This document shows, piece after piece, positions 1-64,000 of a stretch of DNA of 64,000 nt (position 1 is its first letter; every line of letters begins with the position of its first letter). A program made the translations under genes and the position numbers. The notes below the pieces were generated by a model, which had not been told where the DNA came from, searched no databases, and saw nothing but the letters and a program-made list of their open reading frames with translations. This DNA comes from a virus. The stretch covers positions 29,397 through 93,396 of the IMG/VR virus record IMGVR_UViG_3300007214_000060. One strand, given 5' to 3'.

Positions 1-417
1 GCGTCAACCGTCGTAGAGGGCGTTAACACAGACAAGGCTCTTTCCGCTGGAACATTTGCTAAAAATACCCAGAGGCCAGTTGGTAAAAAAGTTACTGGCG
101 TTATAAATACAATACTAAATACATATCTATTGACTGGCGCTGCGGAACCAACTTTAATTCAGTCGGTTAAAAAGTCAAAAGTTTGCAATACTGGTACTTG
201 CGTTGATGGCGTTAGATCAAGATTGTCTAGTACCGCATTCCGAGATAATAAATACAATATTTATACTGGAAAATTTGAACTTGGATACCCAACGGTTCAG
301 TCAGATGAGTTTGAAGCAGACGCCGCCGCAAATGTTACAAGAGAAACTCCCGGTAGTTTAGTTTTCAATACTCAAAAGGGATCGTCTACTGTTAATTACA
401 GCAAAAAAACTGGCTGA
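1..417 (+). CDS. Hypothetical phage protein, 5'-truncated (probably virion-associated)
   Basis: Frame of ORF 130..417 is open back to base 1 (ASTVVEGVNTDKALSAGTF...); lies upstream of tail-fibre genes. Confidence 0.6.
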   Translation, partial: ASTVVEGVNTDKALSAGTFAKNTQRPVGKKVTGVINTILNTYLLTGAAEPTLIQSVKKSKVCNTGTCVDGVRSRLSSTAFRDNKYNIYTGKFELGYPTVQSDEFEADAAANVTRETPGSLVFNTQKGSSTVNYSKKTG

Positions 418-444
418 TTCAGTAAAACACACTGGTTTTAAAAT

Positions 445-765
445 ATGACAGACCACGTTATCCATTTGTGGAGCAACATTGCTACCACCAGTATTGGAAT
501 CATAGTTACTATGATGGGATTTTGGGTGGCCGTTGGTAGGAAAATGGTAACAAAAGATGATGTTATCGATCTAATTAAGAGTGAGAACTCTTATGAAAAA
601 GAAAAACAGTTTATAATGGAGAGATTGAATAGCAATAAAGAAATTCAATCCGCATTCGCTAATGCATTACAGCGTAACACTGATGTGCTAAATGAATTAA
701 AGGTTCAAATAGCAACCCTGGGCAAAACACTAGAAGCTTTAGAAGACAGAATTGAAAAAAGCTAG
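445..765 (+). CDS. Small membrane protein (one TM helix plus coiled coil)
   Basis: Hydrophobic IATTSIGIIVTMMGFWVAV followed by heptad-like C-terminus. Confidence 0.6.
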   Translation: MTDHVIHLWSNIATTSIGIIVTMMGFWVAVGRKMVTKDDVIDLIKSENSYEKEKQFIMERLNSNKEIQSAFANALQRNTDVLNELKVQIATLGKTLEALEDRIEKS

Positions 766-781
766 ACTAGTAGTTTAGTAT

Positions 782-796
782 GTGTATATTATATAC
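782..796 (+). promoter_or_regulatory. GTGTA-AT-rich motif, candidate phage late promoter/operator
   Basis: GTGTATATTATATAC in intergenic DNA; similar motifs at 9857, 12863 and 25292, each 38-66 nt upstream of a start codon. Confidence 0.35.
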
Positions 797-836
797 GAGC
801 ATACCCTATATCTGTATAATATTTAGGATATTTTAA

Positions 837-3578
837 ATGTCTACAAATCAACATACTATTATTCAATTACGTCGTGGAACAGCCGCTGAATGGAGCGCCA
901 GCAGCCCTCAACCGGGTGGAGAGATTCTTAAGCTTGGTGAACCAGGTTACGAAAAAGATACCGGTAAGCTAAAAATAGGAGATGGTTCAACTCCCTGGAA
1001 TAGTTTGCCTTATGTTGCTATTAGTGGTGGCGGAAGCACAATAGCCGCTGCTGTAGAATGGACTTCCAACCATACGACTGCCGACGGAACCAGGTATTTG
1101 GCTGGTGATCTTGTTTATAGTGCAGGATATTTGTATAGAGCTAAATTTGATAATGAAAGTGAGCCGGTTTCGAACACAACATACTGGCAAAATGTTGGTG
1201 CCGGCTACAGACTCAATATAGATGGGAGGGACATACAAAATATCCCATATCCAGTGACAAGTGTTAATGGTCAGACCGGAGAAGTAGAGATTAGTGGTGG
1301 TGGAGGTCCCTCAAATTTATCAGATCTAGAAGATGTACTTATTCAGGATTTATCTAATAATCAAATATTGAAATTCAATGGATCAGATTGGATAAATGCT
1401 CAGGATGGGTTGGGTAACATAACAGTAGACGGTACCCCTGGAACAACATATAAGGGTTTTCAGGCTAGCTATGGTAGGGTTTATTCTAATAGCTCTAGCG
1501 AAGAGCTTAATTTAAGTAAAATTATTATCTATAAAGAAACCCCAACCCCGGTAACAACAACAATAGATCCAACAAGTAGCAACGATACTTTTCAAGTAGA
1601 AGGATTAAATCCAAGTAATATAGTAGCTATGTTTGTGCTGTACGGGGATACTAACGGACCAAAAGAAATAGAAACACTTAAAAGTTTTACTGAAAGCGTT
1701 ATTGATAACGTGTTGTTAGATGGCGGCATTGAGGGATCGTTCAACACAATATCGGATATGAGATCCGCATTCTACAATAGCGCATCAGCATTAACAACAA
1801 CTGCTGACGGACTATATACTCAGTTTCAATTTTTTAATAACACATATACAGTGACAACTACCGGTGGAACTGGTTTTAATCTTAGTATATACTTTGAAAG
1901 AAATCCAACAAACGGTTTATTAATAAATCCGTCAATATCAGATGGTGGTTATGGATGGACTAATGGGTCAAACACAACCATACCAGGAACATCTATTGGT
2001 GGGGTTAGTCCGGATGATGATATTGCGATAACAATTGATGGCGTAGATGTGTCTGGTAGTGCTACCGCCATTACCATTGAACCCGGAGCGGTCATACCAG
2101 GAATATGGCCAACAAATAGTATTAGCGATGGAGGAGAAGACCAATACGATACTGCTAATTATATTAGTACAAACTTAGCGTCTAATATTAATTATGACGG
2201 CGGTCAAATCATAAGTGATGGAACAAGTAAGTTTGGTTACGGATCATCATATTGTTTCACATATATTCCTGGAATTTTTGGCTTACTCGTTACTGGAAAT
2301 AGCGCCAACTATGTTAGAACAAGCGGAAATAGCGGTGCTGATGGTAGTAGTTTAACTGATTGCGGAGACCTATACTCCCCCTCCACGTCCGCACAAACTT
2401 TCGACAATGCTATAAATCACATAAATTTAACGGGTACTCCGTATGCTAGTGGGCCAGTAGATTTTGTTCACACGGATAACGGTACAGAAATTGATATTTT
2501 AATTGCTGATGATGGATCAGGATCAGGCGTTGGAATAACAAGAAATAGTAATCAAGGAATATTTAATCCATATAGAGAAGAGGGTTGGAGTTCTAGCATT
2601 AGTCCAGACGGAACGTTGTGGAATACTGACGGGTGGTATAATTTATCGAATGTAACAACTAGATCGTATTCAAACCTATATACCGCATTTGGTTCCGGCG
2701 GACTAGGAAACAAAATAGTTGGAACACAGTGCGTTATGTATTTACCAGATAACGGGAAATACTACACTGTAAAATTTACACAATGGACACAAAATGGAAA
2801 TGGTGGTGGATTTGCTTATACAAGAAGAGAGTTGGATATTTCGCAATTACAAGAGGGTATAAGATTTGCTGATGGAACACGACTAACATCTGCTTCTGGT
2901 GTGGGTCCATTAAAATCCACAGCCGCTAGCAATAGACGAATAGAAGAAGCTGTTGGATACAAGGTTGTTAATGTTACTTCTAGAAATCCTGAAACAATAT
3001 CAACAACATTATCAAGATCTGTTACTAATGATTATGGTATATGGATAGATATTCCCACAAGTCTTATTGATGAAATAATCGATAATCCTACAGCTAATGG
3101 GGCAGTAGCTGATACTTTCTATTTTAGCTTGGACAATAACACATGGTACAAATGGAGTGGTAGCACAGGATTTTCTGGTAGTGAGAGGAACTACAGCTTA
3201 CAAGGCGATCCGTCTTTAACTTACAATGCTGGAGACACAGTTTATTTTCGTTATGATACTGGTGGATCTCCTGTAGTTTGGTGGGATGCAGCAGAACTGC
3301 CGAGCGGTTCAACCAATTTTAGAGGAGCTATTATAGATTATCATGCTTATAGTGGAGAAGCAACAATAATCGGGACTATTCAGATTGTGGATGATAGTGG
3401 AGAAAAACACATATCACATACCGAAGTAGCTAGTGGTAGCACAGATAGTGAAAACGACGATTTATGGCTCGTACAAAATGAGGGTACTATTAGCTATCGT
3501 AGAATAGATGGTGAAAGTAAAACCCTTAAAGTTCACTGGAGCGCTAAAGTATTTTATGGTAGTGAATTTTACGACTAA
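837..3578 (+). CDS. Tail fibre / receptor-binding protein with Mtd_N/hyaluronidase-like N-terminal domain and CBM-like module
   Basis: IQLRRGTAAEW...GEPGYEKDTGKLKIGDGSTPWNSLPY N-terminal motif; W...Y..GDLVY....YRAK module; VTSVNGQTG and LSDLEDV fibre motifs; G/S/T/N-rich. Confidence 0.75.
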   Translation: MSTNQHTIIQLRRGTAAEWSASSPQPGGEILKLGEPGYEKDTGKLKIGDGSTPWNSLPYVAISGGGSTIAAAVEWTSNHTTADGTRYLAGDLVYSAGYLYRAKFDNESEPVSNTTYWQNVGAGYRLNIDGRDIQNIPYPVTSVNGQTGEVEISGGGGPSNLSDLEDVLIQDLSNNQILKFNGSDWINAQDGLGNITVDGTPGTTYKGFQASYGRVYSNSSSEELNLSKIIIYKETPTPVTTTIDPTSSNDTFQVEGLNPSNIVAMFVLYGDTNGPKEIETLKSFTESVIDNVLLDGGIEGSFNTISDMRSAFYNSASALTTTADGLYTQFQFFNNTYTVTTTGGTGFNLSIYFERNPTNGLLINPSISDGGYGWTNGSNTTIPGTSIGGVSPDDDIAITIDGVDVSGSATAITIEPGAVIPGIWPTNSISDGGEDQYDTANYISTNLASNINYDGGQIISDGTSKFGYGSSYCFTYIPGIFGLLVTGNSANYVRTSGNSGADGSSLTDCGDLYSPSTSAQTFDNAINHINLTGTPYASGPVDFVHTDNGTEIDILIADDGSGSGVGITRNSNQGIFNPYREEGWSSSISPDGTLWNTDGWYNLSNVTTRSYSNLYTAFGSGGLGNKIVGTQCVMYLPDNGKYYTVKFTQWTQNGNGGGFAYTRRELDISQLQEGIRFADGTRLTSASGVGPLKSTAASNRRIEEAVGYKVVNVTSRNPETISTTLSRSVTNDYGIWIDIPTSLIDEIIDNPTANGAVADTFYFSLDNNTWYKWSGSTGFSGSERNYSLQGDPSLTYNAGDTVYFRYDTGGSPVVWWDAAELPSGSTNFRGAIIDYHAYSGEATIIGTIQIVDDSGEKHISHTEVASGSTDSENDDLWLVQNEGTISYRRIDGESKTLKVHWSAKVFYGSEFYD
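1050..1256 (+). repeat. 69-codon module, copy 1 (copy 2 at 4730-4936)
   Basis: Ungapped match, 49/69 aa identical by hand count. Confidence 0.85.
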
Positions 3579-3592
3579 TAAGGTAAAAAATA

Positions 3593-6500
3593 ATGACAAC
3601 TATTAGAAAAATAACAACAAGTCAAATAGATGGCAATGATGCCAACACCGACAACACAAGCGAAATTCGTCCTTATGGTGAAATTGGTTTGTATCAAGGT
3701 AACAACAATAAATTAGAACTATTAATTAGTGATGGCCAGCGCACCCATTTTAAAAGTAAGGTGCTAGCCAAGGGAACTTTCTATGGTGGCGATGCTGATA
3801 GTGCCGACGGTAATAATTATGATACAATTAAACTAATTCCAGATGTTGGATTAGTAGGCGGTGGTAGTGATCAATATATTATCGTTGATCCAACAGCGCC
3901 AGGTCATGTTCACTTACGAGCTGGCGGAACTATAGACAACAGCAATGCTGACCTTATGATTGGCGGAGAAAATAGTTATGTTAGAATTAATAGCGGAAGT
4001 AATCCTCCGATACAGATATCGTCAAATAGCAAGATCTGGACTTTTGGTCAAGACGGATCGCTAACAGTGCCGGGGCCGGTTCAGAACGAAAACAATCTTG
4101 AATTAAAAGCCGGAACCGCAACGTATACCGTTCAATTTATAGGTCAAATAGACAACGGGTTTGGTGGCGAGCCTGGAGCAACTCTGCACGTTACTTCCAT
4201 AATTAATGGAACAATTACTGATGGTATGACCATATATGGACAAGGATTACCGTCAGAAGGCTTAGTATTAAACTTCGGCACAGTTATGGCTCCTCAAGGC
4301 GATGGAGGAATTGGTAATTATTATCTTCCAGGAGCTAACTATCTAATAGAATCACAAACATTCAATAATGGAGATGGTACAAATAACACTTGGACATTTA
4401 CCACTACTAATAGGGAATTTATATCACCAAACGGAGCAACAATAGGAGCGGCTGGTGAAGGATTTCCAGCTTTTTATAATACCGGAACTAATAATCCTGT
4501 GGTGGTATTAAATAAAAACATAGATAGTGGCGCAGATGTAGCTGGGATAACTCTTCAACAATCAATAACATCCGACAACGGAGGCTTGGCTAGTGTTGTT
4601 GTTGCGGCAACAGGCGTTGATTCTTATGAATATTGGCATTTTAAAGATACTGGTGTTTTAGAATTAGGATCGGGCGGATTAAAATTTAGCGATAACACAA
4701 CGCAGAATACTGCACCAGTTAGTCCTGGTGCTGTTGATTGGACAGCTAATCACACCACTATTGATGGAACAAGATATTTAGTAAATGATATTGTTTATAG
4801 TTCTGGTACTATCTATAGGGCTAAATTAGAAAATGAAAGTTTGCCAGTTACAGATGATACATACTGGGAAAGCTTAGGGTCCGGATACAGACTTAATATT
4901 GATGGAAGAGATATACCTAATATTCCATATCCGGTTGAAGATATAGTGGCCGGCACCAACATTTCTGTAACAGAAGATCCAACCGGCACATTTACCATTA
5001 ATGCTTCTAATGATATAGCTCTGGATACTTTAGAACCAGATGGATTTGTTAATAGAACCGATAGCCAAATATCTTTCAACGATAGTAGTAGAGAATTTAC
5101 TATATCTCCTAAATCTCCAGCAACAAGTTATGCTATATATAATAATGGACTAAAGGTTGTTAAAAGCTCTACAGAAACTGTGGCTTTACCAAATACAACC
5201 GCGCTATATTATATACATTTTGATAAGAGTGATAATAGTCTATCTTATAAAACCACAGGATTTGATTTCTCAACAGATATTCCAATTGCTCAGATCTATT
5301 ACAATACCGATTCCGGTAAGGCGGTATATTTTGGTGAAGAGCGTCACGGAATTCGCATGGACGCTGCTACTCATAAATATTTACATAATGTTTTTGGTAC
5401 TCAATATATAAATGGATTAAGCATTAGTAATTATACATTAAGTGGAGATGGATCTAGTAATAGTGATGCTATTATAGCAATTAGTGATGGCTTAATATAT
5501 GATGAAGATATTGAAGCAAATATTGCTCACAGCGATACTCCCAACGATCCATTTGAGCAAATTCTTTATCCTATAGCTCAATTACCGGTTTATTATAAAG
5601 CTGGAGCATCTGCCGCGTGGACAGATACCACCGCCAACAACTATCCTGTAAAAACCGGAACAACTATTCAGTATAATCTAAATACTGGTGGAACTTGGAC
5701 ACCTAGCGACAGTCCTAATCCAAATAACAATAGATACATAGCTTACTGGATATGTGCAACAACCCAAGAAAATGCCCCAGTTATTAGCATTATGGGTCAA
5801 AGAATAGATAGTAGTCTAGAACAAGCACAAAGTAACAACAGTTGGGGCGGCCTTGATTTAACTGGTCTACCAATAGTGGAACTAAGACCACTATATAGAC
5901 TAATATACGATACAAAAAGCACATTCACCAATACTCCAAGGGGATTTTTAGTAGATATATTAGATATTAGAAGTCATATTGATACTGTTACCGGATTAAC
6001 TCAAAATGATCATGGAAGTTTGTACGGGTTGGCTGATGATGATCATTCACAATATGTTCACATCGATAATGCTAGAACAATTAGCGCCGTTCATACATTT
6101 ACCGATGGATTTAATGTTGGCAACCTAAATGTGGATGGTAATACTATAATTAGTACTGATACTAATGGTAATATAGCAATTACTCCTAATGGTACTGGCG
6201 AAGTTGATATTAGCAAAGTAGATATAGACGGTGGGTCTATAGATGGAGCGGCTATTGGCGCAAATAGTGCGTCCACAGGCAAATTTACCCAACTATATCC
6301 AACCGTTGTTAATAATGGTAGTGTTAGTGGATCAGTAGGTACAGATGTTAGTACGGGACAGATTTTTGATATGACTTTAACAGGAGCAACAACACTAAAT
6401 CTTCCCACAAACCCTGTTGATGGTGTTACAATTCGTTGGAGAATAACTCAAGATGGCACTGGTGGTCACTCTGTTTCTCTACACGCTGATTTTGTTATTC

Positions 6501-6622
6501 CATCATCTGCTAGTAGTCCGTTGCCTTGGAGCACAGCAGCTAACGCCACCGACATATTAGCAGCAACTTATCATGCTACCAGAGCCAAGTGGGATGTGGT
6601 AGCTTTCGTACCCGGTTATTAA
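3593..6622 (+). CDS. Tail fibre / virion adhesin protein
   Basis: G/T/S/N-rich mosaic; shares module with 837..3578; DHGSLYGLADDDHSQY motif; C-terminal ITQDGTGGHSV...WSTAANATDIL domain typical of phage fibre ends. Confidence 0.7.
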   Translation: MTTIRKITTSQIDGNDANTDNTSEIRPYGEIGLYQGNNNKLELLISDGQRTHFKSKVLAKGTFYGGDADSADGNNYDTIKLIPDVGLVGGGSDQYIIVDPTAPGHVHLRAGGTIDNSNADLMIGGENSYVRINSGSNPPIQISSNSKIWTFGQDGSLTVPGPVQNENNLELKAGTATYTVQFIGQIDNGFGGEPGATLHVTSIINGTITDGMTIYGQGLPSEGLVLNFGTVMAPQGDGGIGNYYLPGANYLIESQTFNNGDGTNNTWTFTTTNREFISPNGATIGAAGEGFPAFYNTGTNNPVVVLNKNIDSGADVAGITLQQSITSDNGGLASVVVAATGVDSYEYWHFKDTGVLELGSGGLKFSDNTTQNTAPVSPGAVDWTANHTTIDGTRYLVNDIVYSSGTIYRAKLENESLPVTDDTYWESLGSGYRLNIDGRDIPNIPYPVEDIVAGTNISVTEDPTGTFTINASNDIALDTLEPDGFVNRTDSQISFNDSSREFTISPKSPATSYAIYNNGLKVVKSSTETVALPNTTALYYIHFDKSDNSLSYKTTGFDFSTDIPIAQIYYNTDSGKAVYFGEERHGIRMDAATHKYLHNVFGTQYINGLSISNYTLSGDGSSNSDAIIAISDGLIYDEDIEANIAHSDTPNDPFEQILYPIAQLPVYYKAGASAAWTDTTANNYPVKTGTTIQYNLNTGGTWTPSDSPNPNNNRYIAYWICATTQENAPVISIMGQRIDSSLEQAQSNNSWGGLDLTGLPIVELRPLYRLIYDTKSTFTNTPRGFLVDILDIRSHIDTVTGLTQNDHGSLYGLADDDHSQYVHIDNARTISAVHTFTDGFNVGNLNVDGNTIISTDTNGNIAITPNGTGEVDISKVDIDGGSIDGAAIGANSASTGKFTQLYPTVVNNGSVSGSVGTDVSTGQIFDMTLTGATTLNLPTNPVDGVTIRWRITQDGTGGHSVSLHADFVIPSSASSPLPWSTAANATDILAATYHATRAKWDVVAFVPGY
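4730..4936 (+). repeat. 69-codon module, copy 2
   Basis: AVDWTANHTTIDGTRY...YRLNIDGRDIPNIPYPV matches 1050-1256. Confidence 0.85.
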
Positions 6623-6637
6623 TAGTGGAGAAAAAAG

Positions 6638-6958
6638 ATGAATTTAAATCAACCAATAATTGTTACTCCTGATCCTATTCGCAAAAGAAACGGATCGTTA
6701 AAAAATCTACCAAGTATTACTCTTAATAGTCTATATTTTGTTATACTAGATGATGTTAATAAAAAAACTTGCAGTGTGAGAATTAAACCGTTCCCTGTTC
6801 CGCTAGTATTGTGGAGCGGAGATTCGTATGATCTTGCTGGTGATTATACTCAAGCGGCCTTGGAGGCTAGACTTTTAGAAGTTTTAGGAAATGATCCAGC
6901 ATCCGTACTAAAAGGACTGGTTCCAAAGAACGAAATAGTTGTACAATCATTAACATGA
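6638..6958 (+). CDS. Hypothetical protein, possible tail-fibre assembly chaperone
   Basis: GGAG RBS; small ORF directly after a fibre gene (positional inference). Confidence 0.45.
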   Translation: MNLNQPIIVTPDPIRKRNGSLKNLPSITLNSLYFVILDDVNKKTCSVRIKPFPVPLVLWSGDSYDLAGDYTQAALEARLLEVLGNDPASVLKGLVPKNEIVVQSLT

Positions 6959-6966
6959 GGATATAA

Positions 6967-9636
6967 ATGGCCACATATTATTTTAGAGGTAGCGTAGACT
7001 CCAATTGGGACACGCCAAACAACTGGTGGGATGATCCTTCCGCTGGAAATCAAGGATTTACTCCATCATCAATCGATGATGCCGTAATATTGGCTACTCT
7101 TACGACAGCATCTAGCTCCACCATAACTGTTAATTCTATAACTATTAATAGTGGTGGATCAATAAGTGGACTTAGTGTCCCGGTTGTGGCAAATGTAGAG
7201 TGTGCGAATGGCGGTACTATTGAGCCGCTAGGCGTTTTTACAATGACCGGTGATCTATTATTTTCCGGTTCTGGATCAACATTAAATTCATCGGCAACAG
7301 ATTATATTTATATAATCACCGGGAATTTATCGTTTAGTGGTACGTGGTCTGGAAGTGTTGATTATATCAACGGTAGTGGCGGCGACACTATATATTATTA
7401 TGGATATACTGGAACAGCTAGTAATTTATCTGTGGTGGGCAGTGTTCTTTATGCTGGGTATCCGACTTTATACTACAATAATTCATCTGCTGATGGCGAT
7501 TGGGGAAATTATTTAAATTGGTGGGTAGATAGCGGATACTCTCAACGATCAGCTAATATCCCAGGACCATCTGATGATGTTTATGTGGCTGGTACCGTTA
7601 CTGGAGGTAGTGAAACGGTCAATAGTGCTACTTTTTCTGGTGGATATACCATAACTATTAATTTGAATGTAACTAATGATGTTACATTTATAGATAATAA
7701 TTATGGAGACGGTTTGTCAAATGTAGGCATAGTAGCAAATAATGTTTACTTTAATAGTCCAAACGGATCATATTCAATACAAGCAAGTGCTTCTATTAAT
7801 TTTGGAAATGAATGTAGACTTACTGGTTCCTCAACCAATTCTGGTACGATAGCGGCAAACGGAAACGGATTAGGTGCTACGTATTTTGATGATACTAGTA
7901 TTAATGATGGATATGTAGGTACTAACCCTAGTCTGCCATACACTGTGGATTTTAGTGATAGCTCAACAAACCTCGGTACTGTAAATATAAACACTAATGT
8001 TAACTATCCAGTAAATCGTAACACTTTTAATGCTGGTACTATTAATGGTGCTATAACTTATGTGAATTATCCTAGCAATTTTTATTTTTATGGTGGAAAC
8101 GACTGGAACAACACATCGTTCTGGTGGACAGGTAGTTTAGGAACAGGAGATAATGCTGGTTATGTTCCTGGCGCTCTTGATACCGTTATCATACAAGCTG
8201 CTCCAAGCATCACAGCAAACGATATTTATGTGGATAATATGACCATAGATGGCCCAGCATTTATTCTAGCGAATAACTCATATACTGTTTATGTTACCAA
8301 TCTTCTTACTGTGCAAAACGGGTCAGTTGGCGACGGAATGACCGGAACAAATATAGTTTCAGCATCAGCAACATTTAATAATGCTTCTAGAATATGGACC
8401 GGATCCAATTTAACGGTTTCAGCTGGATGTTCGTTTAATGGCACTAGCGATATAGATAATGGTTCTGTAACTGGAGAAGTTTACTTCTATGATAGCAGCA
8501 CATTTAGCGGCGGAACAATAACGGGAAACGCTACTGTATATTCTCCTCATCCAGCCCCACTAGTGGTTGGTGGCACAATAACCGGATCACTAAGCTATAG
8601 TGGATATCCTAATCGAACAGTATATTACAACGGCGCTGTTGATTCAACATGGTCAACAGTTGGCAATTGGTGGGATGATGATACTTATAGCACACCAGCA
8701 GCATACGCCCCAGATAGTGCAATATCTTTGGACCATGTTGTTATTAGTTCCAATATAACCTCAGGTACTACACCCGCCCCAACGGTTGATTCAATGCTTG
8801 TAAAAGGTAGTGCGGATGTGAGTATAGATATTACTTGTTATACAGCAACATTTGAAGATAGTTCAACATTTAGTTATTACAACCATACCTATTTATATCC
8901 ACAATCCGTTTTAACACAAGTTAATGCTGGTACTGTTAGCATAACATTTAGTGAATTGTCTGGTAATTATGGTACGATCTATGTTGCAGATTATGGAGCA
9001 GCAAACACGAATAATCCGCCCGTAGTATTTGAAGACGGAGCATATGTGGGTGGTGGTGGTGCTATTTATGGAAACGTACACATATACTATCCAGTAGATT
9101 TACCATATGATATGACAATAAATTATGGCTCAGTAACATATTTCGGATATACATATTATTTTAATGATAGTGTTGGAGCTTCTCCTAGCAATGATGGAGA
9201 TTGGAATAATGGTAATAATTGGTATTTAGATAGCGCCAACTCGGCTGGTGCTGGTAATCCTCCTACAGAAACTTATCCTGGAGAGAATGTTATTCTACAA
9301 ACATCCGTAACAACAAGTACTGGTGGCTCACCAACAGCCTACAATCTTAGTTGTGGTGCTAATAGTTCATTATCAATAACTAATATAGGTATAACTGTGA
9401 ATGGATTAGCAACCTTTGAAAACGGCGGAATTCTTGGAAACGCAGCAACCATTAATGGCCACGCATTATTTAAAGATACTAGCACATGCCAAGACGGTTC
9501 TGTTGTTTATTTCACCACTTTCACGTTATCGTCAGCAGCAGAAATGATATATAATGGATACAATGGCAGTTATGTAGTTGTGCAATTTGAATATGGTAAG
9601 GGAGTTAACGGATCTAGCATTCTTGGAATAGTCTAA
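6967..9636 (+). CDS. Repetitive beta-helix-like virion/adhesin protein with five W..NW(W) repeats
   Basis: Five units starting Y[YF]...D..W....NW[WY].D, each followed by G/N/S/T-rich strands; GAGG RBS. Confidence 0.6.
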   Translation: MATYYFRGSVDSNWDTPNNWWDDPSAGNQGFTPSSIDDAVILATLTTASSSTITVNSITINSGGSISGLSVPVVANVECANGGTIEPLGVFTMTGDLLFSGSGSTLNSSATDYIYIITGNLSFSGTWSGSVDYINGSGGDTIYYYGYTGTASNLSVVGSVLYAGYPTLYYNNSSADGDWGNYLNWWVDSGYSQRSANIPGPSDDVYVAGTVTGGSETVNSATFSGGYTITINLNVTNDVTFIDNNYGDGLSNVGIVANNVYFNSPNGSYSIQASASINFGNECRLTGSSTNSGTIAANGNGLGATYFDDTSINDGYVGTNPSLPYTVDFSDSSTNLGTVNINTNVNYPVNRNTFNAGTINGAITYVNYPSNFYFYGGNDWNNTSFWWTGSLGTGDNAGYVPGALDTVIIQAAPSITANDIYVDNMTIDGPAFILANNSYTVYVTNLLTVQNGSVGDGMTGTNIVSASATFNNASRIWTGSNLTVSAGCSFNGTSDIDNGSVTGEVYFYDSSTFSGGTITGNATVYSPHPAPLVVGGTITGSLSYSGYPNRTVYYNGAVDSTWSTVGNWWDDDTYSTPAAYAPDSAISLDHVVISSNITSGTTPAPTVDSMLVKGSADVSIDITCYTATFEDSSTFSYYNHTYLYPQSVLTQVNAGTVSITFSELSGNYGTIYVADYGAANTNNPPVVFEDGAYVGGGGAIYGNVHIYYPVDLPYDMTINYGSVTYFGYTYYFNDSVGASPSNDGDWNNGNNWYLDSANSAGAGNPPTETYPGENVILQTSVTTSTGGSPTAYNLSCGANSSLSITNIGITVNGLATFENGGILGNAATINGHALFKDTSTCQDGSVVYFTTFTLSSAAEMIYNGYNGSYVVVQFEYGKGVNGSSILGIV

Positions 9637-9852
9637 ATCCATTGAGTGTCTTCTTCAAGATCTTTAGAAACTTTGATTTTTGGTTCAGAAGATCCACCAG
9701 AATAACACCGTAAATCAAACATCGGTACTTCTTTGCCAAACTATTCCAAAAGTTAAATTTTCTGGGTATTTTGCGTTACACAAGGCGCTATTAAGCGTTG
9801 GTAAAAGTTCAGGATCTCTATAGGACGCGATTTGTATAAAAATTTTAGTCAT
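9633..9852 (-). pseudogene. Relic of a GT60/Gnt1-like (GT-A fold) GlcNAc-transferase
   Basis: Hand translation from ATG at 9852: MTKIFIQIASYRDPELLPTLNSALCNAKYPENLTFGIVWQRSTDV* (TGA 9715-9717), matching the IF..IASYRDP N-terminal motif; shifted frame continues to TAG at 9633-9635. Confidence 0.65.
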
Positions 9853-9856
9853 AATG

Positions 9857-9870
9857 GTGTATATCTATAC
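9857..9870 (+). promoter_or_regulatory. GTGTA motif, candidate late promoter/operator
   Basis: GTGTATATCTATAC containing inverted repeat GTATA-nn-TATAC, between divergent genes. Confidence 0.35.
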
Positions 9871-9903
9871 TAGTTGTTTATTTACCACGAGAAAGGCTAT
9901 ATT

Positions 9904-10128
9904 ATGGCTAATGATATTATGTCTATAGATCCCACCAAGCCAATCAATGTTGAATATGTTGTTTGTTCAGCATTGCCAACCGGCAAAACAAGCAAACTCC
10001 TAAGATTTGGTTATTATTCTCAAAATTTAACAATAGAAAATATAGAAAATAAATATGAGAATAGATTTGATGATCCTAGTTATTATTATGGTAGTGGTGG
10101 TGTTGATGGTGGAGACGTATCAACATGA
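9904..10128 (+). CDS. Hypothetical protein
   Basis: ATG at 9904 preceded by GAAAGG; stop overlaps next start (ATGA). Confidence 0.55.
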   Translation: MANDIMSIDPTKPINVEYVVCSALPTGKTSKLLRFGYYSQNLTIENIENKYENRFDDPSYYYGSGGVDGGDVST

Positions 10129-10484
10129 AGATGAAAGCCGGATATAAAACCAGTGAGTTTTGGTTTACATTAGTAAGCTTTGTATTTAGTGGATTATATC
10201 TAACTGGCATATTAACAGAGAATGAACACAAAGAAGAGCTAATATCTGTTGTATCACACGCAGTAGAAAGCATTATACTAATCAGTGGACAGGTGTTTAT
10301 ACTAGCAAGATATATAAGAGGTAGAAGCGAAGTTAAAAAAATAGTTGAACAAGAAAATTTGGAGATTATTAAAACAGAAGAGGTAAGCAATGAACCAAAA
10401 AAATCTAATACTAAATCAAGCAGAAAAAATTCATCAGGAACTAAAAGAAAAGCTGCAAAGCCTAAAAAGCGTAGCACTAAGTGA
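10125..10484 (+). CDS. Holin-like membrane protein
   Basis: GYKTSEFW plus two hydrophobic helices and a highly basic C-tail; Met-Lys-Met start. Confidence 0.5.
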   Translation: MKMKAGYKTSEFWFTLVSFVFSGLYLTGILTENEHKEELISVVSHAVESIILISGQVFILARYIRGRSEVKKIVEQENLEIIKTEEVSNEPKKSNTKSSRKNSSGTKRKAAKPKKRSTK

Positions 10485-10773
10485 AGTTTGGAAAAATCTT
10501 CAGCTTTTGGTAGCAAGCACGGTACAAATAACAGAATCAATAGGTCAAGATTTAGCTGGCCAAGAAAAAAAAGATATAGTTATAAACTACATTAATAGAT
10601 TTTACGATACAGTATTTTTAGTAGTAGATGTGCCACTTGTGCCAAATTTTTTAGAACCTATAATACATAGCTATGTAAAAAAAATACTAATGATATTAGT
10701 TTCCTCTACCATAGATGCTACTGTCTCAATTTTTAAGCAAACAGGAATTTTCCTCAAGAAAGGTGTCACATGA
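10390..10773 (+). CDS. Hypothetical protein (possibly membrane-associated)
   Basis: GAGG RBS; overlaps previous gene by 95 nt; GQEKK...VDVPLVP segment. Confidence 0.55.
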   Translation: MNQKNLILNQAEKIHQELKEKLQSLKSVALSEVWKNLQLLVASTVQITESIGQDLAGQEKKDIVINYINRFYDTVFLVVDVPLVPNFLEPIIHSYVKKILMILVSSTIDATVSIFKQTGIFLKKGVT

Positions 10774-11165
10774 ATTATTCTCAAACGTTCGATGAATTTG
10801 CTTCTTCTCTAGGTCCAACGGATATAGCGTTGTACGCTGGTGCGGCAATTATAGCTTGGGTTTTATTCAAGGATAGACTAAACCCGGTAACTAGCGTAGT
10901 CTCTAAATTTCTGGAAAACCTAAGACAACAAACAGTTGCAAAGACTCCAGTAACAGATAGCGCCAAAGAGACTGTTAATAATAGTGTTAAGCCAGATCCA
11001 AATCCTGTTATCGATGACGTTCAAGACGTTTTCTTTCAGCTTGTTAGTAGCTGGAAAAAAACTCGTGATTTAGCGGTCCTTGCTGGTTGTGTTGAAGCGG
11101 TCAAGGCCGCTGATGCGATGTTTCCATATTTAAGTCCAAATATTTGCAATGAGGAAAATGTATGA
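10770..11165 (+). CDS. Single-TM membrane protein
   Basis: IALYAGAAIIAWVLF helix; ATGA coupling on both sides. Confidence 0.6.
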   Translation: MNYSQTFDEFASSLGPTDIALYAGAAIIAWVLFKDRLNPVTSVVSKFLENLRQQTVAKTPVTDSAKETVNNSVKPDPNPVIDDVQDVFFQLVSSWKKTRDLAVLAGCVEAVKAADAMFPYLSPNICNEENV

Positions 11166-11674
11166 TATCAACAGTTAAAGAAAATAAACTACTAATAGCC
11201 TTATCTATTGCTTTAATAGGATTTGGTTTATTTAAACCAGATATCAAATCTATATTTTCTCCAAATAACAATAATGTTGTTATAGACTCTGAAAAAGATG
11301 TTGCTAAACCAACTGACCCTATACTGCTAGAAGCTTGCGAACCAGTCACAAAATTATTGAAGTCTGGATCAACCAGAAAAGCCGATTCGCAAAGATTGTC
11401 TTCATTATATTTTGATTTAGCAACATTGATATCTTTGGATAATGATGAAGAAGTAATAAAAACAACTATGGAAATTAGGGAAGCTAATAAATTGGCTGGA
11501 TCAATGAGCAGACTAAACTTAAAAGATAAATACCCAGGATTAGCAGAGGCTTGTAATAGCCTTGTCGTTGCTGGTATTGGAGAAAATGATGTTGTTCTGG
11601 ACAAAGAAACCAGACAAAGAGCCGTTGAAACTTTTATGGCTCTTAGCTGGGCTTGTTCTCAAGGAGCAAAATAA
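11162..11674 (+). CDS. N-terminally anchored/exported protein
   Basis: LLIALSIALIGFGLF after KENK; helical soluble domain. Confidence 0.6.
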   Translation: MISTVKENKLLIALSIALIGFGLFKPDIKSIFSPNNNNVVIDSEKDVAKPTDPILLEACEPVTKLLKSGSTRKADSQRLSSLYFDLATLISLDNDEEVIKTTMEIREANKLAGSMSRLNLKDKYPGLAEACNSLVVAGIGENDVVLDKETRQRAVETFMALSWACSQGAK

Positions 11675-12597
11675 TGTCTAGATTAAGTCCTAATGATCTT
11701 TATAATGAATACAGAAAAGGTTTTTCTGGATGTCTTTGGGAAGAGCACATATTTAATGAACTTTTAGAAAGTTCTAAATATGCTTATTTCTCTGATGGAT
11801 CTAAGCGTATTAAAAGTAGCGGAAAAGGTAAGCTTAGCACACCATACAAAAGCGTGTTAAAGTTTGATAAAAATCCATATAATGAAAGACAAACAACTGG
11901 AGATTGTGTTAGTCACGCAACACGCAATGCTGTAGATGTTAGTAGAGCGGTAGAAATTGATCTACACGGAGACAAAGAATCTTGGATAGCTCGTGGCGCT
12001 ACAGAAGCCATCTACGGCGCTCGTGGTCATGGTGGCCAAGGCATGAGTTGTTCGCGAGCAGCTACTTTTGTTAGTCAAAGTGGTGGTGTTGTTGTAAGGA
12101 AAGATTACAAGGGGGTCGCTGATTTTAGCAAATATAACGGTAGTCTAGGAGCTGGTTGGGGATCTAGAGGTCTACCAGATAAGGTTATAGATTTGGCCAA
12201 TGATCACCAAATAAAAACTGTTAGTTTAGTACGAACTATTGAAGAAGCGCGAGACGCTCTTGCTAATGGCTATGGATTATCAGTGTGTTCAAGTTATGGA
12301 TTTAGTAATAAAAGAGATAGTAAAGGATTTGCTAGAGTTAGTGGTAGCTGGGCTCATGCTATGGCCTGGATAGCTTGTGACGATACTGGCGCCGAACCAG
12401 CGTTTCTTGTTCAAAATAGTTGGGGAAAATGGAATGATGGTGGTCATCCAGAATGGGGCAAGATACCCGATGGGTCATTTTTGATCCATGCGGAGGCTGC
12501 TGCTGGAATGTTGAGCCAAAATGGGGCTTATGCTTTTAGCGACTTCGACGGGTTTCCTCCACAAAAATTACCAGACTACGGTTTTACATACCTATAA
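11674..12597 (+). CDS. Papain-like cysteine peptidase (C1 family)
   Basis: QTTGDCVSHA (oxyanion Q, catalytic C), WAHAM (H), VQNSWG (N); AAGGAG RBS before ATG 11674. Confidence 0.85.
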   Translation: MSRLSPNDLYNEYRKGFSGCLWEEHIFNELLESSKYAYFSDGSKRIKSSGKGKLSTPYKSVLKFDKNPYNERQTTGDCVSHATRNAVDVSRAVEIDLHGDKESWIARGATEAIYGARGHGGQGMSCSRAATFVSQSGGVVVRKDYKGVADFSKYNGSLGAGWGSRGLPDKVIDLANDHQIKTVSLVRTIEEARDALANGYGLSVCSSYGFSNKRDSKGFARVSGSWAHAMAWIACDDTGAEPAFLVQNSWGKWNDGGHPEWGKIPDGSFLIHAEAAAGMLSQNGAYAFSDFDGFPPQKLPDYGFTYL

Positions 12598-12611
12598 TAG
12601 GGCTATAAAAA

Positions 12612-12845
12612 TTGCTTAACTTAATCAAAGAATATATATTAGATAATTATTTCGTTGAGCTGTACCAGGAATCAAATGCTCAACCAATACCAGACGAGCT
12701 ATTGGAATCCATAAGACAAACATTAAATAACCAAAAGTATGCAAAAGATATTGTTGAGCAGCTAGAGGCGATAAAGGGTATCAAGCAGATAATTATCTAT
12801 GATTCTAATAAAAACGTTTTACTAATTAGCGATAATGAATTTTAA
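12612..12845 (+). CDS. Hypothetical protein
   Basis: ORF fills the gap in a co-directional cluster; TTG start. Confidence 0.45.
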   Translation: MLNLIKEYILDNYFVELYQESNAQPIPDELLESIRQTLNNQKYAKDIVEQLEAIKGIKQIIIYDSNKNVLLISDNEF

Positions 12846-12900
12846 TGCTTTGTATAGTTTTAGTGTATTATAAAGTGTCATATTAGAATTGGATATAATT

Positions 12901-13089
12901 ATGAAACTAATAGATAAAATAGCTCTTAATAGAACACTATCCATTATTTTTGGTTTTATCATATCTTTACTAAAATTCTTTTCGCCAAACCTTGGCAAAG
13001 AATTAGATGATAACAACCCCATTCCTCCAATTCCAAAACCACCACTTAGAAAAAGACTACCAAGACCGTGGAAAAAATCTGATGAGTAA
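12901..13089 (+). CDS. Small membrane protein with Pro/basic tail
   Basis: TLSIIFGFIISLLKFF; PIPPIPKPPLRKRLPRPW. Confidence 0.5.
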   Translation: MKLIDKIALNRTLSIIFGFIISLLKFFSPNLGKELDDNNPIPPIPKPPLRKRLPRPWKKSDE

Positions 13090-13450
13090 ATTACTAATAA
13101 TTGTATTGTCTATGACAACCATAATAGGTTATTGTTCACTATCCTATGATGGATCAACAACGGCTCCTGTCATATTAGCTGGCGCAATAATAAAAACAAC
13201 AGGATCGGATATAGGAAAAAAATATCCAAGAAAAGATTGTCCAGTATGTAAAGGCACTGGAAAATATCTAAGTGGAGATACAATATCTTGGGTCGATTGT
13301 GGATATTGTGATCCAGCGATCAAAACAGACTCAGAGGTTACTCATCCACCGATTATTCTAAAAAGCGAAAAGATTTCGTGTCAAAATAAAAATTGTAAAT
13401 GTAAGAATTGTTCATGTCATAAATGCGGATGTTTACCATCGGTAGAATAG
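13082..13450 (+). CDS. Signal-anchored Cys-rich protein (DnaJ-type CxxCxGxG knuckle plus Cys-rich tail)
   Basis: MSKLLIIVLSMTTIIG; CPVCKGTG...CGYC; CQNKNCKCKNCSCHKCGC. Confidence 0.55.
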   Translation: MSKLLIIVLSMTTIIGYCSLSYDGSTTAPVILAGAIIKTTGSDIGKKYPRKDCPVCKGTGKYLSGDTISWVDCGYCDPAIKTDSEVTHPPIILKSEKISCQNKNCKCKNCSCHKCGCLPSVE

Positions 13451-13463
13451 GATATTTTTAAAA

Positions 13464-13862
13464 ATGAAAAAAAATACTGCTCTAGAAAAAATAGCCAAAA
13501 AAGTTATTTCTAATATGCATCTTGAAAAAGATAAAGAGTATGGAATAGATCCAATTACAATAATACTTGTAATAAGCGTTATACTTACTCTAATCAGAGT
13601 GATACAGGAATGCAGAAAAAATCGCAAATTATTAAAAGATAAAAATGAATCAGTGTCTTTAATGAAGAAAGATATTCAGGAAGCTGTGTTAAAAGATTCT
13701 TGGTTAAATAGACTAAGGCTGCAAAGAATTATAAAAAATAATTTGACCAAAGATCAGTACAAAGCTTATGGTAAGTCGTTACAAAACAGTATAATGGAAA
13801 CTGGAATTAATCTCACGGAAGACGAAGTATGCACTTTAATGGAGGCAACAAACGATGCTTAG
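13464..13862 (+). CDS. Single-TM membrane protein
   Basis: GIDPITIILVISVILTLI. Confidence 0.6.
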   Translation: MKKNTALEKIAKKVISNMHLEKDKEYGIDPITIILVISVILTLIRVIQECRKNRKLLKDKNESVSLMKKDIQEAVLKDSWLNRLRLQRIIKNNLTKDQYKAYGKSLQNSIMETGINLTEDEVCTLMEATNDA

Positions 13863-14106
13863 TTTATTAATATGGTTAGTATACGGTCTTCTAGTAGGTA
13901 GTATAGCAAAAGCAATTGTTCCTGGCGAAGAAAATTTTGGATTTCTAAAAACGATTGCTCTAGGAGTGGCCGGTTCCTATATGGGCGGCGCTATACTGTA
14001 TTTAATGGGACAGTACAATAGTCTGAGCCCCGCTGGTTTGTTTATGGGTGTTGCTGGCGGCGTTCTCAGTTTAGTCCTATACAATAAGCTAACAAGTAAA
14101 AACTGA
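13855..14106 (+). CDS. GlsB/YeaQ/YmgE (transglycosylase-associated) membrane protein
   Basis: W...GLLVGSIAKAIVPG...TIALGVAGSYMGG pattern, three TM helices, 83 aa. Confidence 0.8.
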   Translation: MLSLLIWLVYGLLVGSIAKAIVPGEENFGFLKTIALGVAGSYMGGAILYLMGQYNSLSPAGLFMGVAGGVLSLVLYNKLTSKN

Positions 14107-14108
14107 GC

Positions 14109-14136
14109 TTGACCACCACGACCATACTGCTATAAT
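14109..14136 (+). promoter_or_regulatory. Sigma70-type promoter with extended -10, likely leaderless transcript
   Basis: TTGACC(14109-14114)-N16-TATAAT(14131-14136) with TG at 14128-14129; ATG at 14143, no RBS. Confidence 0.7.
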
Positions 14137-14142
14137 GGTAGT

Positions 14143-14613
14143 ATGAATAGACCATCGTGGACTGATTATTTTTTAGGGCTGGCTACAGTGATCTCTAAGC
14201 GCAGCCACGACATACACACTCAGCATGGATGCGTTATTACGGACCAACAAAATCGCATACTGGGTGTGGGATACAATGGTTTTCCTCACAGCTTAGACGA
14301 TTCTAAATTGCCAACTTCAAGGCCAGAAAAATATTCTTGGATGATCCACGCAGAACGAAATGCCCTATCTAATTGTGTTGTGAGACCAGATAACGGTATA
14401 GCATATGTCACAGGACAGTGCTGTAATGATTGTGTTATGGCTCTTTGGCAAGAAGGAATTAGAACAGTGTTTATGGCAAAACAACACGGCACAATTTTAT
14501 TTGACGACGACGCTAAAAACAGATTTGATCTTTTTGTTGGTATGAGCGGCATAAAAATTGAATATGTTGACTCTGATCTTTCTTGGCTGAAACAATTGTG
14601 TGGTGTATTATGA
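14143..14613 (+). CDS. dCMP deaminase
   Basis: RPSWTDYFL, GYNG, HAERNA, CxxC zinc motif (CNDC). Confidence 0.9.
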   Translation: MNRPSWTDYFLGLATVISKRSHDIHTQHGCVITDQQNRILGVGYNGFPHSLDDSKLPTSRPEKYSWMIHAERNALSNCVVRPDNGIAYVTGQCCNDCVMALWQEGIRTVFMAKQHGTILFDDDAKNRFDLFVGMSGIKIEYVDSDLSWLKQLCGVL

Positions 14614-14747
14614 GTGTACATATATTTTATATTAGTTGTTTTATATTTTTGTATCATTTTATTTTTATTGATAACACACAAATGATTAACTTTTCTTTTT
14701 ATATGGCTGTGTTATTAGGCATTATTGCAATTCTGAACAGGAGATAA
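14610..14747 (+). CDS. Small two-TM membrane protein (45 aa, not in ORF track)
   Basis: MSVHIFYISCFIFLYHFIFIDNTQMINFSFYMAVLLGIIAILNRR*; ATGA overlap upstream, stop 1 nt before nrdJ ATG. Confidence 0.5.
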   Translation: MSVHIFYISCFIFLYHFIFIDNTQMINFSFYMAVLLGIIAILNRR

Positions 14748-14748
14748 T

Positions 14749-16941
14749 ATGTCCGCACTTCAAGAGCTTCAAAATTATACGTTTGTTAGTAAATATGCTC
14801 GTTGGATCCCAGAAAAAAATCGTAGAGAAACATGGAAAGAAGCTGTTGAGCGCGTTAAAAATATGATGCATACTATGTATGCTGATAAAAATATATCTGA
14901 AGATATTGATTGGGCGTACGATATGATGCACAAAAAGAAGGTTCTTGGTAGTCAAAGAGGGTTACAATTTGGCGGCGAACCAATACTAAAAAGACATGCA
15001 AAAATTTATAACTGCACATCTTCCTATTGCGATAGATTAAGATTTTTCCAAGAATGTTTTTGGCTACTTCTTTGCGGTAGTGGAACAGGTTTTAGTGTGC
15101 AAAAGCATCATGTTGCCAAGCTTCCAACATTAGAGCACGATGTTGAAGAAGGTGAAGGAACGAAGTATATTATAGAGGATAGCATAGAGGGCTGGGCAGA
15201 TGCTCTTGGCGTACTATTAAGTAGCTACTTTAGTAAGCCTATAGAAGAATTTAAGATGTATAAGAATACATATGTAATATTTGATTATAGCAATATTCGT
15301 CCAAAGGGATCGGATTTAAGTTCTGGTGTTGGAAAAGCTCCTGGATTTGAACCATTGGCTAATGGACTAGAAAAAATACGCACACTATTAGATCGCTGCA
15401 TAGCTAATGGTCAAAAGAAGCTACGACCAATAGACGCATATGATATTATTATGCATAGTAGTGATGCTGTGTTAAGTGGTGGTGTAAGACGATCAGCTAG
15501 TTTAGCATTATTTAGCGCTGACGATGAAGAAATGGCAAAAGCCAAGACTGGAAACTGGTATATGGATAATCCTCAGAGAGCACGAAGCAATAACTCTGCT
15601 CTTTTATTGAAAGACGAAACAACATTTGAGGAGTTTCAAAATTTAATGGAGAGCGTTAAAGAATTTGGAGAACCAGGATTTATTTGGAGTGACTCTACAG
15701 AGATGACTTTTAATCCGTGCGTTGAAGTCGGAATGTGGCCAATTGATGAAACCACAGGTAAGAGTGGATGGCAGGGATGTAACTTATCAACCATTAATTG
15801 CTCTTCCATAGAGGATGAGAATGATTTCTATGAAAGGTGCAAAGCGGCCGCTATAATAGGTACACTACAAGCAGGATTTACAAAATTAGATTATTTGGGC
15901 GAGGTAAGTTGCAGAATTTTTGCTAGAGAAGCTTTGTTGGGTGTTTCACTAACCGGTATTATGGAAAAGCACGATCTTGTTCTATCAGAAAAAGTATTAA
16001 AAGCAGGAGCAAAAATAGCGGTTGAAACTAATAAAGAAATGTCTAAAAAAATAACCATCAATCAGGCTGCTAGAGTGACCTGTTTAAAACCTGAAGGAAC
16101 CAGTTCAAGTATGCTTGGAACAAGTTCTGGTATTCATCCGCATCACGCCAAACGCTATATCAGACACGTACAAGCAAATGTTTTAGAAGCACCATACCAA
16201 CACTTCAAGAATTATAACCCGCAAGCCTGCGAAAAATCAAGATGGTCGGCCAATGATACCGATGAGGTTATAAAATTTCCAGTAGAGGTTCCAGATGGAG
16301 CAAAATTAAAGAATCAATTACCGGCTGTTGATATGCTTGCTATTGTTAAGGATACTCAAAAAAATTGGGTTTATTCTGGTAAAAATAAAAATCTATGCAC
16401 ACAAGACTATTTGAGTCACAATGTTAGTAACACCGTCACGGTAAAACCAGACGAGTGGGGGAGTGTCACGAAGTATATTTATGATAATCGTAAATATTTT
16501 GCTGGTATTAGTCTTATTCCACAAAGCGGAGACAAGGATTATCCACAGGCTCCTTTTACAACAGTATATACTAGTCGTGAGATAGTCAAAGAATATGGTG
16601 ATGCAGCCTTGTGGTGTTCTGGATTGATAGAACTAGCATTAAATGCGTTCAATAATAACCTTTGGGCCGCTTGTGACTATGTGGGTTTAAATCAGGCAAA
16701 AGAAAATGATGTACATGAAAAACTAGTGTTTATTACAAAGATGAAAAATTTTGCTGGTAAATATTTTGATGGCGATATTAAACGATTAACGTATTGCATG
16801 AAAGATGTTTACAACTGGAAGATCTACTGTGATCTTTATAATAGCTTCAAGAAAGTTGATTATACACAACTCCTAGAAACAGAAGATAATACTAGAGGTA
16901 TTGAAGAAGTTAGTTGTGCTGGCGGCGCTTGCCTTATTTGA
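14749..16941 (+). CDS. nrdJ: Class II (adenosylcobalamin-dependent) ribonucleotide reductase
   Basis: YNC, GGVRRSA, NPCVE, CNLSTIN, TCLKPEGT, C-terminal CAGGAC; no NrdB in the window. Confidence 0.88.
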   Translation: MSALQELQNYTFVSKYARWIPEKNRRETWKEAVERVKNMMHTMYADKNISEDIDWAYDMMHKKKVLGSQRGLQFGGEPILKRHAKIYNCTSSYCDRLRFFQECFWLLLCGSGTGFSVQKHHVAKLPTLEHDVEEGEGTKYIIEDSIEGWADALGVLLSSYFSKPIEEFKMYKNTYVIFDYSNIRPKGSDLSSGVGKAPGFEPLANGLEKIRTLLDRCIANGQKKLRPIDAYDIIMHSSDAVLSGGVRRSASLALFSADDEEMAKAKTGNWYMDNPQRARSNNSALLLKDETTFEEFQNLMESVKEFGEPGFIWSDSTEMTFNPCVEVGMWPIDETTGKSGWQGCNLSTINCSSIEDENDFYERCKAAAIIGTLQAGFTKLDYLGEVSCRIFAREALLGVSLTGIMEKHDLVLSEKVLKAGAKIAVETNKEMSKKITINQAARVTCLKPEGTSSSMLGTSSGIHPHHAKRYIRHVQANVLEAPYQHFKNYNPQACEKSRWSANDTDEVIKFPVEVPDGAKLKNQLPAVDMLAIVKDTQKNWVYSGKNKNLCTQDYLSHNVSNTVTVKPDEWGSVTKYIYDNRKYFAGISLIPQSGDKDYPQAPFTTVYTSREIVKEYGDAALWCSGLIELALNAFNNNLWAACDYVGLNQAKENDVHEKLVFITKMKNFAGKYFDGDIKRLTYCMKDVYNWKIYCDLYNSFKKVDYTQLLETEDNTRGIEEVSCAGGACLI

Positions 16942-16964
16942 CCCCATTTTACAAGGAGTCTTAA

Positions 16965-17696
16965 TTGAGAAAAAAAACAAAAAATAACCAGAAAAAATCT
17001 AGGGTTATAGATGCAACCAACGATATTAGTTTTTCTGGAGCGGTATATAGGAATAGGCTGAAAGCAAGAACAGAAAATCAAAAACAATATATTAAAACAA
17101 TAGACGAAAACACAATTACGTTTTGTCAAGGCGTAGCTGGTAGTGGAAAAACGCATATAGCAATAGGAACAGCTTTAGAGTATCTATTAGAGAATAAAGT
17201 TAATAAAATAATAATTACTAGACCGGTTGTAGAAAGTGGAGAAAAGATTGGATACCTTCCTGGTACAGCAGAAGAAAAACTGCACCCATATCTGCTACCT
17301 ATAATAGATGAAATATCTCATTTTATACCCATGAGTCATTATGCTAGTTTAAAACTGAATAATAAAATAGAGGTTGTTCCTCTTGGCCTAATGAGAGGTA
17401 GGAACTTTCACAAAAGCTTTATTGTGGCTGATGAGTGTCAGAATGCTACATATGATCAATTAAAAATGCTATTAACTCGCATAGGCATAGATAGTAAAAT
17501 GGTGTTAACAGGAGATATAAGTCAGTCCGATCTACATAAATCAATGCGTGGAGGATTTCTTGATCTAATTAGTTGTTTAAGAATAGTTAATGGAATCGGA
17601 TTTTCTGAATTATTTAATGGAGACATTGTCAGAAATCCAATAATAGGATCTATACTAGAGGCACTCAAACACTATGAGTCTGGAGAAGCAACATAA
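16965..17696 (+). CDS. phoH: PhoH-family ATPase
   Basis: GVAGSGKT, RPVVESGEKIGYLPG, MRGRNF, DECQN, GDISQSD. Confidence 0.93.
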   Translation: MRKKTKNNQKKSRVIDATNDISFSGAVYRNRLKARTENQKQYIKTIDENTITFCQGVAGSGKTHIAIGTALEYLLENKVNKIIITRPVVESGEKIGYLPGTAEEKLHPYLLPIIDEISHFIPMSHYASLKLNNKIEVVPLGLMRGRNFHKSFIVADECQNATYDQLKMLLTRIGIDSKMVLTGDISQSDLHKSMRGGFLDLISCLRIVNGIGFSELFNGDIVRNPIIGSILEALKHYESGEAT

Positions 17697-18261
17697 GAGT
17701 TGTCTTGTTCTTAACAATGACTATACGCCATTAAGTATAGTTAGTTGGAAAAAGGCAATCGTGTGGTATTTTAGAGGTATGTACGAAAAATCATTCGGTA
17801 TCGAAATAATAGGTTTTTATTCCGATGATATAATCTTAGGTACTAATAAAAATTTTCCTATACCAGCAATAGCAAAAACCAAAAAGTTTTTTAGAATACA
17901 TAAGCAGAATTTAAAATTCTCTAGAAAAAATATCTTCATAAGAGATAGTCATACGTGTCAGTACTGCGGAATTAAATTTGATTGTAGCAAATTGACTTAT
18001 GATCACGTTATTCCAAAATCTAAATGGAACTATAACAGGGGATCTCCAACAAGATGGACAAACATAGTAACATCCTGTTTACAGTGTAATAGGAAAAAGG
18101 GAAATAAAACACCAAAAGATGCCAATATGCCTTTGATAGCTTTGCCTTATCAACCAGAGAAAAATTCCAAATACTTGCCTATATCCTACAAACTGCTTAA
18201 TATAAACCATCAGATACCTGAGGAATGGAAACCTTTTATACCGCCTTCTTATATTACTTGA
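17674..18261 (+). CDS. HNH endonuclease
   Basis: LVLNNDYTPL; RDSHTCQYCG...TYDHVIP...NIVTSCLQCNRKK. Confidence 0.9.
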   Translation: MSLEKQHKSCLVLNNDYTPLSIVSWKKAIVWYFRGMYEKSFGIEIIGFYSDDIILGTNKNFPIPAIAKTKKFFRIHKQNLKFSRKNIFIRDSHTCQYCGIKFDCSKLTYDHVIPKSKWNYNRGSPTRWTNIVTSCLQCNRKKGNKTPKDANMPLIALPYQPEKNSKYLPISYKLLNINHQIPEEWKPFIPPSYIT

Positions 18262-18262
18262 T

Positions 18263-18619
18263 ATGCCAAACTATACTTACACTTGCGATATTTGCAACGA
18301 TAAATTTGAATTATTCTATCGCATCTCAGAATACAAAGAAAATCCAAAATGTCCTCAATGTAATAATTCTACACACACACATAGATGTTACATTTCTGAT
18401 GCAATGACACAGTTTACATCTGTTAAGAAATCAGACTCAGAATTAAAAACTTTAGGAGATTTGGCTAAAAGAAATTCAGATAAAATGAGTCAAGATCAAA
18501 AAATAGATTTACACAACAAACATAATAGCTATAAAGAAAATAAAATTGAAACAAAACCACTGCCAAGTGGTATGAGTTATAAGAAGAAACCACCCAAACC
18601 CAAATGGCCAGGAACCTAA
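18263..18619 (+). CDS. FmdB-like zinc-ribbon protein
   Basis: MPNYTYTCDIC...CPQC. Confidence 0.75.
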   Translation: MPNYTYTCDICNDKFELFYRISEYKENPKCPQCNNSTHTHRCYISDAMTQFTSVKKSDSELKTLGDLAKRNSDKMSQDQKIDLHNKHNSYKENKIETKPLPSGMSYKKKPPKPKWPGT

Positions 18620-18621
18620 AC

Positions 18622-19008
18622 ATGAATGAATATCTATTCTCTCCAAATAAAAATAAATCCGTGAATGAATCAAATACCATTGAGTATTTTACAATATCGG
18701 GAAATCAAGACTATTACGATAACGAGCAGATGCCAAGACTAAGTTCGCCTAGCGATCTTGTTTACGCTAAGAAAGTTATAAATTCTGAGGGCATTACCAG
18801 GTATTTTATTAGATTATCGTTAAGTAATAAACTATATGATCCAACTTCTCCATACGGATTAGATAAAACAAAAAGTTTTCTAGATAGTACCGTTAGAGAT
18901 CCAGACAGATTTAAAGCGGTAAATCAAAAGACATTTACTTTATATTTAAGCTTCTTGAAAACAAAAAACACATCATATTTACATAATGCTGAAAGAGAGA
19001 GTGAATAA
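18622..19008 (+). CDS. Hypothetical protein
   Basis: ORF tightly packed in operon. Confidence 0.55.
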   Translation: MNEYLFSPNKNKSVNESNTIEYFTISGNQDYYDNEQMPRLSSPSDLVYAKKVINSEGITRYFIRLSLSNKLYDPTSPYGLDKTKSFLDSTVRDPDRFKAVNQKTFTLYLSFLKTKNTSYLHNAERESE

Positions 19009-19349
19009 TGCCAAGATCTTCAAAAACAGAAATATACAGTGTATTATGGTTAAACTACAACAAAAGATCAGTTGCTGAGATATCAAAGGAATTGAATCTT
19101 GAAGAAGAAAAAGTTATCAAAATTCTTGAAAAACACAACGCTACTAATACAACAAATAAAACCATCACAGCATCTGAGAAAATAAAAAACAAACCTTCAA
19201 ACTTAATGATAAATACAACGGCTAATAAACAAAGTAAAAATGTGTCCGTTATGACTCAGGCTGCGTCTATGGCTTTTGATGAGCATAAAAAGTCTATTAG
19301 CAATAGACCAAACAAAAACAATAAGAATATATTCAAACCCAATGGCTGA
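19008..19349 (+). CDS. Hypothetical protein with N-terminal HTH-like segment
   Basis: RSVAEISKELNLEEEKVIKIL. Confidence 0.5.
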   Translation: MPRSSKTEIYSVLWLNYNKRSVAEISKELNLEEEKVIKILEKHNATNTTNKTITASEKIKNKPSNLMINTTANKQSKNVSVMTQAASMAFDEHKKSISNRPNKNNKNIFKPNG

Positions 19350-19764
19350 TACATATCCGTCAAAATATTCTAATGGCAAGTACGTAAGCGCAGCTCAATA
19401 CATAACCGAGCTAATTTGTGAAAACAAAGCCAAGCGAGACAAAGAAGATTTACACTATAGATTTTGGTTAAGTAAAAAATGGGAAAAATACTTTAGAAAT
19501 CAAATAGCCTCATCCCATAAGTTATTACAAACTTATTCTCCACAAGCAATAATTGGCGCATTAAAGAGCGATAAAGCTAAAAATACATACTCGCTAAGAT
19601 CACCATTTTTAAAAACCATAATAGAAGAACAAGAGAAGGTACTAGAAAGTAAAAATTCTAGTCTAAATATATCTTTTGACAGGTCGTCGGACAAAAAGTT
19701 TGAAACAAATAAAAATATAAAGGGATTACTATCAAAACTAGAGGACATAGACAATGAGCATTAA
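19342..19764 (+). CDS. Hypothetical protein
   Basis: ATG 19342 overlaps upstream gene end; end overlaps recA start. Confidence 0.55.
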   Translation: MADTYPSKYSNGKYVSAAQYITELICENKAKRDKEDLHYRFWLSKKWEKYFRNQIASSHKLLQTYSPQAIIGALKSDKAKNTYSLRSPFLKTIIEEQEKVLESKNSSLNISFDRSSDKKFETNKNIKGLLSKLEDIDNEH

Positions 19765-20773
19765 AGAAGATGTTGTTAAAAATTTTGGTGAAGATATAAT
19801 CTTGAGTGGAAATGCTATTATTGACAAAAAAGTACTAACAGTACCAGTTAGCCCTGCTTTGGATATGATACTAGGAGGAGGTATACCAGAAGGAAGTTTT
19901 GTGATATTAACTGGTCAACCAAAAGGCGGAAAAAGCGTAACGGCCCTAGATTTTGCAGCAACAGCACAAAAAGAAGAATACGCATACGGATCTTTTAAGG
20001 AGGGAAGACAAGTCTACTACTTCAATGTGGAAGGAAGACTAAAGAAAAGAGATATAGAAGGTATACCAGGTCTAAATCTAGATAGATTTCATGTTATAGG
20101 TTCGCAACAAGGTAAAATTTTACACGCAGAAGAGTATTTGCAAATTGCAGAAAAAGTAATAAACGAGGTGCCTGGATCGGTCGTAATAATAGACTCGTAC
20201 TCTGCTTTATGTACAGAGGCGGAAATAACTAGCGATATGGATAAGATGCAAAGGGCAGACGGAGCCAAACTTCTTGCTAAATTTTGTAGAAAAGTAGCTA
20301 ATGTTATACCGGTTAATAAAAATATAGTTATAGGTATTACGCACTTAATGGGTAATCCAACTGGTTATGGGGCAGAATTTAAAGAAAAAAGTGGTCAGGC
20401 TATAGCTTATCAAACCGACGTAAAACTTAGAATCAAAAAATTTAGTCCGTGGCTAGTGGGTACTGATAATACACAGATAGGGCAAGAGGTTGAGTGGCAA
20501 GTTATTTGCTCGGCTCTTGGTCCTCCTGGTGGGTCTATAACAAGTTACATACGGTACGGAGAGGGCATAGATAAATATACAGAAGCTATATGTTTAGCTT
20601 CGGATATTGGTCTGATACACAAGGGCGGCGCTTGGTACACCTTAACTTCTTTGGCCGATAAGCCAAAGTTTCAAGGTACTGAAAAAGTAAGAAATTATTT
20701 GATTGAAAATCAGTCGGCGTACACGGATCTGGTTAACTCTATCAAGAATACTATGGGCATAGCCACAAAATGA
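19754..20773 (+). CDS. recA: RecA/UvsX-family recombinase
   Basis: LDMILGGGIPEG, Walker A GQPKGGKS, Walker B VVIIDS, KGGAWY. Confidence 0.85.
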   Translation: MSIKEDVVKNFGEDIILSGNAIIDKKVLTVPVSPALDMILGGGIPEGSFVILTGQPKGGKSVTALDFAATAQKEEYAYGSFKEGRQVYYFNVEGRLKKRDIEGIPGLNLDRFHVIGSQQGKILHAEEYLQIAEKVINEVPGSVVIIDSYSALCTEAEITSDMDKMQRADGAKLLAKFCRKVANVIPVNKNIVIGITHLMGNPTGYGAEFKEKSGQAIAYQTDVKLRIKKFSPWLVGTDNTQIGQEVEWQVICSALGPPGGSITSYIRYGEGIDKYTEAICLASDIGLIHKGGAWYTLTSLADKPKFQGTEKVRNYLIENQSAYTDLVNSIKNTMGIATK

Positions 20774-21177
20774 AAGTTATAGATCTAAATGGACACCATA
20801 GTACTTGGAGCTTGACCGGCTGCTCTGCCAAGGCTAAACTAGATCATAAGTCATCATATCACATGAAGGCTAGGGGTTTGGTAAAAGAGCTTTTTCCAAC
20901 ACTGCAAATATTGGAAGAGGTCCCTATTTATATCAGAAAATCTGAAATATTATATCTAGACTTTTATTTGCCTCTTAAAAAAATGTGCATTGAGGTTCAT
21001 GGCGAACAACACTATAATTTTGTGAAATTTTATTATGGAACAAAACTAGATTTTCTAAGAGCACAAAAAAGAGATAAAGAAAAAGAAGAGTGGTGTGTAC
21101 TAAACGGTATAGAATATAAAGTTTTAAAGTACAACGAAACAATAGAGGAATGGTCTAATAGATTAAATACAATATGA
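20770..21177 (+). CDS. DUF559/Vsr-like PD-(D/E)xK endonuclease
   Basis: LDFYLP...IEVHGEQHY...QKRDKEK. Confidence 0.75.
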   Translation: MKVIDLNGHHSTWSLTGCSAKAKLDHKSSYHMKARGLVKELFPTLQILEEVPIYIRKSEILYLDFYLPLKKMCIEVHGEQHYNFVKFYYGTKLDFLRAQKRDKEKEEWCVLNGIEYKVLKYNETIEEWSNRLNTI

Positions 21178-21662
21178 CAAAATCTGCAAAAGAAGATCTA
21201 CAGCACTGGGATACTATTCTTGACGAGTATGAGAATAATATAAGTCTACCAGCCTATGTTGCTGACGGATTGCCGTCAGATGAGCTAAACCAATATTTAT
21301 CAATGAACAGAAACGAGATAGAAAAATTGGCGCCAGAAGATTGCGCACAAATATCTTACAGGTTGGGTCAATATAGTTTCCATATTCAAAGAACTCTAAA
21401 CAGAGAATTAGCCAGATATAATTGGGCAGAAGAGACGATCAAAGAGATCATAGCCGACGAGATCAACAACTACAAAGGCTACGGATATGTAGAAAAATAT
21501 TATCAGGCTGTTAAGCACAACGATAGGGCTGGAGCGCTATCTACTATAAAAAAATACGCTAAACAAAGATCAGACAGATTAAGTTACCTATCGAGCGGAA
21601 TTAAAAATTTAGCTGATATTTTACTAAATGTACAAAAAATAAAGGTGAAACATGGAAATTGA
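21174..21662 (+). CDS. Helical protein, possibly UvsY-like recombination mediator
   Basis: Coiled/helical composition and position near recA; no diagnostic motif. Confidence 0.35.
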   Translation: MTKSAKEDLQHWDTILDEYENNISLPAYVADGLPSDELNQYLSMNRNEIEKLAPEDCAQISYRLGQYSFHIQRTLNRELARYNWAEETIKEIIADEINNYKGYGYVEKYYQAVKHNDRAGALSTIKKYAKQRSDRLSYLSSGIKNLADILLNVQKIKVKHGN

Positions 21663-22107
21663 TGAGGGCGATTTTAAGCAACTAATAGTCCTACTGCAAA
21701 AGTTGGTAGAAAATCAAACGCCTAAACGCGATACCTCTGTTGACGAACAACAACAAGGAACCAGCGCTAACGGCACAAAGAAAAAAAGCAAAAAAGCAAA
21801 AGTTGCCAAAAACGACACAGAATCAGATGATAATGTGACGAATGAGTCTGTGCTCGTCACAAAGTCTAGGTCATACAGACCAGCGTTTTCTAATAAGTTC
21901 TCTGATATGCCAGAGAGCAAAATGCATAAAGACGACTCAATAATAGACAAAAAGCTAAATAGATTGCCTCCATCGCAAAGAACAAGAAGATACGAGCCAA
22001 TAAGTGTTTCTTGTCGGGTATGTGGTAGAAAAGAAAAGGTTAATCCTGTATTCGTAGAATCTAGTGAGCGATATAAGTGTAACAAATGCTCCACATCAGC
22101 AGGATAA
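21652..22107 (+). CDS. Hypothetical protein with C-terminal zinc ribbon
   Basis: CRVC...CNKC. Confidence 0.55.
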   Translation: MEIDEGDFKQLIVLLQKLVENQTPKRDTSVDEQQQGTSANGTKKKSKKAKVAKNDTESDDNVTNESVLVTKSRSYRPAFSNKFSDMPESKMHKDDSIIDKKLNRLPPSQRTRRYEPISVSCRVCGRKEKVNPVFVESSERYKCNKCSTSAG

Positions 22108-22134
22108 TAAATTAAAAACTAGGTATAAACCAAT

Positions 22135-23595
22135 ATGATGATATTATGCGATACGGCGGCGGAGAGAGCGGTTTTAGCTGGAATATGCTCCTATGGAGAA
22201 AATGCATATTTAGACATAGCAGATATTATTCAAGAAAGCACGTTTACTGTAGATAGTAATGGAGTGATATTTAGATGTCTTAAAAGACTGTGCGAAAATG
22301 AACATAGGCCGACCATAGACATAGCTTCTATATACTCTGCCGCACAAGAGCTAGGAGTTTCTCATCTTTTGGCAAAAAAGGATGAGGCACAACATCTAAA
22401 AGCTATATTAGACTTTCCGGTTAGCCTTGATAATGTGAGAAAATTTGCGGCCAAGATACGAAAATTAGAAATAGCCAGACTTTTACGCAAACAACTCGAA
22501 ACTGCCGCCGATAAAATCTTAGAAATTAATGGTAGTGAGTCCATAACTTCTATTCTCGGAATAGCTGAAGATACGATATTTAATTTCTCATCTCTGCTAA
22601 ACGACACAGACAATAATCCGGTTCATGTGGCGAAAGACATTGATAATTATATAAAAGATCTAGTAGAAAATCCTATAGATCAAATAGGTATACCAACTGG
22701 TTTTCCGGTATATGACCAGTCTATAGGAGGAGGATTTAGAAAAGGAACAGTTAATGTTATAGCTGCTAGGCCAAAGACCGGTAAGACTCTACTAGCCGAT
22801 AACATAGGATTCCATATAGCAAATAAATTAAAAATACCAGTATTGAATATGGACACAGAGATGAATGTTAAAGATCATATCAATAGAATATTAGCTATGA
22901 TGACAGAAACAGAAATATCCACAATAGAAACTGGTAAATTTGCATCGTCGCCAGATCAAAAGAATAAACTAAGCAATGCTTCCAATGAATTAAAAGAAAC
23001 GCCATTATTTTATAAAACAATAGCGGGAAAAGCTTTTGAAGAGCAATTAGCTTTAATGAGAAGATGGCTTGTTAAAGAGGTTGGTCTTAATGAAGACGGA
23101 ACAGCTAAACAGTGTTTGGTAGTATACGACTATATTAAACTAATGGATAGCGCGGGGATAAGTCAGGATATGAAGGAGTATCAAATTCTAGGATTCATGA
23201 TGACAGCATTACATAATTTTGCTGTAAGATACCAGATACCAATACTTGCTTTTGTTCAGCTTAACAGAGACGGTATAACTAAAGAAAGCACAGACACGGC
23301 AAGCGGATCTGATAGAATAATATGGTTATGTAGTAATTTTAGTATTTTCAAAAGAAAAAGCGACGAAGAAATAGCTGAAGATGGGCCGTCAAATGGTAAT
23401 CGTAAACTTTTACCACTAGTTAGTCGTCATGGTGGAGGTCTGGATGATAATGATTATATTAACTGTCATATGAAAGGGTGGTGCGCTAAAATTACAGAAG
23501 GTAGCACAAGATTAGAGTTATTAAATGGTTCAAACAATTCCTCTCGCGGAGACTTTGCGTTAAATGACAACGACGATGAAATCCCATTCGCTTGA
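22135..23595 (+). CDS. dnaB: Replicative DNA helicase
   Basis: AERAVLAG N-domain, GIPTGF, ARPKTGKT, DTEM, VYDYIKL, QLNR. Confidence 0.92.
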   Translation: MMILCDTAAERAVLAGICSYGENAYLDIADIIQESTFTVDSNGVIFRCLKRLCENEHRPTIDIASIYSAAQELGVSHLLAKKDEAQHLKAILDFPVSLDNVRKFAAKIRKLEIARLLRKQLETAADKILEINGSESITSILGIAEDTIFNFSSLLNDTDNNPVHVAKDIDNYIKDLVENPIDQIGIPTGFPVYDQSIGGGFRKGTVNVIAARPKTGKTLLADNIGFHIANKLKIPVLNMDTEMNVKDHINRILAMMTETEISTIETGKFASSPDQKNKLSNASNELKETPLFYKTIAGKAFEEQLALMRRWLVKEVGLNEDGTAKQCLVVYDYIKLMDSAGISQDMKEYQILGFMMTALHNFAVRYQIPILAFVQLNRDGITKESTDTASGSDRIIWLCSNFSIFKRKSDEEIAEDGPSNGNRKLLPLVSRHGGGLDDNDYINCHMKGWCAKITEGSTRLELLNGSNNSSRGDFALNDNDDEIPFA

Positions 23596-24721
23596 TCAAA
23601 ATAAGTTAAAAATAATGTGCGATGATCTTTGCGACAACATAGAAGAACTACTCGATGTTCTAAATTTAGAATATAGATTTAATCAGAAAATGATAACAAT
23701 GTCCTGTCCTATCCACAACGGGGATAACGCATCGGCCGTAAATATCTACCCAAGTGGTGAAAGATATAGGGGGAACTGGGTATGTAGAACTCATAGTTGT
23801 GAAAAGATTTTTAAACCATCTATTATAGGTTTTATTAGAGGAATTTTGTCTAATAGAAATCTGCATTGGGAAAAATCTGGAGACAAATTTTGCTCATTTA
23901 TCGAGGCTGTTAAGTGGTGTGAAAACTTCTTGAAGAAAGATTATAGTTCAATAAAAATTGATCATCTTGATAAAGAAAAGAAAACATTTGCTAATATGAT
24001 TCACTATATTAGTAATAATAAATTAAATGATACAACTATACCTAGGATAACAAGAAAACAAATAATTAACACTATAAAAATTCCAGCTAACTACTACATA
24101 GACAGATCATACTCAGAAGAGATATTGTGTAAGTACGATGTTGGATTATGTACAAACCCAGATAAAGCAATGCACAACAGGGTTGTTGTTCCAATCTATG
24201 ACAATGACTACAAATATATGGTTGGCTGTACCGGCAGAAGTATATTTGAAAAATGTAATAGATGCTCATCCTATCACGATAACACAATGAGTTGCCCAAC
24301 AGAAGACAAAAGATATATGTTTTCTAAATGGAAGCATAGTCAAGATTTTAAAAGTCAAAATCACTTATACAACTTCTGGTTTGCTAAAAAATTTATACTA
24401 CAAAGTCAAACAGCTATTGTTGTTGAAAGCCCAGGAAATGTTTGGCGATTAGAAGAAAATGGTATACATAATAGTATTGGTATATTTGGTTCTTCTCTTA
24501 GTGACAGACAAAAAATTTTACTAGATTCATCTGGCGCTATGTCTTTGGTGCTTTTGACAGATAACGACGAAGCTGGTAAAAAAGCGGCTGAACAAATTAA
24601 AGCAAAATGCCAAAATACTTATAGAATTTTTATGCCGCAAATATCGAAAAATGATGTTGGTGAAATGTCAAAAGACGAGATTCAAACAGAAATTAAAGAT
24701 TATATAAAGAGAGTAGTATGA
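23564..24721 (+). CDS. dnaG: DNA primase (CHC2 zinc finger plus TOPRIM)
   Basis: CPIH...CRTHSC, RVVVPIYD, VVE, DNDEAG. Confidence 0.85.
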   Translation: MTTTMKSHSLDQNKLKIMCDDLCDNIEELLDVLNLEYRFNQKMITMSCPIHNGDNASAVNIYPSGERYRGNWVCRTHSCEKIFKPSIIGFIRGILSNRNLHWEKSGDKFCSFIEAVKWCENFLKKDYSSIKIDHLDKEKKTFANMIHYISNNKLNDTTIPRITRKQIINTIKIPANYYIDRSYSEEILCKYDVGLCTNPDKAMHNRVVVPIYDNDYKYMVGCTGRSIFEKCNRCSSYHDNTMSCPTEDKRYMFSKWKHSQDFKSQNHLYNFWFAKKFILQSQTAIVVESPGNVWRLEENGIHNSIGIFGSSLSDRQKILLDSSGAMSLVLLTDNDEAGKKAAEQIKAKCQNTYRIFMPQISKNDVGEMSKDEIQTEIKDYIKRVV

Positions 24722-25308
24722 CAAAAATAATTGCTTTTGCTGGAAGAAAACAATCTGGGAAAACCACTTGTTCAGAATTTGTTTCTAACTATTTTATTTC
24801 TAAATTTGGATCAAAAAAAACAGCTAAAATATATAATTTCGCAGACCCATTAAAGAGGGATATTTGTATAAATATACTTGGCTTAACTTATGATCAGTGT
24901 TACGGATCAGATGAGAAGAAAAATGAGATTGTTGATTGCGAATGGGAAGGAAAGAAATTAACAGCCAGAGAGGTCATGCAGTTTGTTGGTACCGATATAT
25001 TTAGAAAAATGCAAAAAAATGTGTGGGCGGCAGCGACAATGAATAAAATAATGTCCGAAAAACCAGATCTAGCAATTATTGCTGACTGTAGGTTTCCCAA
25101 CGAGGTTGATGTTGTTAGAAAAGCTGACGGAGTTGTTATTAAACTTAACCGAAACCCATTTAACTCGGACCATCCTAGCGAAACGGCATTAGATTTATGT
25201 AACTATGATCATAGTAATTTTAATTGTACTATTTCTAATAGTAATATATCAATAAATGAACAAAATGAATTGATAAAGCAATTTTTAATTGGTGTAAATA
25301 TACTATAG
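24718..25308 (+). CDS. Deoxynucleoside monophosphate kinase
   Basis: GRKQSGKTT, FADPLK, REVMQFVGT, DCRFPNE, HPSE. Confidence 0.88.
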   Translation: MTKIIAFAGRKQSGKTTCSEFVSNYFISKFGSKKTAKIYNFADPLKRDICINILGLTYDQCYGSDEKKNEIVDCEWEGKKLTAREVMQFVGTDIFRKMQKNVWAAATMNKIMSEKPDLAIIADCRFPNEVDVVRKADGVVIKLNRNPFNSDHPSETALDLCNYDHSNFNCTISNSNISINEQNELIKQFLIGVNIL

Positions 25309-25357
25309 GGTCTAATGGGCCTAATTAAAATTTACATCAAATCTTAGAAAGAGAAAA

Positions 25358-27817
25358 ATGCAAGAGTATGCCGTTATTGTCAAAAATTTTGAACAATTAG
25401 ATTCTTTGTATAGAGACATGGAAAATAATGGATGCGGAGTTCACGATTGTTGTCCAGATAGGGTGGTTGATTGTTCGATCAGAAAACCGTATAGCAGAGT
25501 AACTTATTACAGATTAACAGAAGAAGAAGTTGATGTATTAAAAAGGGATCATAGGATAGAATCAATAGAACTAAGTTTTAAAGAGCAAAATATAGTAATT
25601 AAGCCGAATCATAGACAAACCGGAGTTTTTTCTAAGGTGCCATCGGCCAATAACCACAAAAACTGGGCTCTGCTATACGCATCAGATAATGGAACAGATG
25701 TGCCTTACTGGGGGCCGTTGGGATGGGCATATGCACATAATAATATACAAGCAACTATAGATTTCGACACAAATGCTCTTGGTGAGGGAGTAGATATTGT
25801 TATTGTTGATGGGGGTGTTGATTTTGATCATCCCGAATTCGCTGTTAACGATGACGGAACTGGCGGCTCTCGTTTCGTTCAGTACGATTGGTTTCAACAC
25901 GACCAAGCCGTCAAGGGTAGTCCGCAAACAGTATCTTATAACTATAACTCGAATGCGGAAAAAAGTCATGGTACTCATGTGGCCGGTATAGCTGCTGGTA
26001 ATACGCAAGGGTGGGCTAGAAAAGCTAACATATATAATATTAATATTTTTGATAACCAAATTAGTGGTTATATGATTTTTGATTATATTAAAGCTTTTCA
26101 TAATAGTAAAAATGGTAGTAGGCCGACCATTGTAAACTGCTCTTTCGGATATGAAGCTCCAGAGTATATTAGAGTAATGAGCGAAGGCCCAGATCATATG
26201 CCTGGCCTCATAACTACAATACCTTTTGATAAAAATAATCCATATATACCTCAAGAGATTACTAACATACATTACCAGGGAACAAATTACAACGAAAGGT
26301 TTGTTTATGGCGGTATCGAACCTAGATGTGAGCCCTCAGAGTATGCTGATGGATTGCCTGTAGAAATTTTTTGGAATACCGGTTACGAGTATTGTTGCGA
26401 GGTGGACACCCCCACTTGCTATCCTCGTGGTGGTGGTTATTGTCCATGCCAGACAGAGAGGGAAATATTTAATGATACAATATGTGGTCAAGACGTTGGT
26501 TTCGAACCATGCCCACCCGGCGGGGGCTGGTGCTTCTGGAGAATATATGAAAATGGCACTTTAGATGGGATTAATTATTATTATGTGCGAGATGTTCTGC
26601 CAGTTGCTCTTTCTCAAATAGATGTTGATGTTGCTGATTGCGTATCGGCCGGAGTTGTGGTGGTTGCCGCAGCTGGGAACGAGGGTAGATATATTGCTAA
26701 CAGCGACGACATTAATTACAATAATAGGATTGATACTCATCAGGGTCTCTCGTTCTACTATATGAGAAGAGCTAGTCCCGCCACAAATGCATCTTTGGTA
26801 GTTGGTGCTTTGGGAACGGAAAGAAAAGAAGACTTGGCGCCCGGGGCGCGGCCCGGGAGGTATCCTAGTCCGCAAAATCACATAGCTAGATTTTCTAATA
26901 AAGGTACCGGAGTAGATATTTGGGCTCCTGGAGAAGCTATAATCAGTTCTGATTTTGGACCACAAAATACAGCTAGTACTTTTCCGGATCCAAGAAACAA
27001 TAATTTTACTATAGGCGTCAAATCAGGAACGAGCATGGCTTCGCCGCAGATAGCAGGACTAATCGCTTGCGCAATGTCGATAGACAGTACAGTAAATTCG
27101 TCCAACGTAAAAACATACTTACTTAATAATGGAAGACAAAACGAGATATACTCTGGATGGCGGTCCAAACCTAAACCAATAGGGGCTGGTCCAACTTTCT
27201 CAAATGTCCAAAGTACTCTAAGTCCAAATAGTGTATCTAGTAAAAACTCTTACTCGTTAACATATGGTCCGTTGATTACGAACACAACCCCGCATGTAAA
27301 TACTATAAACCATATTTTTAAATATGGTGGAAAACAAAGTTTTTCATTGTCTAGTCTTAATAATACAAATAAAGTAAGAAAAATCTATAAATTTACTGGC
27401 AATAACAACTCTAACATAGCCAGATGGACCCCCAATAGTCCATTTTCTCAATTTAATCAACTTTTACCAAATGAAATATACTGGATAGAAAGTATATCTA
27501 CAAATTTTGCGGAGTACTGGTTAGGCGATGTCTATTCGGTATCTATAACGAACGACACATTAATTACAAATATAAATCAAATCATAGCATATTCTTGTTC
27601 AGATACATTTTATTTGTCTGATTTAAATACAAGCATACGTGCCAAAATTAGAAACATATACACTTTTACTGGGACTAACGGTAGCAACCTATCAAGATAT
27701 ACTCCAGGCAGCTTATTTAATCAATTCGATTCTCTTACTCCAGGAAAAATTTATTTTATAGAGAGTATATCTGAGGGGTTTTCTCAATACGAGCTACTAC
27801 CAAACCCGTGTGTGTAA
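25358..27817 (+). CDS. Subtilisin-like serine protease (S8) with Cys-rich insert and duplicated C-terminal module
   Basis: VDGG (D), HGTHVAG (H), AAGNE, GTSMASP (S). Confidence 0.9.
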   Translation: MQEYAVIVKNFEQLDSLYRDMENNGCGVHDCCPDRVVDCSIRKPYSRVTYYRLTEEEVDVLKRDHRIESIELSFKEQNIVIKPNHRQTGVFSKVPSANNHKNWALLYASDNGTDVPYWGPLGWAYAHNNIQATIDFDTNALGEGVDIVIVDGGVDFDHPEFAVNDDGTGGSRFVQYDWFQHDQAVKGSPQTVSYNYNSNAEKSHGTHVAGIAAGNTQGWARKANIYNINIFDNQISGYMIFDYIKAFHNSKNGSRPTIVNCSFGYEAPEYIRVMSEGPDHMPGLITTIPFDKNNPYIPQEITNIHYQGTNYNERFVYGGIEPRCEPSEYADGLPVEIFWNTGYEYCCEVDTPTCYPRGGGYCPCQTEREIFNDTICGQDVGFEPCPPGGGWCFWRIYENGTLDGINYYYVRDVLPVALSQIDVDVADCVSAGVVVVAAAGNEGRYIANSDDINYNNRIDTHQGLSFYYMRRASPATNASLVVGALGTERKEDLAPGARPGRYPSPQNHIARFSNKGTGVDIWAPGEAIISSDFGPQNTASTFPDPRNNNFTIGVKSGTSMASPQIAGLIACAMSIDSTVNSSNVKTYLLNNGRQNEIYSGWRSKPKPIGAGPTFSNVQSTLSPNSVSSKNSYSLTYGPLITNTTPHVNTINHIFKYGGKQSFSLSSLNNTNKVRKIYKFTGNNNSNIARWTPNSPFSQFNQLLPNEIYWIESISTNFAEYWLGDVYSVSITNDTLITNINQIIAYSCSDTFYLSDLNTSIRAKIRNIYTFTGTNGSNLSRYTPGSLFNQFDSLTPGKIYFIESISEGFSQYELLPNPCV

Positions 27818-27851
27818 TGTGTGCAAACTAGGAATTTTATAAAGGAAAGTA

Positions 27852-28898
27852 ATGATAATAACATATCTGAGAAGCAGCTCATATGGAACCCACTGTATGT
27901 GCGAACAGCAATACTTCATAGAGTACGTGCTTGGATACAGAAGCCCATCAAATAAAAAAGCTGACAAAGGAACCATAGTACACAAAGTTCTCGAAATTTT
28001 AGCCGGTATAAAATTAAGTCAGCAAAATAATGAATTAGAATATATTGATGATATTTTATCCAATATAAGCGTTGATAACTATGATTTAGACAATATTACG
28101 GAACGCGTTTACAATTACTATACGTCACAGTTTAAACACCACCAATGGGAACTCAAAGATTTTAAAGATTGTCACAAGTGGGTCTATAAAGCCCTCACTG
28201 ACCACAATGGTGTCTTTGACCCAAGATCAAGAACCATACTGATGCCGGAGCAGCACTTTGATATAGTGATCGATAAACCTTGGGCAGATTATAGGTACGA
28301 AACAAAAGATGGTGCTATTGAGGGAAAATTGGCTATTAAGGGAACAATTGATCTTATTACAAAAGTTAATGATTCCACCCTAGAGGTAATAGACTGGAAA
28401 ACCGGTAGACGACTAGACTGGGCAACAGGAGAAGAAAAAACTATTGAAAAACTGTATAAAGATCCTCAGCTCAAGATATACCATTATGCGCTCAGTAAAT
28501 TGTATCCACAATATGACCATATAATAATGTCCATCAATTTTATAAATGATGGTGGAGCATTTAGTATGTGTTTCGATAAGTCAGATTTATCTAGCACAGA
28601 AGACCTGATAAGAAAAAAGTTTGAAGAAATCAAATCGTGTAAAAAACCAAGATTAAGTAAAACATGGAAATGTAGCAAGCTCTGTCATTTTGGAAAAAAC
28701 ACGTTTCAAAATAATAACTCGGTTTTGCCTATAATAGAGTATAGAGATGGTCAAGCCTGTAAAAAGGGAGATTATATGACGGTGTGTGAACAAATCAGAC
28801 ACGATATAGAGCTTAACGGTATGAAGTCGGTGGTTGACACATACACGACCAAAGGTTATACTGTTGGTAAGTACAAAGCTCCGGGAAGCACAGAATGA
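27852..28898 (+). CDS. Cas4/AddB-like PD-(D/E)xK exonuclease (probable Fe-S)
   Basis: N-terminal C, GTIVH, GTIDLI, IDWKTG, QLKIY, C-terminal CSKLC...C. Confidence 0.8.
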   Translation: MIITYLRSSSYGTHCMCEQQYFIEYVLGYRSPSNKKADKGTIVHKVLEILAGIKLSQQNNELEYIDDILSNISVDNYDLDNITERVYNYYTSQFKHHQWELKDFKDCHKWVYKALTDHNGVFDPRSRTILMPEQHFDIVIDKPWADYRYETKDGAIEGKLAIKGTIDLITKVNDSTLEVIDWKTGRRLDWATGEEKTIEKLYKDPQLKIYHYALSKLYPQYDHIIMSINFINDGGAFSMCFDKSDLSSTEDLIRKKFEEIKSCKKPRLSKTWKCSKLCHFGKNTFQNNNSVLPIIEYRDGQACKKGDYMTVCEQIRHDIELNGMKSVVDTYTTKGYTVGKYKAPGSTE

Positions 28899-30790
28899 GT
28901 TATAGCGTATTGCATTGTCATTCGACATACTCTCTGTTGGATGGACTTTCTAAGCCTGATCAGATAGCTTCAAGATGCAAAGAAATAGGTGTTAATAATT
29001 GCGCCTTAACGGATCACGGCAACATATCCGGGGCTGTTAAATTTTATTCTGCTATGAAGCGAGCTGGAATAAAACCTATTTTAGGGTGTGAGCTATATAT
29101 TTGCAACGATCATTCGTCAATTAAAGAAACATCAAATAGAGATCTAACTCATTTTATAGTACTAGCAAAAAATTATAATGGCTGGAAGAGTCTAATTAAA
29201 TTAGTATCAGAATCAAATAAAATTGATAATTTCTATCACAAACCAAGACTAAGTTTACAGCAGCTATCTGAGTTTGCTAATGGGCAGAATCTTATAGCAA
29301 TAGTCGGTCATCTTGGCTCATTATTAGCAGACAAAATTATAATAAATAATTCTATTGTTGGTAATTGGAAAGACATTGGAGTTGAAACAATAAATAAAAT
29401 TAAAGAAATTTTTGGTGATAATAATTTGTTTTTGGAAGCACAGTTAATGGACAAGGAAAATATACCAATACAAACAGAGCTAACAGAATGTATTAGAGAA
29501 CTTGGTAAATTAACAAACACAAAAGTTATCTGCACTCCGGACGCTCATTATTGCAGGAAAGAGGACGCTGTTGATCAAAGAGTTTTGTTGTGCAATAATC
29601 TGAAAACAACTTTCCCTGAAATAAATAGAAAAATTAGTAATAACGAAGACGTACCAATGTCTTGCTTTTTCTTATCTGATAATTATCACATATTGTCTTA
29701 CGAGGAAATTAAAAATTTACATACCCAAGAAGAAATAGACAATACGAACTATGTAGCATCTTTGATAGACGAATACGACATATTGAGTGGGCCAAACCTA
29801 CCTAAATATCAATGCCCAGATGATCTAGATCCGGATGAATATTTAAGACACCTTTGTAGAAAAGGATGGAAAGAAAAGATAGAATCAAAAATTCCAAAGG
29901 AAGATCAAACAAATTACGTTGACAGGATCAAACACGAACTAGATGTTTTGCAAAAGGCTAAATTAAGTAGTTACTTCTTAATTGTACAGGATATTCTGAG
30001 TTTTGTAAAAAGTAATGGGTGGCTACCTTCTCCTGGTAGGGGTAGCGCAGCTGGTTGCCTTGTGTCCTATTTAATAGGTATTACTAATATAGATCCTATA
30101 AAATATGATTTATTATTTGAAAGATTTTATAATGTTGGAAGATCCTCTGGAAACAAAATTTCTTTACCAGATATTGATGTTGATGTGCCGATATTAAAAA
30201 GAGAATATGTAATAGAATATATAAAAAATAAGTATGGATCAGATAAGGTTTCTCAGATGATAACGTTTAATACTATGAAAGGAAGAGGTGCGTTAAAAGA
30301 CGTACTAAGAGTTTACGGGAATATTAGTTTTGAAGAGATGAACAATATAACAAAATATATTCCAGACGAAGCTAAAATTTCTGATGAGCTTCAAGAAATG
30401 AAAGAGGAAACTGGAGAAGCTTCAATTATAAGATGGGCTTTAGAAAATAATGGAGACAAACTAAAAGAATGGTGTTACTTAGACGAAAATAATGAGCTTC
30501 AAGGCCCACTGTCTAAAAGATTTGAGCAAGCAATGCGATTGGAGGGAACAAAAACTAATCAGTCTAAACACGCCGCCGGTATAGCTGTTAGCTCCATGCC
30601 ATTGCACGAGTTGTGTCCTATGATATATGATACAAAGACACACCAACCCATCGCGGGTATGGAGATGCAAGACCTGGAGAGTATTGGGATCATTAAACTA
30701 GATATCCTCGGCATAGCCTTGCTAGATAAAATTATGAATATATCTGAATTACTAAAAGAAGGAGTAGAATATGTCAACCAAAAAATTTAA
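28895..30790 (+). CDS. dnaE: DNA polymerase III alpha, N-terminal part (PHP plus palm/thumb)
   Basis: HCHSTYSLLDG, TDHGN, GRGSAAG, FERF, PDIDVD, HAAG; ends shortly after KLDILG. Confidence 0.92.
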   Translation: MSYSVLHCHSTYSLLDGLSKPDQIASRCKEIGVNNCALTDHGNISGAVKFYSAMKRAGIKPILGCELYICNDHSSIKETSNRDLTHFIVLAKNYNGWKSLIKLVSESNKIDNFYHKPRLSLQQLSEFANGQNLIAIVGHLGSLLADKIIINNSIVGNWKDIGVETINKIKEIFGDNNLFLEAQLMDKENIPIQTELTECIRELGKLTNTKVICTPDAHYCRKEDAVDQRVLLCNNLKTTFPEINRKISNNEDVPMSCFFLSDNYHILSYEEIKNLHTQEEIDNTNYVASLIDEYDILSGPNLPKYQCPDDLDPDEYLRHLCRKGWKEKIESKIPKEDQTNYVDRIKHELDVLQKAKLSSYFLIVQDILSFVKSNGWLPSPGRGSAAGCLVSYLIGITNIDPIKYDLLFERFYNVGRSSGNKISLPDIDVDVPILKREYVIEYIKNKYGSDKVSQMITFNTMKGRGALKDVLRVYGNISFEEMNNITKYIPDEAKISDELQEMKEETGEASIIRWALENNGDKLKEWCYLDENNELQGPLSKRFEQAMRLEGTKTNQSKHAAGIAVSSMPLHELCPMIYDTKTHQPIAGMEMQDLESIGIIKLDILGIALLDKIMNISELLKEGVEYVNQKI

Positions 30791-30965
30791 AGATATTAAT
30801 ATTGATCAAGTTTTTACATATAAAAACACACAATATAAAAAAATTCCAGAAAAAAAGATAAGTTGCTGCAAGCGACTGAACGCTTGTGCTGTTGGGTCTA
30901 AAAAAACAGAGATACAAATCAATCCACTAGAAGATGTAGAGGTTGATGATAATGAACAAAAATAA
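30771..30965 (+). CDS. Small hypothetical protein
   Basis: AAGGAG RBS; overlaps both neighbours. Confidence 0.55.
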   Translation: MSTKKFKDINIDQVFTYKNTQYKKIPEKKISCCKRLNACAVGSKKTEIQINPLEDVEVDDNEQK

Positions 30966-31638
30966 AATTTGCGTATTTGATATGGAGACCGACGGATCCG
31001 ACCCCAAAATATGCAGTCCGGTACAATTGGCTGCTGTAATGGTGGATCCAGTAAATTTGGAGATAATAGAAGATTCAGAATTCAACATTAAACTAAAACC
31101 AGAAACGCTTGAGCAGGATGAGTCTTATCAGTATACTACTGACATCTTAGATTTTCACGCAAAGGTCAAAGGCTGTTCAAAAGATGATATTTTAAGAGAC
31201 TGGAAAACATATCAATCCCAACAACACGGATGGGATATGTTTGTAAATTATCTAGATAAATATCATACAAGATCAACTAAAAAAAGTCAATTTAGTGCGC
31301 CAATAGCCGCTGGGTATAACATCTATAGGTTCGATTTGGTTATAGTTAATAGATTAAGTAATAAGTACAACAACACCAATAAAGAAGGTCAAACAGATCT
31401 GTTTTATCCTAGAGATGTTGTTGACATGATGAATTTAGTTTTTTATTGGTTTGAAAATAGCAACGACTTAAAAAGCTACACCTTGGATAATCTTCGTGAT
31501 TATCTTGGTATCAGTAAAGATGGTGCGCACGACGCAATGAAAGACGTATATGATACTGCTAATATATTAATTAGATTTTTAAGACTACATAGAAATTTAT
31601 CTCAAAAAATTAAGTTTAAATCTGCTTTTCAAAAATAA
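30952..31638 (+). CDS. DEDDh 3'-5' exonuclease (DnaQ/epsilon-like)
   Basis: VFDMETDG, AGYNIYRFD, HDAMKDV. Confidence 0.88.
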   Translation: MNKNKICVFDMETDGSDPKICSPVQLAAVMVDPVNLEIIEDSEFNIKLKPETLEQDESYQYTTDILDFHAKVKGCSKDDILRDWKTYQSQQHGWDMFVNYLDKYHTRSTKKSQFSAPIAAGYNIYRFDLVIVNRLSNKYNNTNKEGQTDLFYPRDVVDMMNLVFYWFENSNDLKSYTLDNLRDYLGISKDGAHDAMKDVYDTANILIRFLRLHRNLSQKIKFKSAFQK

Positions 31639-31639
31639 A

Positions 31640-33259
31640 ATGTCAAATAGCCAGTTCACATATCCTTGCGGATGTTGTTTTGCGACGGATGTGGTTGATA
31701 ACAAAAAAAGTTTAGTATTTGATACAAATATAGATAATATTAATCTTGGTTGTTCTAAAACTTGGGATATTATTGCGTCTGGAAATACAAAAGGAATTTT
31801 TCAATTAGAATCTAGGCTAGGAAGATCCATAGCAAAAAAATTGAAACCAGAAAATATAGATCAACTATCTGCTCTTATAGCAATTTTAAGACCAGGAACA
31901 CTAGAGGCTTATAGAGATGGTAAAAGTGTAACACAACACTATATAGATAAAAAAAATGGTTTAGAAAGCATTGATTATTTTCACCCATCTTTGGAACCTA
32001 TACTTAAAAGCACTCTCGGGGAGTTAATCTATCAGGAGCAAGCCATGAGAATAGCGTCCGATATAGCCGGATTTACTTTACAGGAGGCCGATGAACTAAG
32101 AAAAGCTATTGGTAAAAAATTAGCAGATAAAATGGCTCAGGTCAAAGAAAAGTTTATAGACGGATGCAACAAACTAAAAATAGTGACTAATGACGAGGCT
32201 CTTCAAATTTTTGGTTGGATAGAGAAATCACAAAGATATTTATTCAATGCTAGTCACAGCGTTAGCTATGCAATGAACGCGTACCTGTCAGCCTATGCAA
32301 AATCTCATTTTACAAAAATATTTTTTGCATCCTATTTAAAATTTGCTAAAGATAAAATGAACCCTCAGGAAGAAATTAAAGCATTAGTTCAAAACGCAAA
32401 CGAGATGGACATAACAGTTAGCACTCCAGATATACGATTAATGAATCAAAACTTTGTTTTAAAACATAATAAGATCTATTTTGGATTAACAGATATCAAA
32501 GGTTTCGGAGATTCTGTTTTTAGTAAATTAAAAAATATCATAGATTCTACAAAAATTAACCCGTACGAATCATGGCTAACAACACTGTTTAATGTATTGC
32601 TAAACATCAACTCAGTAGCAGCAAAATCTCTAATAGAGAGTGGCTCGGTGAGTTTTCTTGGTAAATCAAGAAATAGTATGTTATTTGAACTAAATATAGC
32701 GCAAAAATTAACCAATAAAGAAATAGAGTTTATTTTGGGCATATTAGATAATGCAAAAACATTAAAGGATTGTTTGTGTCTGTTGAAAAATAAACCAAGA
32801 ACAACAAAAAATAGACTCAAAGCTATAGATGATTTAATCGTATCTATAAATAATCCACCATATTCACTACAGGATACGCCGGAATGGATAGCAGATGTTG
32901 AAGACAGTTGCCTTGGGTGCTCGATAACTTGCTCAAAGCTAGATCTTTATGACATAAGTATGTGCAATTGTTCTTGTAGAGACTTTAAAAATGGAAAACA
33001 AAAAAGCGTTATAATAGGCGGTGAAATAGATTATATTAATGTTACAAAAACAAAGACTGGAAAATCAAAAGGATCTGATATGTGTTTCGTTAATTTAACT
33101 GATCAGACCGGTAGCATTGATAACGTTATATTTTTTCCTGAACAATATAAAAAACATAAAAATTTGTTATTCCAAGGAAATATCGTTATATTATTTGGAG
33201 ATAGAAGCAAAAGCGGCGACGGCCTAATCGTAGAAAAAGCATATGTAGCTAGAACTTGA
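31640..33259 (+). CDS. dnaE: DNA polymerase III alpha, C-terminal part (fingers, HhH, OB fold)
   Basis: GIFQLES, ILRPG, IYQEQ, ADELRKAIGKK, FNASH, FGLTDIKGFG, OB-fold MCFVNLTDQTG. Confidence 0.92.
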   Translation: MSNSQFTYPCGCCFATDVVDNKKSLVFDTNIDNINLGCSKTWDIIASGNTKGIFQLESRLGRSIAKKLKPENIDQLSALIAILRPGTLEAYRDGKSVTQHYIDKKNGLESIDYFHPSLEPILKSTLGELIYQEQAMRIASDIAGFTLQEADELRKAIGKKLADKMAQVKEKFIDGCNKLKIVTNDEALQIFGWIEKSQRYLFNASHSVSYAMNAYLSAYAKSHFTKIFFASYLKFAKDKMNPQEEIKALVQNANEMDITVSTPDIRLMNQNFVLKHNKIYFGLTDIKGFGDSVFSKLKNIIDSTKINPYESWLTTLFNVLLNINSVAAKSLIESGSVSFLGKSRNSMLFELNIAQKLTNKEIEFILGILDNAKTLKDCLCLLKNKPRTTKNRLKAIDDLIVSINNPPYSLQDTPEWIADVEDSCLGCSITCSKLDLYDISMCNCSCRDFKNGKQKSVIIGGEIDYINVTKTKTGKSKGSDMCFVNLTDQTGSIDNVIFFPEQYKKHKNLLFQGNIVILFGDRSKSGDGLIVEKAYVART

Positions 33260-33284
33260 CCTCCGCTACCCAACGACATATAAT
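33256..33284 (+). promoter_or_regulatory. Sigma70-type promoter for ssb
   Basis: TTGACC(33256-33261)-N17-TATAAT(33279-33284). Confidence 0.75.
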
Positions 33285-33329
33285 ATTGCTAGTTGGTATT
33301 TGGTTTTTTACTTTAAAAGGAGATATCTA

Positions 33330-33719
33330 ATGAATATCGTTATGTTAAGGGGTAACCTTGCTCGTGATCCGGAACTAAGAACAGTAAATATCGGCAACAA
33401 GTCTACTTCTGTTGTAAACTTCACAGTTGCAACTAACAGGGAGTTTACAAAAGCCGACGGAACAACCGACAAAGTAACTTCTTTTATTCAGTGCGAGGCT
33501 TGGGATAGCGGAGCTGAGGCTATTGCTTCATCTTTTAGTAAGGGTGATCTGGTAATGGTCGAGGGGAGTCTTCGTAACGACTCTTGGGAAAAGGATGGTG
33601 TTAAGCACAGCACTATTAAGGTTAGGGTAAATAATTTTGGCAAAATTGTCAAGTCAAAGAGACAAGATAAGCCAGCTAAGAACGATCCAGAGACTGCCGA
33701 GGAAACGGTTGCGTTCTGA
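33330..33719 (+). CDS. ssb: Single-stranded DNA-binding protein
   Basis: MNIVMLRGNLARDPELR, KGDLVMVEGSL, acidic tail ending AF; AGGAG RBS before ATG 33330. Confidence 0.93.
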   Translation: MNIVMLRGNLARDPELRTVNIGNKSTSVVNFTVATNREFTKADGTTDKVTSFIQCEAWDSGAEAIASSFSKGDLVMVEGSLRNDSWEKDGVKHSTIKVRVNNFGKIVKSKRQDKPAKNDPETAEETVAF

Positions 33720-33740
33720 TCGAGATTAATATAATTCAAT

Positions 33741-33780
33741 TGGTGGCGGGATATCTCTTACTAGGGGTATCCCGTCACTA
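33741..33780 (+). terminator. 18-bp RNA hairpin downstream of ssb (terminator or processing site)
   Basis: TGGTGGCGGGATATCTCT-TACT-AGGGGTATCCCGTCACTA; all four non-WC pairs are G-U on the + strand. Confidence 0.65.
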
Positions 33781-33813
33781 TTATTGAACATAGAATACCA
33801 TTATCATATATTT

Positions 33814-35460
33814 ATGAAAAAATATAAAGTTCTAGTAGCAACAGATGCAAGTTTTTTGGCTAGCGGATACGGAATCTACGCCAAAGAAATATTGTCAAGA
33901 ATGCACAAAAGCTCTAAGTACGAAGTTGCAGAGTTGTCGTGTTACGCTATGACCAACTCCGATAAATTAAAAACAATACCGTGGAAAACCTATCCTAACG
34001 CTGTTGATACGAAAGACGAAAGATACAAAACTTACTCAGAAAACAAAATAAATCAGTTTGGAGCATGGAGATTTACAAGAACTCTTCTGGATTTTAAGCC
34101 AGATATTGTGTTGACATGGACAGATTATTGGATGTATTCTTATCAAGAAACGAATCCTCTTAGAAAGTATTTTTATTGGATTCAAATGCCTATGGTAGAC
34201 TCTGCTCCACAAAAAATTGAATGGCTATATACTTACGCTAATGCCGATGCGGTGATACCGTATACCATGTGGGCTAAGAAGACTCTGTCCGACGCTTGTG
34301 GAAATCAAATTTCTTTGTTTGATAAACCCGCTAATGCTGGTATAAATAGTAATGAGTTCTTTAGATTAGATAATAAAAAAGAGTTAAGAAAAAAATATTT
34401 TGGTGAAGAAGATGTGGATGTAATAGGAACAGTAATGAGAAATCAAAAAAGAAAACTGTTTCCAGATATTTTGCAAATTTTTCGAGATTATCTTAAAAGA
34501 TTAAAAGATGAAAATAAACTAGATAAATATAATAAAACATACTTATATCTACACACATCATACCCAGAAGAGGTGGGGTGGAATTTTCCTACATTATTAC
34601 TAGAATATGAGTTACTTGACAAAGTGTATTTTTCTTATGTTTGTAGAAATTGTGGAAATTTTAGTCCATCAAAATTTGTTGGGGCGGTTAAAAAATGCGA
34701 CGGTTGTGGCGGAAACACAGCCAGTATGCCAAGCGTTAGTTATGGCGTCGATACCAAAACTCTAAATATTGTTTACAATTTATTTGACTTCTATTTACAA
34801 TACGCAATAGCAGAAGGGTTTGGTATGCCGGCGGTTGAAGCTGCTGCTTGCGGAATACCGTTTGCTTCTGTGGACTACAGTGCAATGTCAGAAATAGCTG
34901 ATAACTTATCTGGAATAAAAATACCAGTAGAAAGAATTTTTAGAGAAATTGAAACTAATGCTGATAGAGTATATCCGGATAATAAATTTACTTTAGATTT
35001 AATATATAATTTTTTTAACATTATGACGGATCGATATAAAATAGAATGGTCAAATAACATACAAAGTAAATGCTATAATATATATACATGGGATAATGTT
35101 TATGAGGTTTGGGATCAGTGCATAACTAGTGTTGTCTCCAGCCGTAGTAAATTACCTTGGTCATCTCCTCAACAAAAAACCAATCACGGATCAATGTCAG
35201 TCCCATCCTCACTAAATACGAGAGATTTTATTTGGTATATATGTAATAACATAATTAATGATTCATATTTGTTTGAAACATCAAATATTCAATCCTTAAT
35301 TAAGGATGTTGTAGATCAATTGGTGGTCAGCAATAGCGTAATACATCATATTGATAAACAAAAAGTAGTTGAAATACTTGAAAATCATCTAAATAATAAA
35401 ATCATGTGTGAGGATTATAGAACATCTCCAAACAAGCTAAAAAAAGAGGACTATCTATGA
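33814..35460 (+). CDS. Glycosyltransferase, GT-B/GT4-like, with zinc-knuckle insert
   Basis: SGYG N-terminal motif, RNQKRK, EGFGMPAVEAAACG; CRNC...CDGC insert. Confidence 0.85.
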   Translation: MKKYKVLVATDASFLASGYGIYAKEILSRMHKSSKYEVAELSCYAMTNSDKLKTIPWKTYPNAVDTKDERYKTYSENKINQFGAWRFTRTLLDFKPDIVLTWTDYWMYSYQETNPLRKYFYWIQMPMVDSAPQKIEWLYTYANADAVIPYTMWAKKTLSDACGNQISLFDKPANAGINSNEFFRLDNKKELRKKYFGEEDVDVIGTVMRNQKRKLFPDILQIFRDYLKRLKDENKLDKYNKTYLYLHTSYPEEVGWNFPTLLLEYELLDKVYFSYVCRNCGNFSPSKFVGAVKKCDGCGGNTASMPSVSYGVDTKTLNIVYNLFDFYLQYAIAEGFGMPAVEAAACGIPFASVDYSAMSEIADNLSGIKIPVERIFREIETNADRVYPDNKFTLDLIYNFFNIMTDRYKIEWSNNIQSKCYNIYTWDNVYEVWDQCITSVVSSRSKLPWSSPQQKTNHGSMSVPSSLNTRDFIWYICNNIINDSYLFETSNIQSLIKDVVDQLVVSNSVIHHIDKQKVVEILENHLNNKIMCEDYRTSPNKLKKEDYL

Positions 35461-36203
35461 GCATAAATTCAATCCACACATGCTGCAAAAAGTGTGTTTT
35501 TGCACAGTATAGCGACAAAACTCAAACGGGTTGCGATCTGGATTACATTAATAAGTACAGAAATAATAATGTGGAAATAATAGAAGCTTACGATGAAGAG
35601 CTTGAATTCTATGTTGTAAACAGCAAAAAATGCATAGGCTACAGAGAAGAGCCATTTTTTACAAAACTAAATATTATAGACAAACAACAGAGAGTAGCAT
35701 ATGTTTCCGAAACAAATAAAATACAATATCTCTGTGTGATAAATCTATATAACTTTGACAACGATCAGCTAAATAGTATGGTTGATACTTTTAGAGAATT
35801 ATCTATAAAACCAAATAAAATTATTTTTGTTAGATATAATACTAAACCAGCTATATTTAGTTATAATGTTATAAAAAACTTTCTTTCAGAAAGTGGTCTT
35901 GAGTGTGAGTGGAGAATCCAGACAATGGTAACAGAAGAATTATCCTACGCAGATATATTACATAATATTGTCAACTTAAATAAGAAATATAGATTTATTT
36001 TATCTATTAGTTCCCCAACAAAAAGCATTAATAGTATTGTGTCAACCGGTAACGAGATTGTTTACAGTCAACTTAAAGGGTTCAATGTCATCTCTAATGA
36101 ATCCAAAGACACTCTGCTTTTTCCAGGAGCAACATATCGGTATTCCTATGTGGTAGAAAAAAAGAATCTATTGAGCCAAAATGAAAATTATATATTCATA
36201 TGA
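35457..36203 (+). CDS. Hypothetical protein (Cys-containing N-terminus)
   Basis: CKKC...GC...C; ATGA-coupled to the GT gene. Confidence 0.5.
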   Translation: MSINSIHTCCKKCVFAQYSDKTQTGCDLDYINKYRNNNVEIIEAYDEELEFYVVNSKKCIGYREEPFFTKLNIIDKQQRVAYVSETNKIQYLCVINLYNFDNDQLNSMVDTFRELSIKPNKIIFVRYNTKPAIFSYNVIKNFLSESGLECEWRIQTMVTEELSYADILHNIVNLNKKYRFILSISSPTKSINSIVSTGNEIVYSQLKGFNVISNESKDTLLFPGATYRYSYVVEKKNLLSQNENYIFI

Positions 36204-36820
36204 ACTGCATAATACTTGGTGATAAACATAGCAAAGGAATGAAGAGTAGGGGGTGTCCAGCTTTAATACCATACGGTAAAAAGAAAAATCTATTCCAGCA
36301 CCAAAAAGAAACTTTAAGATCTATTTTTGGAGACGAATTAAGACTGATTTATATTCATGGTTTTGATAGCAAAAAATTTGTCGAATTCTTGGAGTACGAT
36401 TACGATAACAGCATTGTGTCGATCTATAATAGCAATTACGCTTCTTGTGGAGTTGCGGGATCTTTGAGCAAAGCAGCTCATCTTTTTGATCAAAAATCTT
36501 TGATAATTAATGGTTACAAAGAAATAAATAAAAAGCATATTAAAAAAATTGATATGCAGGACTCGTGCTCTCAGATTGTACTTGCCAAATCTGACGGATC
36601 GAGTTATGATAAGCCTGGTGGACTCATAATTGATGGATATATTAAAAATTTTGGATTTGATTTACAGAATAGGTTGGAAGAAATTTACTATTTAAATAAA
36701 GAGTGCTGCATTTTTTTACAATCAATATTAAGTAATGCAAAATATTCTAATTGTTTTTTGTTTGAGTTGCTTAATAAAACTATTAATAGTGGCCTATCAT
36801 TAAAACCAATATTTATATGA
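36200..36820 (+). CDS. Divergent sugar/choline-phosphate nucleotidyltransferase-like protein
   Basis: CIIL...KGMKS.GCPALI...LFQHQ...YNSNY resembles the NTP_transferase N-terminus but lacks the canonical LAAGxG. Confidence 0.5.
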   Translation: MNCIILGDKHSKGMKSRGCPALIPYGKKKNLFQHQKETLRSIFGDELRLIYIHGFDSKKFVEFLEYDYDNSIVSIYNSNYASCGVAGSLSKAAHLFDQKSLIINGYKEINKKHIKKIDMQDSCSQIVLAKSDGSSYDKPGGLIIDGYIKNFGFDLQNRLEEIYYLNKECCIFLQSILSNAKYSNCFLFELLNKTINSGLSLKPIFI

Positions 36821-37182
36821 AAAATTCATCTTTCGCAATATATTGCCGTAATATTGATGACGACTGTATTTCATTGGTGTTATCAACTAGACAATATTTG
36901 AATAAAACAAATAGTTATTACGATTTCTTTGTATTTGTTGACGACAATGCTAGAGCCAAACTGGGGTGTGCTAGTTTATCTTCTTTCTATATGAGGTTTT
37001 ATAAAGGAGGTATCGTTTTTACCAATCTAGAAGACTATTTATTAAATAAAGATAAGATTCTATCGAGTCATATTTTTATTATAACCACAGCCAAGGAATT
37101 GATTGAATATAATACGTTAAAAAATAAAATACTAAATGTAACAATTTTAAAAAATATTGATGGTGAGCTATATGAAGTATGA
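36817..37182 (+). CDS. Hypothetical protein
   Basis: Coupled ORF in operon. Confidence 0.5.
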   Translation: MKNSSFAIYCRNIDDDCISLVLSTRQYLNKTNSYYDFFVFVDDNARAKLGCASLSSFYMRFYKGGIVFTNLEDYLLNKDKILSSHIFIITTAKELIEYNTLKNKILNVTILKNIDGELYEV

Positions 37183-37954
37183 TAATTTAAGCGAACAAGA
37201 AAAAAGAAAAATAATCAAAACAGAATACGAGGACAACAAAAAAAGTTTTGCAGACATAGCAAAAGACCTTGAGACGTACAGTAACAGAATACGTCGTGAT
37301 GCGACAAAATTCAATATAAAAATAAGAAATAAAAGCGAAGCGCAAAGTAATGCTCTTGCTACTGGATCTAGTAAACATCCAACAAAAGGTAAAAATAGAA
37401 ATGATAGCGTAAAAGAAAAAATCGGTCTTGGAGTTTTGAAATCGTGGGAAAAATTAGATAATACCGAGCTTAACAATAGAAAAGAAAAAAGTCGTCAACA
37501 GTGGGAAAATTTATCCGATGATAAAAAAGCGGATATACTTAAACAAGCTAATGATGCTGTTAGACTAACAAGTAAAATTGGATCAAAATTAGAAAAGTAT
37601 TTATTGAACAGATTGCTTTCAGATGGATATCGTGTAGAATTCCACAAGGAACAGGTGCTGTCAAATACAAAATTACAGATAGATTTGTTCTTACCAGATA
37701 AAAATCTTGCAATAGAGGTTGACGGACCGTCTCATTTTGAACCTGTTTGGGGTTCTGATAATTTAAATAAAAACAAAAAATATGACAACAAAAAAAATGG
37801 ACTTATTTTAGGTAAAGGTTTGTATCTGATACGAATACAACAAGCCCGAGATTTTTCAAAAAGTAGAGCCATGTTGATTTACCAGGAACTAAAAAAATTT
37901 ATTGACGATCTTAGTGTAATTAATAAAACTAAAACAGCAACTATTAAGGATTAA
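37172..37954 (+). CDS. Putative homing-type endonuclease (basic DNA-binding N-region plus DUF559/Vsr-like nuclease)
   Basis: HPTKGK basic motif; SKLEK...QIDLFLP...AIEVDGPSH. Confidence 0.7.
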   Translation: MKYDNLSEQEKRKIIKTEYEDNKKSFADIAKDLETYSNRIRRDATKFNIKIRNKSEAQSNALATGSSKHPTKGKNRNDSVKEKIGLGVLKSWEKLDNTELNNRKEKSRQQWENLSDDKKADILKQANDAVRLTSKIGSKLEKYLLNRLLSDGYRVEFHKEQVLSNTKLQIDLFLPDKNLAIEVDGPSHFEPVWGSDNLNKNKKYDNKKNGLILGKGLYLIRIQQARDFSKSRAMLIYQELKKFIDDLSVINKTKTATIKD

Positions 37955-37958
37955 TTAA

Positions 37959-38687
37959 ATGTCTAAATCTAAAAAGTCGGAAATAATAGAAACACAATCA
38001 TCTGCGGTTGATACTAATAACAAAAAAATTAGCCCAAATGATATCGATTGGACTGATCACGTATTATCTCTCTTATCGGAAGATGAAAAAATAAATGGAA
38101 ATCCAACAACAGACGGATTGAGAAGAATTTTTGAAGTAGCATTAGATTGCTCGATTATAGATTCGTCTTCTTCTGTTGTTCAATCGCCATCTCCTGATAA
38201 TGAAAAAAGAGCAACCGTTGTTCATTCGCTAACTTATATTTTAAAAAATCATGGAGAAGATGACCCATTATTTAAAAGAAGGTCTGTGAGCGGCGCGGCA
38301 GACGTATATTGGGGTAATTGTGACAAAGTATACAGAAATCATCCAGTAGCAGTGGCAGAAACTAGAGCCGAGGGTAGGGCATTAAGGAGAGGTCTTAAAC
38401 TAAGAAAAGTAGTAGCTGCCGAAGAATTAGCCAAAGATATTGATGATCATCCAGATCATGATGCGGTAACTAAAATTACTAACAATCAAATTAATTTTAT
38501 CGATGTTTTAGGTAAAAGATTAGATGTAAATATTACAAAACTAATACAGAATCTTGCGCCAAATACTTCGAATATCTATAATATAGAGCACGAAAAAGCT
38601 GTTAGTGTTGTTCAGCATTTAACAAACTTTCAGCAAACCAACTCAGTGCCAAACGAATTGAAGGGCTACAGTTCTGATTGGAAATAA
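37959..38687 (+). CDS. Putative single-strand annealing (Rad52/Sak-like) protein
   Basis: AVAETRAEGRALRR motif; C-terminal ITNNQINFI helical domain. Confidence 0.45.
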   Translation: MSKSKKSEIIETQSSAVDTNNKKISPNDIDWTDHVLSLLSEDEKINGNPTTDGLRRIFEVALDCSIIDSSSSVVQSPSPDNEKRATVVHSLTYILKNHGEDDPLFKRRSVSGAADVYWGNCDKVYRNHPVAVAETRAEGRALRRGLKLRKVVAAEELAKDIDDHPDHDAVTKITNNQINFIDVLGKRLDVNITKLIQNLAPNTSNIYNIEHEKAVSVVQHLTNFQQTNSVPNELKGYSSDWK

Positions 38688-38714
38688 TTTTAGCCCATAA
38701 TAGGAGCTATAATT

Positions 38715-39044
38715 ATGAAAGTTAAATATAAAATTGGTGATAAATTAGAATTTGAATTGGAAGGCAGTGGCCAGAAAGAAATATTTAAGGAACTCGCTCT
38801 GATTCAGGAAATTTTTGCAGAAGAAAAGTGTGGGCTCTGTGGGAGTACGAATATAAGATTTATAGTAAGGAATGTTGATGGAAATGATTACTATGAGCTT
38901 AGGTGCTCTGACTGTGGAGCTGTGCTAGCTTTTGGTCAACACAAAAAGGGTGGAACTCTTTTTCCAAAAAGAAAAGATGATGACGGCAATTATCTACCAA
39001 ACAAGGGTTGGCATAAATATACCGCAACTAAAGATAAAAAATGA
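38715..39044 (+). CDS. Zinc-ribbon hypothetical protein
   Basis: CGLC...CSDC; AGGAG RBS. Confidence 0.6.
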   Translation: MKVKYKIGDKLEFELEGSGQKEIFKELALIQEIFAEEKCGLCGSTNIRFIVRNVDGNDYYELRCSDCGAVLAFGQHKKGGTLFPKRKDDDGNYLPNKGWHKYTATKDKK

Positions 39045-39196
39045 CACCGCTATATCTTTGGAATGGTAAAATACTCCAAATAGATGGCGCTCTGGCCGGA
39101 GATCAGGCGTGTTGTTGCACACCAACACCCACGCCCACTCCGACAGAGCCGTATGATCCATATGGAGTAGATCTCAATTTACCAGAAGAAGAGTAG
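39041..39196 (+). CDS. 51-aa protein with CCC and Pro-Thr repeat (not in ORF track)
   Basis: MTPLYLWNGKILQIDGALAGDQACCCTPTPTPTPTEPYDPYGVDLNLPEEE*; ATGA overlap with upstream stop. Confidence 0.6.
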   Translation: MTPLYLWNGKILQIDGALAGDQACCCTPTPTPTPTEPYDPYGVDLNLPEEE

Positions 39197-39252
39197 CTTA
39201 ACTAATTGTTAATCGTATTTTTTGATAGTGATAGCACATTCTAATTATCTTT

Positions 39253-42015
39253 TTAATTATTTGGTGGGGTTTTATCCATATAGGCAGCAACAGCATAGAT
39301 CAAACCGCACGAATTTAAGTCTGGAATGGTTAGCTTAAGAGGATTTTCAAAGGTTATGCTCTGTTGATTAATGTTCGAGCCGCCAGCAAAACCAACAACA
39401 GTCAATGAGCTTGTATCATTTAAATATCCATAAGCCATTATTGTTGAGCTATTAGCTGATCCAATAACGATATATTCATGAGCATATGTGTCATAGTATG
39501 CATATACTAATTGATCAATATCATAACTAGATCCTATTCTATCAACCAGCTTAATTATTGGTATATCTCCTCCACTATCACCATCCCCTGTTGGAGTGGG
39601 TGTTGGTGTTGATGTGGGTGTCGGCGTTAGTGTAGGTGTTGGCGTTAGTGTAGGTGTTGGCGTTGGCGTTGATGTAGGTGTTTCCGTAGGTGTTTCCGTA
39701 GGCGTTTCCGTAGGTGTTTCCGTCGGGGTTTCTGATGGTGGATTTTCTGAGCAATCAGTAACAGGTACCGAGCTTTGGTTACTATTTCCGGAAGATATTA
39801 CTTCAGCCACTCTAATTTTTGCGGTTGTATAATTTAGTACTAGATTTGATCCATTGAGAGATAAAGAAACACTAGTTACAACATCTATTGTGTTTGGGTC
39901 TGTTGTGGGCGTAGGCGTAGGACCATTATCACATGGACAGGCTTGTTGGCATTCGTTTAGCGACGTATATGGTCCGCTAAAGCTGCCTCCGGAACCACAA
40001 CTATTAGGATCTGAACTACTTAAGCACTCAAAACATCCTTCAACATTTGTTGAGCAGCAATACCATTGTTCATCGCAGGAACCAACATTAACTAGTACCC
40101 ACTCCTTAGATCCATCAGAGTCTTGTGTTCCTCCACCACCCGATCCAGAGCACTCGTCTTCTTCTGCTATTTCTACTCCATCAGCATCATATAATTTTCT
40201 ACCATATCTTTTAGATGTTTTTTTGTTAATAATGCTACCAACACCTTCTCCATAACTAGATACTTTTTTAATAACTCTAGCAGTAACTATCTTGAATGGT
40301 TGTGGGGTAACCCAGACTCCTCGTTCTCTATCAAATCTAAGGTCAACTGGGCCAACTGGCCATGTTGCCGGTTTTTGAAGCCAGTCTTCCAAGAACCTAT
40401 CCGTTAATCCTTGAGATTCGTTGAAATCACCTTGACCTTTAAATATTCCAGATTTAGCAGAACTGTCTTCGTCTATCGAATTAGGGATTGGTTTTCCGTC
40501 AACATCATAGCCCCATGAGTGTAATACTAGAGGTCCACGCATACCTAAGAATCTATAATCGTCGCTATACTTTGAGCTATCGTCATTTTCATAGAAATGT
40601 GTTTGAATACCACTTTCTGGAACGCCTGTTTCTCTTCCAACAAGAGATATCGAATGACCCAAATGCTCTCCAGAATAATGTGGTATGGTTGATGGATTAC
40701 TTAATGGATTTAAATATAAATTATTTATATTCAGATTGTATACTTCATGACCAGTTGGGACGGGAGGGTTGTTGCAATCTCCTAGTGTGAATGGTGGTTG
40801 AGCCTGAATCGGAGAGCTTTTATGATTTCTTTCTTCAAATGCTTGAACGTATTGTGGTAACTCTCCATCACCACTTATGGAAACAGGACTATATAAACCA
40901 TCTATACTTATAAAAGCTTTTTTCTCATAATTATAACGCATTTCGGAAATAGATTTACATAGGCTGGTTGTTCCAACATTAGATACTTGTCCATAAATAT
41001 CACCGGTTGTTTTTCTAAAATCATAAAGCATTCCAGTCAATACCGATCCTAGACTATTAGCTTGATGACGACCTCTATTTGGCGGTCTATTATTTTGCCT
41101 ACCTCCACCAAATAAAGCGGCTCTAGAGTTAATTCTATGCTGATTGATTTGTTGGCCTCGTAAAAATTTTATAATTTCATTTCTATTTTGAGCAATTTTT
41201 TTAACTCTATCAATATAGTGTTTACTTAATGAGCCAAATTTAGGAGTATATGTTCTAAACTCATACGTTGTTGAGACTCCGCTGGACCCGAATGAAAAAT
41301 TAACATTAGATAAGGTTGGTCCAGCCGAACCCAAAGCCAAACCTATTCTTGTGATATCTATTGATGAACCATTAAGAGATATCGTTCCTGGAACACTAGG
41401 CACAGTAACAGAACCAGTTTCTGCTCTTATTAAGCCGGTGTTTTGTTCTTCCACTATTCCTTGAGCTATGCCATCCATTAATTCTTTACTACCAAAAACC
41501 CAAGGTGCTAAATCTGTATTTACTTGAGCTGTTGTTCCACCACTACTGCCCCAAAAATTAGTAGATATATATGGTCCGTATGTAAAAATATTACTTTTCA
41601 TAGGAACTATAACTGCTGCTGGTACAACAGCAGGGGTAGTATAAGCATCTATATTCACGCTCGGTACGTCTAAACCATTTTGAGATTTAGTTAGTTTATC
41701 TTTGTCTTCTTGAGTCAAAGACATAGCTTTTGTTTTGCTTTGAATACATTCGCCAGGAGCTATTTGTGTTGTCGCCTCCGAGTAACTTAGGTGGTTAGAC
41801 AACATAAAAGCAAGAGGCTGGGACAGGTCTTGTTGATCATCGCAAACTGTGGCGGAGCATTTATTAGGAAATTTGATAACTACATATGGCCTATCATTAA
41901 TAATATATATTTTTTCCTCTACCTCTGCTTTTACCCAAACATTATTAGCATTAGCATATAGATCTTCCAGAGGTATTTCTGTAAAGTCTAATTTTCCACA
42001 ATTAATGCCTGGCAT
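39253..42015 (-). CDS. Tail-tip/baseplate-region virion protein with Cys-rich and Pro-Thr segments
   Basis: Downstream of TMP in the same operon; (ETPT)n/(PT)n linker; function inferred from position. Confidence 0.55.
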   Translation of the reverse strand: MPGINCGKLDFTEIPLEDLYANANNVWVKAEVEEKIYIINDRPYVVIKFPNKCSATVCDDQQDLSQPLAFMLSNHLSYSEATTQIAPGECIQSKTKAMSLTQEDKDKLTKSQNGLDVPSVNIDAYTTPAVVPAAVIVPMKSNIFTYGPYISTNFWGSSGGTTAQVNTDLAPWVFGSKELMDGIAQGIVEEQNTGLIRAETGSVTVPSVPGTISLNGSSIDITRIGLALGSAGPTLSNVNFSFGSSGVSTTYEFRTYTPKFGSLSKHYIDRVKKIAQNRNEIIKFLRGQQINQHRINSRAALFGGGRQNNRPPNRGRHQANSLGSVLTGMLYDFRKTTGDIYGQVSNVGTTSLCKSISEMRYNYEKKAFISIDGLYSPVSISGDGELPQYVQAFEERNHKSSPIQAQPPFTLGDCNNPPVPTGHEVYNLNINNLYLNPLSNPSTIPHYSGEHLGHSISLVGRETGVPESGIQTHFYENDDSSKYSDDYRFLGMRGPLVLHSWGYDVDGKPIPNSIDEDSSAKSGIFKGQGDFNESQGLTDRFLEDWLQKPATWPVGPVDLRFDRERGVWVTPQPFKIVTARVIKKVSSYGEGVGSIINKKTSKRYGRKLYDADGVEIAEEDECSGSGGGGTQDSDGSKEWVLVNVGSCDEQWYCCSTNVEGCFECLSSSDPNSCGSGGSFSGPYTSLNECQQACPCDNGPTPTPTTDPNTIDVVTSVSLSLNGSNLVLNYTTAKIRVAEVISSGNSNQSSVPVTDCSENPPSETPTETPTETPTETPTETPTSTPTPTPTLTPTPTLTPTPTSTPTPTPTGDGDSGGDIPIIKLVDRIGSSYDIDQLVYAYYDTYAHEYIVIGSANSSTIMAYGYLNDTSSLTVVGFAGGSNINQQSITFENPLKLTIPDLNSCGLIYAVAAYMDKTPPNN
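39590..39733 (-). repeat. Coding tandem repeats (12-bp x5 = ETPT; 18-bp x2 = TPTLTP)
   Basis: gtaggtgtttcc-like units at 39674-39733; ggcgttagtgtaggtgtt x2 at 39623-39658. Confidence 0.9.
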
Positions 42016-42037
42016 AATAATTCTTTCTTTTTAAAAA

Positions 42038-43693
42038 TTAACCCGGTGGATTTTCTGTCTCGCTACTTCCACCGCCACCAGACGGCGGATTAACCTCATC
42101 TGGCTGCCCATCATCCTCAGGCTCTTCTGATGAACCCTCTATATTGAATACTCCAAAACACACTACTCTATTGTCTTCTGATCTAAATACGCCAAGATCA
42201 GGATCAGATAAACCTAAAACCGGACCACCTTCCTGATACCATCCACCAGCATTTGTGGGTATGCTACTAAATATTTTTTCTCCAAAGGGATGTTCTGGAT
42301 CTTTAAAATAACATATTTTTTCATTGAGTTTTGCTATGAATTGTTTGCCATAGAATGTATTACCTAAATTAGCAACAAATTCATGTATCTTATTTAGATC
42401 CTCATCTGATTTAAATTTTCCTCTTTTAGCTGCTGCGCTATTTGCATTGAATCTTATTCTCATTAATTCTTCATATTTATGTTCAGGGTGCAATTGATTA
42501 CTATTAAAAACACCTTCTATAGCTTCTTTGAGATTAGCATCCTGACCAGCAAATTTATTTCTAATCTTAGTTGCTAAATCATTAGGATTATTTTCTAAAT
42601 CTTTGTCCATTACAATTCTTTCCCAAGCTTCTCTACTAGCCATAGCGGCTCTGATTTGAATTTCGCTGATTCTGTATGGTCCATCTCCATCTATTGGTTC
42701 ATATAATCCTAAATTTAATTCTGTTATTCTTTTTTCAATAACAAAGTTAGTACCATCATCATTTACTGCTATTGGTACTACTGGTTGCATTTCTCCGGTA
42801 TTAAGATTTTGTTCTTCTCCAAAGAAATGATTAAAACAATCTACATAAGTAAGATAATGTACTTGTTCTCCAAATAAAATACTTTTTGTTCTTTCATTTC
42901 TAAGTTCTTGACCATAACTTAAATCTGTTGCGCTACCATCAAAAGCGGCTATTATGTTACCAAAACTGGTTGGTTGAATTTTTAGATCTATAGTTCCAAT
43001 TCTAATAATATTAGGTAATTGTAAATAAACATAAAATTCTAAACCACGAACATCACAAACATCTTGTAGTAATTGTAATACTGTTTGAGGACCAGCGACC
43101 CTGTAATAGGATGGGGCCGGTGGAAAGTCTGCCCAGTTTAAACTATATACTGCGCCTGTTGGCGATTTAATAACAGGATTCATCTGGATAAGTTTATCTA
43201 CAATATACGAGTACGGCATACCTCTTTCATTGCTTAATGATGATCCAAAATTATTACAGTTTCCACCAGCAACAGATCCCTCATATGCTGCATAAACGTT
43301 AATATAATTATTAGCTTGAATAGGAGGCATCAAAGAACCATCTACAACAACGGCCACATTTTCCAATAACTGTCTTGGGTCTGTAACTTTGACATTATAA
43401 ACAAGACCGCCACTATTTTGATTCATTGTCCAATTAGTAAGAACTCCACCGAAAGTATATTTAAAATTAGCTGGAGCAAAAGATGGGAAGAATACTGGAT
43501 CGCCAACTATAACGGATCCTGATTTAGGTAAAAAATTATCCGGAGCAGTCTCGTCGCAATCCTCGACTAAATCAACACTAATTGAGCTTTCTTGAGATCC
43601 TAGACCAAGACTAGAAGAAAATGATAGTACGGTTGCCCCTAAAAATTTGATTGGCGCTGTCAAAATTGGTTGTACGCAGTTAGTGTTGTTCAT
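42038..43693 (-). CDS. Putative baseplate hub / tail-tip protein
   Basis: Position after TMP and paralogous pair; beta-rich N-terminus FLGATVLSFSSSLG...VDLVED. Confidence 0.45.
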   Translation of the reverse strand: MNNTNCVQPILTAPIKFLGATVLSFSSSLGLGSQESSISVDLVEDCDETAPDNFLPKSGSVIVGDPVFFPSFAPANFKYTFGGVLTNWTMNQNSGGLVYNVKVTDPRQLLENVAVVVDGSLMPPIQANNYINVYAAYEGSVAGGNCNNFGSSLSNERGMPYSYIVDKLIQMNPVIKSPTGAVYSLNWADFPPAPSYYRVAGPQTVLQLLQDVCDVRGLEFYVYLQLPNIIRIGTIDLKIQPTSFGNIIAAFDGSATDLSYGQELRNERTKSILFGEQVHYLTYVDCFNHFFGEEQNLNTGEMQPVVPIAVNDDGTNFVIEKRITELNLGLYEPIDGDGPYRISEIQIRAAMASREAWERIVMDKDLENNPNDLATKIRNKFAGQDANLKEAIEGVFNSNQLHPEHKYEELMRIRFNANSAAAKRGKFKSDEDLNKIHEFVANLGNTFYGKQFIAKLNEKICYFKDPEHPFGEKIFSSIPTNAGGWYQEGGPVLGLSDPDLGVFRSEDNRVVCFGVFNIEGSSEEPEDDGQPDEVNPPSGGGGSSETENPPG

Positions 43694-43697
43694 AATT

Positions 43698-45386
43698 TTA
43701 AGACTCTAATAAATTACATGCTTTATCACATATATATGATAAAGTCATATTATAGGTTCCATCTATCGGGTTGTGACTATACTCTTTTGCTGTAAGCGTG
43801 TACAATGTCTCGTCTGGAAAAGTTATTTCTGGAAAAATTGCTGACATATCCGTATTCTTAAACTGAATAATTTTATCAAGTATGACTGATCCTTGGCTGA
43901 CCGGACAGCACTCCCTTGGCTTAATAATATCTGCTGTTACCGTTATTCGTTTAGCTGATACTGTTCCTAGTTTTTGTATTGTAAAGTCTCCATTAGGAAT
44001 AATAAATTCTGCTATTATATCGGCTGGTTCTTCAACGGCTATTTTTATATTACTTGTTGTGCTATTTGATTCTTTTTTTACGCATTTATTACTATCATAG
44101 GTGCATGAATATTCTATTATACCAGTCATAAAATTAGTTGTCAAGTTAAATGACGATGCTTTAATTGATCCATCAGAACAATCTTCTATTGGAATCTCTA
44201 AAGAAGTTGCATTTATTTCTAGCAAATTCTTAAGATCTTCGACCAGATCATCATTAATAATGATATTAGATAAAAAACTTTTAGCATTAGTAATTTTTAC
44301 GCCGCTAGATCCTCCTTGCAATAAGGAGCCAGAGCTTGGTAATATAAAGTTGCCTAGATTTTGCACAATACCGCCAGGACACAGACCTTCTATAGTTCCA
44401 TTTACTGTTATTGTAATATTATTTTTATTTCCATTTCTGGAAGTATTATATGCTTTATTTATTGTATGTATAATTTCTGGACTGGTATAGTTGGATGATG
44501 TATTGTTTTTTAATAATGCAGAATAATTTAAGCTGAATGAGCCGTCTGACTCTGAGGTTTCACAAGTTAAGGTTTCGTTAAAAATATTGTAGGACTCCGC
44601 TATTTCTCCTAGAATTCCCGGTCCGTCAGAATGTATAGAAGACAATGAATCAGATGGCGAGCACGATGTTCCTGAGATTTTTAAGCTATTAATAATAGAT
44701 CTAACTTTTTTATATAGTCTATCTTGAGCAAAATTTTTAGCTTGTAGCCATGCTGGAGATAAATTATTGTTTATAAAATAATTTTTACCAGTTGCTGATA
44801 TGCTATAATTTAATCTCATTACAGAATTATTTATTTCTAATGGAGTATCATGAAAATTAAATGATTCGTCTTCTATACTAAGATTCCAAGAGTCTGTAAA
44901 TTCTTTGATTTTAAATTTTTTGATGTCTACTAAATTAGATGAATGAGATGAATTATTTATATAAATATTAGAGCATGTAAACTCTTCATCTAGAATATCT
45001 AATTCATTAAATTCTATTTCAGCTGTGAATGGCGCATACGCTGTCCAGTTATTTTCGCTGTTGTCAAAAGATAGTGATCGTAAAATGCCGCCTTTTGCTT
45101 GTAAAATAGGTGGTCCTTCATTCTCATTTTTTAGAATTGCTAGCACACCCCCATTTCTAGATAGTATCTTCTGTATATTTTTAATTGAAGACAATACTCT
45201 TGATACGCCTCTGTAACTATTGTTAGTGTTTAGCATAGCGTAGCCATTCAGCGACAATATATATGAGTATCCAATGATAGAATCATTAGCATAAGAATAC
45301 TGCACGCTTATACTAACCTTCGGTGATGGCGTTATCTCATACTGAGAAGAAAAATTCGATTCAGGACCGTAGTATATTTTAGTCAT
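43698..45386 (-). CDS. Putative distal-tail/structural protein, paralogue B
   Basis: Colinear similarity to 45400..47115 (YANDSIIGY, FTDSWNLS, PAWLQAKNFA, AEFIIP). Confidence 0.55.
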   Translation of the reverse strand: MTKIYYGPESNFSSQYEITPSPKVSISVQYSYANDSIIGYSYILSLNGYAMLNTNNSYRGVSRVLSSIKNIQKILSRNGGVLAILKNENEGPPILQAKGGILRSLSFDNSENNWTAYAPFTAEIEFNELDILDEEFTCSNIYINNSSHSSNLVDIKKFKIKEFTDSWNLSIEDESFNFHDTPLEINNSVMRLNYSISATGKNYFINNNLSPAWLQAKNFAQDRLYKKVRSIINSLKISGTSCSPSDSLSSIHSDGPGILGEIAESYNIFNETLTCETSESDGSFSLNYSALLKNNTSSNYTSPEIIHTINKAYNTSRNGNKNNITITVNGTIEGLCPGGIVQNLGNFILPSSGSLLQGGSSGVKITNAKSFLSNIIINDDLVEDLKNLLEINATSLEIPIEDCSDGSIKASSFNLTTNFMTGIIEYSCTYDSNKCVKKESNSTTSNIKIAVEEPADIIAEFIIPNGDFTIQKLGTVSAKRITVTADIIKPRECCPVSQGSVILDKIIQFKNTDMSAIFPEITFPDETLYTLTAKEYSHNPIDGTYNMTLSYICDKACNLLES

Positions 45387-45399
45387 AATTTATATCCTA

Positions 45400-47115
45400 T
45401 TAATTATCACAAACAATATATTCTCTATTTATACTGTATGTGCCATCTGTACCAAAATCAGAAGAATTGCGTACTAAAATAGTACCAGCAATTTCGGCCG
45501 GAGGAAGGCCGCTAATATTAAGAGATCCATCGCAACCAGAACCAATAAGTGAATCTATAGATGCGCAACAATCAGAAGGCGGATTTGATCCTGTTATTGA
45601 TAGTGTAATTCTCTTTGGATTGTTAGCGTTTATTTTTTGTATTATTGGACCAGCAGATCTTCCGGGAACTATAAATTCTGCTGTTATCGGTGTTTTTTCT
45701 TGCACATTTATTGTTACACTTTGGTATCTGTTAAGATCAGCACAAGCAGAAGTAGTATCGTATTGTGTCGAATAATTTATAGATCCAGTACTATAATCAT
45801 GAGTAACATTAAAAGTAGAAGATTTTATCGGCGCGCCACTGGGATCGATACAAGCGCCGCTAACTCCAAGAGCTTGATTGGAAACGCCAAGAAATTGAGC
45901 AAAATCCTGATTTAGAGACTTTCCATCAGATATAAGATCAAAGGTTATTTTAGCATTAGAATATTTATTTGTGTTAGTATTATTTGGTACTGATATTATA
46001 ACAGATCCGTTTGCTGGAAAGCTAATAACCGATGGAGATTTTACTATTCCTCCCTCCAGTAGTCCTTGTATTGATCCGTTTACGGATATGGTTGTGTTTT
46101 TTTGAAATCCATCATCTGTAGCATCTTTTGTTGTGGAATAAGTGTGTATAGTAGATGGATCAGAGTATTGTGAAAAACTATATCTTTTAAGAATAGCTGT
46201 ATATTCTAAAGAAAATGTTCCGGCGCCCTCACTTGTTGAACATGAAACTTTTTCATTGTATATCTTGTAATTTGCGTCCGCTAAACCATCTATTAGCCCA
46301 GGCGGCCCTGCTCTAAAAATAGATGATAGTGTGCCATCTGTTGAGCAGCCGCTGCTTGATCCTGTTCGTCTCAGAATCCCTGTATTTAATCTGTTAACCT
46401 GTTGATGTAGCTTAAACTCGGCAAAGTTTTTCGCTTGTTCCCATGCCGGTAAAAGATCTCTATTCTGATTAAAATAGTGTTTTCCAGTAACGTTTATTGT
46501 ATATGATATATTGAAGTGTTCGTTTCTAACAGAGCCGTCCGTATTATATATGTTATCGTCCAACGAAAAATTCCACGAGTCATTAAAACTTTTAACCTTA
46601 TATGTTTTCATATCAATTAGTTCTGGTGAATCAGTAATACCTTGAGGTATCTGGCCACAATTTATACTTATACCAGAACCAGAGCAATCTCCGAGTTTGA
46701 TTTCGTTAAATTCTAACTCGATTGTGTATTCCGCAAAATTTACCCAATTATTAGCAGACTCCTGAAAATTTATACCTCTAATTGTGGCTCCTGTTAGCTC
46801 AAACAGCACTTGACCATTTTGATTATTAGCAAAAAGCTTTCCACCATTGCCATTAAAGATATTTTTAACTTTTTGTATAGATTCTAATACATCATCAAAA
46901 TCTGGCGTATTATTTGGATCAATTGGCTTAGATAAATCCAATGATGTTGCGTAACCAGTAAGAGTCACATTATAAGTATATCCAATAATAGTGTCATTTG
47001 CATACACAAACTCTGGATTAATGCTTATCTGAGGAGCTGGTAAAAGCCTGTTACCGCTGTTTGGAGATTCTCCATTTTTTAAGTAGTATAATTTTAGCAA
47101 CGGGTTGTATGTCAT
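45400..47115 (-). CDS. Putative distal-tail/structural protein, paralogue A
   Basis: Immediately downstream of TMP; YANDTIIGY, FNDSWNFS, PAWEQAKNFA, AEFIVP. Confidence 0.55.
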   Translation of the reverse strand: MTYNPLLKLYYLKNGESPNSGNRLLPAPQISINPEFVYANDTIIGYTYNVTLTGYATSLDLSKPIDPNNTPDFDDVLESIQKVKNIFNGNGGKLFANNQNGQVLFELTGATIRGINFQESANNWVNFAEYTIELEFNEIKLGDCSGSGISINCGQIPQGITDSPELIDMKTYKVKSFNDSWNFSLDDNIYNTDGSVRNEHFNISYTINVTGKHYFNQNRDLLPAWEQAKNFAEFKLHQQVNRLNTGILRRTGSSSGCSTDGTLSSIFRAGPPGLIDGLADANYKIYNEKVSCSTSEGAGTFSLEYTAILKRYSFSQYSDPSTIHTYSTTKDATDDGFQKNTTISVNGSIQGLLEGGIVKSPSVISFPANGSVIISVPNNTNTNKYSNAKITFDLISDGKSLNQDFAQFLGVSNQALGVSGACIDPSGAPIKSSTFNVTHDYSTGSINYSTQYDTTSACADLNRYQSVTINVQEKTPITAEFIVPGRSAGPIIQKINANNPKRITLSITGSNPPSDCCASIDSLIGSGCDGSLNISGLPPAEIAGTILVRNSSDFGTDGTYSINREYIVCDN

Positions 47116-47124
47116 ATGTTATGC

Positions 47125-50100
47125 TTATCCTCCTGGTGAACCTCTTGTTCTTAGGTCCATACCAGCATTTTTAATTTCTCCTCTTAATTTCTCAATCTCT
47201 GGCATTACTAGATCCTCCGCTAATTGCTTCATGGTGTCATTTAATGCCTTTAGCGGTGCTTCTCCAGTAAAGTTTACATTAATATTATATTCACCTTCTA
47301 GCTTATGAGTAAATGTTAAGCTCTCTAATCTAGATATATAATTTTCAAAATTTTGACCAAAACCGCCCAATGTTTCACTTAGTGTTTTATTAAATGAATT
47401 TAGGATTTCTGTAGATTTGTCATCTAAACTTAAACTATATATTAATGAGTTATCTGGACCACCAGTTTGTTGTGTTTGTTGAACGCCGGTTTCAGCAGCA
47501 GTAACATTGTTGAGGAAAGCTGTGTTAATTGGTTGAGCGCCCAAGTTCTGCATCGATGGTCCACCAGCTGAGGAGGCTGCAAAATTTGTTGTTGGAGCGC
47601 CTTGAGTTGGTGATACTGGAACGGCATTATTTGCTAAAACTTGTTGAGCTCGTGCTTTACCGGCTTCTTCTCTTTCTTTTCTAGCAGCATCTGCTCTTTG
47701 TTGAATTGCTATTGCTTGATCAATATCTCCGCCACCAAGAGCAAAATCTATTCTATCAGTACCAATATCTGCAACGTTAGATTGTGTTTCTTCAGCAGAC
47801 GTATTAGAAGCTTCTTCTATTTTTCTAGCTTCCATTTCTATTTGAGGCTTATATTTATCAACTAATTGTTGCTGAGGTTTGGTTAATTTTTCTCCAGCGC
47901 TCTGTTTTAGTTCTAATTTTCTCGCTCTCAAGAGTTCGGCATCTTGTTTCTTTTTTTCCGCCTCTGCTATTTTCGCTCTACGTTCTGGTGATAAAGTAGC
48001 CAGATAAGCTTGTCTTCTAGATTCTTTATTTTGTAAATAATTTGCTCTCCTTTGAGCTAACATAGATTGTCTGCGATTCATAGGTTTGCTAGTAATTGTT
48101 GGCGTGGATTGCTCAGAATCTTCCGATACTCTGGTTATACCCAATGGGTTATCAACGACTGGCTGTTCCGCTATTCTAGCTTGTGATTCTGTGACCGCTG
48201 GTGTTTGTTGTGTTGGTGCTGTCTGTGTTATTTGATCGGATGGTTTTTTGTCGTTAGTTGTAATCGCTTGTGTCGAGGGTGGTGTTGGAGATTTTAGAGC
48301 AAGCTGTTGTCGTTGAGCCTGCATAGCTTGTAAACCTTCTAGTTTAGCTTTAGCATCTTGATAAGCTTGAATATCTTCTGGGGCTCCTTGAAGGCCTTGG
48401 TTATATTCTGTTATTTTGCCGCGAGCTTGAAGCATTTGTTTATTAGCTTCTATAACAGCATCATTTAAATTTGTCGGTTCGGCTGTTTCTGGTTTGGTTA
48501 CATCTGGTGTTGAAGTAGACGATGAATTATTATTAACTAGTTGTTGTAATAGTGCTTCTGCGCGAGTGTCATGGGTGTATATGCTACCTGGTTTTGTTGC
48601 TTTGGTCGCCATATCTTCTATAGCGCTAATAGCTTGTGGATCACTGTTCTCTGTGGAGGCTTCGGAAGCTTGTTGACCAAGTTGAGACGATGGTTTTTGT
48701 TGATCTTTTTGAGGAAATAACTGTTGAACAACAGCAGCAAATCCTTGTGCTATAATTACTCCTATATTCAATAGTATGTTTGGATCAATTGAACTAAATA
48801 TTAGCGAAGCATCCATAAGTTGAGATGACGCTTGAGCCTGAGCTTCAGATTGTGGTTGTGGAGCAGACAGTCCTAATCTGTCCATTTCGGTCCTAGATTC
48901 TGCTAGATATAAGTCTGTGATCTGTGAGGTTGCTTGGTTGAATAGGTCTTTCTTACCGGAGGGTAGTCGTTCTGCGTCTTTTGCAAACCCGGCTCTGGTC
49001 TCTTTACGTTTAGCTATAAGCTCTTCCAAAGTATCTATGCCAAAACCTGTTTCTAGCTGTTGTAAATCTAGTTTAGCTAGTCCTATATCCGTGCCTTCTG
49101 CTAGTTGAGACACTTGCTGTAAGTCAAAACCTCTTGTTAATAGATCTTCTAAAATTTGAATTTGCGTATCAGCATACGCTATATCTTTTGCTAAGCCAAT
49201 ACTGCCTACACCGTCTGTCTCCGTTAGTTTGGAAACAGCAGACACATCAACACCGGCGGATGCTCCTCTCTCGCTGAAAGAGCCAGATATTGCCTCAGAC
49301 GCTCTGCTTTCTGCTCTGGCTGCGGCTAATGCTGTATCCACCATATGGGCTGTGTCTTTCATTAATCCTACTGTTTGAGTCACCCCTTGCCCTATAGTGT
49401 CTATTGGTCTGGTGAATCCAGCAGAGGCGTTTTGTAAACTTCCCATTACTAATCCAGCGTTCTCGATATTATCTAATTGAGTGGTGGACTCATCCCATTG
49501 CTTCACTTTGCCCCTAGGATCTCTTATCAATTCGGCTCCTGTGTAAAATGCATCAGCAGCAGTATTAATAGCTATTCCTGGCGCTCCTCCAGCCAATACG
49601 GCTCCAGCAGTAGCAAGATCTGCGCCTGTTTCATAAACCTCTCTACCGGTAGTTCCTCGTTCACCTATCGCCTCAGGAACTCCTAGTGCGTCTAGTCCTG
49701 TTCTTGCTAATCCAACACCAAGTTGCAAACCACTACCCCTAACAGCGGCACCTTGACCAACCACAGGTGTTAGAGCTGCTGTTGCCGCTGTATAAGACGC
49801 TAGAGACGTTCCCGTGTCTACTACGCCTTGAGTTGTTTGTTGCTGAATATCTCTTTCTTCAGCATTTAATCTTTGCTTTTCTGCTTCTGCTTCGGCCGCA
49901 GATCTTTCGCTTGCGCCAGCAAACATATCGACTGGTTCTGGCTTAACAACCGATACTTCTGGCTGTGGAACAAATCCTGAATTAGATAAGACCTGCGCTG
50001 TTAGCGCTTGCGGCGTTAGCGCTTGTGGTGTGAGTTGCTGAGAACCAAAAGGTATAGTTGGTAACCCATTACTAGATAGATTTTCTATATTAAGGGTGGC

Positions 50101-53100
50101 GTTGGTTATGTTCATTACAGCTTCTGACATAGCTAAAGTTTCAGCGGCTATTCTACCAGCTTCTGATTCTGTTGATGTAGACGCTGTGCCTTGACTAGTA
50201 GATGACGAGGCCGCTGTTGTTGATGTTGAATCGGAGGGTTCTTGTTTCACTGGCGCAATGCCTAGTGTTTCATCAAATAATGCTTGAGCTTCTTCTGTTT
50301 TTCCTTGAGCACTTAATTCTGTAATTGCTCTTGCTTGAGCCTGTATTTCTGCTGGAGTTCCGGTAGCACCTTGTTGCTGTAATTGTAAAGATGTTATACC
50401 AATATCTCTAACTCTTTGATCTTGCTCATAAGCCGAATCAGCCAACTCTTGTAGTTTTTTCTTTCTTTCGTCTTCTGTTAATGTTTTATCTTCTCTAATC
50501 GCTTTATCCTGAGCCATAAACTCCGGAGATTGAGCAGCTGATTTTCCTGCTGTTATAGCCGCAGCATTTATGTCAGCAAGTTGTTGCTTAGCCTCTGGCG
50601 AAGAGGTGTCTAATCCAACCTCTTGCGCCTCCAAAGTTAATTGGGCTAAAGCGTCATCACTATATTTCTTCTCCTCTTCTAATCTTTTTCTCTCATCTGC
50701 TATATATCTGTAGCCGCCGTATGCGGCTAAGCCCAATACCGCTAGTCCAGCAACACCAGCCGCTCTACCGGCGCGACCGCGGAATTTTACACCCCTACCG
50801 CCTTTAACCGATGGTTTAGGTTGTGGCAATTTAGATGGTGGCCCTTGTGCTCTGCGTTTTCCTGTTGGTGGTGCAGATGTTGCTGGCTTAGTCTGGGCGG
50901 CTGCCGCTGTGGCTTGAGTCGCGGCTGGCGTTGCTACGGTTTGGGTCGCCGCTGGCGCTGCCGCAGCCGGCGGCGCGGCTGTTGCTGCCGCGGTAGCTTG
51001 AGCCGCTGCTGGTACTGTTGTGGTAGGCGCTTGACCTCTTCTTGGCGGGGATGGTTGCGGTGTTGTCGCGGGTGCGCCCGGTTGTCTTCTTGGTGGTCCA
51101 GATGTTGCGGTTGGTTTTTGGGTGGCTGCTGCGGTAGCCTGAGCCGCTGCCGGCGCTGTTTGAGCAGGGCCGGTCGTGGTGGTTTTTGTGCTAGGTTTTC
51201 TACCACCTTTTCTTTTCTCTGCTTTAATCTGCTCATCAACTGTTCTAGCAGCTTTAGCTTTTGCTTCTTCTTTGCCAAGATTAGGATCTTCCGCTCTTAA
51301 TCTCTTAGTTTCGGCTTTTATTCTATCTTTTCTTTGGGCCGCTTCGACCTCGCGAACCTTAGCGGCTTCGGCTCTAGCTTGTGGTATCCCCGTCGCCCTA
51401 TAAATACGCCTCCCCCCTTCTACTGCTGCTCCTGCTACTATTGCTGCGCCTGCTGCGTCAACAGCCGCTCCACCGTATCCAGTAACTTCCGCGCCAAATA
51501 AACCAGCGACTTTGCTTTTATATGATTCTGATTTTGTTGTGTCTATTCCTTCCGGCTCTGCTCTGGGTTTTGGTGGAGGAGAAGCAACTCCAGCTTCAGC
51601 ATCTCTTTTTCTAGCTTCTTCTGCTGCTGTTTTAATATTTTCTAAATCAGCTGTAACAGCAGCATATGCTCTTTCTACTATAGTTGGATAGTCGCTATTC
51701 ATTCTTCTGAAAAATTCATCTATACCCTTTACTGACTCATTGAAATCAACCTGTTTTGGATCGGGTATTTTTAATTGTTCAGCAGCTTTTCTAATTGATT
51801 CCGCAATTTTTTCTCCGGCAGTTTTTTGAGCCTGTATAGCATCTCTATAGGCCTGTACCTGAGGATCTTCTTGATTATCTTGACCCCTAATATCTGCTAA
51901 GACTTCTTCCCAGCTTGTGCCGCTAATAAGCTCGTCCGTAAGTTTTATACCTTGTGCCTTAAGACTGCCTTCTAATAAATCAGCTCTTATTTTATTAAAC
52001 TGTTCTGGTTTTAATATGCCTTGTAGATCAGCTAAACCACCAAAAGCATCTTGTCTAGTTTGTCTACTTTGTAGCTTGGTAGGATTAGCAAGAGCCGCTC
52101 TTAAACCAGCGGCTCTAAACTGTGTTTCCTGAACATCAGCGGCGCTACCAGTTAGTAGTTTTTCTGTCAGATCTCCAACGGCCTTGCTTCTTTCTCTTTG
52201 TGCGGCGATCTTGCTAAGAGCATTGGATGCTCGCGTTCCGTCAGAAGCTAATTGATCTAGCGCTTGCGAACCATCATTAATAGCTCGCGAAAGATCTCCT
52301 TCTTCATTGATTAGTGCCTTAGTTTCAGCTTGTAATCTTTCAAATTCTACTTCATTTTGTGGATTTGCAGCTCCAAGAGCAGCAATTTGATCCTGTATTC
52401 CCTGTCTTTGTCCTCGTTTTTGCACTAATTCTGCCTGCTTATCTTGTATAGCGCCAGCTATTTCTTGTGGATCTGTTGATCCACCAGCAACAAGAGATGA
52501 CGTAAGATCTCTGATGCCCGCCTCAAACGGAGCATTTAATTGGTCTAGCGATAAGTCTCTGTCAAACACTTTTGCTAAGTCTAATTCTGCTGAGATTCCA
52601 ACTATATTAGCTTTTCTAAGAGCTTCGGCAGATTGTGAGATTAGCGTGTTATACTGATTCTGATATTGAATAGCTTTATCTAATAAATCATAATATGTTG
52701 ATACAAATTTCTGTAATTGCTGCGCACCATTATTTAGCGTTGTGCTTAGTTTTTCAAAATTACTAGCATCAACAGGCTTGCCGCTGTCAAGCTCTCCTCT
52801 TGCCTGATCCATAATTTCCTTAATCGCTGTTTGCGCTCCAGTAGATACCGTCCTATCTGGTCTTGCAACAGCAGCAGTTAATTGCCTTTGTAATTCGGCC
52901 ACTACTCCCTCGCGCCCACGAACATCTTCCCGATCATCTCCCGCAAAGTCTGCGGAAGCTTTTATAAGCTGTGGTAATTGATTTTGAAATACTCTAGCTA
53001 AATTAGCGGTGTTGGCTAATGCAACAGCTTGCTCTCCACCGCCGCCAAGAGTTGCTGCAAAATTAGCTGCTTGAGATACTTCTTCTGGAGAATATGCTGA

Positions 53101-56100
53101 TATATTACTTAAAACTCTTTCAAATTTTCTATCGCTTTTTTGAACCTCTGATTTTCCAGTAAGATCACCAACTCTGGCCTGAATATCAACATCTAGTTGT
53201 TCAAGCTCAGCTTTAAATCTGTCTGTAAAACTACCCACTCTATTGAACACATCATCCAGATTAGAAAATTCATTAGCTAAAACTTGAGTAGCTTTGGCTA
53301 GAGCAGCTTGTTTAGCTAATAATTTAGCATTTTCATCATTATAATATTGCCCAATTTTTATTGCTTGAGCTCTATCAGCATTAATCTCTTTACTAATTTG
53401 TTCATCGGTTGCTCCAGCTTCTTTTCTAGCTCTCATATATGAATCTAGAGCAGCTGTGTTTAGAGCCGTGGTTGTGATTTCTTGTTTTTGAGCAGCGGTT
53501 AAAACGTCGCTTCCTGTTTTTGCTTGTTGAGCAGCTGCGGCGGCGGCTAACATAGAATCAACATATTGTTGAGCTATAGGATTAAATTCGCTAGTTCCAG
53601 CGTTAAGCTCATCATATAATTTCATTAGTTGATCAACATTCAATTTTCCAAGGTCTCGCTCAGCAAATCTTGATGCGATATCCTGTTGTTTTCCTGCCTG
53701 ATTTACCAAAGCCCCAAGAGCTTCTTGTCTTTGTGCTGCGCTGGGTCGATTAAAAAATCCGTATGATCCACCAGCAATTCCGCCGATAGCTCCACCTATC
53801 GCAGCACCAACAGCTGTTCCTATTACGGGCACAACACTACCAGCAATTGCTCCAGCAACAGCGCCTCCAATTGCTCCAGCCACAGCGGTACCAGCTATAC
53901 CTCCAGCGTCTCCAGCAGTTAGTGTAGAGCTACCAAGAGCTAAACTTCTAATATCACCACTAGCTTGGATAACATCTCCAAATGCTTTTTGAGCATTTTT
54001 AAAGTTAACATCATTAGCTGTTTGGGCCAAATTTTTAAGAGCAATATCCAGTTCGCCAGTAGTTGATGCTATTTTTTCCAAAGCATTAATTAGTATTTGT
54101 TGATTTTTAGCACTAAAGAAGCCTTGAATACCACCAATAACAGCTCCTCCAATTCCAGCAACCAAAGCACCAACCGGGCCAGCAATTTGAGCGCCAAGCA
54201 CAGCGCCACTAGCAGCTCCTGTGCCAGCACCACCCAAAGCTCCAACAGCACCAGCAACATTAACGTTGGAAGATAGTGCTGGCGCGTAATTTTTAAGACC
54301 TTGTTGTAATTGATCTGCTATTAATGTTGCTCCAGCCCCAACGCCAGCTATTCCTCCAACATTAGCAAAAGCTTGACTAAATCTACCACCTTTACCGCTG
54401 ATAAAATCTGCTCCAGCGCCAAGAACTCTACCACCCCTACTTTCTGAGAATTTGCCAAGCATACCTGGCGCAAATTGAGCAAGAGCGCCGAACCTTTGAC
54501 CTTCTCTGCTCTGAACAAAGCTCTGTCTAGCGACCTCTTTCGCACTATCTCCAGCCTCTCCAAATTCTCTTTCTAAAAGATCAACAGATATGCCCAATTT
54601 TTTCGCAGTATTAAGCATAGCGACCCTGAGAGCATCCGCCCCTTCAGGAGCTGATCCTATAGCGTCTGTAAATGCTTTTTGAGCAGCGGCTAGATCGCCT
54701 GAACCTAAACTTTCTGCTACTGTTTCTGCTGATGCTCTTAGCTCTTTCATTTTTTCTTCGGAGTCACCAAGCGTTGGATTTAGCTCAACCATTTGCTGAA
54801 CTATGTTATCTGTTTCTGCTGCTAGTCTTTGATTAATTGATGCTAACTCTACGGTTGCCGCTTGTTTTTCCTCAGCAGTTCCTCCACTACTAGTAATGGT
54901 TGCTTGGGCCTTTGCTCTTGTTTGAGCTAAATTTTTAAGAGTATCTTGTTGTAAAAATAATTTATTAGAAGCTTCTGCTTTTCTACCCTCAAATTGAGCT
55001 CCTGATGCTTCAAATCGCGCCCTACCTAGTTCTTTTGCTATTCCTAACTTAACCGCTCTAACATTTGTTCCGTCTGTTTGTGCTCTGTATTCAAAAAATG
55101 CATTATCTGATAATTTTTGTTGTTCGGCCAGAATTCTTGGGTCGGTTTGAGTAGCTGACGGTTTTGATGGATATAGAGTTTCTTTTTTATTTTCAGCTCG
55201 CTCTTTTTCTGCTCTAGCGAGTTCCAAAGCTCTGTCTGCTTCTTGAACTTCACTAATGTCGAAAGATTGAGTCTTACCACTTTTATCAGTAATTTGTCCA
55301 GTATTGCGTACTTGTTCTATTGCTTTAGCTTTGTTTTTATCGCTTAAATTTTCCCAATCAGTAACCCTAGCTCTTAATGAGTTCAACAGATTCTGCTCTG
55401 CTTGTCTCACTTTATCTTGAGCATCGGCTTCCAATTTCGAAGCGGTAGAAACCTGAGCAGCAACGCCAGAATAAGACCCTTCGGCAGCCTCTATAGCGGC
55501 ATTTAACTCTACTATTTTTTGAGCACTTGTTTTTATTTGGTCGTTAAGCAATATTGCTTCTCCGCCAGTAGCAGTAGAAGCTCTAGATTCTAGTTCAGAT
55601 TTATTTTTTTGTTCTGATGATAATTCTGATTGTTTTTGAGATATAAAATCTCTAGCCGAGATATTGAAGTCTTCCATATCTTTAGCTTTACCAAATCCTT
55701 TATCTCTTTCACTCACTCTGCTCGCTAAATTTTTTTTATTATTTTCTATATCTTGTAGATACCGAGGATTAACTGTTATATCATCTCCTGTATCTAACCT
55801 TGCCTTTCCACCTGTTCTTGTGACCTCTTGTAAGATTTCTTCCACTTTAGAGTCGCTAGGTTTTCTTCCTGTTATGGCTTCAAATTCTGCTCTAATAGAG
55901 TCTCTTAGCACTTTACCAGTTTCAGCTATGTCTGACTCAAAGGCGTTGATAGCATCTGTTAAACTATTAAACTCGGTTTCTATACCATTAACTATAATTT
56001 CCAATTGAGAAATGTCTTGTACTACAGATTCCATTTCATCTGTTATCTTTTGTTTTTCTTCTGGAGTACTAGCAGCGGTTCTTTGTTGTTCTAGTTGTAG

Positions 56101-59100
56101 ACGTTTTGCTCGCTTTGACTCTAACAAGAATCGTTTGTCTTGTAATTCTTTACCTTTCTCTCCAATATCTGATATTCCTCCTGTAGATCCGCTAGCAAAC
56201 TTTCTAATTCCAATGTTTCCTCCTCTACTAAATCCCAGAGCATCCATAGCTCCTTTTCTGATAACATAACCACCAGTAGGCAAACTAATCGGACCAATAC
56301 TATCACTGGTTCCGCTACCCGGACCCTTGAATACGCTTATGCCACCACCGCCAGAAAAACCTCTCATACCATTACGATCAGCTTGATTTATTCTGTCTAA
56401 TTTTGCATATCCTATTTTTTTAGCTACTGTGGGAGGAACAAAACCCTCTCCGTTACTAACCATAGCAGCAACACCGCCACCGGAGAATCTACCAATAGGA
56501 CCACCCATGTTTCTAGACAAGAAACTAGCCTGTTGCATCTGTATAAACTTGGAATATTTAGGATCGTTGAGATCCACTACATCTGGATCATTAATAAACT
56601 GTTGAGAGTTTTTGCTGTATCCACTTTGTAATATCCAAGCAGGATCATTAGCTGGTGGCCAAGTTTCTGGTTTTCCATATAATTTAGGATCTAATAATGA
56701 ATTATTTTTAACCCAATATTTAGGATCTAATGGCGTCTTTTTAATAGAAGATCTTGCGAAAGCATTTGCCCAATATCTTTGAGCGTCTTGACTCACCATA
56801 TTTCTGTCAGGTGTTAGCATACCCCCTAATTGGCTAACCTTTTCTATAACCAATTCGTACAGATAAGGACCAAATCCACCAGTAGCTCCAGATAAACCTA
56901 CAGAAAAAATATTATCTCCTAATTTTTTAGCTGTTACGGAGCCTGATCTATCAGAGTTTTTAAAGTACGTTGCAATAACTTCCGATCCAGAAGATCTTAT
57001 ACCAGCCTTTCCAAAAATTCCAGATTGTTTCTTTTTTATTAATTTATCTAATAAAGGATCCTCTGATATATCTTCAAGAGAACTAGATTCTGTTTTACTT
57101 TTGAGTTCTTCTTCTATCCAATCGTTTATATGAGGCAATAAGTTGCCAGCAGTATCGAACGATGATGTATTATTAGTTCTATCCTTGCGCTTAAATTCTT
57201 CTATCCAATCTTCTTTAGTACTAAATTTTGGTTTGTCTACAACGCCACCTATATTAAATTTTTGTCTTTGTACTCCACCAGCAGCAAATAATTCATCTAA
57301 TGTTGATTGTAGTATGCCATTAAGATTACTATCTAATATTGGATAATTCTGTAATAATGTTGTTAAAAATTCCTCTTTACCCATATCCTCTAATTTATTG
57401 ATTCTAGAGTCCTCTACGCCAAGCATTTTTAGTGTAGAATTAACAACAGGATTCAGAGTCTTAAATGGTTTTGCTGTTGTTACAGCATCAGCAGCCCGTC
57501 TAATGTCCATCGATCTGGTTAGTAATTCTTGATTTTCTGGCTTTTGCTCTCTGAGAAGAGCTGTTTGTTGAGATGATAGTGCTCCTATTTTATAACTTCT
57601 ACCATAAGCTATATCAGCACTCTTATAATTAGCGCCCGGTAGAGCATCAATAGCTTGAGCCACATCATCATTATCTCCATCAAATAATGAAACAACTCTA
57701 GTTTTGTATTTATCAAAACTTTCTGGAACCCTGGTTTTAAAAGTACTTAATAACTGATGACCTAGTTCGTGATATAAACTAGAAGCCGGTGCTCCTGCTC
57801 CGAACATCGAAAGTTTAGTTTTAAATCCAATAGTTCCTCGTCCAGTAGTTTCCGCAACACTCTTAGCATTCGCCCTAGCAGCTTTTTCGGCTGTTAATTT
57901 AGCGTCCTTTAGATTAAATAATCGGTCTTTAAGAACTCTTAATTCTTCATTAGCTTTTGTAGCAGCTTCGTAGTCGTAAGAAAAGCTACCATCTTCAAAA
58001 GTTTTAACAGGCTTTTTGATAATTCTCTTGATCTCTTTTTCTTTTTCTTTTATTAGTGCTTGAATACCATACAAATCCTGCTCTTGAGCTTCTGACCATC
58101 CAAAATTTTCAAGACTATAAGCTTTTCTATTCAAACTTGGATTTGGATCAAAGTATGCGGTTGATATGCCGCCACTGGGCTGGTCAAAATCTACAACCTG
58201 TGGTAAATAGTCAATTAATGATTCTGATGGTAAACCAATAAATTTCGCAAAGTCGCTCATTCCGCTAATCAGCGTATTTCTTGATAATCTTTCTTTGAAA
58301 CTGCTTTTAAACCTCTCTAAATCAAGAGGAGAGGAATCATATGCTTCTCTCATTCCTAATTCATCAACCCTAACAGTAGTGTCTTTGAGAGCGAATCCAG
58401 CCCTTGCATCAAACTCCTCAAAAGATGTCATCTTATCTAATTCTTTAAAATAAGCATTAGAGATTCGTTTGGGGAATGGGAAAGTTCCGGTTCCGAATGA
58501 TCTTTGAGGAGCTTTTACTGCACCTCCGGCCATATATCCTTGTGCTCTTAGATAGTTGGTAATATTACTAATCATATCACCAGCACCACTCAGTGTATAT
58601 TTGGCGTCTGTTGGTAATGTCACGAACATCCCACCATCGTTAAATAATCCGGCTGCTTGAGATCCTAATCCTTGTGGAAAGTCTATAGATTGTCGATCTG
58701 TATTTCTAATTGCCCCTAATTCTTGTAGTATATTTTGAAATAAAACACCTTTCGCCGTGTTTGCTTCTGATCCTTTGGGTTGGCCATATGGCATCAAATA
58801 GCTTTTACCCCTCAAGCCCTCTCCTCTAATAGTTTCGGCTACTCCAGCAACATTTGCTGGATCATCATCAACAAACGATCCTCCTCCTAATTTTTGGACT
58901 ATAGCAGCTTTAAGCTTAGGAATAGAAGAACCGCTAACATTCGCTCCTCCAACACCATAAATATTTTCTAGTGGTATAGGAAGACCAACACTATCTAACC
59001 ATTCTTTAATAAGAGGAGCAGTAGTTTGTGATCTAGCAGTATTAATAAACATTCTGTTTAGGAGTTCACTAGATCCTGATGATTTTACAAGATCAGCTAA

Positions 59101-62100
59101 TGATTGACCAAAAGGACTCAGCGACGAAGATCGTAATGCTTCTCTAACTTTATCCAGATCTTGGAATTCAGAAAACATGGGTGCGCCCGGATCAGATGAT
59201 ATAACATCAGCACCATAATTAATAACTTTATCAAAATCACTAATTAATTTATCTCCACCGACTATGTCATCTAAAATTTGAGCTATAGTCATTTGCTGAG
59301 CAGCACCCATTATAGTGGATTCATAACCAGTATCTATTTGACTTTGCATCAGTGCCTTAAACTTATCGTTAGCTAATCTTCCACTTATATTAACTGTTAC
59401 TGGATTTTTAAGCCTATCACTAAGAACTCTTACCTCGTTAGAATATGGATTGCCAGCAAGTCCAACAGCACCGAAAGCTAAGCCTTTCTGGGAGATTCCT
59501 CCCATAGTTGCGGCATATTGTGCATTGATAGCATCTATGAGCACTTGTTTAGCTGCTTTATTAGATCTTAATATTGTTGTTGTTCCCTGTATCTTATCTT
59601 TGCCTAGATCAAAGCCTTCTTTTTGCAATAATGCTATTGCTGGACTTATACCGCCAACCCTACTAATAAGTTCACTACCAGCCATCTTCATAGATGCTTG
59701 TTTTATATCAACCTTTTTTGGCCCAACTTTTGCTTTTGATGTTGCTGTTTTTGCTGCTTTGGCGGCTTTTGCTTTGGTTTTTTGGGCCACAACCTCTGAT
59801 GGTTTTGCAACAGCGGGAATTGCTGAGAGCGGTGTGGCAGATGGCCTAGTAGAAAAATCCAAGCCATACTGATCAGGTTTAGCGGCTGCAAGTTTGGCTA
59901 AAAGTCTATATGGTTCAAATTGAGCGCCAGTTCTTATCTTATCTCTTTTATCTCTAAGTTGTCTTAATACTTCTGCTTTAGCGGCGTATTCTGGATCTTC
60001 TTTCTCTGTAGTTTTATTGATTCTACTTATTCCTAAAGCTTCGATTTGTTGTTCTATTGCTTTTAATGATAGCTGTTTATTTTTTTCTACTTCGGCTATT
60101 ATATTAGGAAGAACACTAGCTCTATTTTGTATTCTTCCAATATTTCTAGAAATCATATCATAAACTGGTGGACTTAAAACTTTTTGTAGTTCAGCAAGAT
60201 TTCCTTCTTCTATTAATTTTCTAACAAGCGTACCACTAATACCGCCGCTGCGCTCAAGATTAACGGTTTCGTATCCGGCCTTTATATATTTTTCAAGATC
60301 CTGTTCCGTTTTCTCCGCAACAAAAGCTGTACTTCCTGGAGCTGGCACAACTACTCTTCTTCGTCCATCACTTTCTCCAATATCAAAACCTTGAGGAACT
60401 TCAAAATCTCTTGGTTTTGGTATTACTGTTGCTCCTTTTGATCCGAATCCTGCCTTTGCCAATAATATTCTAGCATCTTGATCAAAAATTGCTGTTCTAT
60501 AATTATATTCTCCATCTTTGTCTTTAGTAATTCCTTCATCGGAACCAACTAATGCTATAAAATCTTCGGGAGGTATACCATAAGCAGCAGCTGAATCAAC
60601 TATGCTCTCATGACCAGCTGTTGTTGGAGCATATCCTCCCCATGTGAAACCTATTCTCTTTTTAATAATCTCAACTAATTCGTTTCCACTTTTTCTTCGC
60701 AATCTTCCGCTCTCTGTTCGTCCAAGAACTACTGATCTTTTTCCAAGAGCATCCCCCAACAGTGCTTCTCCAACAGCTGTATCTCTACCTACCCCAGAGG
60801 TTGTGCCTGGTCTTCTACCCTCTAAGCCTATTCCTGTGGTATCCCTACTAGTTCTTTGTGCCTTTATTCTTTCTTGCTCAGTTGCTGTTGTTGAGCTTAA
60901 TGTATAAGCTCTATCAACCTCACTTAAAAATCCTTCTAATTTATCTCGTGATACGCTACTAGTCAAGATCAATATTTCATTTGCTTTTTCAATATCTTCT
61001 GGGGTTAATATCGGAAAACGAGTAGTTTCTCGTAGCGTTCCAACATCTGTTCCTTGACCTCGTGCTAGTGTTGTTTTTCCACTTCCAGCAACACCATATA
61101 TAGCTCGAAGCTTATCTAATTTTTTGCTTTTTCTAGCTTTAACAGCAAGGTCGGTCAGGTAATCTGCATATAATCGTGGTCCAGTTACTCCGGCCTTTTT
61201 CATTCCGGCCTCGACAACTCCGGCATTAGCCTCATTAGCTATAACATCATAATCAATATATCCAAGATTTCTTTGTACTTTTCCTCCAGCCATAAAGCTT
61301 TTAACTTTACCACCCGATCTTAACATTTTAGTTGTTAAATCCAATTTTGTTTTTTCAAATTCTTTATCATCCTCTCCATAATATAATTCATATAAAGTTC
61401 CTAGACTCAGTCCGCCTGTTGACCCTACACCTCCTGGTTTTTTGCTTTTTAAATCTTTTGAAAAACTACTACTAACTGTTCCGCTAGCTCTTGTTATCTT
61501 AAAACCAACATTTGGAGGAATAATAAATTCTTTTTCTTCATCATAATTTTCTAATTTTTTCTCACTAATTTTTTCTAGTCCCGGGAGTCTACGACTTTTC
61601 TCTGCTGCTTGTTGATTAACTTTTGTTTTATTTTTTGCTTTTACAATGTCTATAGTTTTTTGAGCTGTTGAACTTCCATCTATATTTAGTAAAGCTCCAG
61701 GATTTTGCACAAAAGCTTCTGCTTGAGATTTATCCGCACTAACAGATAAGAATGTTGGAAAGTCTACTGTTTTTCCAACTAAATTTTTGAGAGTTTCTGA
61801 TGGTTTAGATGATAATTCTTTTGGTGTTATTTCAGTATCACTTAATATTTCTTTTAATTGGCTTCTTCCTAATCCACTATATGTTTTTTTAGGTATTTTA
61901 AATTGGCTAGCTGCTAATAATCTATCTCTAATATCTTGTGTTTGATATCTTTCTCCTCTGGGATCTGTGAATGTTTTTTTATCAGAAGCTAATGCTTTTG
62001 TGAATGGTCCACTTCCAGCTTGGTAATATGTTATAGCATCGAGCATCTCTTGGGTATCGTATTGGTCAGTTGATTGTAATCCGGGTCCTTTACGATTAGC

Positions 62101-64000
62101 AAATTTTTGTTTTTCTATTTCTTTTCTAGCTACTATATAGTCTTCTATAGCTTTGATTCGTTGTCTTGCTTCTCTTTTGCCAATATCTTCCATTTTACCA
62201 TTATCAAATGTGTTAGCTGGTAATGGCCCTTCACCAAGATCATATAAGTCTAAAATAGAGTACAAATACATCATCTCTTCATTTAATTCTTTATCGGGAT
62301 AGCGTTGCATCCTTTTTACCCAACCACCATCAAGAAACTTTTGAACTAATCCACCAGACCTTAGCAGTGTTGCTGATCCAGATGTGCTACTGCCTGCATA
62401 ATTATTATCAATTAACCATTTATTAAATTCTGTTTTATATCCAGGTATTCTATTTTTACCAATTTTTGTGTCTGCGGCAGCGGCGGCTGTTATACTTCCA
62501 AGATTTATATCGTCTATGTCGTTTAGATTATCTTCTCCAAAATGATTAAAACTCTTTGGTAGTGTTGAACCAAAGGTTGTTTTTCTATTTTCCAAATTAT
62601 ATCTTAACAATCTACCAGCAAAAATAGCGTCTTGAGCTTTACTAGGAGCATCCACAAACTTGCTTTCTATAAGTTCACCAGTAGCATTATCTATAAGATC
62701 AACAGAAGCATTACTTATGTTACCGCTACCGCTTCCAGTTCCAGGATATTTTACAGTCCTCAATCCGGTGGTTCTAGAGCTATTTATTTTTTCTTGTAAT
62801 GCTTCCTCAAAAACAACACCACCACTATTAGTAAATCGATAGTGATTGCTTCCTTTTTCTTTTTTTGTTAATACTGCAAACCTGGGGTCATTTTTAAAGA
62901 TCACGCCTCTTTTTTTCATTCTCTCAACAAGATCAGGAAAATCACTGCTGGTAAAACCATAATCACTAGGATCTTTTCTAGTAATATTAGCTTCAAGTTT
63001 ATCGTTATCTTCTATATAATTTCCTGATTGTTTCATAAAAGCATTTATTGGAGCTGCATTACCTCCCTTTTTTGATTCGGCAACGCCTCCTGTCCAATAT
63101 TTATTCATATTATGCAGTCTTTTTGCTCCAATAGATTCAACAGCTTTCTTTCTTATAACAAACTCTCCAGGCTCAAGCATTGCCGGAACCTTGTCTCCTA
63201 TGCCGGTTCCTGGAACAACCCCGCCCCTATTGAATGCTAATACTTTACCTCCATCTCTTAATGTCGCAGATCCGCGTGACCCTATCCGAGCAGCGAGCAT
63301 ATTAATGCTTTGGGTTAGAGTATTAAGAGCATCAGTATTCATCTTAATTAGATCGTTTGCTCTCGAAACAGTTTCTGCTTTTTCTTTTTCCCTTGTTCCG
63401 CTAATAGCGCCGCCGATATTTGATCCTGTTTTACGAGCGCCAGCTTTTGATAGTTGTCCAAAAAATCCTCCGCCAAATTCTGTTAGCGCCTTAACACCTT
63501 TTACGGCTCCTATAATTCCTAGTATTGGAATTATCGGTTTAAACGCACCAGCTAAACTAATTAATCCACTAGCTAAATTTGTGACTATTGTGAATAAAGT
63601 ATTGAAAGCTTTACTCTGACCTATATCTCTAATCAAAGCTAAGAATTGCTCCCTGACGCGAGCAAGTTGATTCGCCAAACTTTGTTGAGCAACGATCTGA
63701 GCGTCAGTGAGACTACCTTGACCTCTTTGAGCAACACCTAGTGCTTTTTGCGCTGTTTCGAATTGTTGAATAAGTGGAATAACTTTACCAATTTGACGAA
63801 AGCCACCAAGCTCTTCTACTATAGAACTAAATCTAATATCTCTAGGGTCTAAATTAGCTAGTCCTTCGCTCAATCTACGAATAGCTTCGAAGGGGCCAAC
63901 GAATTTACCTTCTAAATCTTGTAGCTCTATGCCAAAGCCTCTGAGTTGTTTGATTGTATCTGCTCTTTGAATTCTTGTAAAAATAGTTCTTAAACCAGTA
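47125..64000 (-). CDS. Giant tape measure protein (TP901-like core) with embedded multi-enzyme cassette; 5'-truncated, more than 5,600 aa
   Basis: Frame open to window edge (TGLRTIFTRIQRADTIKQLRGFGIELQDLEGKFVGP...), resembling the TP901 TMP core; PAMLEPGEFVI and GPGSGTSDSI TMP motifs; coiled coils; Gly-zipper hydrophobic segments; followed by tail-tip genes. Confidence 0.85.
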   Translation of the reverse strand, partial: TGLRTIFTRIQRADTIKQLRGFGIELQDLEGKFVGPFEAIRRLSEGLANLDPRDIRFSSIVEELGGFRQIGKVIPLIQQFETAQKALGVAQRGQGSLTDAQIVAQQSLANQLARVREQFLALIRDIGQSKAFNTLFTIVTNLASGLISLAGAFKPIIPILGIIGAVKGVKALTEFGGGFFGQLSKAGARKTGSNIGGAISGTREKEKAETVSRANDLIKMNTDALNTLTQSINMLAARIGSRGSATLRDGGKVLAFNRGGVVPGTGIGDKVPAMLEPGEFVIRKKAVESIGAKRLHNMNKYWTGGVAESKKGGNAAPINAFMKQSGNYIEDNDKLEANITRKDPSDYGFTSSDFPDLVERMKKRGVIFKNDPRFAVLTKKEKGSNHYRFTNSGGVVFEEALQEKINSSRTTGLRTVKYPGTGSGSGNISNASVDLIDNATGELIESKFVDAPSKAQDAIFAGRLLRYNLENRKTTFGSTLPKSFNHFGEDNLNDIDDINLGSITAAAAADTKIGKNRIPGYKTEFNKWLIDNNYAGSSTSGSATLLRSGGLVQKFLDGGWVKRMQRYPDKELNEEMMYLYSILDLYDLGEGPLPANTFDNGKMEDIGKREARQRIKAIEDYIVARKEIEKQKFANRKGPGLQSTDQYDTQEMLDAITYYQAGSGPFTKALASDKKTFTDPRGERYQTQDIRDRLLAASQFKIPKKTYSGLGRSQLKEILSDTEITPKELSSKPSETLKNLVGKTVDFPTFLSVSADKSQAEAFVQNPGALLNIDGSSTAQKTIDIVKAKNKTKVNQQAAEKSRRLPGLEKISEKKLENYDEEKEFIIPPNVGFKITRASGTVSSSFSKDLKSKKPGGVGSTGGLSLGTLYELYYGEDDKEFEKTKLDLTTKMLRSGGKVKSFMAGGKVQRNLGYIDYDVIANEANAGVVEAGMKKAGVTGPRLYADYLTDLAVKARKSKKLDKLRAIYGVAGSGKTTLARGQGTDVGTLRETTRFPILTPEDIEKANEILILTSSVSRDKLEGFLSEVDRAYTLSSTTATEQERIKAQRTSRDTTGIGLEGRRPGTTSGVGRDTAVGEALLGDALGKRSVVLGRTESGRLRRKSGNELVEIIKKRIGFTWGGYAPTTAGHESIVDSAAAYGIPPEDFIALVGSDEGITKDKDGEYNYRTAIFDQDARILLAKAGFGSKGATVIPKPRDFEVPQGFDIGESDGRRRVVVPAPGSTAFVAEKTEQDLEKYIKAGYETVNLERSGGISGTLVRKLIEEGNLAELQKVLSPPVYDMISRNIGRIQNRASVLPNIIAEVEKNKQLSLKAIEQQIEALGISRINKTTEKEDPEYAAKAEVLRQLRDKRDKIRTGAQFEPYRLLAKLAAAKPDQYGLDFSTRPSATPLSAIPAVAKPSEVVAQKTKAKAAKAAKTATSKAKVGPKKVDIKQASMKMAGSELISRVGGISPAIALLQKEGFDLGKDKIQGTTTILRSNKAAKQVLIDAINAQYAATMGGISQKGLAFGAVGLAGNPYSNEVRVLSDRLKNPVTVNISGRLANDKFKALMQSQIDTGYESTIMGAAQQMTIAQILDDIVGGDKLISDFDKVINYGADVISSDPGAPMFSEFQDLDKVREALRSSSLSPFGQSLADLVKSSGSSELLNRMFINTARSQTTAPLIKEWLDSVGLPIPLENIYGVGGANVSGSSIPKLKAAIVQKLGGGSFVDDDPANVAGVAETIRGEGLRGKSYLMPYGQPKGSEANTAKGVLFQNILQELGAIRNTDRQSIDFPQGLGSQAAGLFNDGGMFVTLPTDAKYTLSGAGDMISNITNYLRAQGYMAGGAVKAPQRSFGTGTFPFPKRISNAYFKELDKMTSFEEFDARAGFALKDTTVRVDELGMREAYDSSPLDLERFKSSFKERLSRNTLISGMSDFAKFIGLPSESLIDYLPQVVDFDQPSGGISTAYFDPNPSLNRKAYSLENFGWSEAQEQDLYGIQALIKEKEKEIKRIIKKPVKTFEDGSFSYDYEAATKANEELRVLKDRLFNLKDAKLTAEKAARANAKSVAETTGRGTIGFKTKLSMFGAGAPASSLYHELGHQLLSTFKTRVPESFDKYKTRVVSLFDGDNDDVAQAIDALPGANYKSADIAYGRSYKIGALSSQQTALLREQKPENQELLTRSMDIRRAADAVTTAKPFKTLNPVVNSTLKMLGVEDSRINKLEDMGKEEFLTTLLQNYPILDSNLNGILQSTLDELFAAGGVQRQKFNIGGVVDKPKFSTKEDWIEEFKRKDRTNNTSSFDTAGNLLPHINDWIEEELKSKTESSSLEDISEDPLLDKLIKKKQSGIFGKAGIRSSGSEVIATYFKNSDRSGSVTAKKLGDNIFSVGLSGATGGFGPYLYELVIEKVSQLGGMLTPDRNMVSQDAQRYWANAFARSSIKKTPLDPKYWVKNNSLLDPKLYGKPETWPPANDPAWILQSGYSKNSQQFINDPDVVDLNDPKYSKFIQMQQASFLSRNMGGPIGRFSGGGVAAMVSNGEGFVPPTVAKKIGYAKLDRINQADRNGMRGFSGGGGISVFKGPGSGTSDSIGPISLPTGGYVIRKGAMDALGFSRGGNIGIRKFASGSTGGISDIGEKGKELQDKRFLLESKRAKRLQLEQQRTAASTPEEKQKITDEMESVVQDISQLEIIVNGIETEFNSLTDAINAFESDIAETGKVLRDSIRAEFEAITGRKPSDSKVEEILQEVTRTGGKARLDTGDDITVNPRYLQDIENNKKNLASRVSERDKGFGKAKDMEDFNISARDFISQKQSELSSEQKNKSELESRASTATGGEAILLNDQIKTSAQKIVELNAAIEAAEGSYSGVAAQVSTASKLEADAQDKVRQAEQNLLNSLRARVTDWENLSDKNKAKAIEQVRNTGQITDKSGKTQSFDISEVQEADRALELARAEKERAENKKETLYPSKPSATQTDPRILAEQQKLSDNAFFEYRAQTDGTNVRAVKLGIAKELGRARFEASGAQFEGRKAEASNKLFLQQDTLKNLAQTRAKAQATITSSGGTAEEKQAATVELASINQRLAAETDNIVQQMVELNPTLGDSEEKMKELRASAETVAESLGSGDLAAAQKAFTDAIGSAPEGADALRVAMLNTAKKLGISVDLLEREFGEAGDSAKEVARQSFVQSREGQRFGALAQFAPGMLGKFSESRGGRVLGAGADFISGKGGRFSQAFANVGGIAGVGAGATLIADQLQQGLKNYAPALSSNVNVAGAVGALGGAGTGAASGAVLGAQIAGPVGALVAGIGGAVIGGIQGFFSAKNQQILINALEKIASTTGELDIALKNLAQTANDVNFKNAQKAFGDVIQASGDIRSLALGSSTLTAGDAGGIAGTAVAGAIGGAVAGAIAGSVVPVIGTAVGAAIGGAIGGIAGGSYGFFNRPSAAQRQEALGALVNQAGKQQDIASRFAERDLGKLNVDQLMKLYDELNAGTSEFNPIAQQYVDSMLAAAAAAQQAKTGSDVLTAAQKQEITTTALNTAALDSYMRARKEAGATDEQISKEINADRAQAIKIGQYYNDENAKLLAKQAALAKATQVLANEFSNLDDVFNRVGSFTDRFKAELEQLDVDIQARVGDLTGKSEVQKSDRKFERVLSNISAYSPEEVSQAANFAATLGGGGEQAVALANTANLARVFQNQLPQLIKASADFAGDDREDVRGREGVVAELQRQLTAAVARPDRTVSTGAQTAIKEIMDQARGELDSGKPVDASNFEKLSTTLNNGAQQLQKFVSTYYDLLDKAIQYQNQYNTLISQSAEALRKANIVGISAELDLAKVFDRDLSLDQLNAPFEAGIRDLTSSLVAGGSTDPQEIAGAIQDKQAELVQKRGQRQGIQDQIAALGAANPQNEVEFERLQAETKALINEEGDLSRAINDGSQALDQLASDGTRASNALSKIAAQRERSKAVGDLTEKLLTGSAADVQETQFRAAGLRAALANPTKLQSRQTRQDAFGGLADLQGILKPEQFNKIRADLLEGSLKAQGIKLTDELISGTSWEEVLADIRGQDNQEDPQVQAYRDAIQAQKTAGEKIAESIRKAAEQLKIPDPKQVDFNESVKGIDEFFRRMNSDYPTIVERAYAAVTADLENIKTAAEEARKRDAEAGVASPPPKPRAEPEGIDTTKSESYKSKVAGLFGAEVTGYGGAAVDAAGAAIVAGAAVEGGRRIYRATGIPQARAEAAKVREVEAAQRKDRIKAETKRLRAEDPNLGKEEAKAKAARTVDEQIKAEKRKGGRKPSTKTTTTGPAQTAPAAAQATAAATQKPTATSGPPRRQPGAPATTPQPSPPRRGQAPTTTVPAAAQATAAATAAPPAAAAPAATQTVATPAATQATAAAAQTKPATSAPPTGKRRAQGPPSKLPQPKPSVKGGRGVKFRGRAGRAAGVAGLAVLGLAAYGGYRYIADERKRLEEEKKYSDDALAQLTLEAQEVGLDTSSPEAKQQLADINAAAITAGKSAAQSPEFMAQDKAIREDKTLTEDERKKKLQELADSAYEQDQRVRDIGITSLQLQQQGATGTPAEIQAQARAITELSAQGKTEEAQALFDETLGIAPVKQEPSDSTSTTAASSSTSQGTASTSTESEAGRIAAETLAMSEAVMNITNATLNIENLSSNGLPTIPFGSQQLTPQALTPQALTAQVLSNSGFVPQPEVSVVKPEPVDMFAGASERSAAEAEAEKQRLNAEERDIQQQTTQGVVDTGTSLASYTAATAALTPVVGQGAAVRGSGLQLGVGLARTGLDALGVPEAIGERGTTGREVYETGADLATAGAVLAGGAPGIAINTAADAFYTGAELIRDPRGKVKQWDESTTQLDNIENAGLVMGSLQNASAGFTRPIDTIGQGVTQTVGLMKDTAHMVDTALAAARAESRASEAISGSFSERGASAGVDVSAVSKLTETDGVGSIGLAKDIAYADTQIQILEDLLTRGFDLQQVSQLAEGTDIGLAKLDLQQLETGFGIDTLEELIAKRKETRAGFAKDAERLPSGKKDLFNQATSQITDLYLAESRTEMDRLGLSAPQPQSEAQAQASSQLMDASLIFSSIDPNILLNIGVIIAQGFAAVVQQLFPQKDQQKPSSQLGQQASEASTENSDPQAISAIEDMATKATKPGSIYTHDTRAEALLQQLVNNNSSSTSTPDVTKPETAEPTNLNDAVIEANKQMLQARGKITEYNQGLQGAPEDIQAYQDAKAKLEGLQAMQAQRQQLALKSPTPPSTQAITTNDKKPSDQITQTAPTQQTPAVTESQARIAEQPVVDNPLGITRVSEDSEQSTPTITSKPMNRRQSMLAQRRANYLQNKESRRQAYLATLSPERRAKIAEAEKKKQDAELLRARKLELKQSAGEKLTKPQQQLVDKYKPQIEMEARKIEEASNTSAEETQSNVADIGTDRIDFALGGGDIDQAIAIQQRADAARKEREEAGKARAQQVLANNAVPVSPTQGAPTTNFAASSAGGPSMQNLGAQPINTAFLNNVTAAETGVQQTQQTGGPDNSLIYSLSLDDKSTEILNSFNKTLSETLGGFGQNFENYISRLESLTFTHKLEGEYNINVNFTGEAPLKALNDTMKQLAEDLVMPEIEKLRGEIKNAGMDLRTRGSPGG
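56520..57240 (-). other. TMP-internal domain: GNAT-like acetyltransferase
   Basis: GGFGPYLYELVIE...GMLTPDRNMVSQDAQRYW. Confidence 0.6.
57300..58520 (-). other. TMP-internal domain: zincin metallopeptidase
   Basis: LYHELGHQL at 57757-57771; downstream KEEF. Confidence 0.65.
58810..59250 (-). other. TMP-internal domain: HAD-superfamily phosphatase
   Basis: LISDFDKV (I), INTAR (II), K (III), FVDDDPAN (IV). Confidence 0.7.
60150..60670 (-). other. TMP-internal domain: HIGH-superfamily nucleotidyltransferase (NMNAT/CoaD/cytidylyltransferase-like)
   Basis: FTWGGYAPTTAGH and ISGTLVRKLI...LSPPVYDMI. Confidence 0.75.
60700..61120 (-). other. TMP-internal domain: P-loop kinase
   Basis: AIYGVAGSGKTTLAR at ~61069-61095; lid-like QRTSR. 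Confidence 0.7.
61490..62050 (-). other. TMP-internal domain: ADP-ribosyltransferase (R-S-E class, VIP2/Alt-like)
   Basis: AITYYQAGS, KTYSG, FPTFLSVS, EKEFII. Confidence 0.7.
62365..63084 (-). other. TMP-internal domain: PD-(D/E)xK nuclease-like
   Basis: GVVFEEAL...SVDLID...LIESKF. Confidence 0.55.

Follow-up and report, generated by a model that had tools for sequence, protein, structure and literature searches.

A giant tape measure protein of an uncultured freshwater phage with an internal, shuffled cassette of enzyme modules that may be delivered with the DNA

In Thermus phage P23-45, the tape measure protein gp96 and a virion RNA polymerase form a single fusion, and this polymerase transcribes the pre-early genes (Chaban et al. 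2024, PMC10770324). Gp96, which also occurs in the phages P74-26, G20c and TSP4, comprises 5,002 aa, and its N-terminal part represents the virion RNA polymerase (PMC10770324). The T5 protein pb2 is matured to pb2* and pb2C; this trimer is separated from its enzymatic part by cleavage and expelled, after which it may refold (Linares et al. 2023, PMC10038345). Gly-zippers are common to Tde1 and tape measure proteins and are required for membrane translocation (PMC10240207). Sle1-type effectors of actinobacterial contractile injection systems are related to tape measures and harbour exchangeable functional domains (Nagakubo et al. 2026, PMC13277306). Finally, the polyvalent proteins of phages and conjugative elements combine disparate enzymatic domains and are predicted to be injected together with the DNA (Iyer, Burroughs, Anand, de Souza, Aravind 2017, PMC5512222). 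No searchable paper describes a cassette-bearing tape measure of the kind outlined here.

The window analysed is a stretch of 64,000 nucleotides from IMG/VR virus record IMGVR_UViG_3300007214_000060 (positions 29,397 to 93,396 of that record). It holds 5,624 of the 5,948 codons of a tape measure gene in one uninterrupted frame of 16.9 kb. Position 63999 of the window is also the end of the contig, and the region upstream of the gene is absent from the window. The full-length protein (P0002) spans 5,948 aa, the first 324 of which lie outside the contig; residue numbers below refer to the window form (P0001). Joining the contig ends did not lengthen the frame. The features of the gene are, from the whole gene through the N-terminal core to the C-terminal part of the product:

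47125-63999, minus strand: giant tape measure protein gene; stop codon at 47125-47127, 5' end cut by the contig end
63262-63999, minus strand: C-terminal part of the TP901-type core, aa 1-246; includes a hydrophobic segment at 63481-63600
63100-63261, minus strand: M1, first copy of a Gly-rich motif, GGxVxxFxxGGVVPGxGxGDxVPAxLxPGEFV
62355-63099, minus strand: S1, orphan module, candidate PD-(D/E)xK nuclease; E398, D434, E446-x-K448
61315-62322, minus strand: S2, ADP-ribosyltransferase module; fold core aa 638-844 (61468-62088)
60670-61281, minus strand: S3, P-loop NTPase domain; Walker A GVAGSGKT, aa 969-976
59860-60669, minus strand: S4, HIGH-signature nucleotidyltransferase; PxTxGH aa 1125-1130, ISGTLVR aa 1254-1260, C-terminal helical extension
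59710-59859, minus strand: Ala/Lys/Pro-rich low-complexity spacer, aa 1381-1430
58534-59709, minus strand: S5, small helical domain, long helix and HAD phosphatase; HAD core aa 1581-1737 (58789-59259) with DFDKV, TAR and DD; poorly modelled tail aa 1738-1822
57280-58512, minus strand: S6, zincin-like module; YHELGHQ aa 2076-2082, SADxxYGRxYK aa 2127-2137, EDxGKEEF
56509-57252, minus strand: S7, GNAT-like module; VGLSxATxGYGPxLY aa 2367-2381
56164-56508, minus strand: M2, two more copies of the Gly-rich motif, closing the cassette
47128-56163, minus strand: ruler part, long, helical and of low complexity; Pro/Thr/Ala-rich stretch, Gly-zipper membrane segments at 53770-54372, last hydrophobic segment at 48715-48807

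Judged by its sequence, the gene product is a TP901-type tape measure from the tail of a freshwater phage that has not been cultured. Its core, as far as the window contains it, matches PF10145 with an E value of 1.3e-3 and over profile positions 136-190 only, a weak match because the core is cut. For most of the giant relatives listed, precomputed annotation gives the same family, several sources name these proteins TP901 tape measures, and TIGR01760 scores 94.2 bits (cut-off 28.8) in the relative L036, the core of which is 73% identical to that of the window. GenBank phage matches to the core are tape measures only, from SPbeta-like and Bacillus megaterium siphoviruses. Searched as a whole with Pfam and PHROGs, the protein matched next to nothing, and neither collection gave a family match, to tail proteins or otherwise, for the four genes downstream of the tape measure gene or for the ten genes upstream of its counterpart in L036. 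Matches in genome collections all fall into aquatic metagenome-assembled genomes of mixed phyla, which are probably mis-binned phage contigs.

The hydropathy profile peaks at aa 134-173 (63481-63600), at the Gly-zippers of aa 3210-3410 (53770-54372) and at aa 5065-5095. The first two of these peaks lie on either side of the cassette, as the initial annotation had proposed for hydrophobic segments flanking it. No globular family was matched in the ruler part, which is shared in part with relatives. We infer that the N-terminal core and the C-terminal, helical and membrane-inserting part of about 3,000 residues form the ruler and channel.

Between these two parts, about 2,300 residues of modules are bounded by repeated copies of the Gly-rich motif, and the earlier view of a cassette set between motif copies in a tape measure thus holds for its anatomy. 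The two motif stretches that had been quoted in its support, GGVVPGTGIGDKVPAMLEPGEFVI (aa 258-281 of P0001, nt 63157-63228) and GPGSGTSDSIGPISLPTGGYVI (aa 2559-2580 of P0001, nt 56260-56325), are found where they had been placed. The M1 and M2 regions share 33% identity across 79 aa, the latter with two copies, and the motif is kept within the family: of 107 proteins, 97 have M1 and 84 have M2. Its description as a known tape measure motif was not borne out, however, since a tblastn search with the M2 region found no match in 50,697 GenBank phage records. The modules themselves are joined by short doublets of a hydrophobic residue followed by xxGG, which resemble the first half of the Gly-rich motif; no DNA-level repetition of these linkers was seen inside the gene.

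The family was surveyed in 107 proteins, with 106 giant relatives among them; MAFFT misplaces fragments if giant proteins or the M2 motif are included, and inputs were trimmed. While the core is present in 102 of the 107 proteins, each module occurs in 3 to 72 of them and the modules appear in 37 different orders, in keeping with the prediction that the core would be conserved and the cassette content variable. Across over 100 relatives, modules are freely gained, lost and reordered, and the breakpoints fall at the linkers. Several relatives are collinear with the window protein from S3 through M2; many hold none of S1-S7 between M1 and M2, and many carry other cargo. Rough clustering yields about 70 module families; ten representative modules of this other cargo, taken from relatives, had no Pfam match. 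The Ala/Lys/Pro-rich spacer at aa 1381-1430 lacks homology to relatives. In IMG/VR, 446 stretches encode the tape measure core.

For three modules the predicted structures show the fold, namely an ADP-ribosyltransferase, a HIGH nucleotidyltransferase and a HAD phosphatase, all of which had been named from the sequence before. The AF2 models reach pLDDT values of 75-97 for S2, S3, S4, the HAD domain, S6 and S7, the catalytic motifs of six modules are invariant across 13-34 relatives at 30-70% identity, and Pfam and PHROGs families match modules in the relatives. S2 is predicted to adopt the ADP-ribosyltransferase fold of the R-S-E clade (C3, VIP2, Alt-like). Its S-x-S and E-x-E motifs read FLSVS and EKE, and S752, S754, E822 and E824 are invariant in 13 of 13 sequences. 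One correction applies: the canonical NAD-binding Arg of the [YF]-R-G motif is missing, the position reading Y-S-G (Ser in 11 and Ala in 2 of the 13), and an Arg four residues further on is found in only 5 of 13. S4 displays a Rossmann-like fold with both the (T/H)xGH and the ISxTxxR motif. In the fold search, NaMN/NMN adenylyltransferases and PPAT score less than 1 Z unit apart; the match to TmcAL also spans the C-terminal helices, and the Pfam matches correspond to the TmcAL C-terminal region. The HAD domain of S5 combines the fold with DxDx(T/V), the Thr/Ser motif and the acidic motif IV. By contrast, the second nuclease-like domain that had been assigned in this region was not recovered: the remainder of S5 (aa 1738-1822) is modelled at pLDDT 40-50 and lacks a nuclease-like strand order.

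S3, S6 and S7 were read as a P-loop kinase, an HExxH zincin and a GNAT, and for each of them the motif and a confident model stand, while the more specific identity goes beyond this evidence. The fold-search lists were filled by nucleotidyltransferase and ADP-ribosyltransferase hits for model A and by HAD hits for model B, and therefore barely cover these three modules, so that their absence from the lists carries no weight either way. The S3 model (pLDDT 80-95) alternates strands with helices, G972 and K975 are invariant in 34 of 34 sequences, and S3 always immediately precedes S4 across the family; the motif and model support a P-loop domain, but the kinase is not proven. In S6 (pLDDT 90-97) the HExxH sits in a predicted helix. 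H2077 and E2078 are invariant in 18 of 18 sequences, H2081 in 18 of 19, and D2129, Y2132 and G2133 in 18 of 18. The SADxxYG stretch resembles the GTxDxxYG of aspzincins. S7 (pLDDT 90-97) has a strand and helix order and a GxG loop that fit a GNAT, with G2375 invariant in 17 of 17 and G2377 in 16 of 17 sequences, but a GNAT is not proven. Neither S6 nor S7 matched Pfam or PDB sequences, and no structural match to either was seen in the HAD-filled fold lists.

S1 is a candidate PD-(D/E)xK nuclease. Its helix-strand-strand-strand-helix order and its motif, which is kept in the relative L031, agree with the earlier assignment; the model, at pLDDT 25-50, does not reach confidence. The Atlas lead points to Tox-REase-9/-7 at 0.87-0.89. 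Carriers of S1 form only three clusters among 1.84 billion representatives, all of them giant tape measures, and a word-based search found no free-standing homologues.

Beyond the family, phmmer and profile searches against PDB sequences returned nothing for the cassette, for S3 plus S4, for S6 or for S7, and neither the cassette nor S3 plus S4 matched GenBank phages at the DNA or protein level. No module had an NCBIfam match. Pfam polyvalent-protein domains appeared in none of the scans, and a single BFVD row, "Large polyvalent protein-associated domain 3", had a probability of 0.09. IMG/VR scans with single S1, S5 and S7 sequences and with the S1 alignment yielded no loci.

Since enzyme modules are spliced into the ruler and shuffled among relatives, it is probable that enzymes in finished form are brought into the host by the tail together with the DNA. 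The balance tips slightly towards a tape measure that doubles as the carrier of a polyvalent enzyme string, injected on infection; for delivery into the cytoplasm, we infer from the precedents of the P23-45 tape measure-RNA polymerase and of T5 pb2. In such a course of events, the tape measure would be stored inside the tail, metastable and for the most part unfolded, and on infection would be expelled C-terminus first, whereupon the Gly-zipper segments would breach the membrane. The cassette, as part of the N-terminal half, would enter last, just before the DNA, and then refold, and its enzymes might act ahead of any phage gene expression. The ADP-ribosyltransferase would modify host proteins, and the set of kinase, transferase and phosphatase may work on nucleotides, on NAD-type cofactors or on the ends of broken RNA. 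A tail-tube lumen of about 4 nm is too narrow for seven folded domains of 25-45 kDa in three copies, and the delivery model therefore needs an unfolded or staggered state. Further points count against a carrier: the cassette is internal and lies at neither end of the protein; the neighbouring genes match no tail family; the ADP-ribosyltransferase is without its canonical Arg; periplasmic acid phosphatases are among the HAD matches; S1, S3, S6 and S7 have no confirmed fold match; and zincins in other tape measures are cell-wall enzymes, a role of cell-wall peptidase that S6 could equally have.

A more far-reaching version of the carrier model, which we put forward tentatively and regard as doubtful in its entirety, envisages a reconfigurable protein-injection platform in a large, widespread group of aquatic phages, where the conserved joint peptide would let any folded enzyme be swapped in. 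In the present phage, the DNA would be accompanied by the fixed pair of kinase and nucleotidyltransferase and by the Pnkp-like phosphatase, which would rebuild NAD-type cofactors or mend cut tRNA and so forestall abortive-infection defences ahead of any phage gene expression.

Alternatively, the gene might be a platform for polyprotein expression, whose modules are made late, cut out in tail assembly and then either used by the phage in the cell that made them or thrown away, with no delivery to the next host. Processing in morphogenesis does occur in T5 pb2 and in further tape measures (PMC10038345), conserved linkers bound every module, the cassette includes a zincin, and folded modules would not have to pass a tube too narrow for them. 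We nevertheless consider late expression unlikely to be the purpose, as it is difficult to see why an ADP-ribosyltransferase and other conflict-type modules should be produced solely at a late stage if they were not packaged. Moreover, the cleaved enzymatic part of T5 pb2 remains in the tail and is then expelled, and the enzyme fused to the P23-45 tape measure works in the next host. The embedded zincin was also considered as a general linker protease and rejected: it is missing from 24 relatives with at least three other modules, and, being optional in the family, is no general processing protease.

Even less likely is a cargo that acts on the envelope, in the periplasm or on the wall as the usual tape measure enzymes do, and aids penetration rather than takeover; the zincin would then cleave peptidoglycan peptides, and the HAD domain would be an acid phosphatase. 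NAD+ or ATP, both cytoplasmic, would be needed by three of the modules (ADP-ribosyltransferase, P-loop domain and HIGH nucleotidyltransferase), and no wall-hydrolase family was detected. Periplasmic acid phosphatases do occur among the HAD matches, with Z scores within about 1.5 of the top, but the phosphatase of T4 Pnkp, a cytoplasmic enzyme, is the closest in fold, and the PHROGs annotations in relatives read nucleotidase and polynucleotide kinase.

It is very improbable that the modules are inert spacers, decayed passengers that now only lengthen a very long tail ruler. Globular domains make poor rulers, and the compact, confident models and the catalytic motifs kept invariant among relatives of 30-70% identity do not suggest decay, even if the length of a tail is set by that of its tape measure, the models of S1 and of the S5 tail are poor and the ADP-ribosyltransferase lacks its Arg. 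That metagenome mis-assembly joined the cassette to the tape measure gene has a negligible probability, for although no public sequencing run holds the whole stretch (best word share 0.22, no RNA run listed, only short contigs of near relatives), the layout of core, M1, modules, M2 and ruler recurs in one frame in over 100 proteins whose assemblies and sources are separate, the collinear relatives reproduce it from S3 to M2, and the frame stays open over 16.9 kb.

If the cassette travels with the tape measure, it would represent a second, highly modular enzyme-injection route of long-tailed phages, besides head-packed proteins. The dozens of module families would then offer a large and so far unused stock of enzymes for early host takeover and counter-defence, and the protein itself a natural scaffold to load proteins into phage tails. 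It also raises the structural question of how a tail tube can store and pass chains that each contain over 250 kDa of globular protein.

Among described systems, P23-45 gp96 is likewise a giant tape measure; an enzyme that acts in the cytoplasm forms part of its N-terminal half, membrane segments and a metallopeptidase follow, and the enzyme works in the newly infected cell. Unlike gp96 with its one RNA polymerase, the protein described here harbours seven unrelated modules, which are bounded by motifs and shuffled; no sequence similarity was seen, and the polymerase motif DFDGD does not occur in the cassette-bearing protein. T5 pb2 shares an enzymatic domain built into the tape measure and hydrophobic segments, and is kept metastable in the tail, expelled and channel-forming. 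Whereas pb2 has a single C-terminal muralytic domain for the periplasm, the cassette is internal and multi-enzymatic, and its recognisable members use cytoplasmic cofactors. The Sle1-type effectors, to which the protein is likened by description, also consist of a tape-measure-like carrier with an exchangeable domain and are loaded in a tail-like tube; yet, they belong to bacterial nanomachines and carry one functional domain per protein, in contrast to the many modules of a phage protein. With the polyvalent proteins it has in common a mosaic of at least two disparate activities per polypeptide (ADP-ribosyltransferase, nucleotide enzymes, GNAT-like, zincin-like and nuclease-like). The phage examples of polyvalent proteins are tied to head or portal, and PMC5512222 is silent on tape measures, whereas the carrier here is the tail ruler and the joints are made of one conserved peptide.

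The window ends in a gene for a giant protein; window and contig (one piece of 93,396 bp) stop at the same base, and the gene therefore lacks its 5' end. The records disagree on the length of the contig carrying it (93,396 versus 93,605 bp). A protein collection holds the complete tape measure (P0002, 5,948 aa), the first 324 residues of which are not encoded in the contig, and joining the contig ends did not extend the frame. Residues are numbered on the 5,624 present (P0001), residue n beginning at window base 63999-3(n-1).

Segments of the giant protein, with their occurrence among the 107 proteins retrieved, a total that counts P0002 itself
47125-63999, minus: giant tape measure gene, a single open frame in the final 16.9 kb of the window
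aa 1-246, minus: end portion of the TP901-type core, Pfam match weak; core in 102/107
aa 134-173, minus: hydrophobic segment (hydropathy)
aa 250-285, minus: M1, flanking motif GGxVxxFxxGGVVPGxGxGDxVPAxLxPGEFV; 97/107
aa 301-548, minus: S1, candidate nuclease, orphan; 3/107
aa 560-895, minus: S2, ADP-ribosyltransferase (ART), AlphaFold2 pLDDT 75-95; 19/107
aa 907-1380, minus: S3-S4, P-loop domain and nucleotidyltransferase, a single unit linker-free inside; S3 72/107, S4 70/107
aa 1381-1430 (59710-59859), minus: Ala/Lys/Pro-rich, histone-H1-like low-complexity spacer between the nucleotidyltransferase and HAD modules
aa 1431-1822, minus: S5, small helical domain, long helix and HAD domain; HAD part (S5a) 31/107
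aa 1830-2240, minus: S6, zincin-like, AlphaFold2 pLDDT 90-97; 37/107
aa 2250-2497, minus: S7, GNAT-like, AlphaFold2 pLDDT 90-97; 54/107
aa 2498-2612, minus: M2, two weaker copies of the motif; 84/107
aa 3210-3410, minus: Gly-zippers (hydropathy)
aa 5065-5095, minus: hydrophobic segment (hydropathy)

Truncation alone accounts for the weak Pfam match to the core. A search limited to the cassette region returned 107 proteins of 3,200-7,700 aa, most of which contain PF10145 and several of which are labelled TP901 tape measure by their source. The related locus L036 has a core that shares 73% identity with that of the window and matches TIGR01760 with 94 bits (cut-off 28.8); in GenBank phages this core matches only tape measures, those of SPbeta-like and Bacillus megaterium siphoviruses (22-25% identity). 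Judged by these sequence matches, the giant protein is a tape measure protein with a TP901-type core. Low complexity marks one stretch of its ruler, the long helical part after M2: at window about 50500-51500 (aa about 4170-4500) it is rich in Pro, Thr, Ala and Gln, repeats AAAQATAAAT units and has a G+C of 0.54, versus about 0.38 around it; a hydrophobic segment follows.

The genes adjoining the tape measure in the window, and those upstream in L036, match no known families.

Other genes of the window
39253-47115, minus: four large genes (571, 562, 551 and 920 aa) directly downstream of the tape measure
837-3578, plus: 913-aa protein, the first 85 residues of which match tail fibre/minor tail N-terminal families (phrog_31660, E 2.4e-12)
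14749-16941, plus: ribonucleotide reductase (phrog_367, E 6e-107)

The four downstream genes, without a PHROGs match except for one weak hit, presumably encode an undescribed type of tail tip or fibre protein. The gene at 837-3578 lies on the opposite strand from the tape measure gene and distant from it.

The cassette is built from discrete modules. The module borders at aa 546/555, 893/902 and 2238/2248 carry doublets of a hydrophobic-xxGG word, nine residues apart, which resemble the opening half of the M motif; at the border at 1822 the word stands alone. The cassette contains 17 such words, against 3 in the remaining 3,260 residues. Homologous modules of the relatives start and stop at the same linker peptide, and the linkers show no DNA-level repetition within the window's tape measure gene. 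The sole border without a GG linker is the spacer at aa 1381-1430, which is common to no relative. M1 and M2 align with 33% identity over 79 residues; the motif has no match in GenBank phages and is thus not demonstrable as a general tape measure motif.

Module content varies widely. Among the 106 relatives there are 37 different module orders, and the complete set of the window recurs in no relative. A core alignment scan of IMG/VR yielded 446 stretches, and many of the 80 loci kept lack any of S1-S7 between M1 and M2. Splitting at linker doublets followed by clustering gave, roughly, 70 module families; Pfam yielded no match to ten representatives picked from the foreign families that occur most often. 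Precomputed annotations of four relatives (P0011, P0016, P0009 and P0073) include EF-hand domains (PF13202, PF00036) or PF03983, and the source of one names it a thermonuclease-family endonuclease, all of which hints at further cargo types. Genome-collection matches came from aquatic MAGs only, of mixed phyla, and the whole stretch was present in none of the public sequencing runs. An assembly chimera is very improbable, since the cassette architecture recurs across the breadth of relatives. What the data show is a tape measure whose enzyme modules form a shuffled chain bounded by linkers, with catalytic motifs under constraint.

Two AlphaFold2 models, one built from an alignment of 40 sequence pieces and the other from one of 54, all from related loci, cover the modules; correct MAFFT placement of the fragments was verified. 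S2 retains the S-x-S and E-x-E motifs invariantly (13/13), the canonical Arg being replaced (Y-S-G at this position), and PF03496 matches ten relatives (best E 5.6e-7). In a near relative, one metagenome contig (run X1, depth 11) joins 61263 to 62412 and skips 1,148 nt, exactly the ART module and one linker; the short flank and the repeated nature of the linkers make this a weak hint only.

S3 and S4 are always adjacent and in the same order in the relatives. The Walker A motif of S3 is invariant (K975 in 34/34), and the confident model alternates strands and helices; since no structural match to S3 was seen in the fold search, the label "kinase" is tentative. S4 belongs to the HIGH-type nucleotidyltransferases, with essentially invariant PxTxGH and ISxTxxR motifs, PF16581 matches in 29 relatives and a Foldseek match to PPAT (E 2.3e-5) that does not fix the substrate. 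In S5, the HAD domain (aa 1581-1737, pLDDT 83-96) harbours DxDx(T/V), TAR and DD motifs invariant in 29/29, and relatives match PHROGs named deoxyribonucleotidase and polynucleotide kinase. The second nuclease-like domain of the initial annotation finds no support in the last 85 residues of S5, which AlphaFold2 models poorly.

Among 1.84 billion representatives, S1 turns up in just three clusters, all giant tape measures. Residues E398, D434 and E446-x-K448 are retained in the related locus L031 and lie on a predicted helix-strand-strand-strand-helix unit (pLDDT 25-50), and the Atlas gives a weak pointer to restriction-endonuclease-fold toxins. A 24-nt tandem duplication (88% identity; window 62666-62713, minus; aa 429-444) encodes NASVDLID/NATGELIE, so that one 8-residue unit, present twice, makes up both the proposed D strand and the proposed E-x-K strand. 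In S6 the motifs YHExxHQ, SADxxYGRxYK and EDxGKEEF are invariant, and the strand/helix order and GxG loop of S7 are consistent with GNAT. Neither S6 nor S7 gave a family or fold match, which means little for the fold search because the HAD domain saturated the fold lists.

The kinase-transferase-phosphatase set may work in cofactor salvage, like NadR or CoA synthase, or in RNA end repair, like Pnkp, the data favouring neither. A role of the zincin as general linker protease was rejected, since 24 relatives with at least three other modules lack it; S6 may be a processing enzyme in the window's tape measure or, as in other tape measures, a wall peptidase.

The T5 tape measure is a trimer, metastable inside the tube and cleaved from its enzymatic part; receptor binding leads to its expulsion, and refolding may be needed (PMC10038345). 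Tde1, a T6SS effector, has Gly-zippers in common with tape measures, and these are required for crossing the cytoplasmic membrane (PMC10240207). In the delivery proposed here, the ruler end would exit the tail first and open the envelope; the N-terminal half with the cassette would come next, just before the DNA, and refold in the cytoplasm.

Full-text searches of the literature yielded no description of such an enzyme cassette in a tape measure, and the polyvalent-protein paper nowhere mentions tape measures (PMC5512222). Related arrangements are MuF-VIP2 head fusions (PMC7302621), the P23-45 tape measure, whose N-terminal RNA polymerase transcribes pre-early genes, a "previously unsuspected association" in its authors' words (PMC10770324), and the tape-measure-related effectors of contractile injection systems with exchangeable functional domains (PMC13277306).
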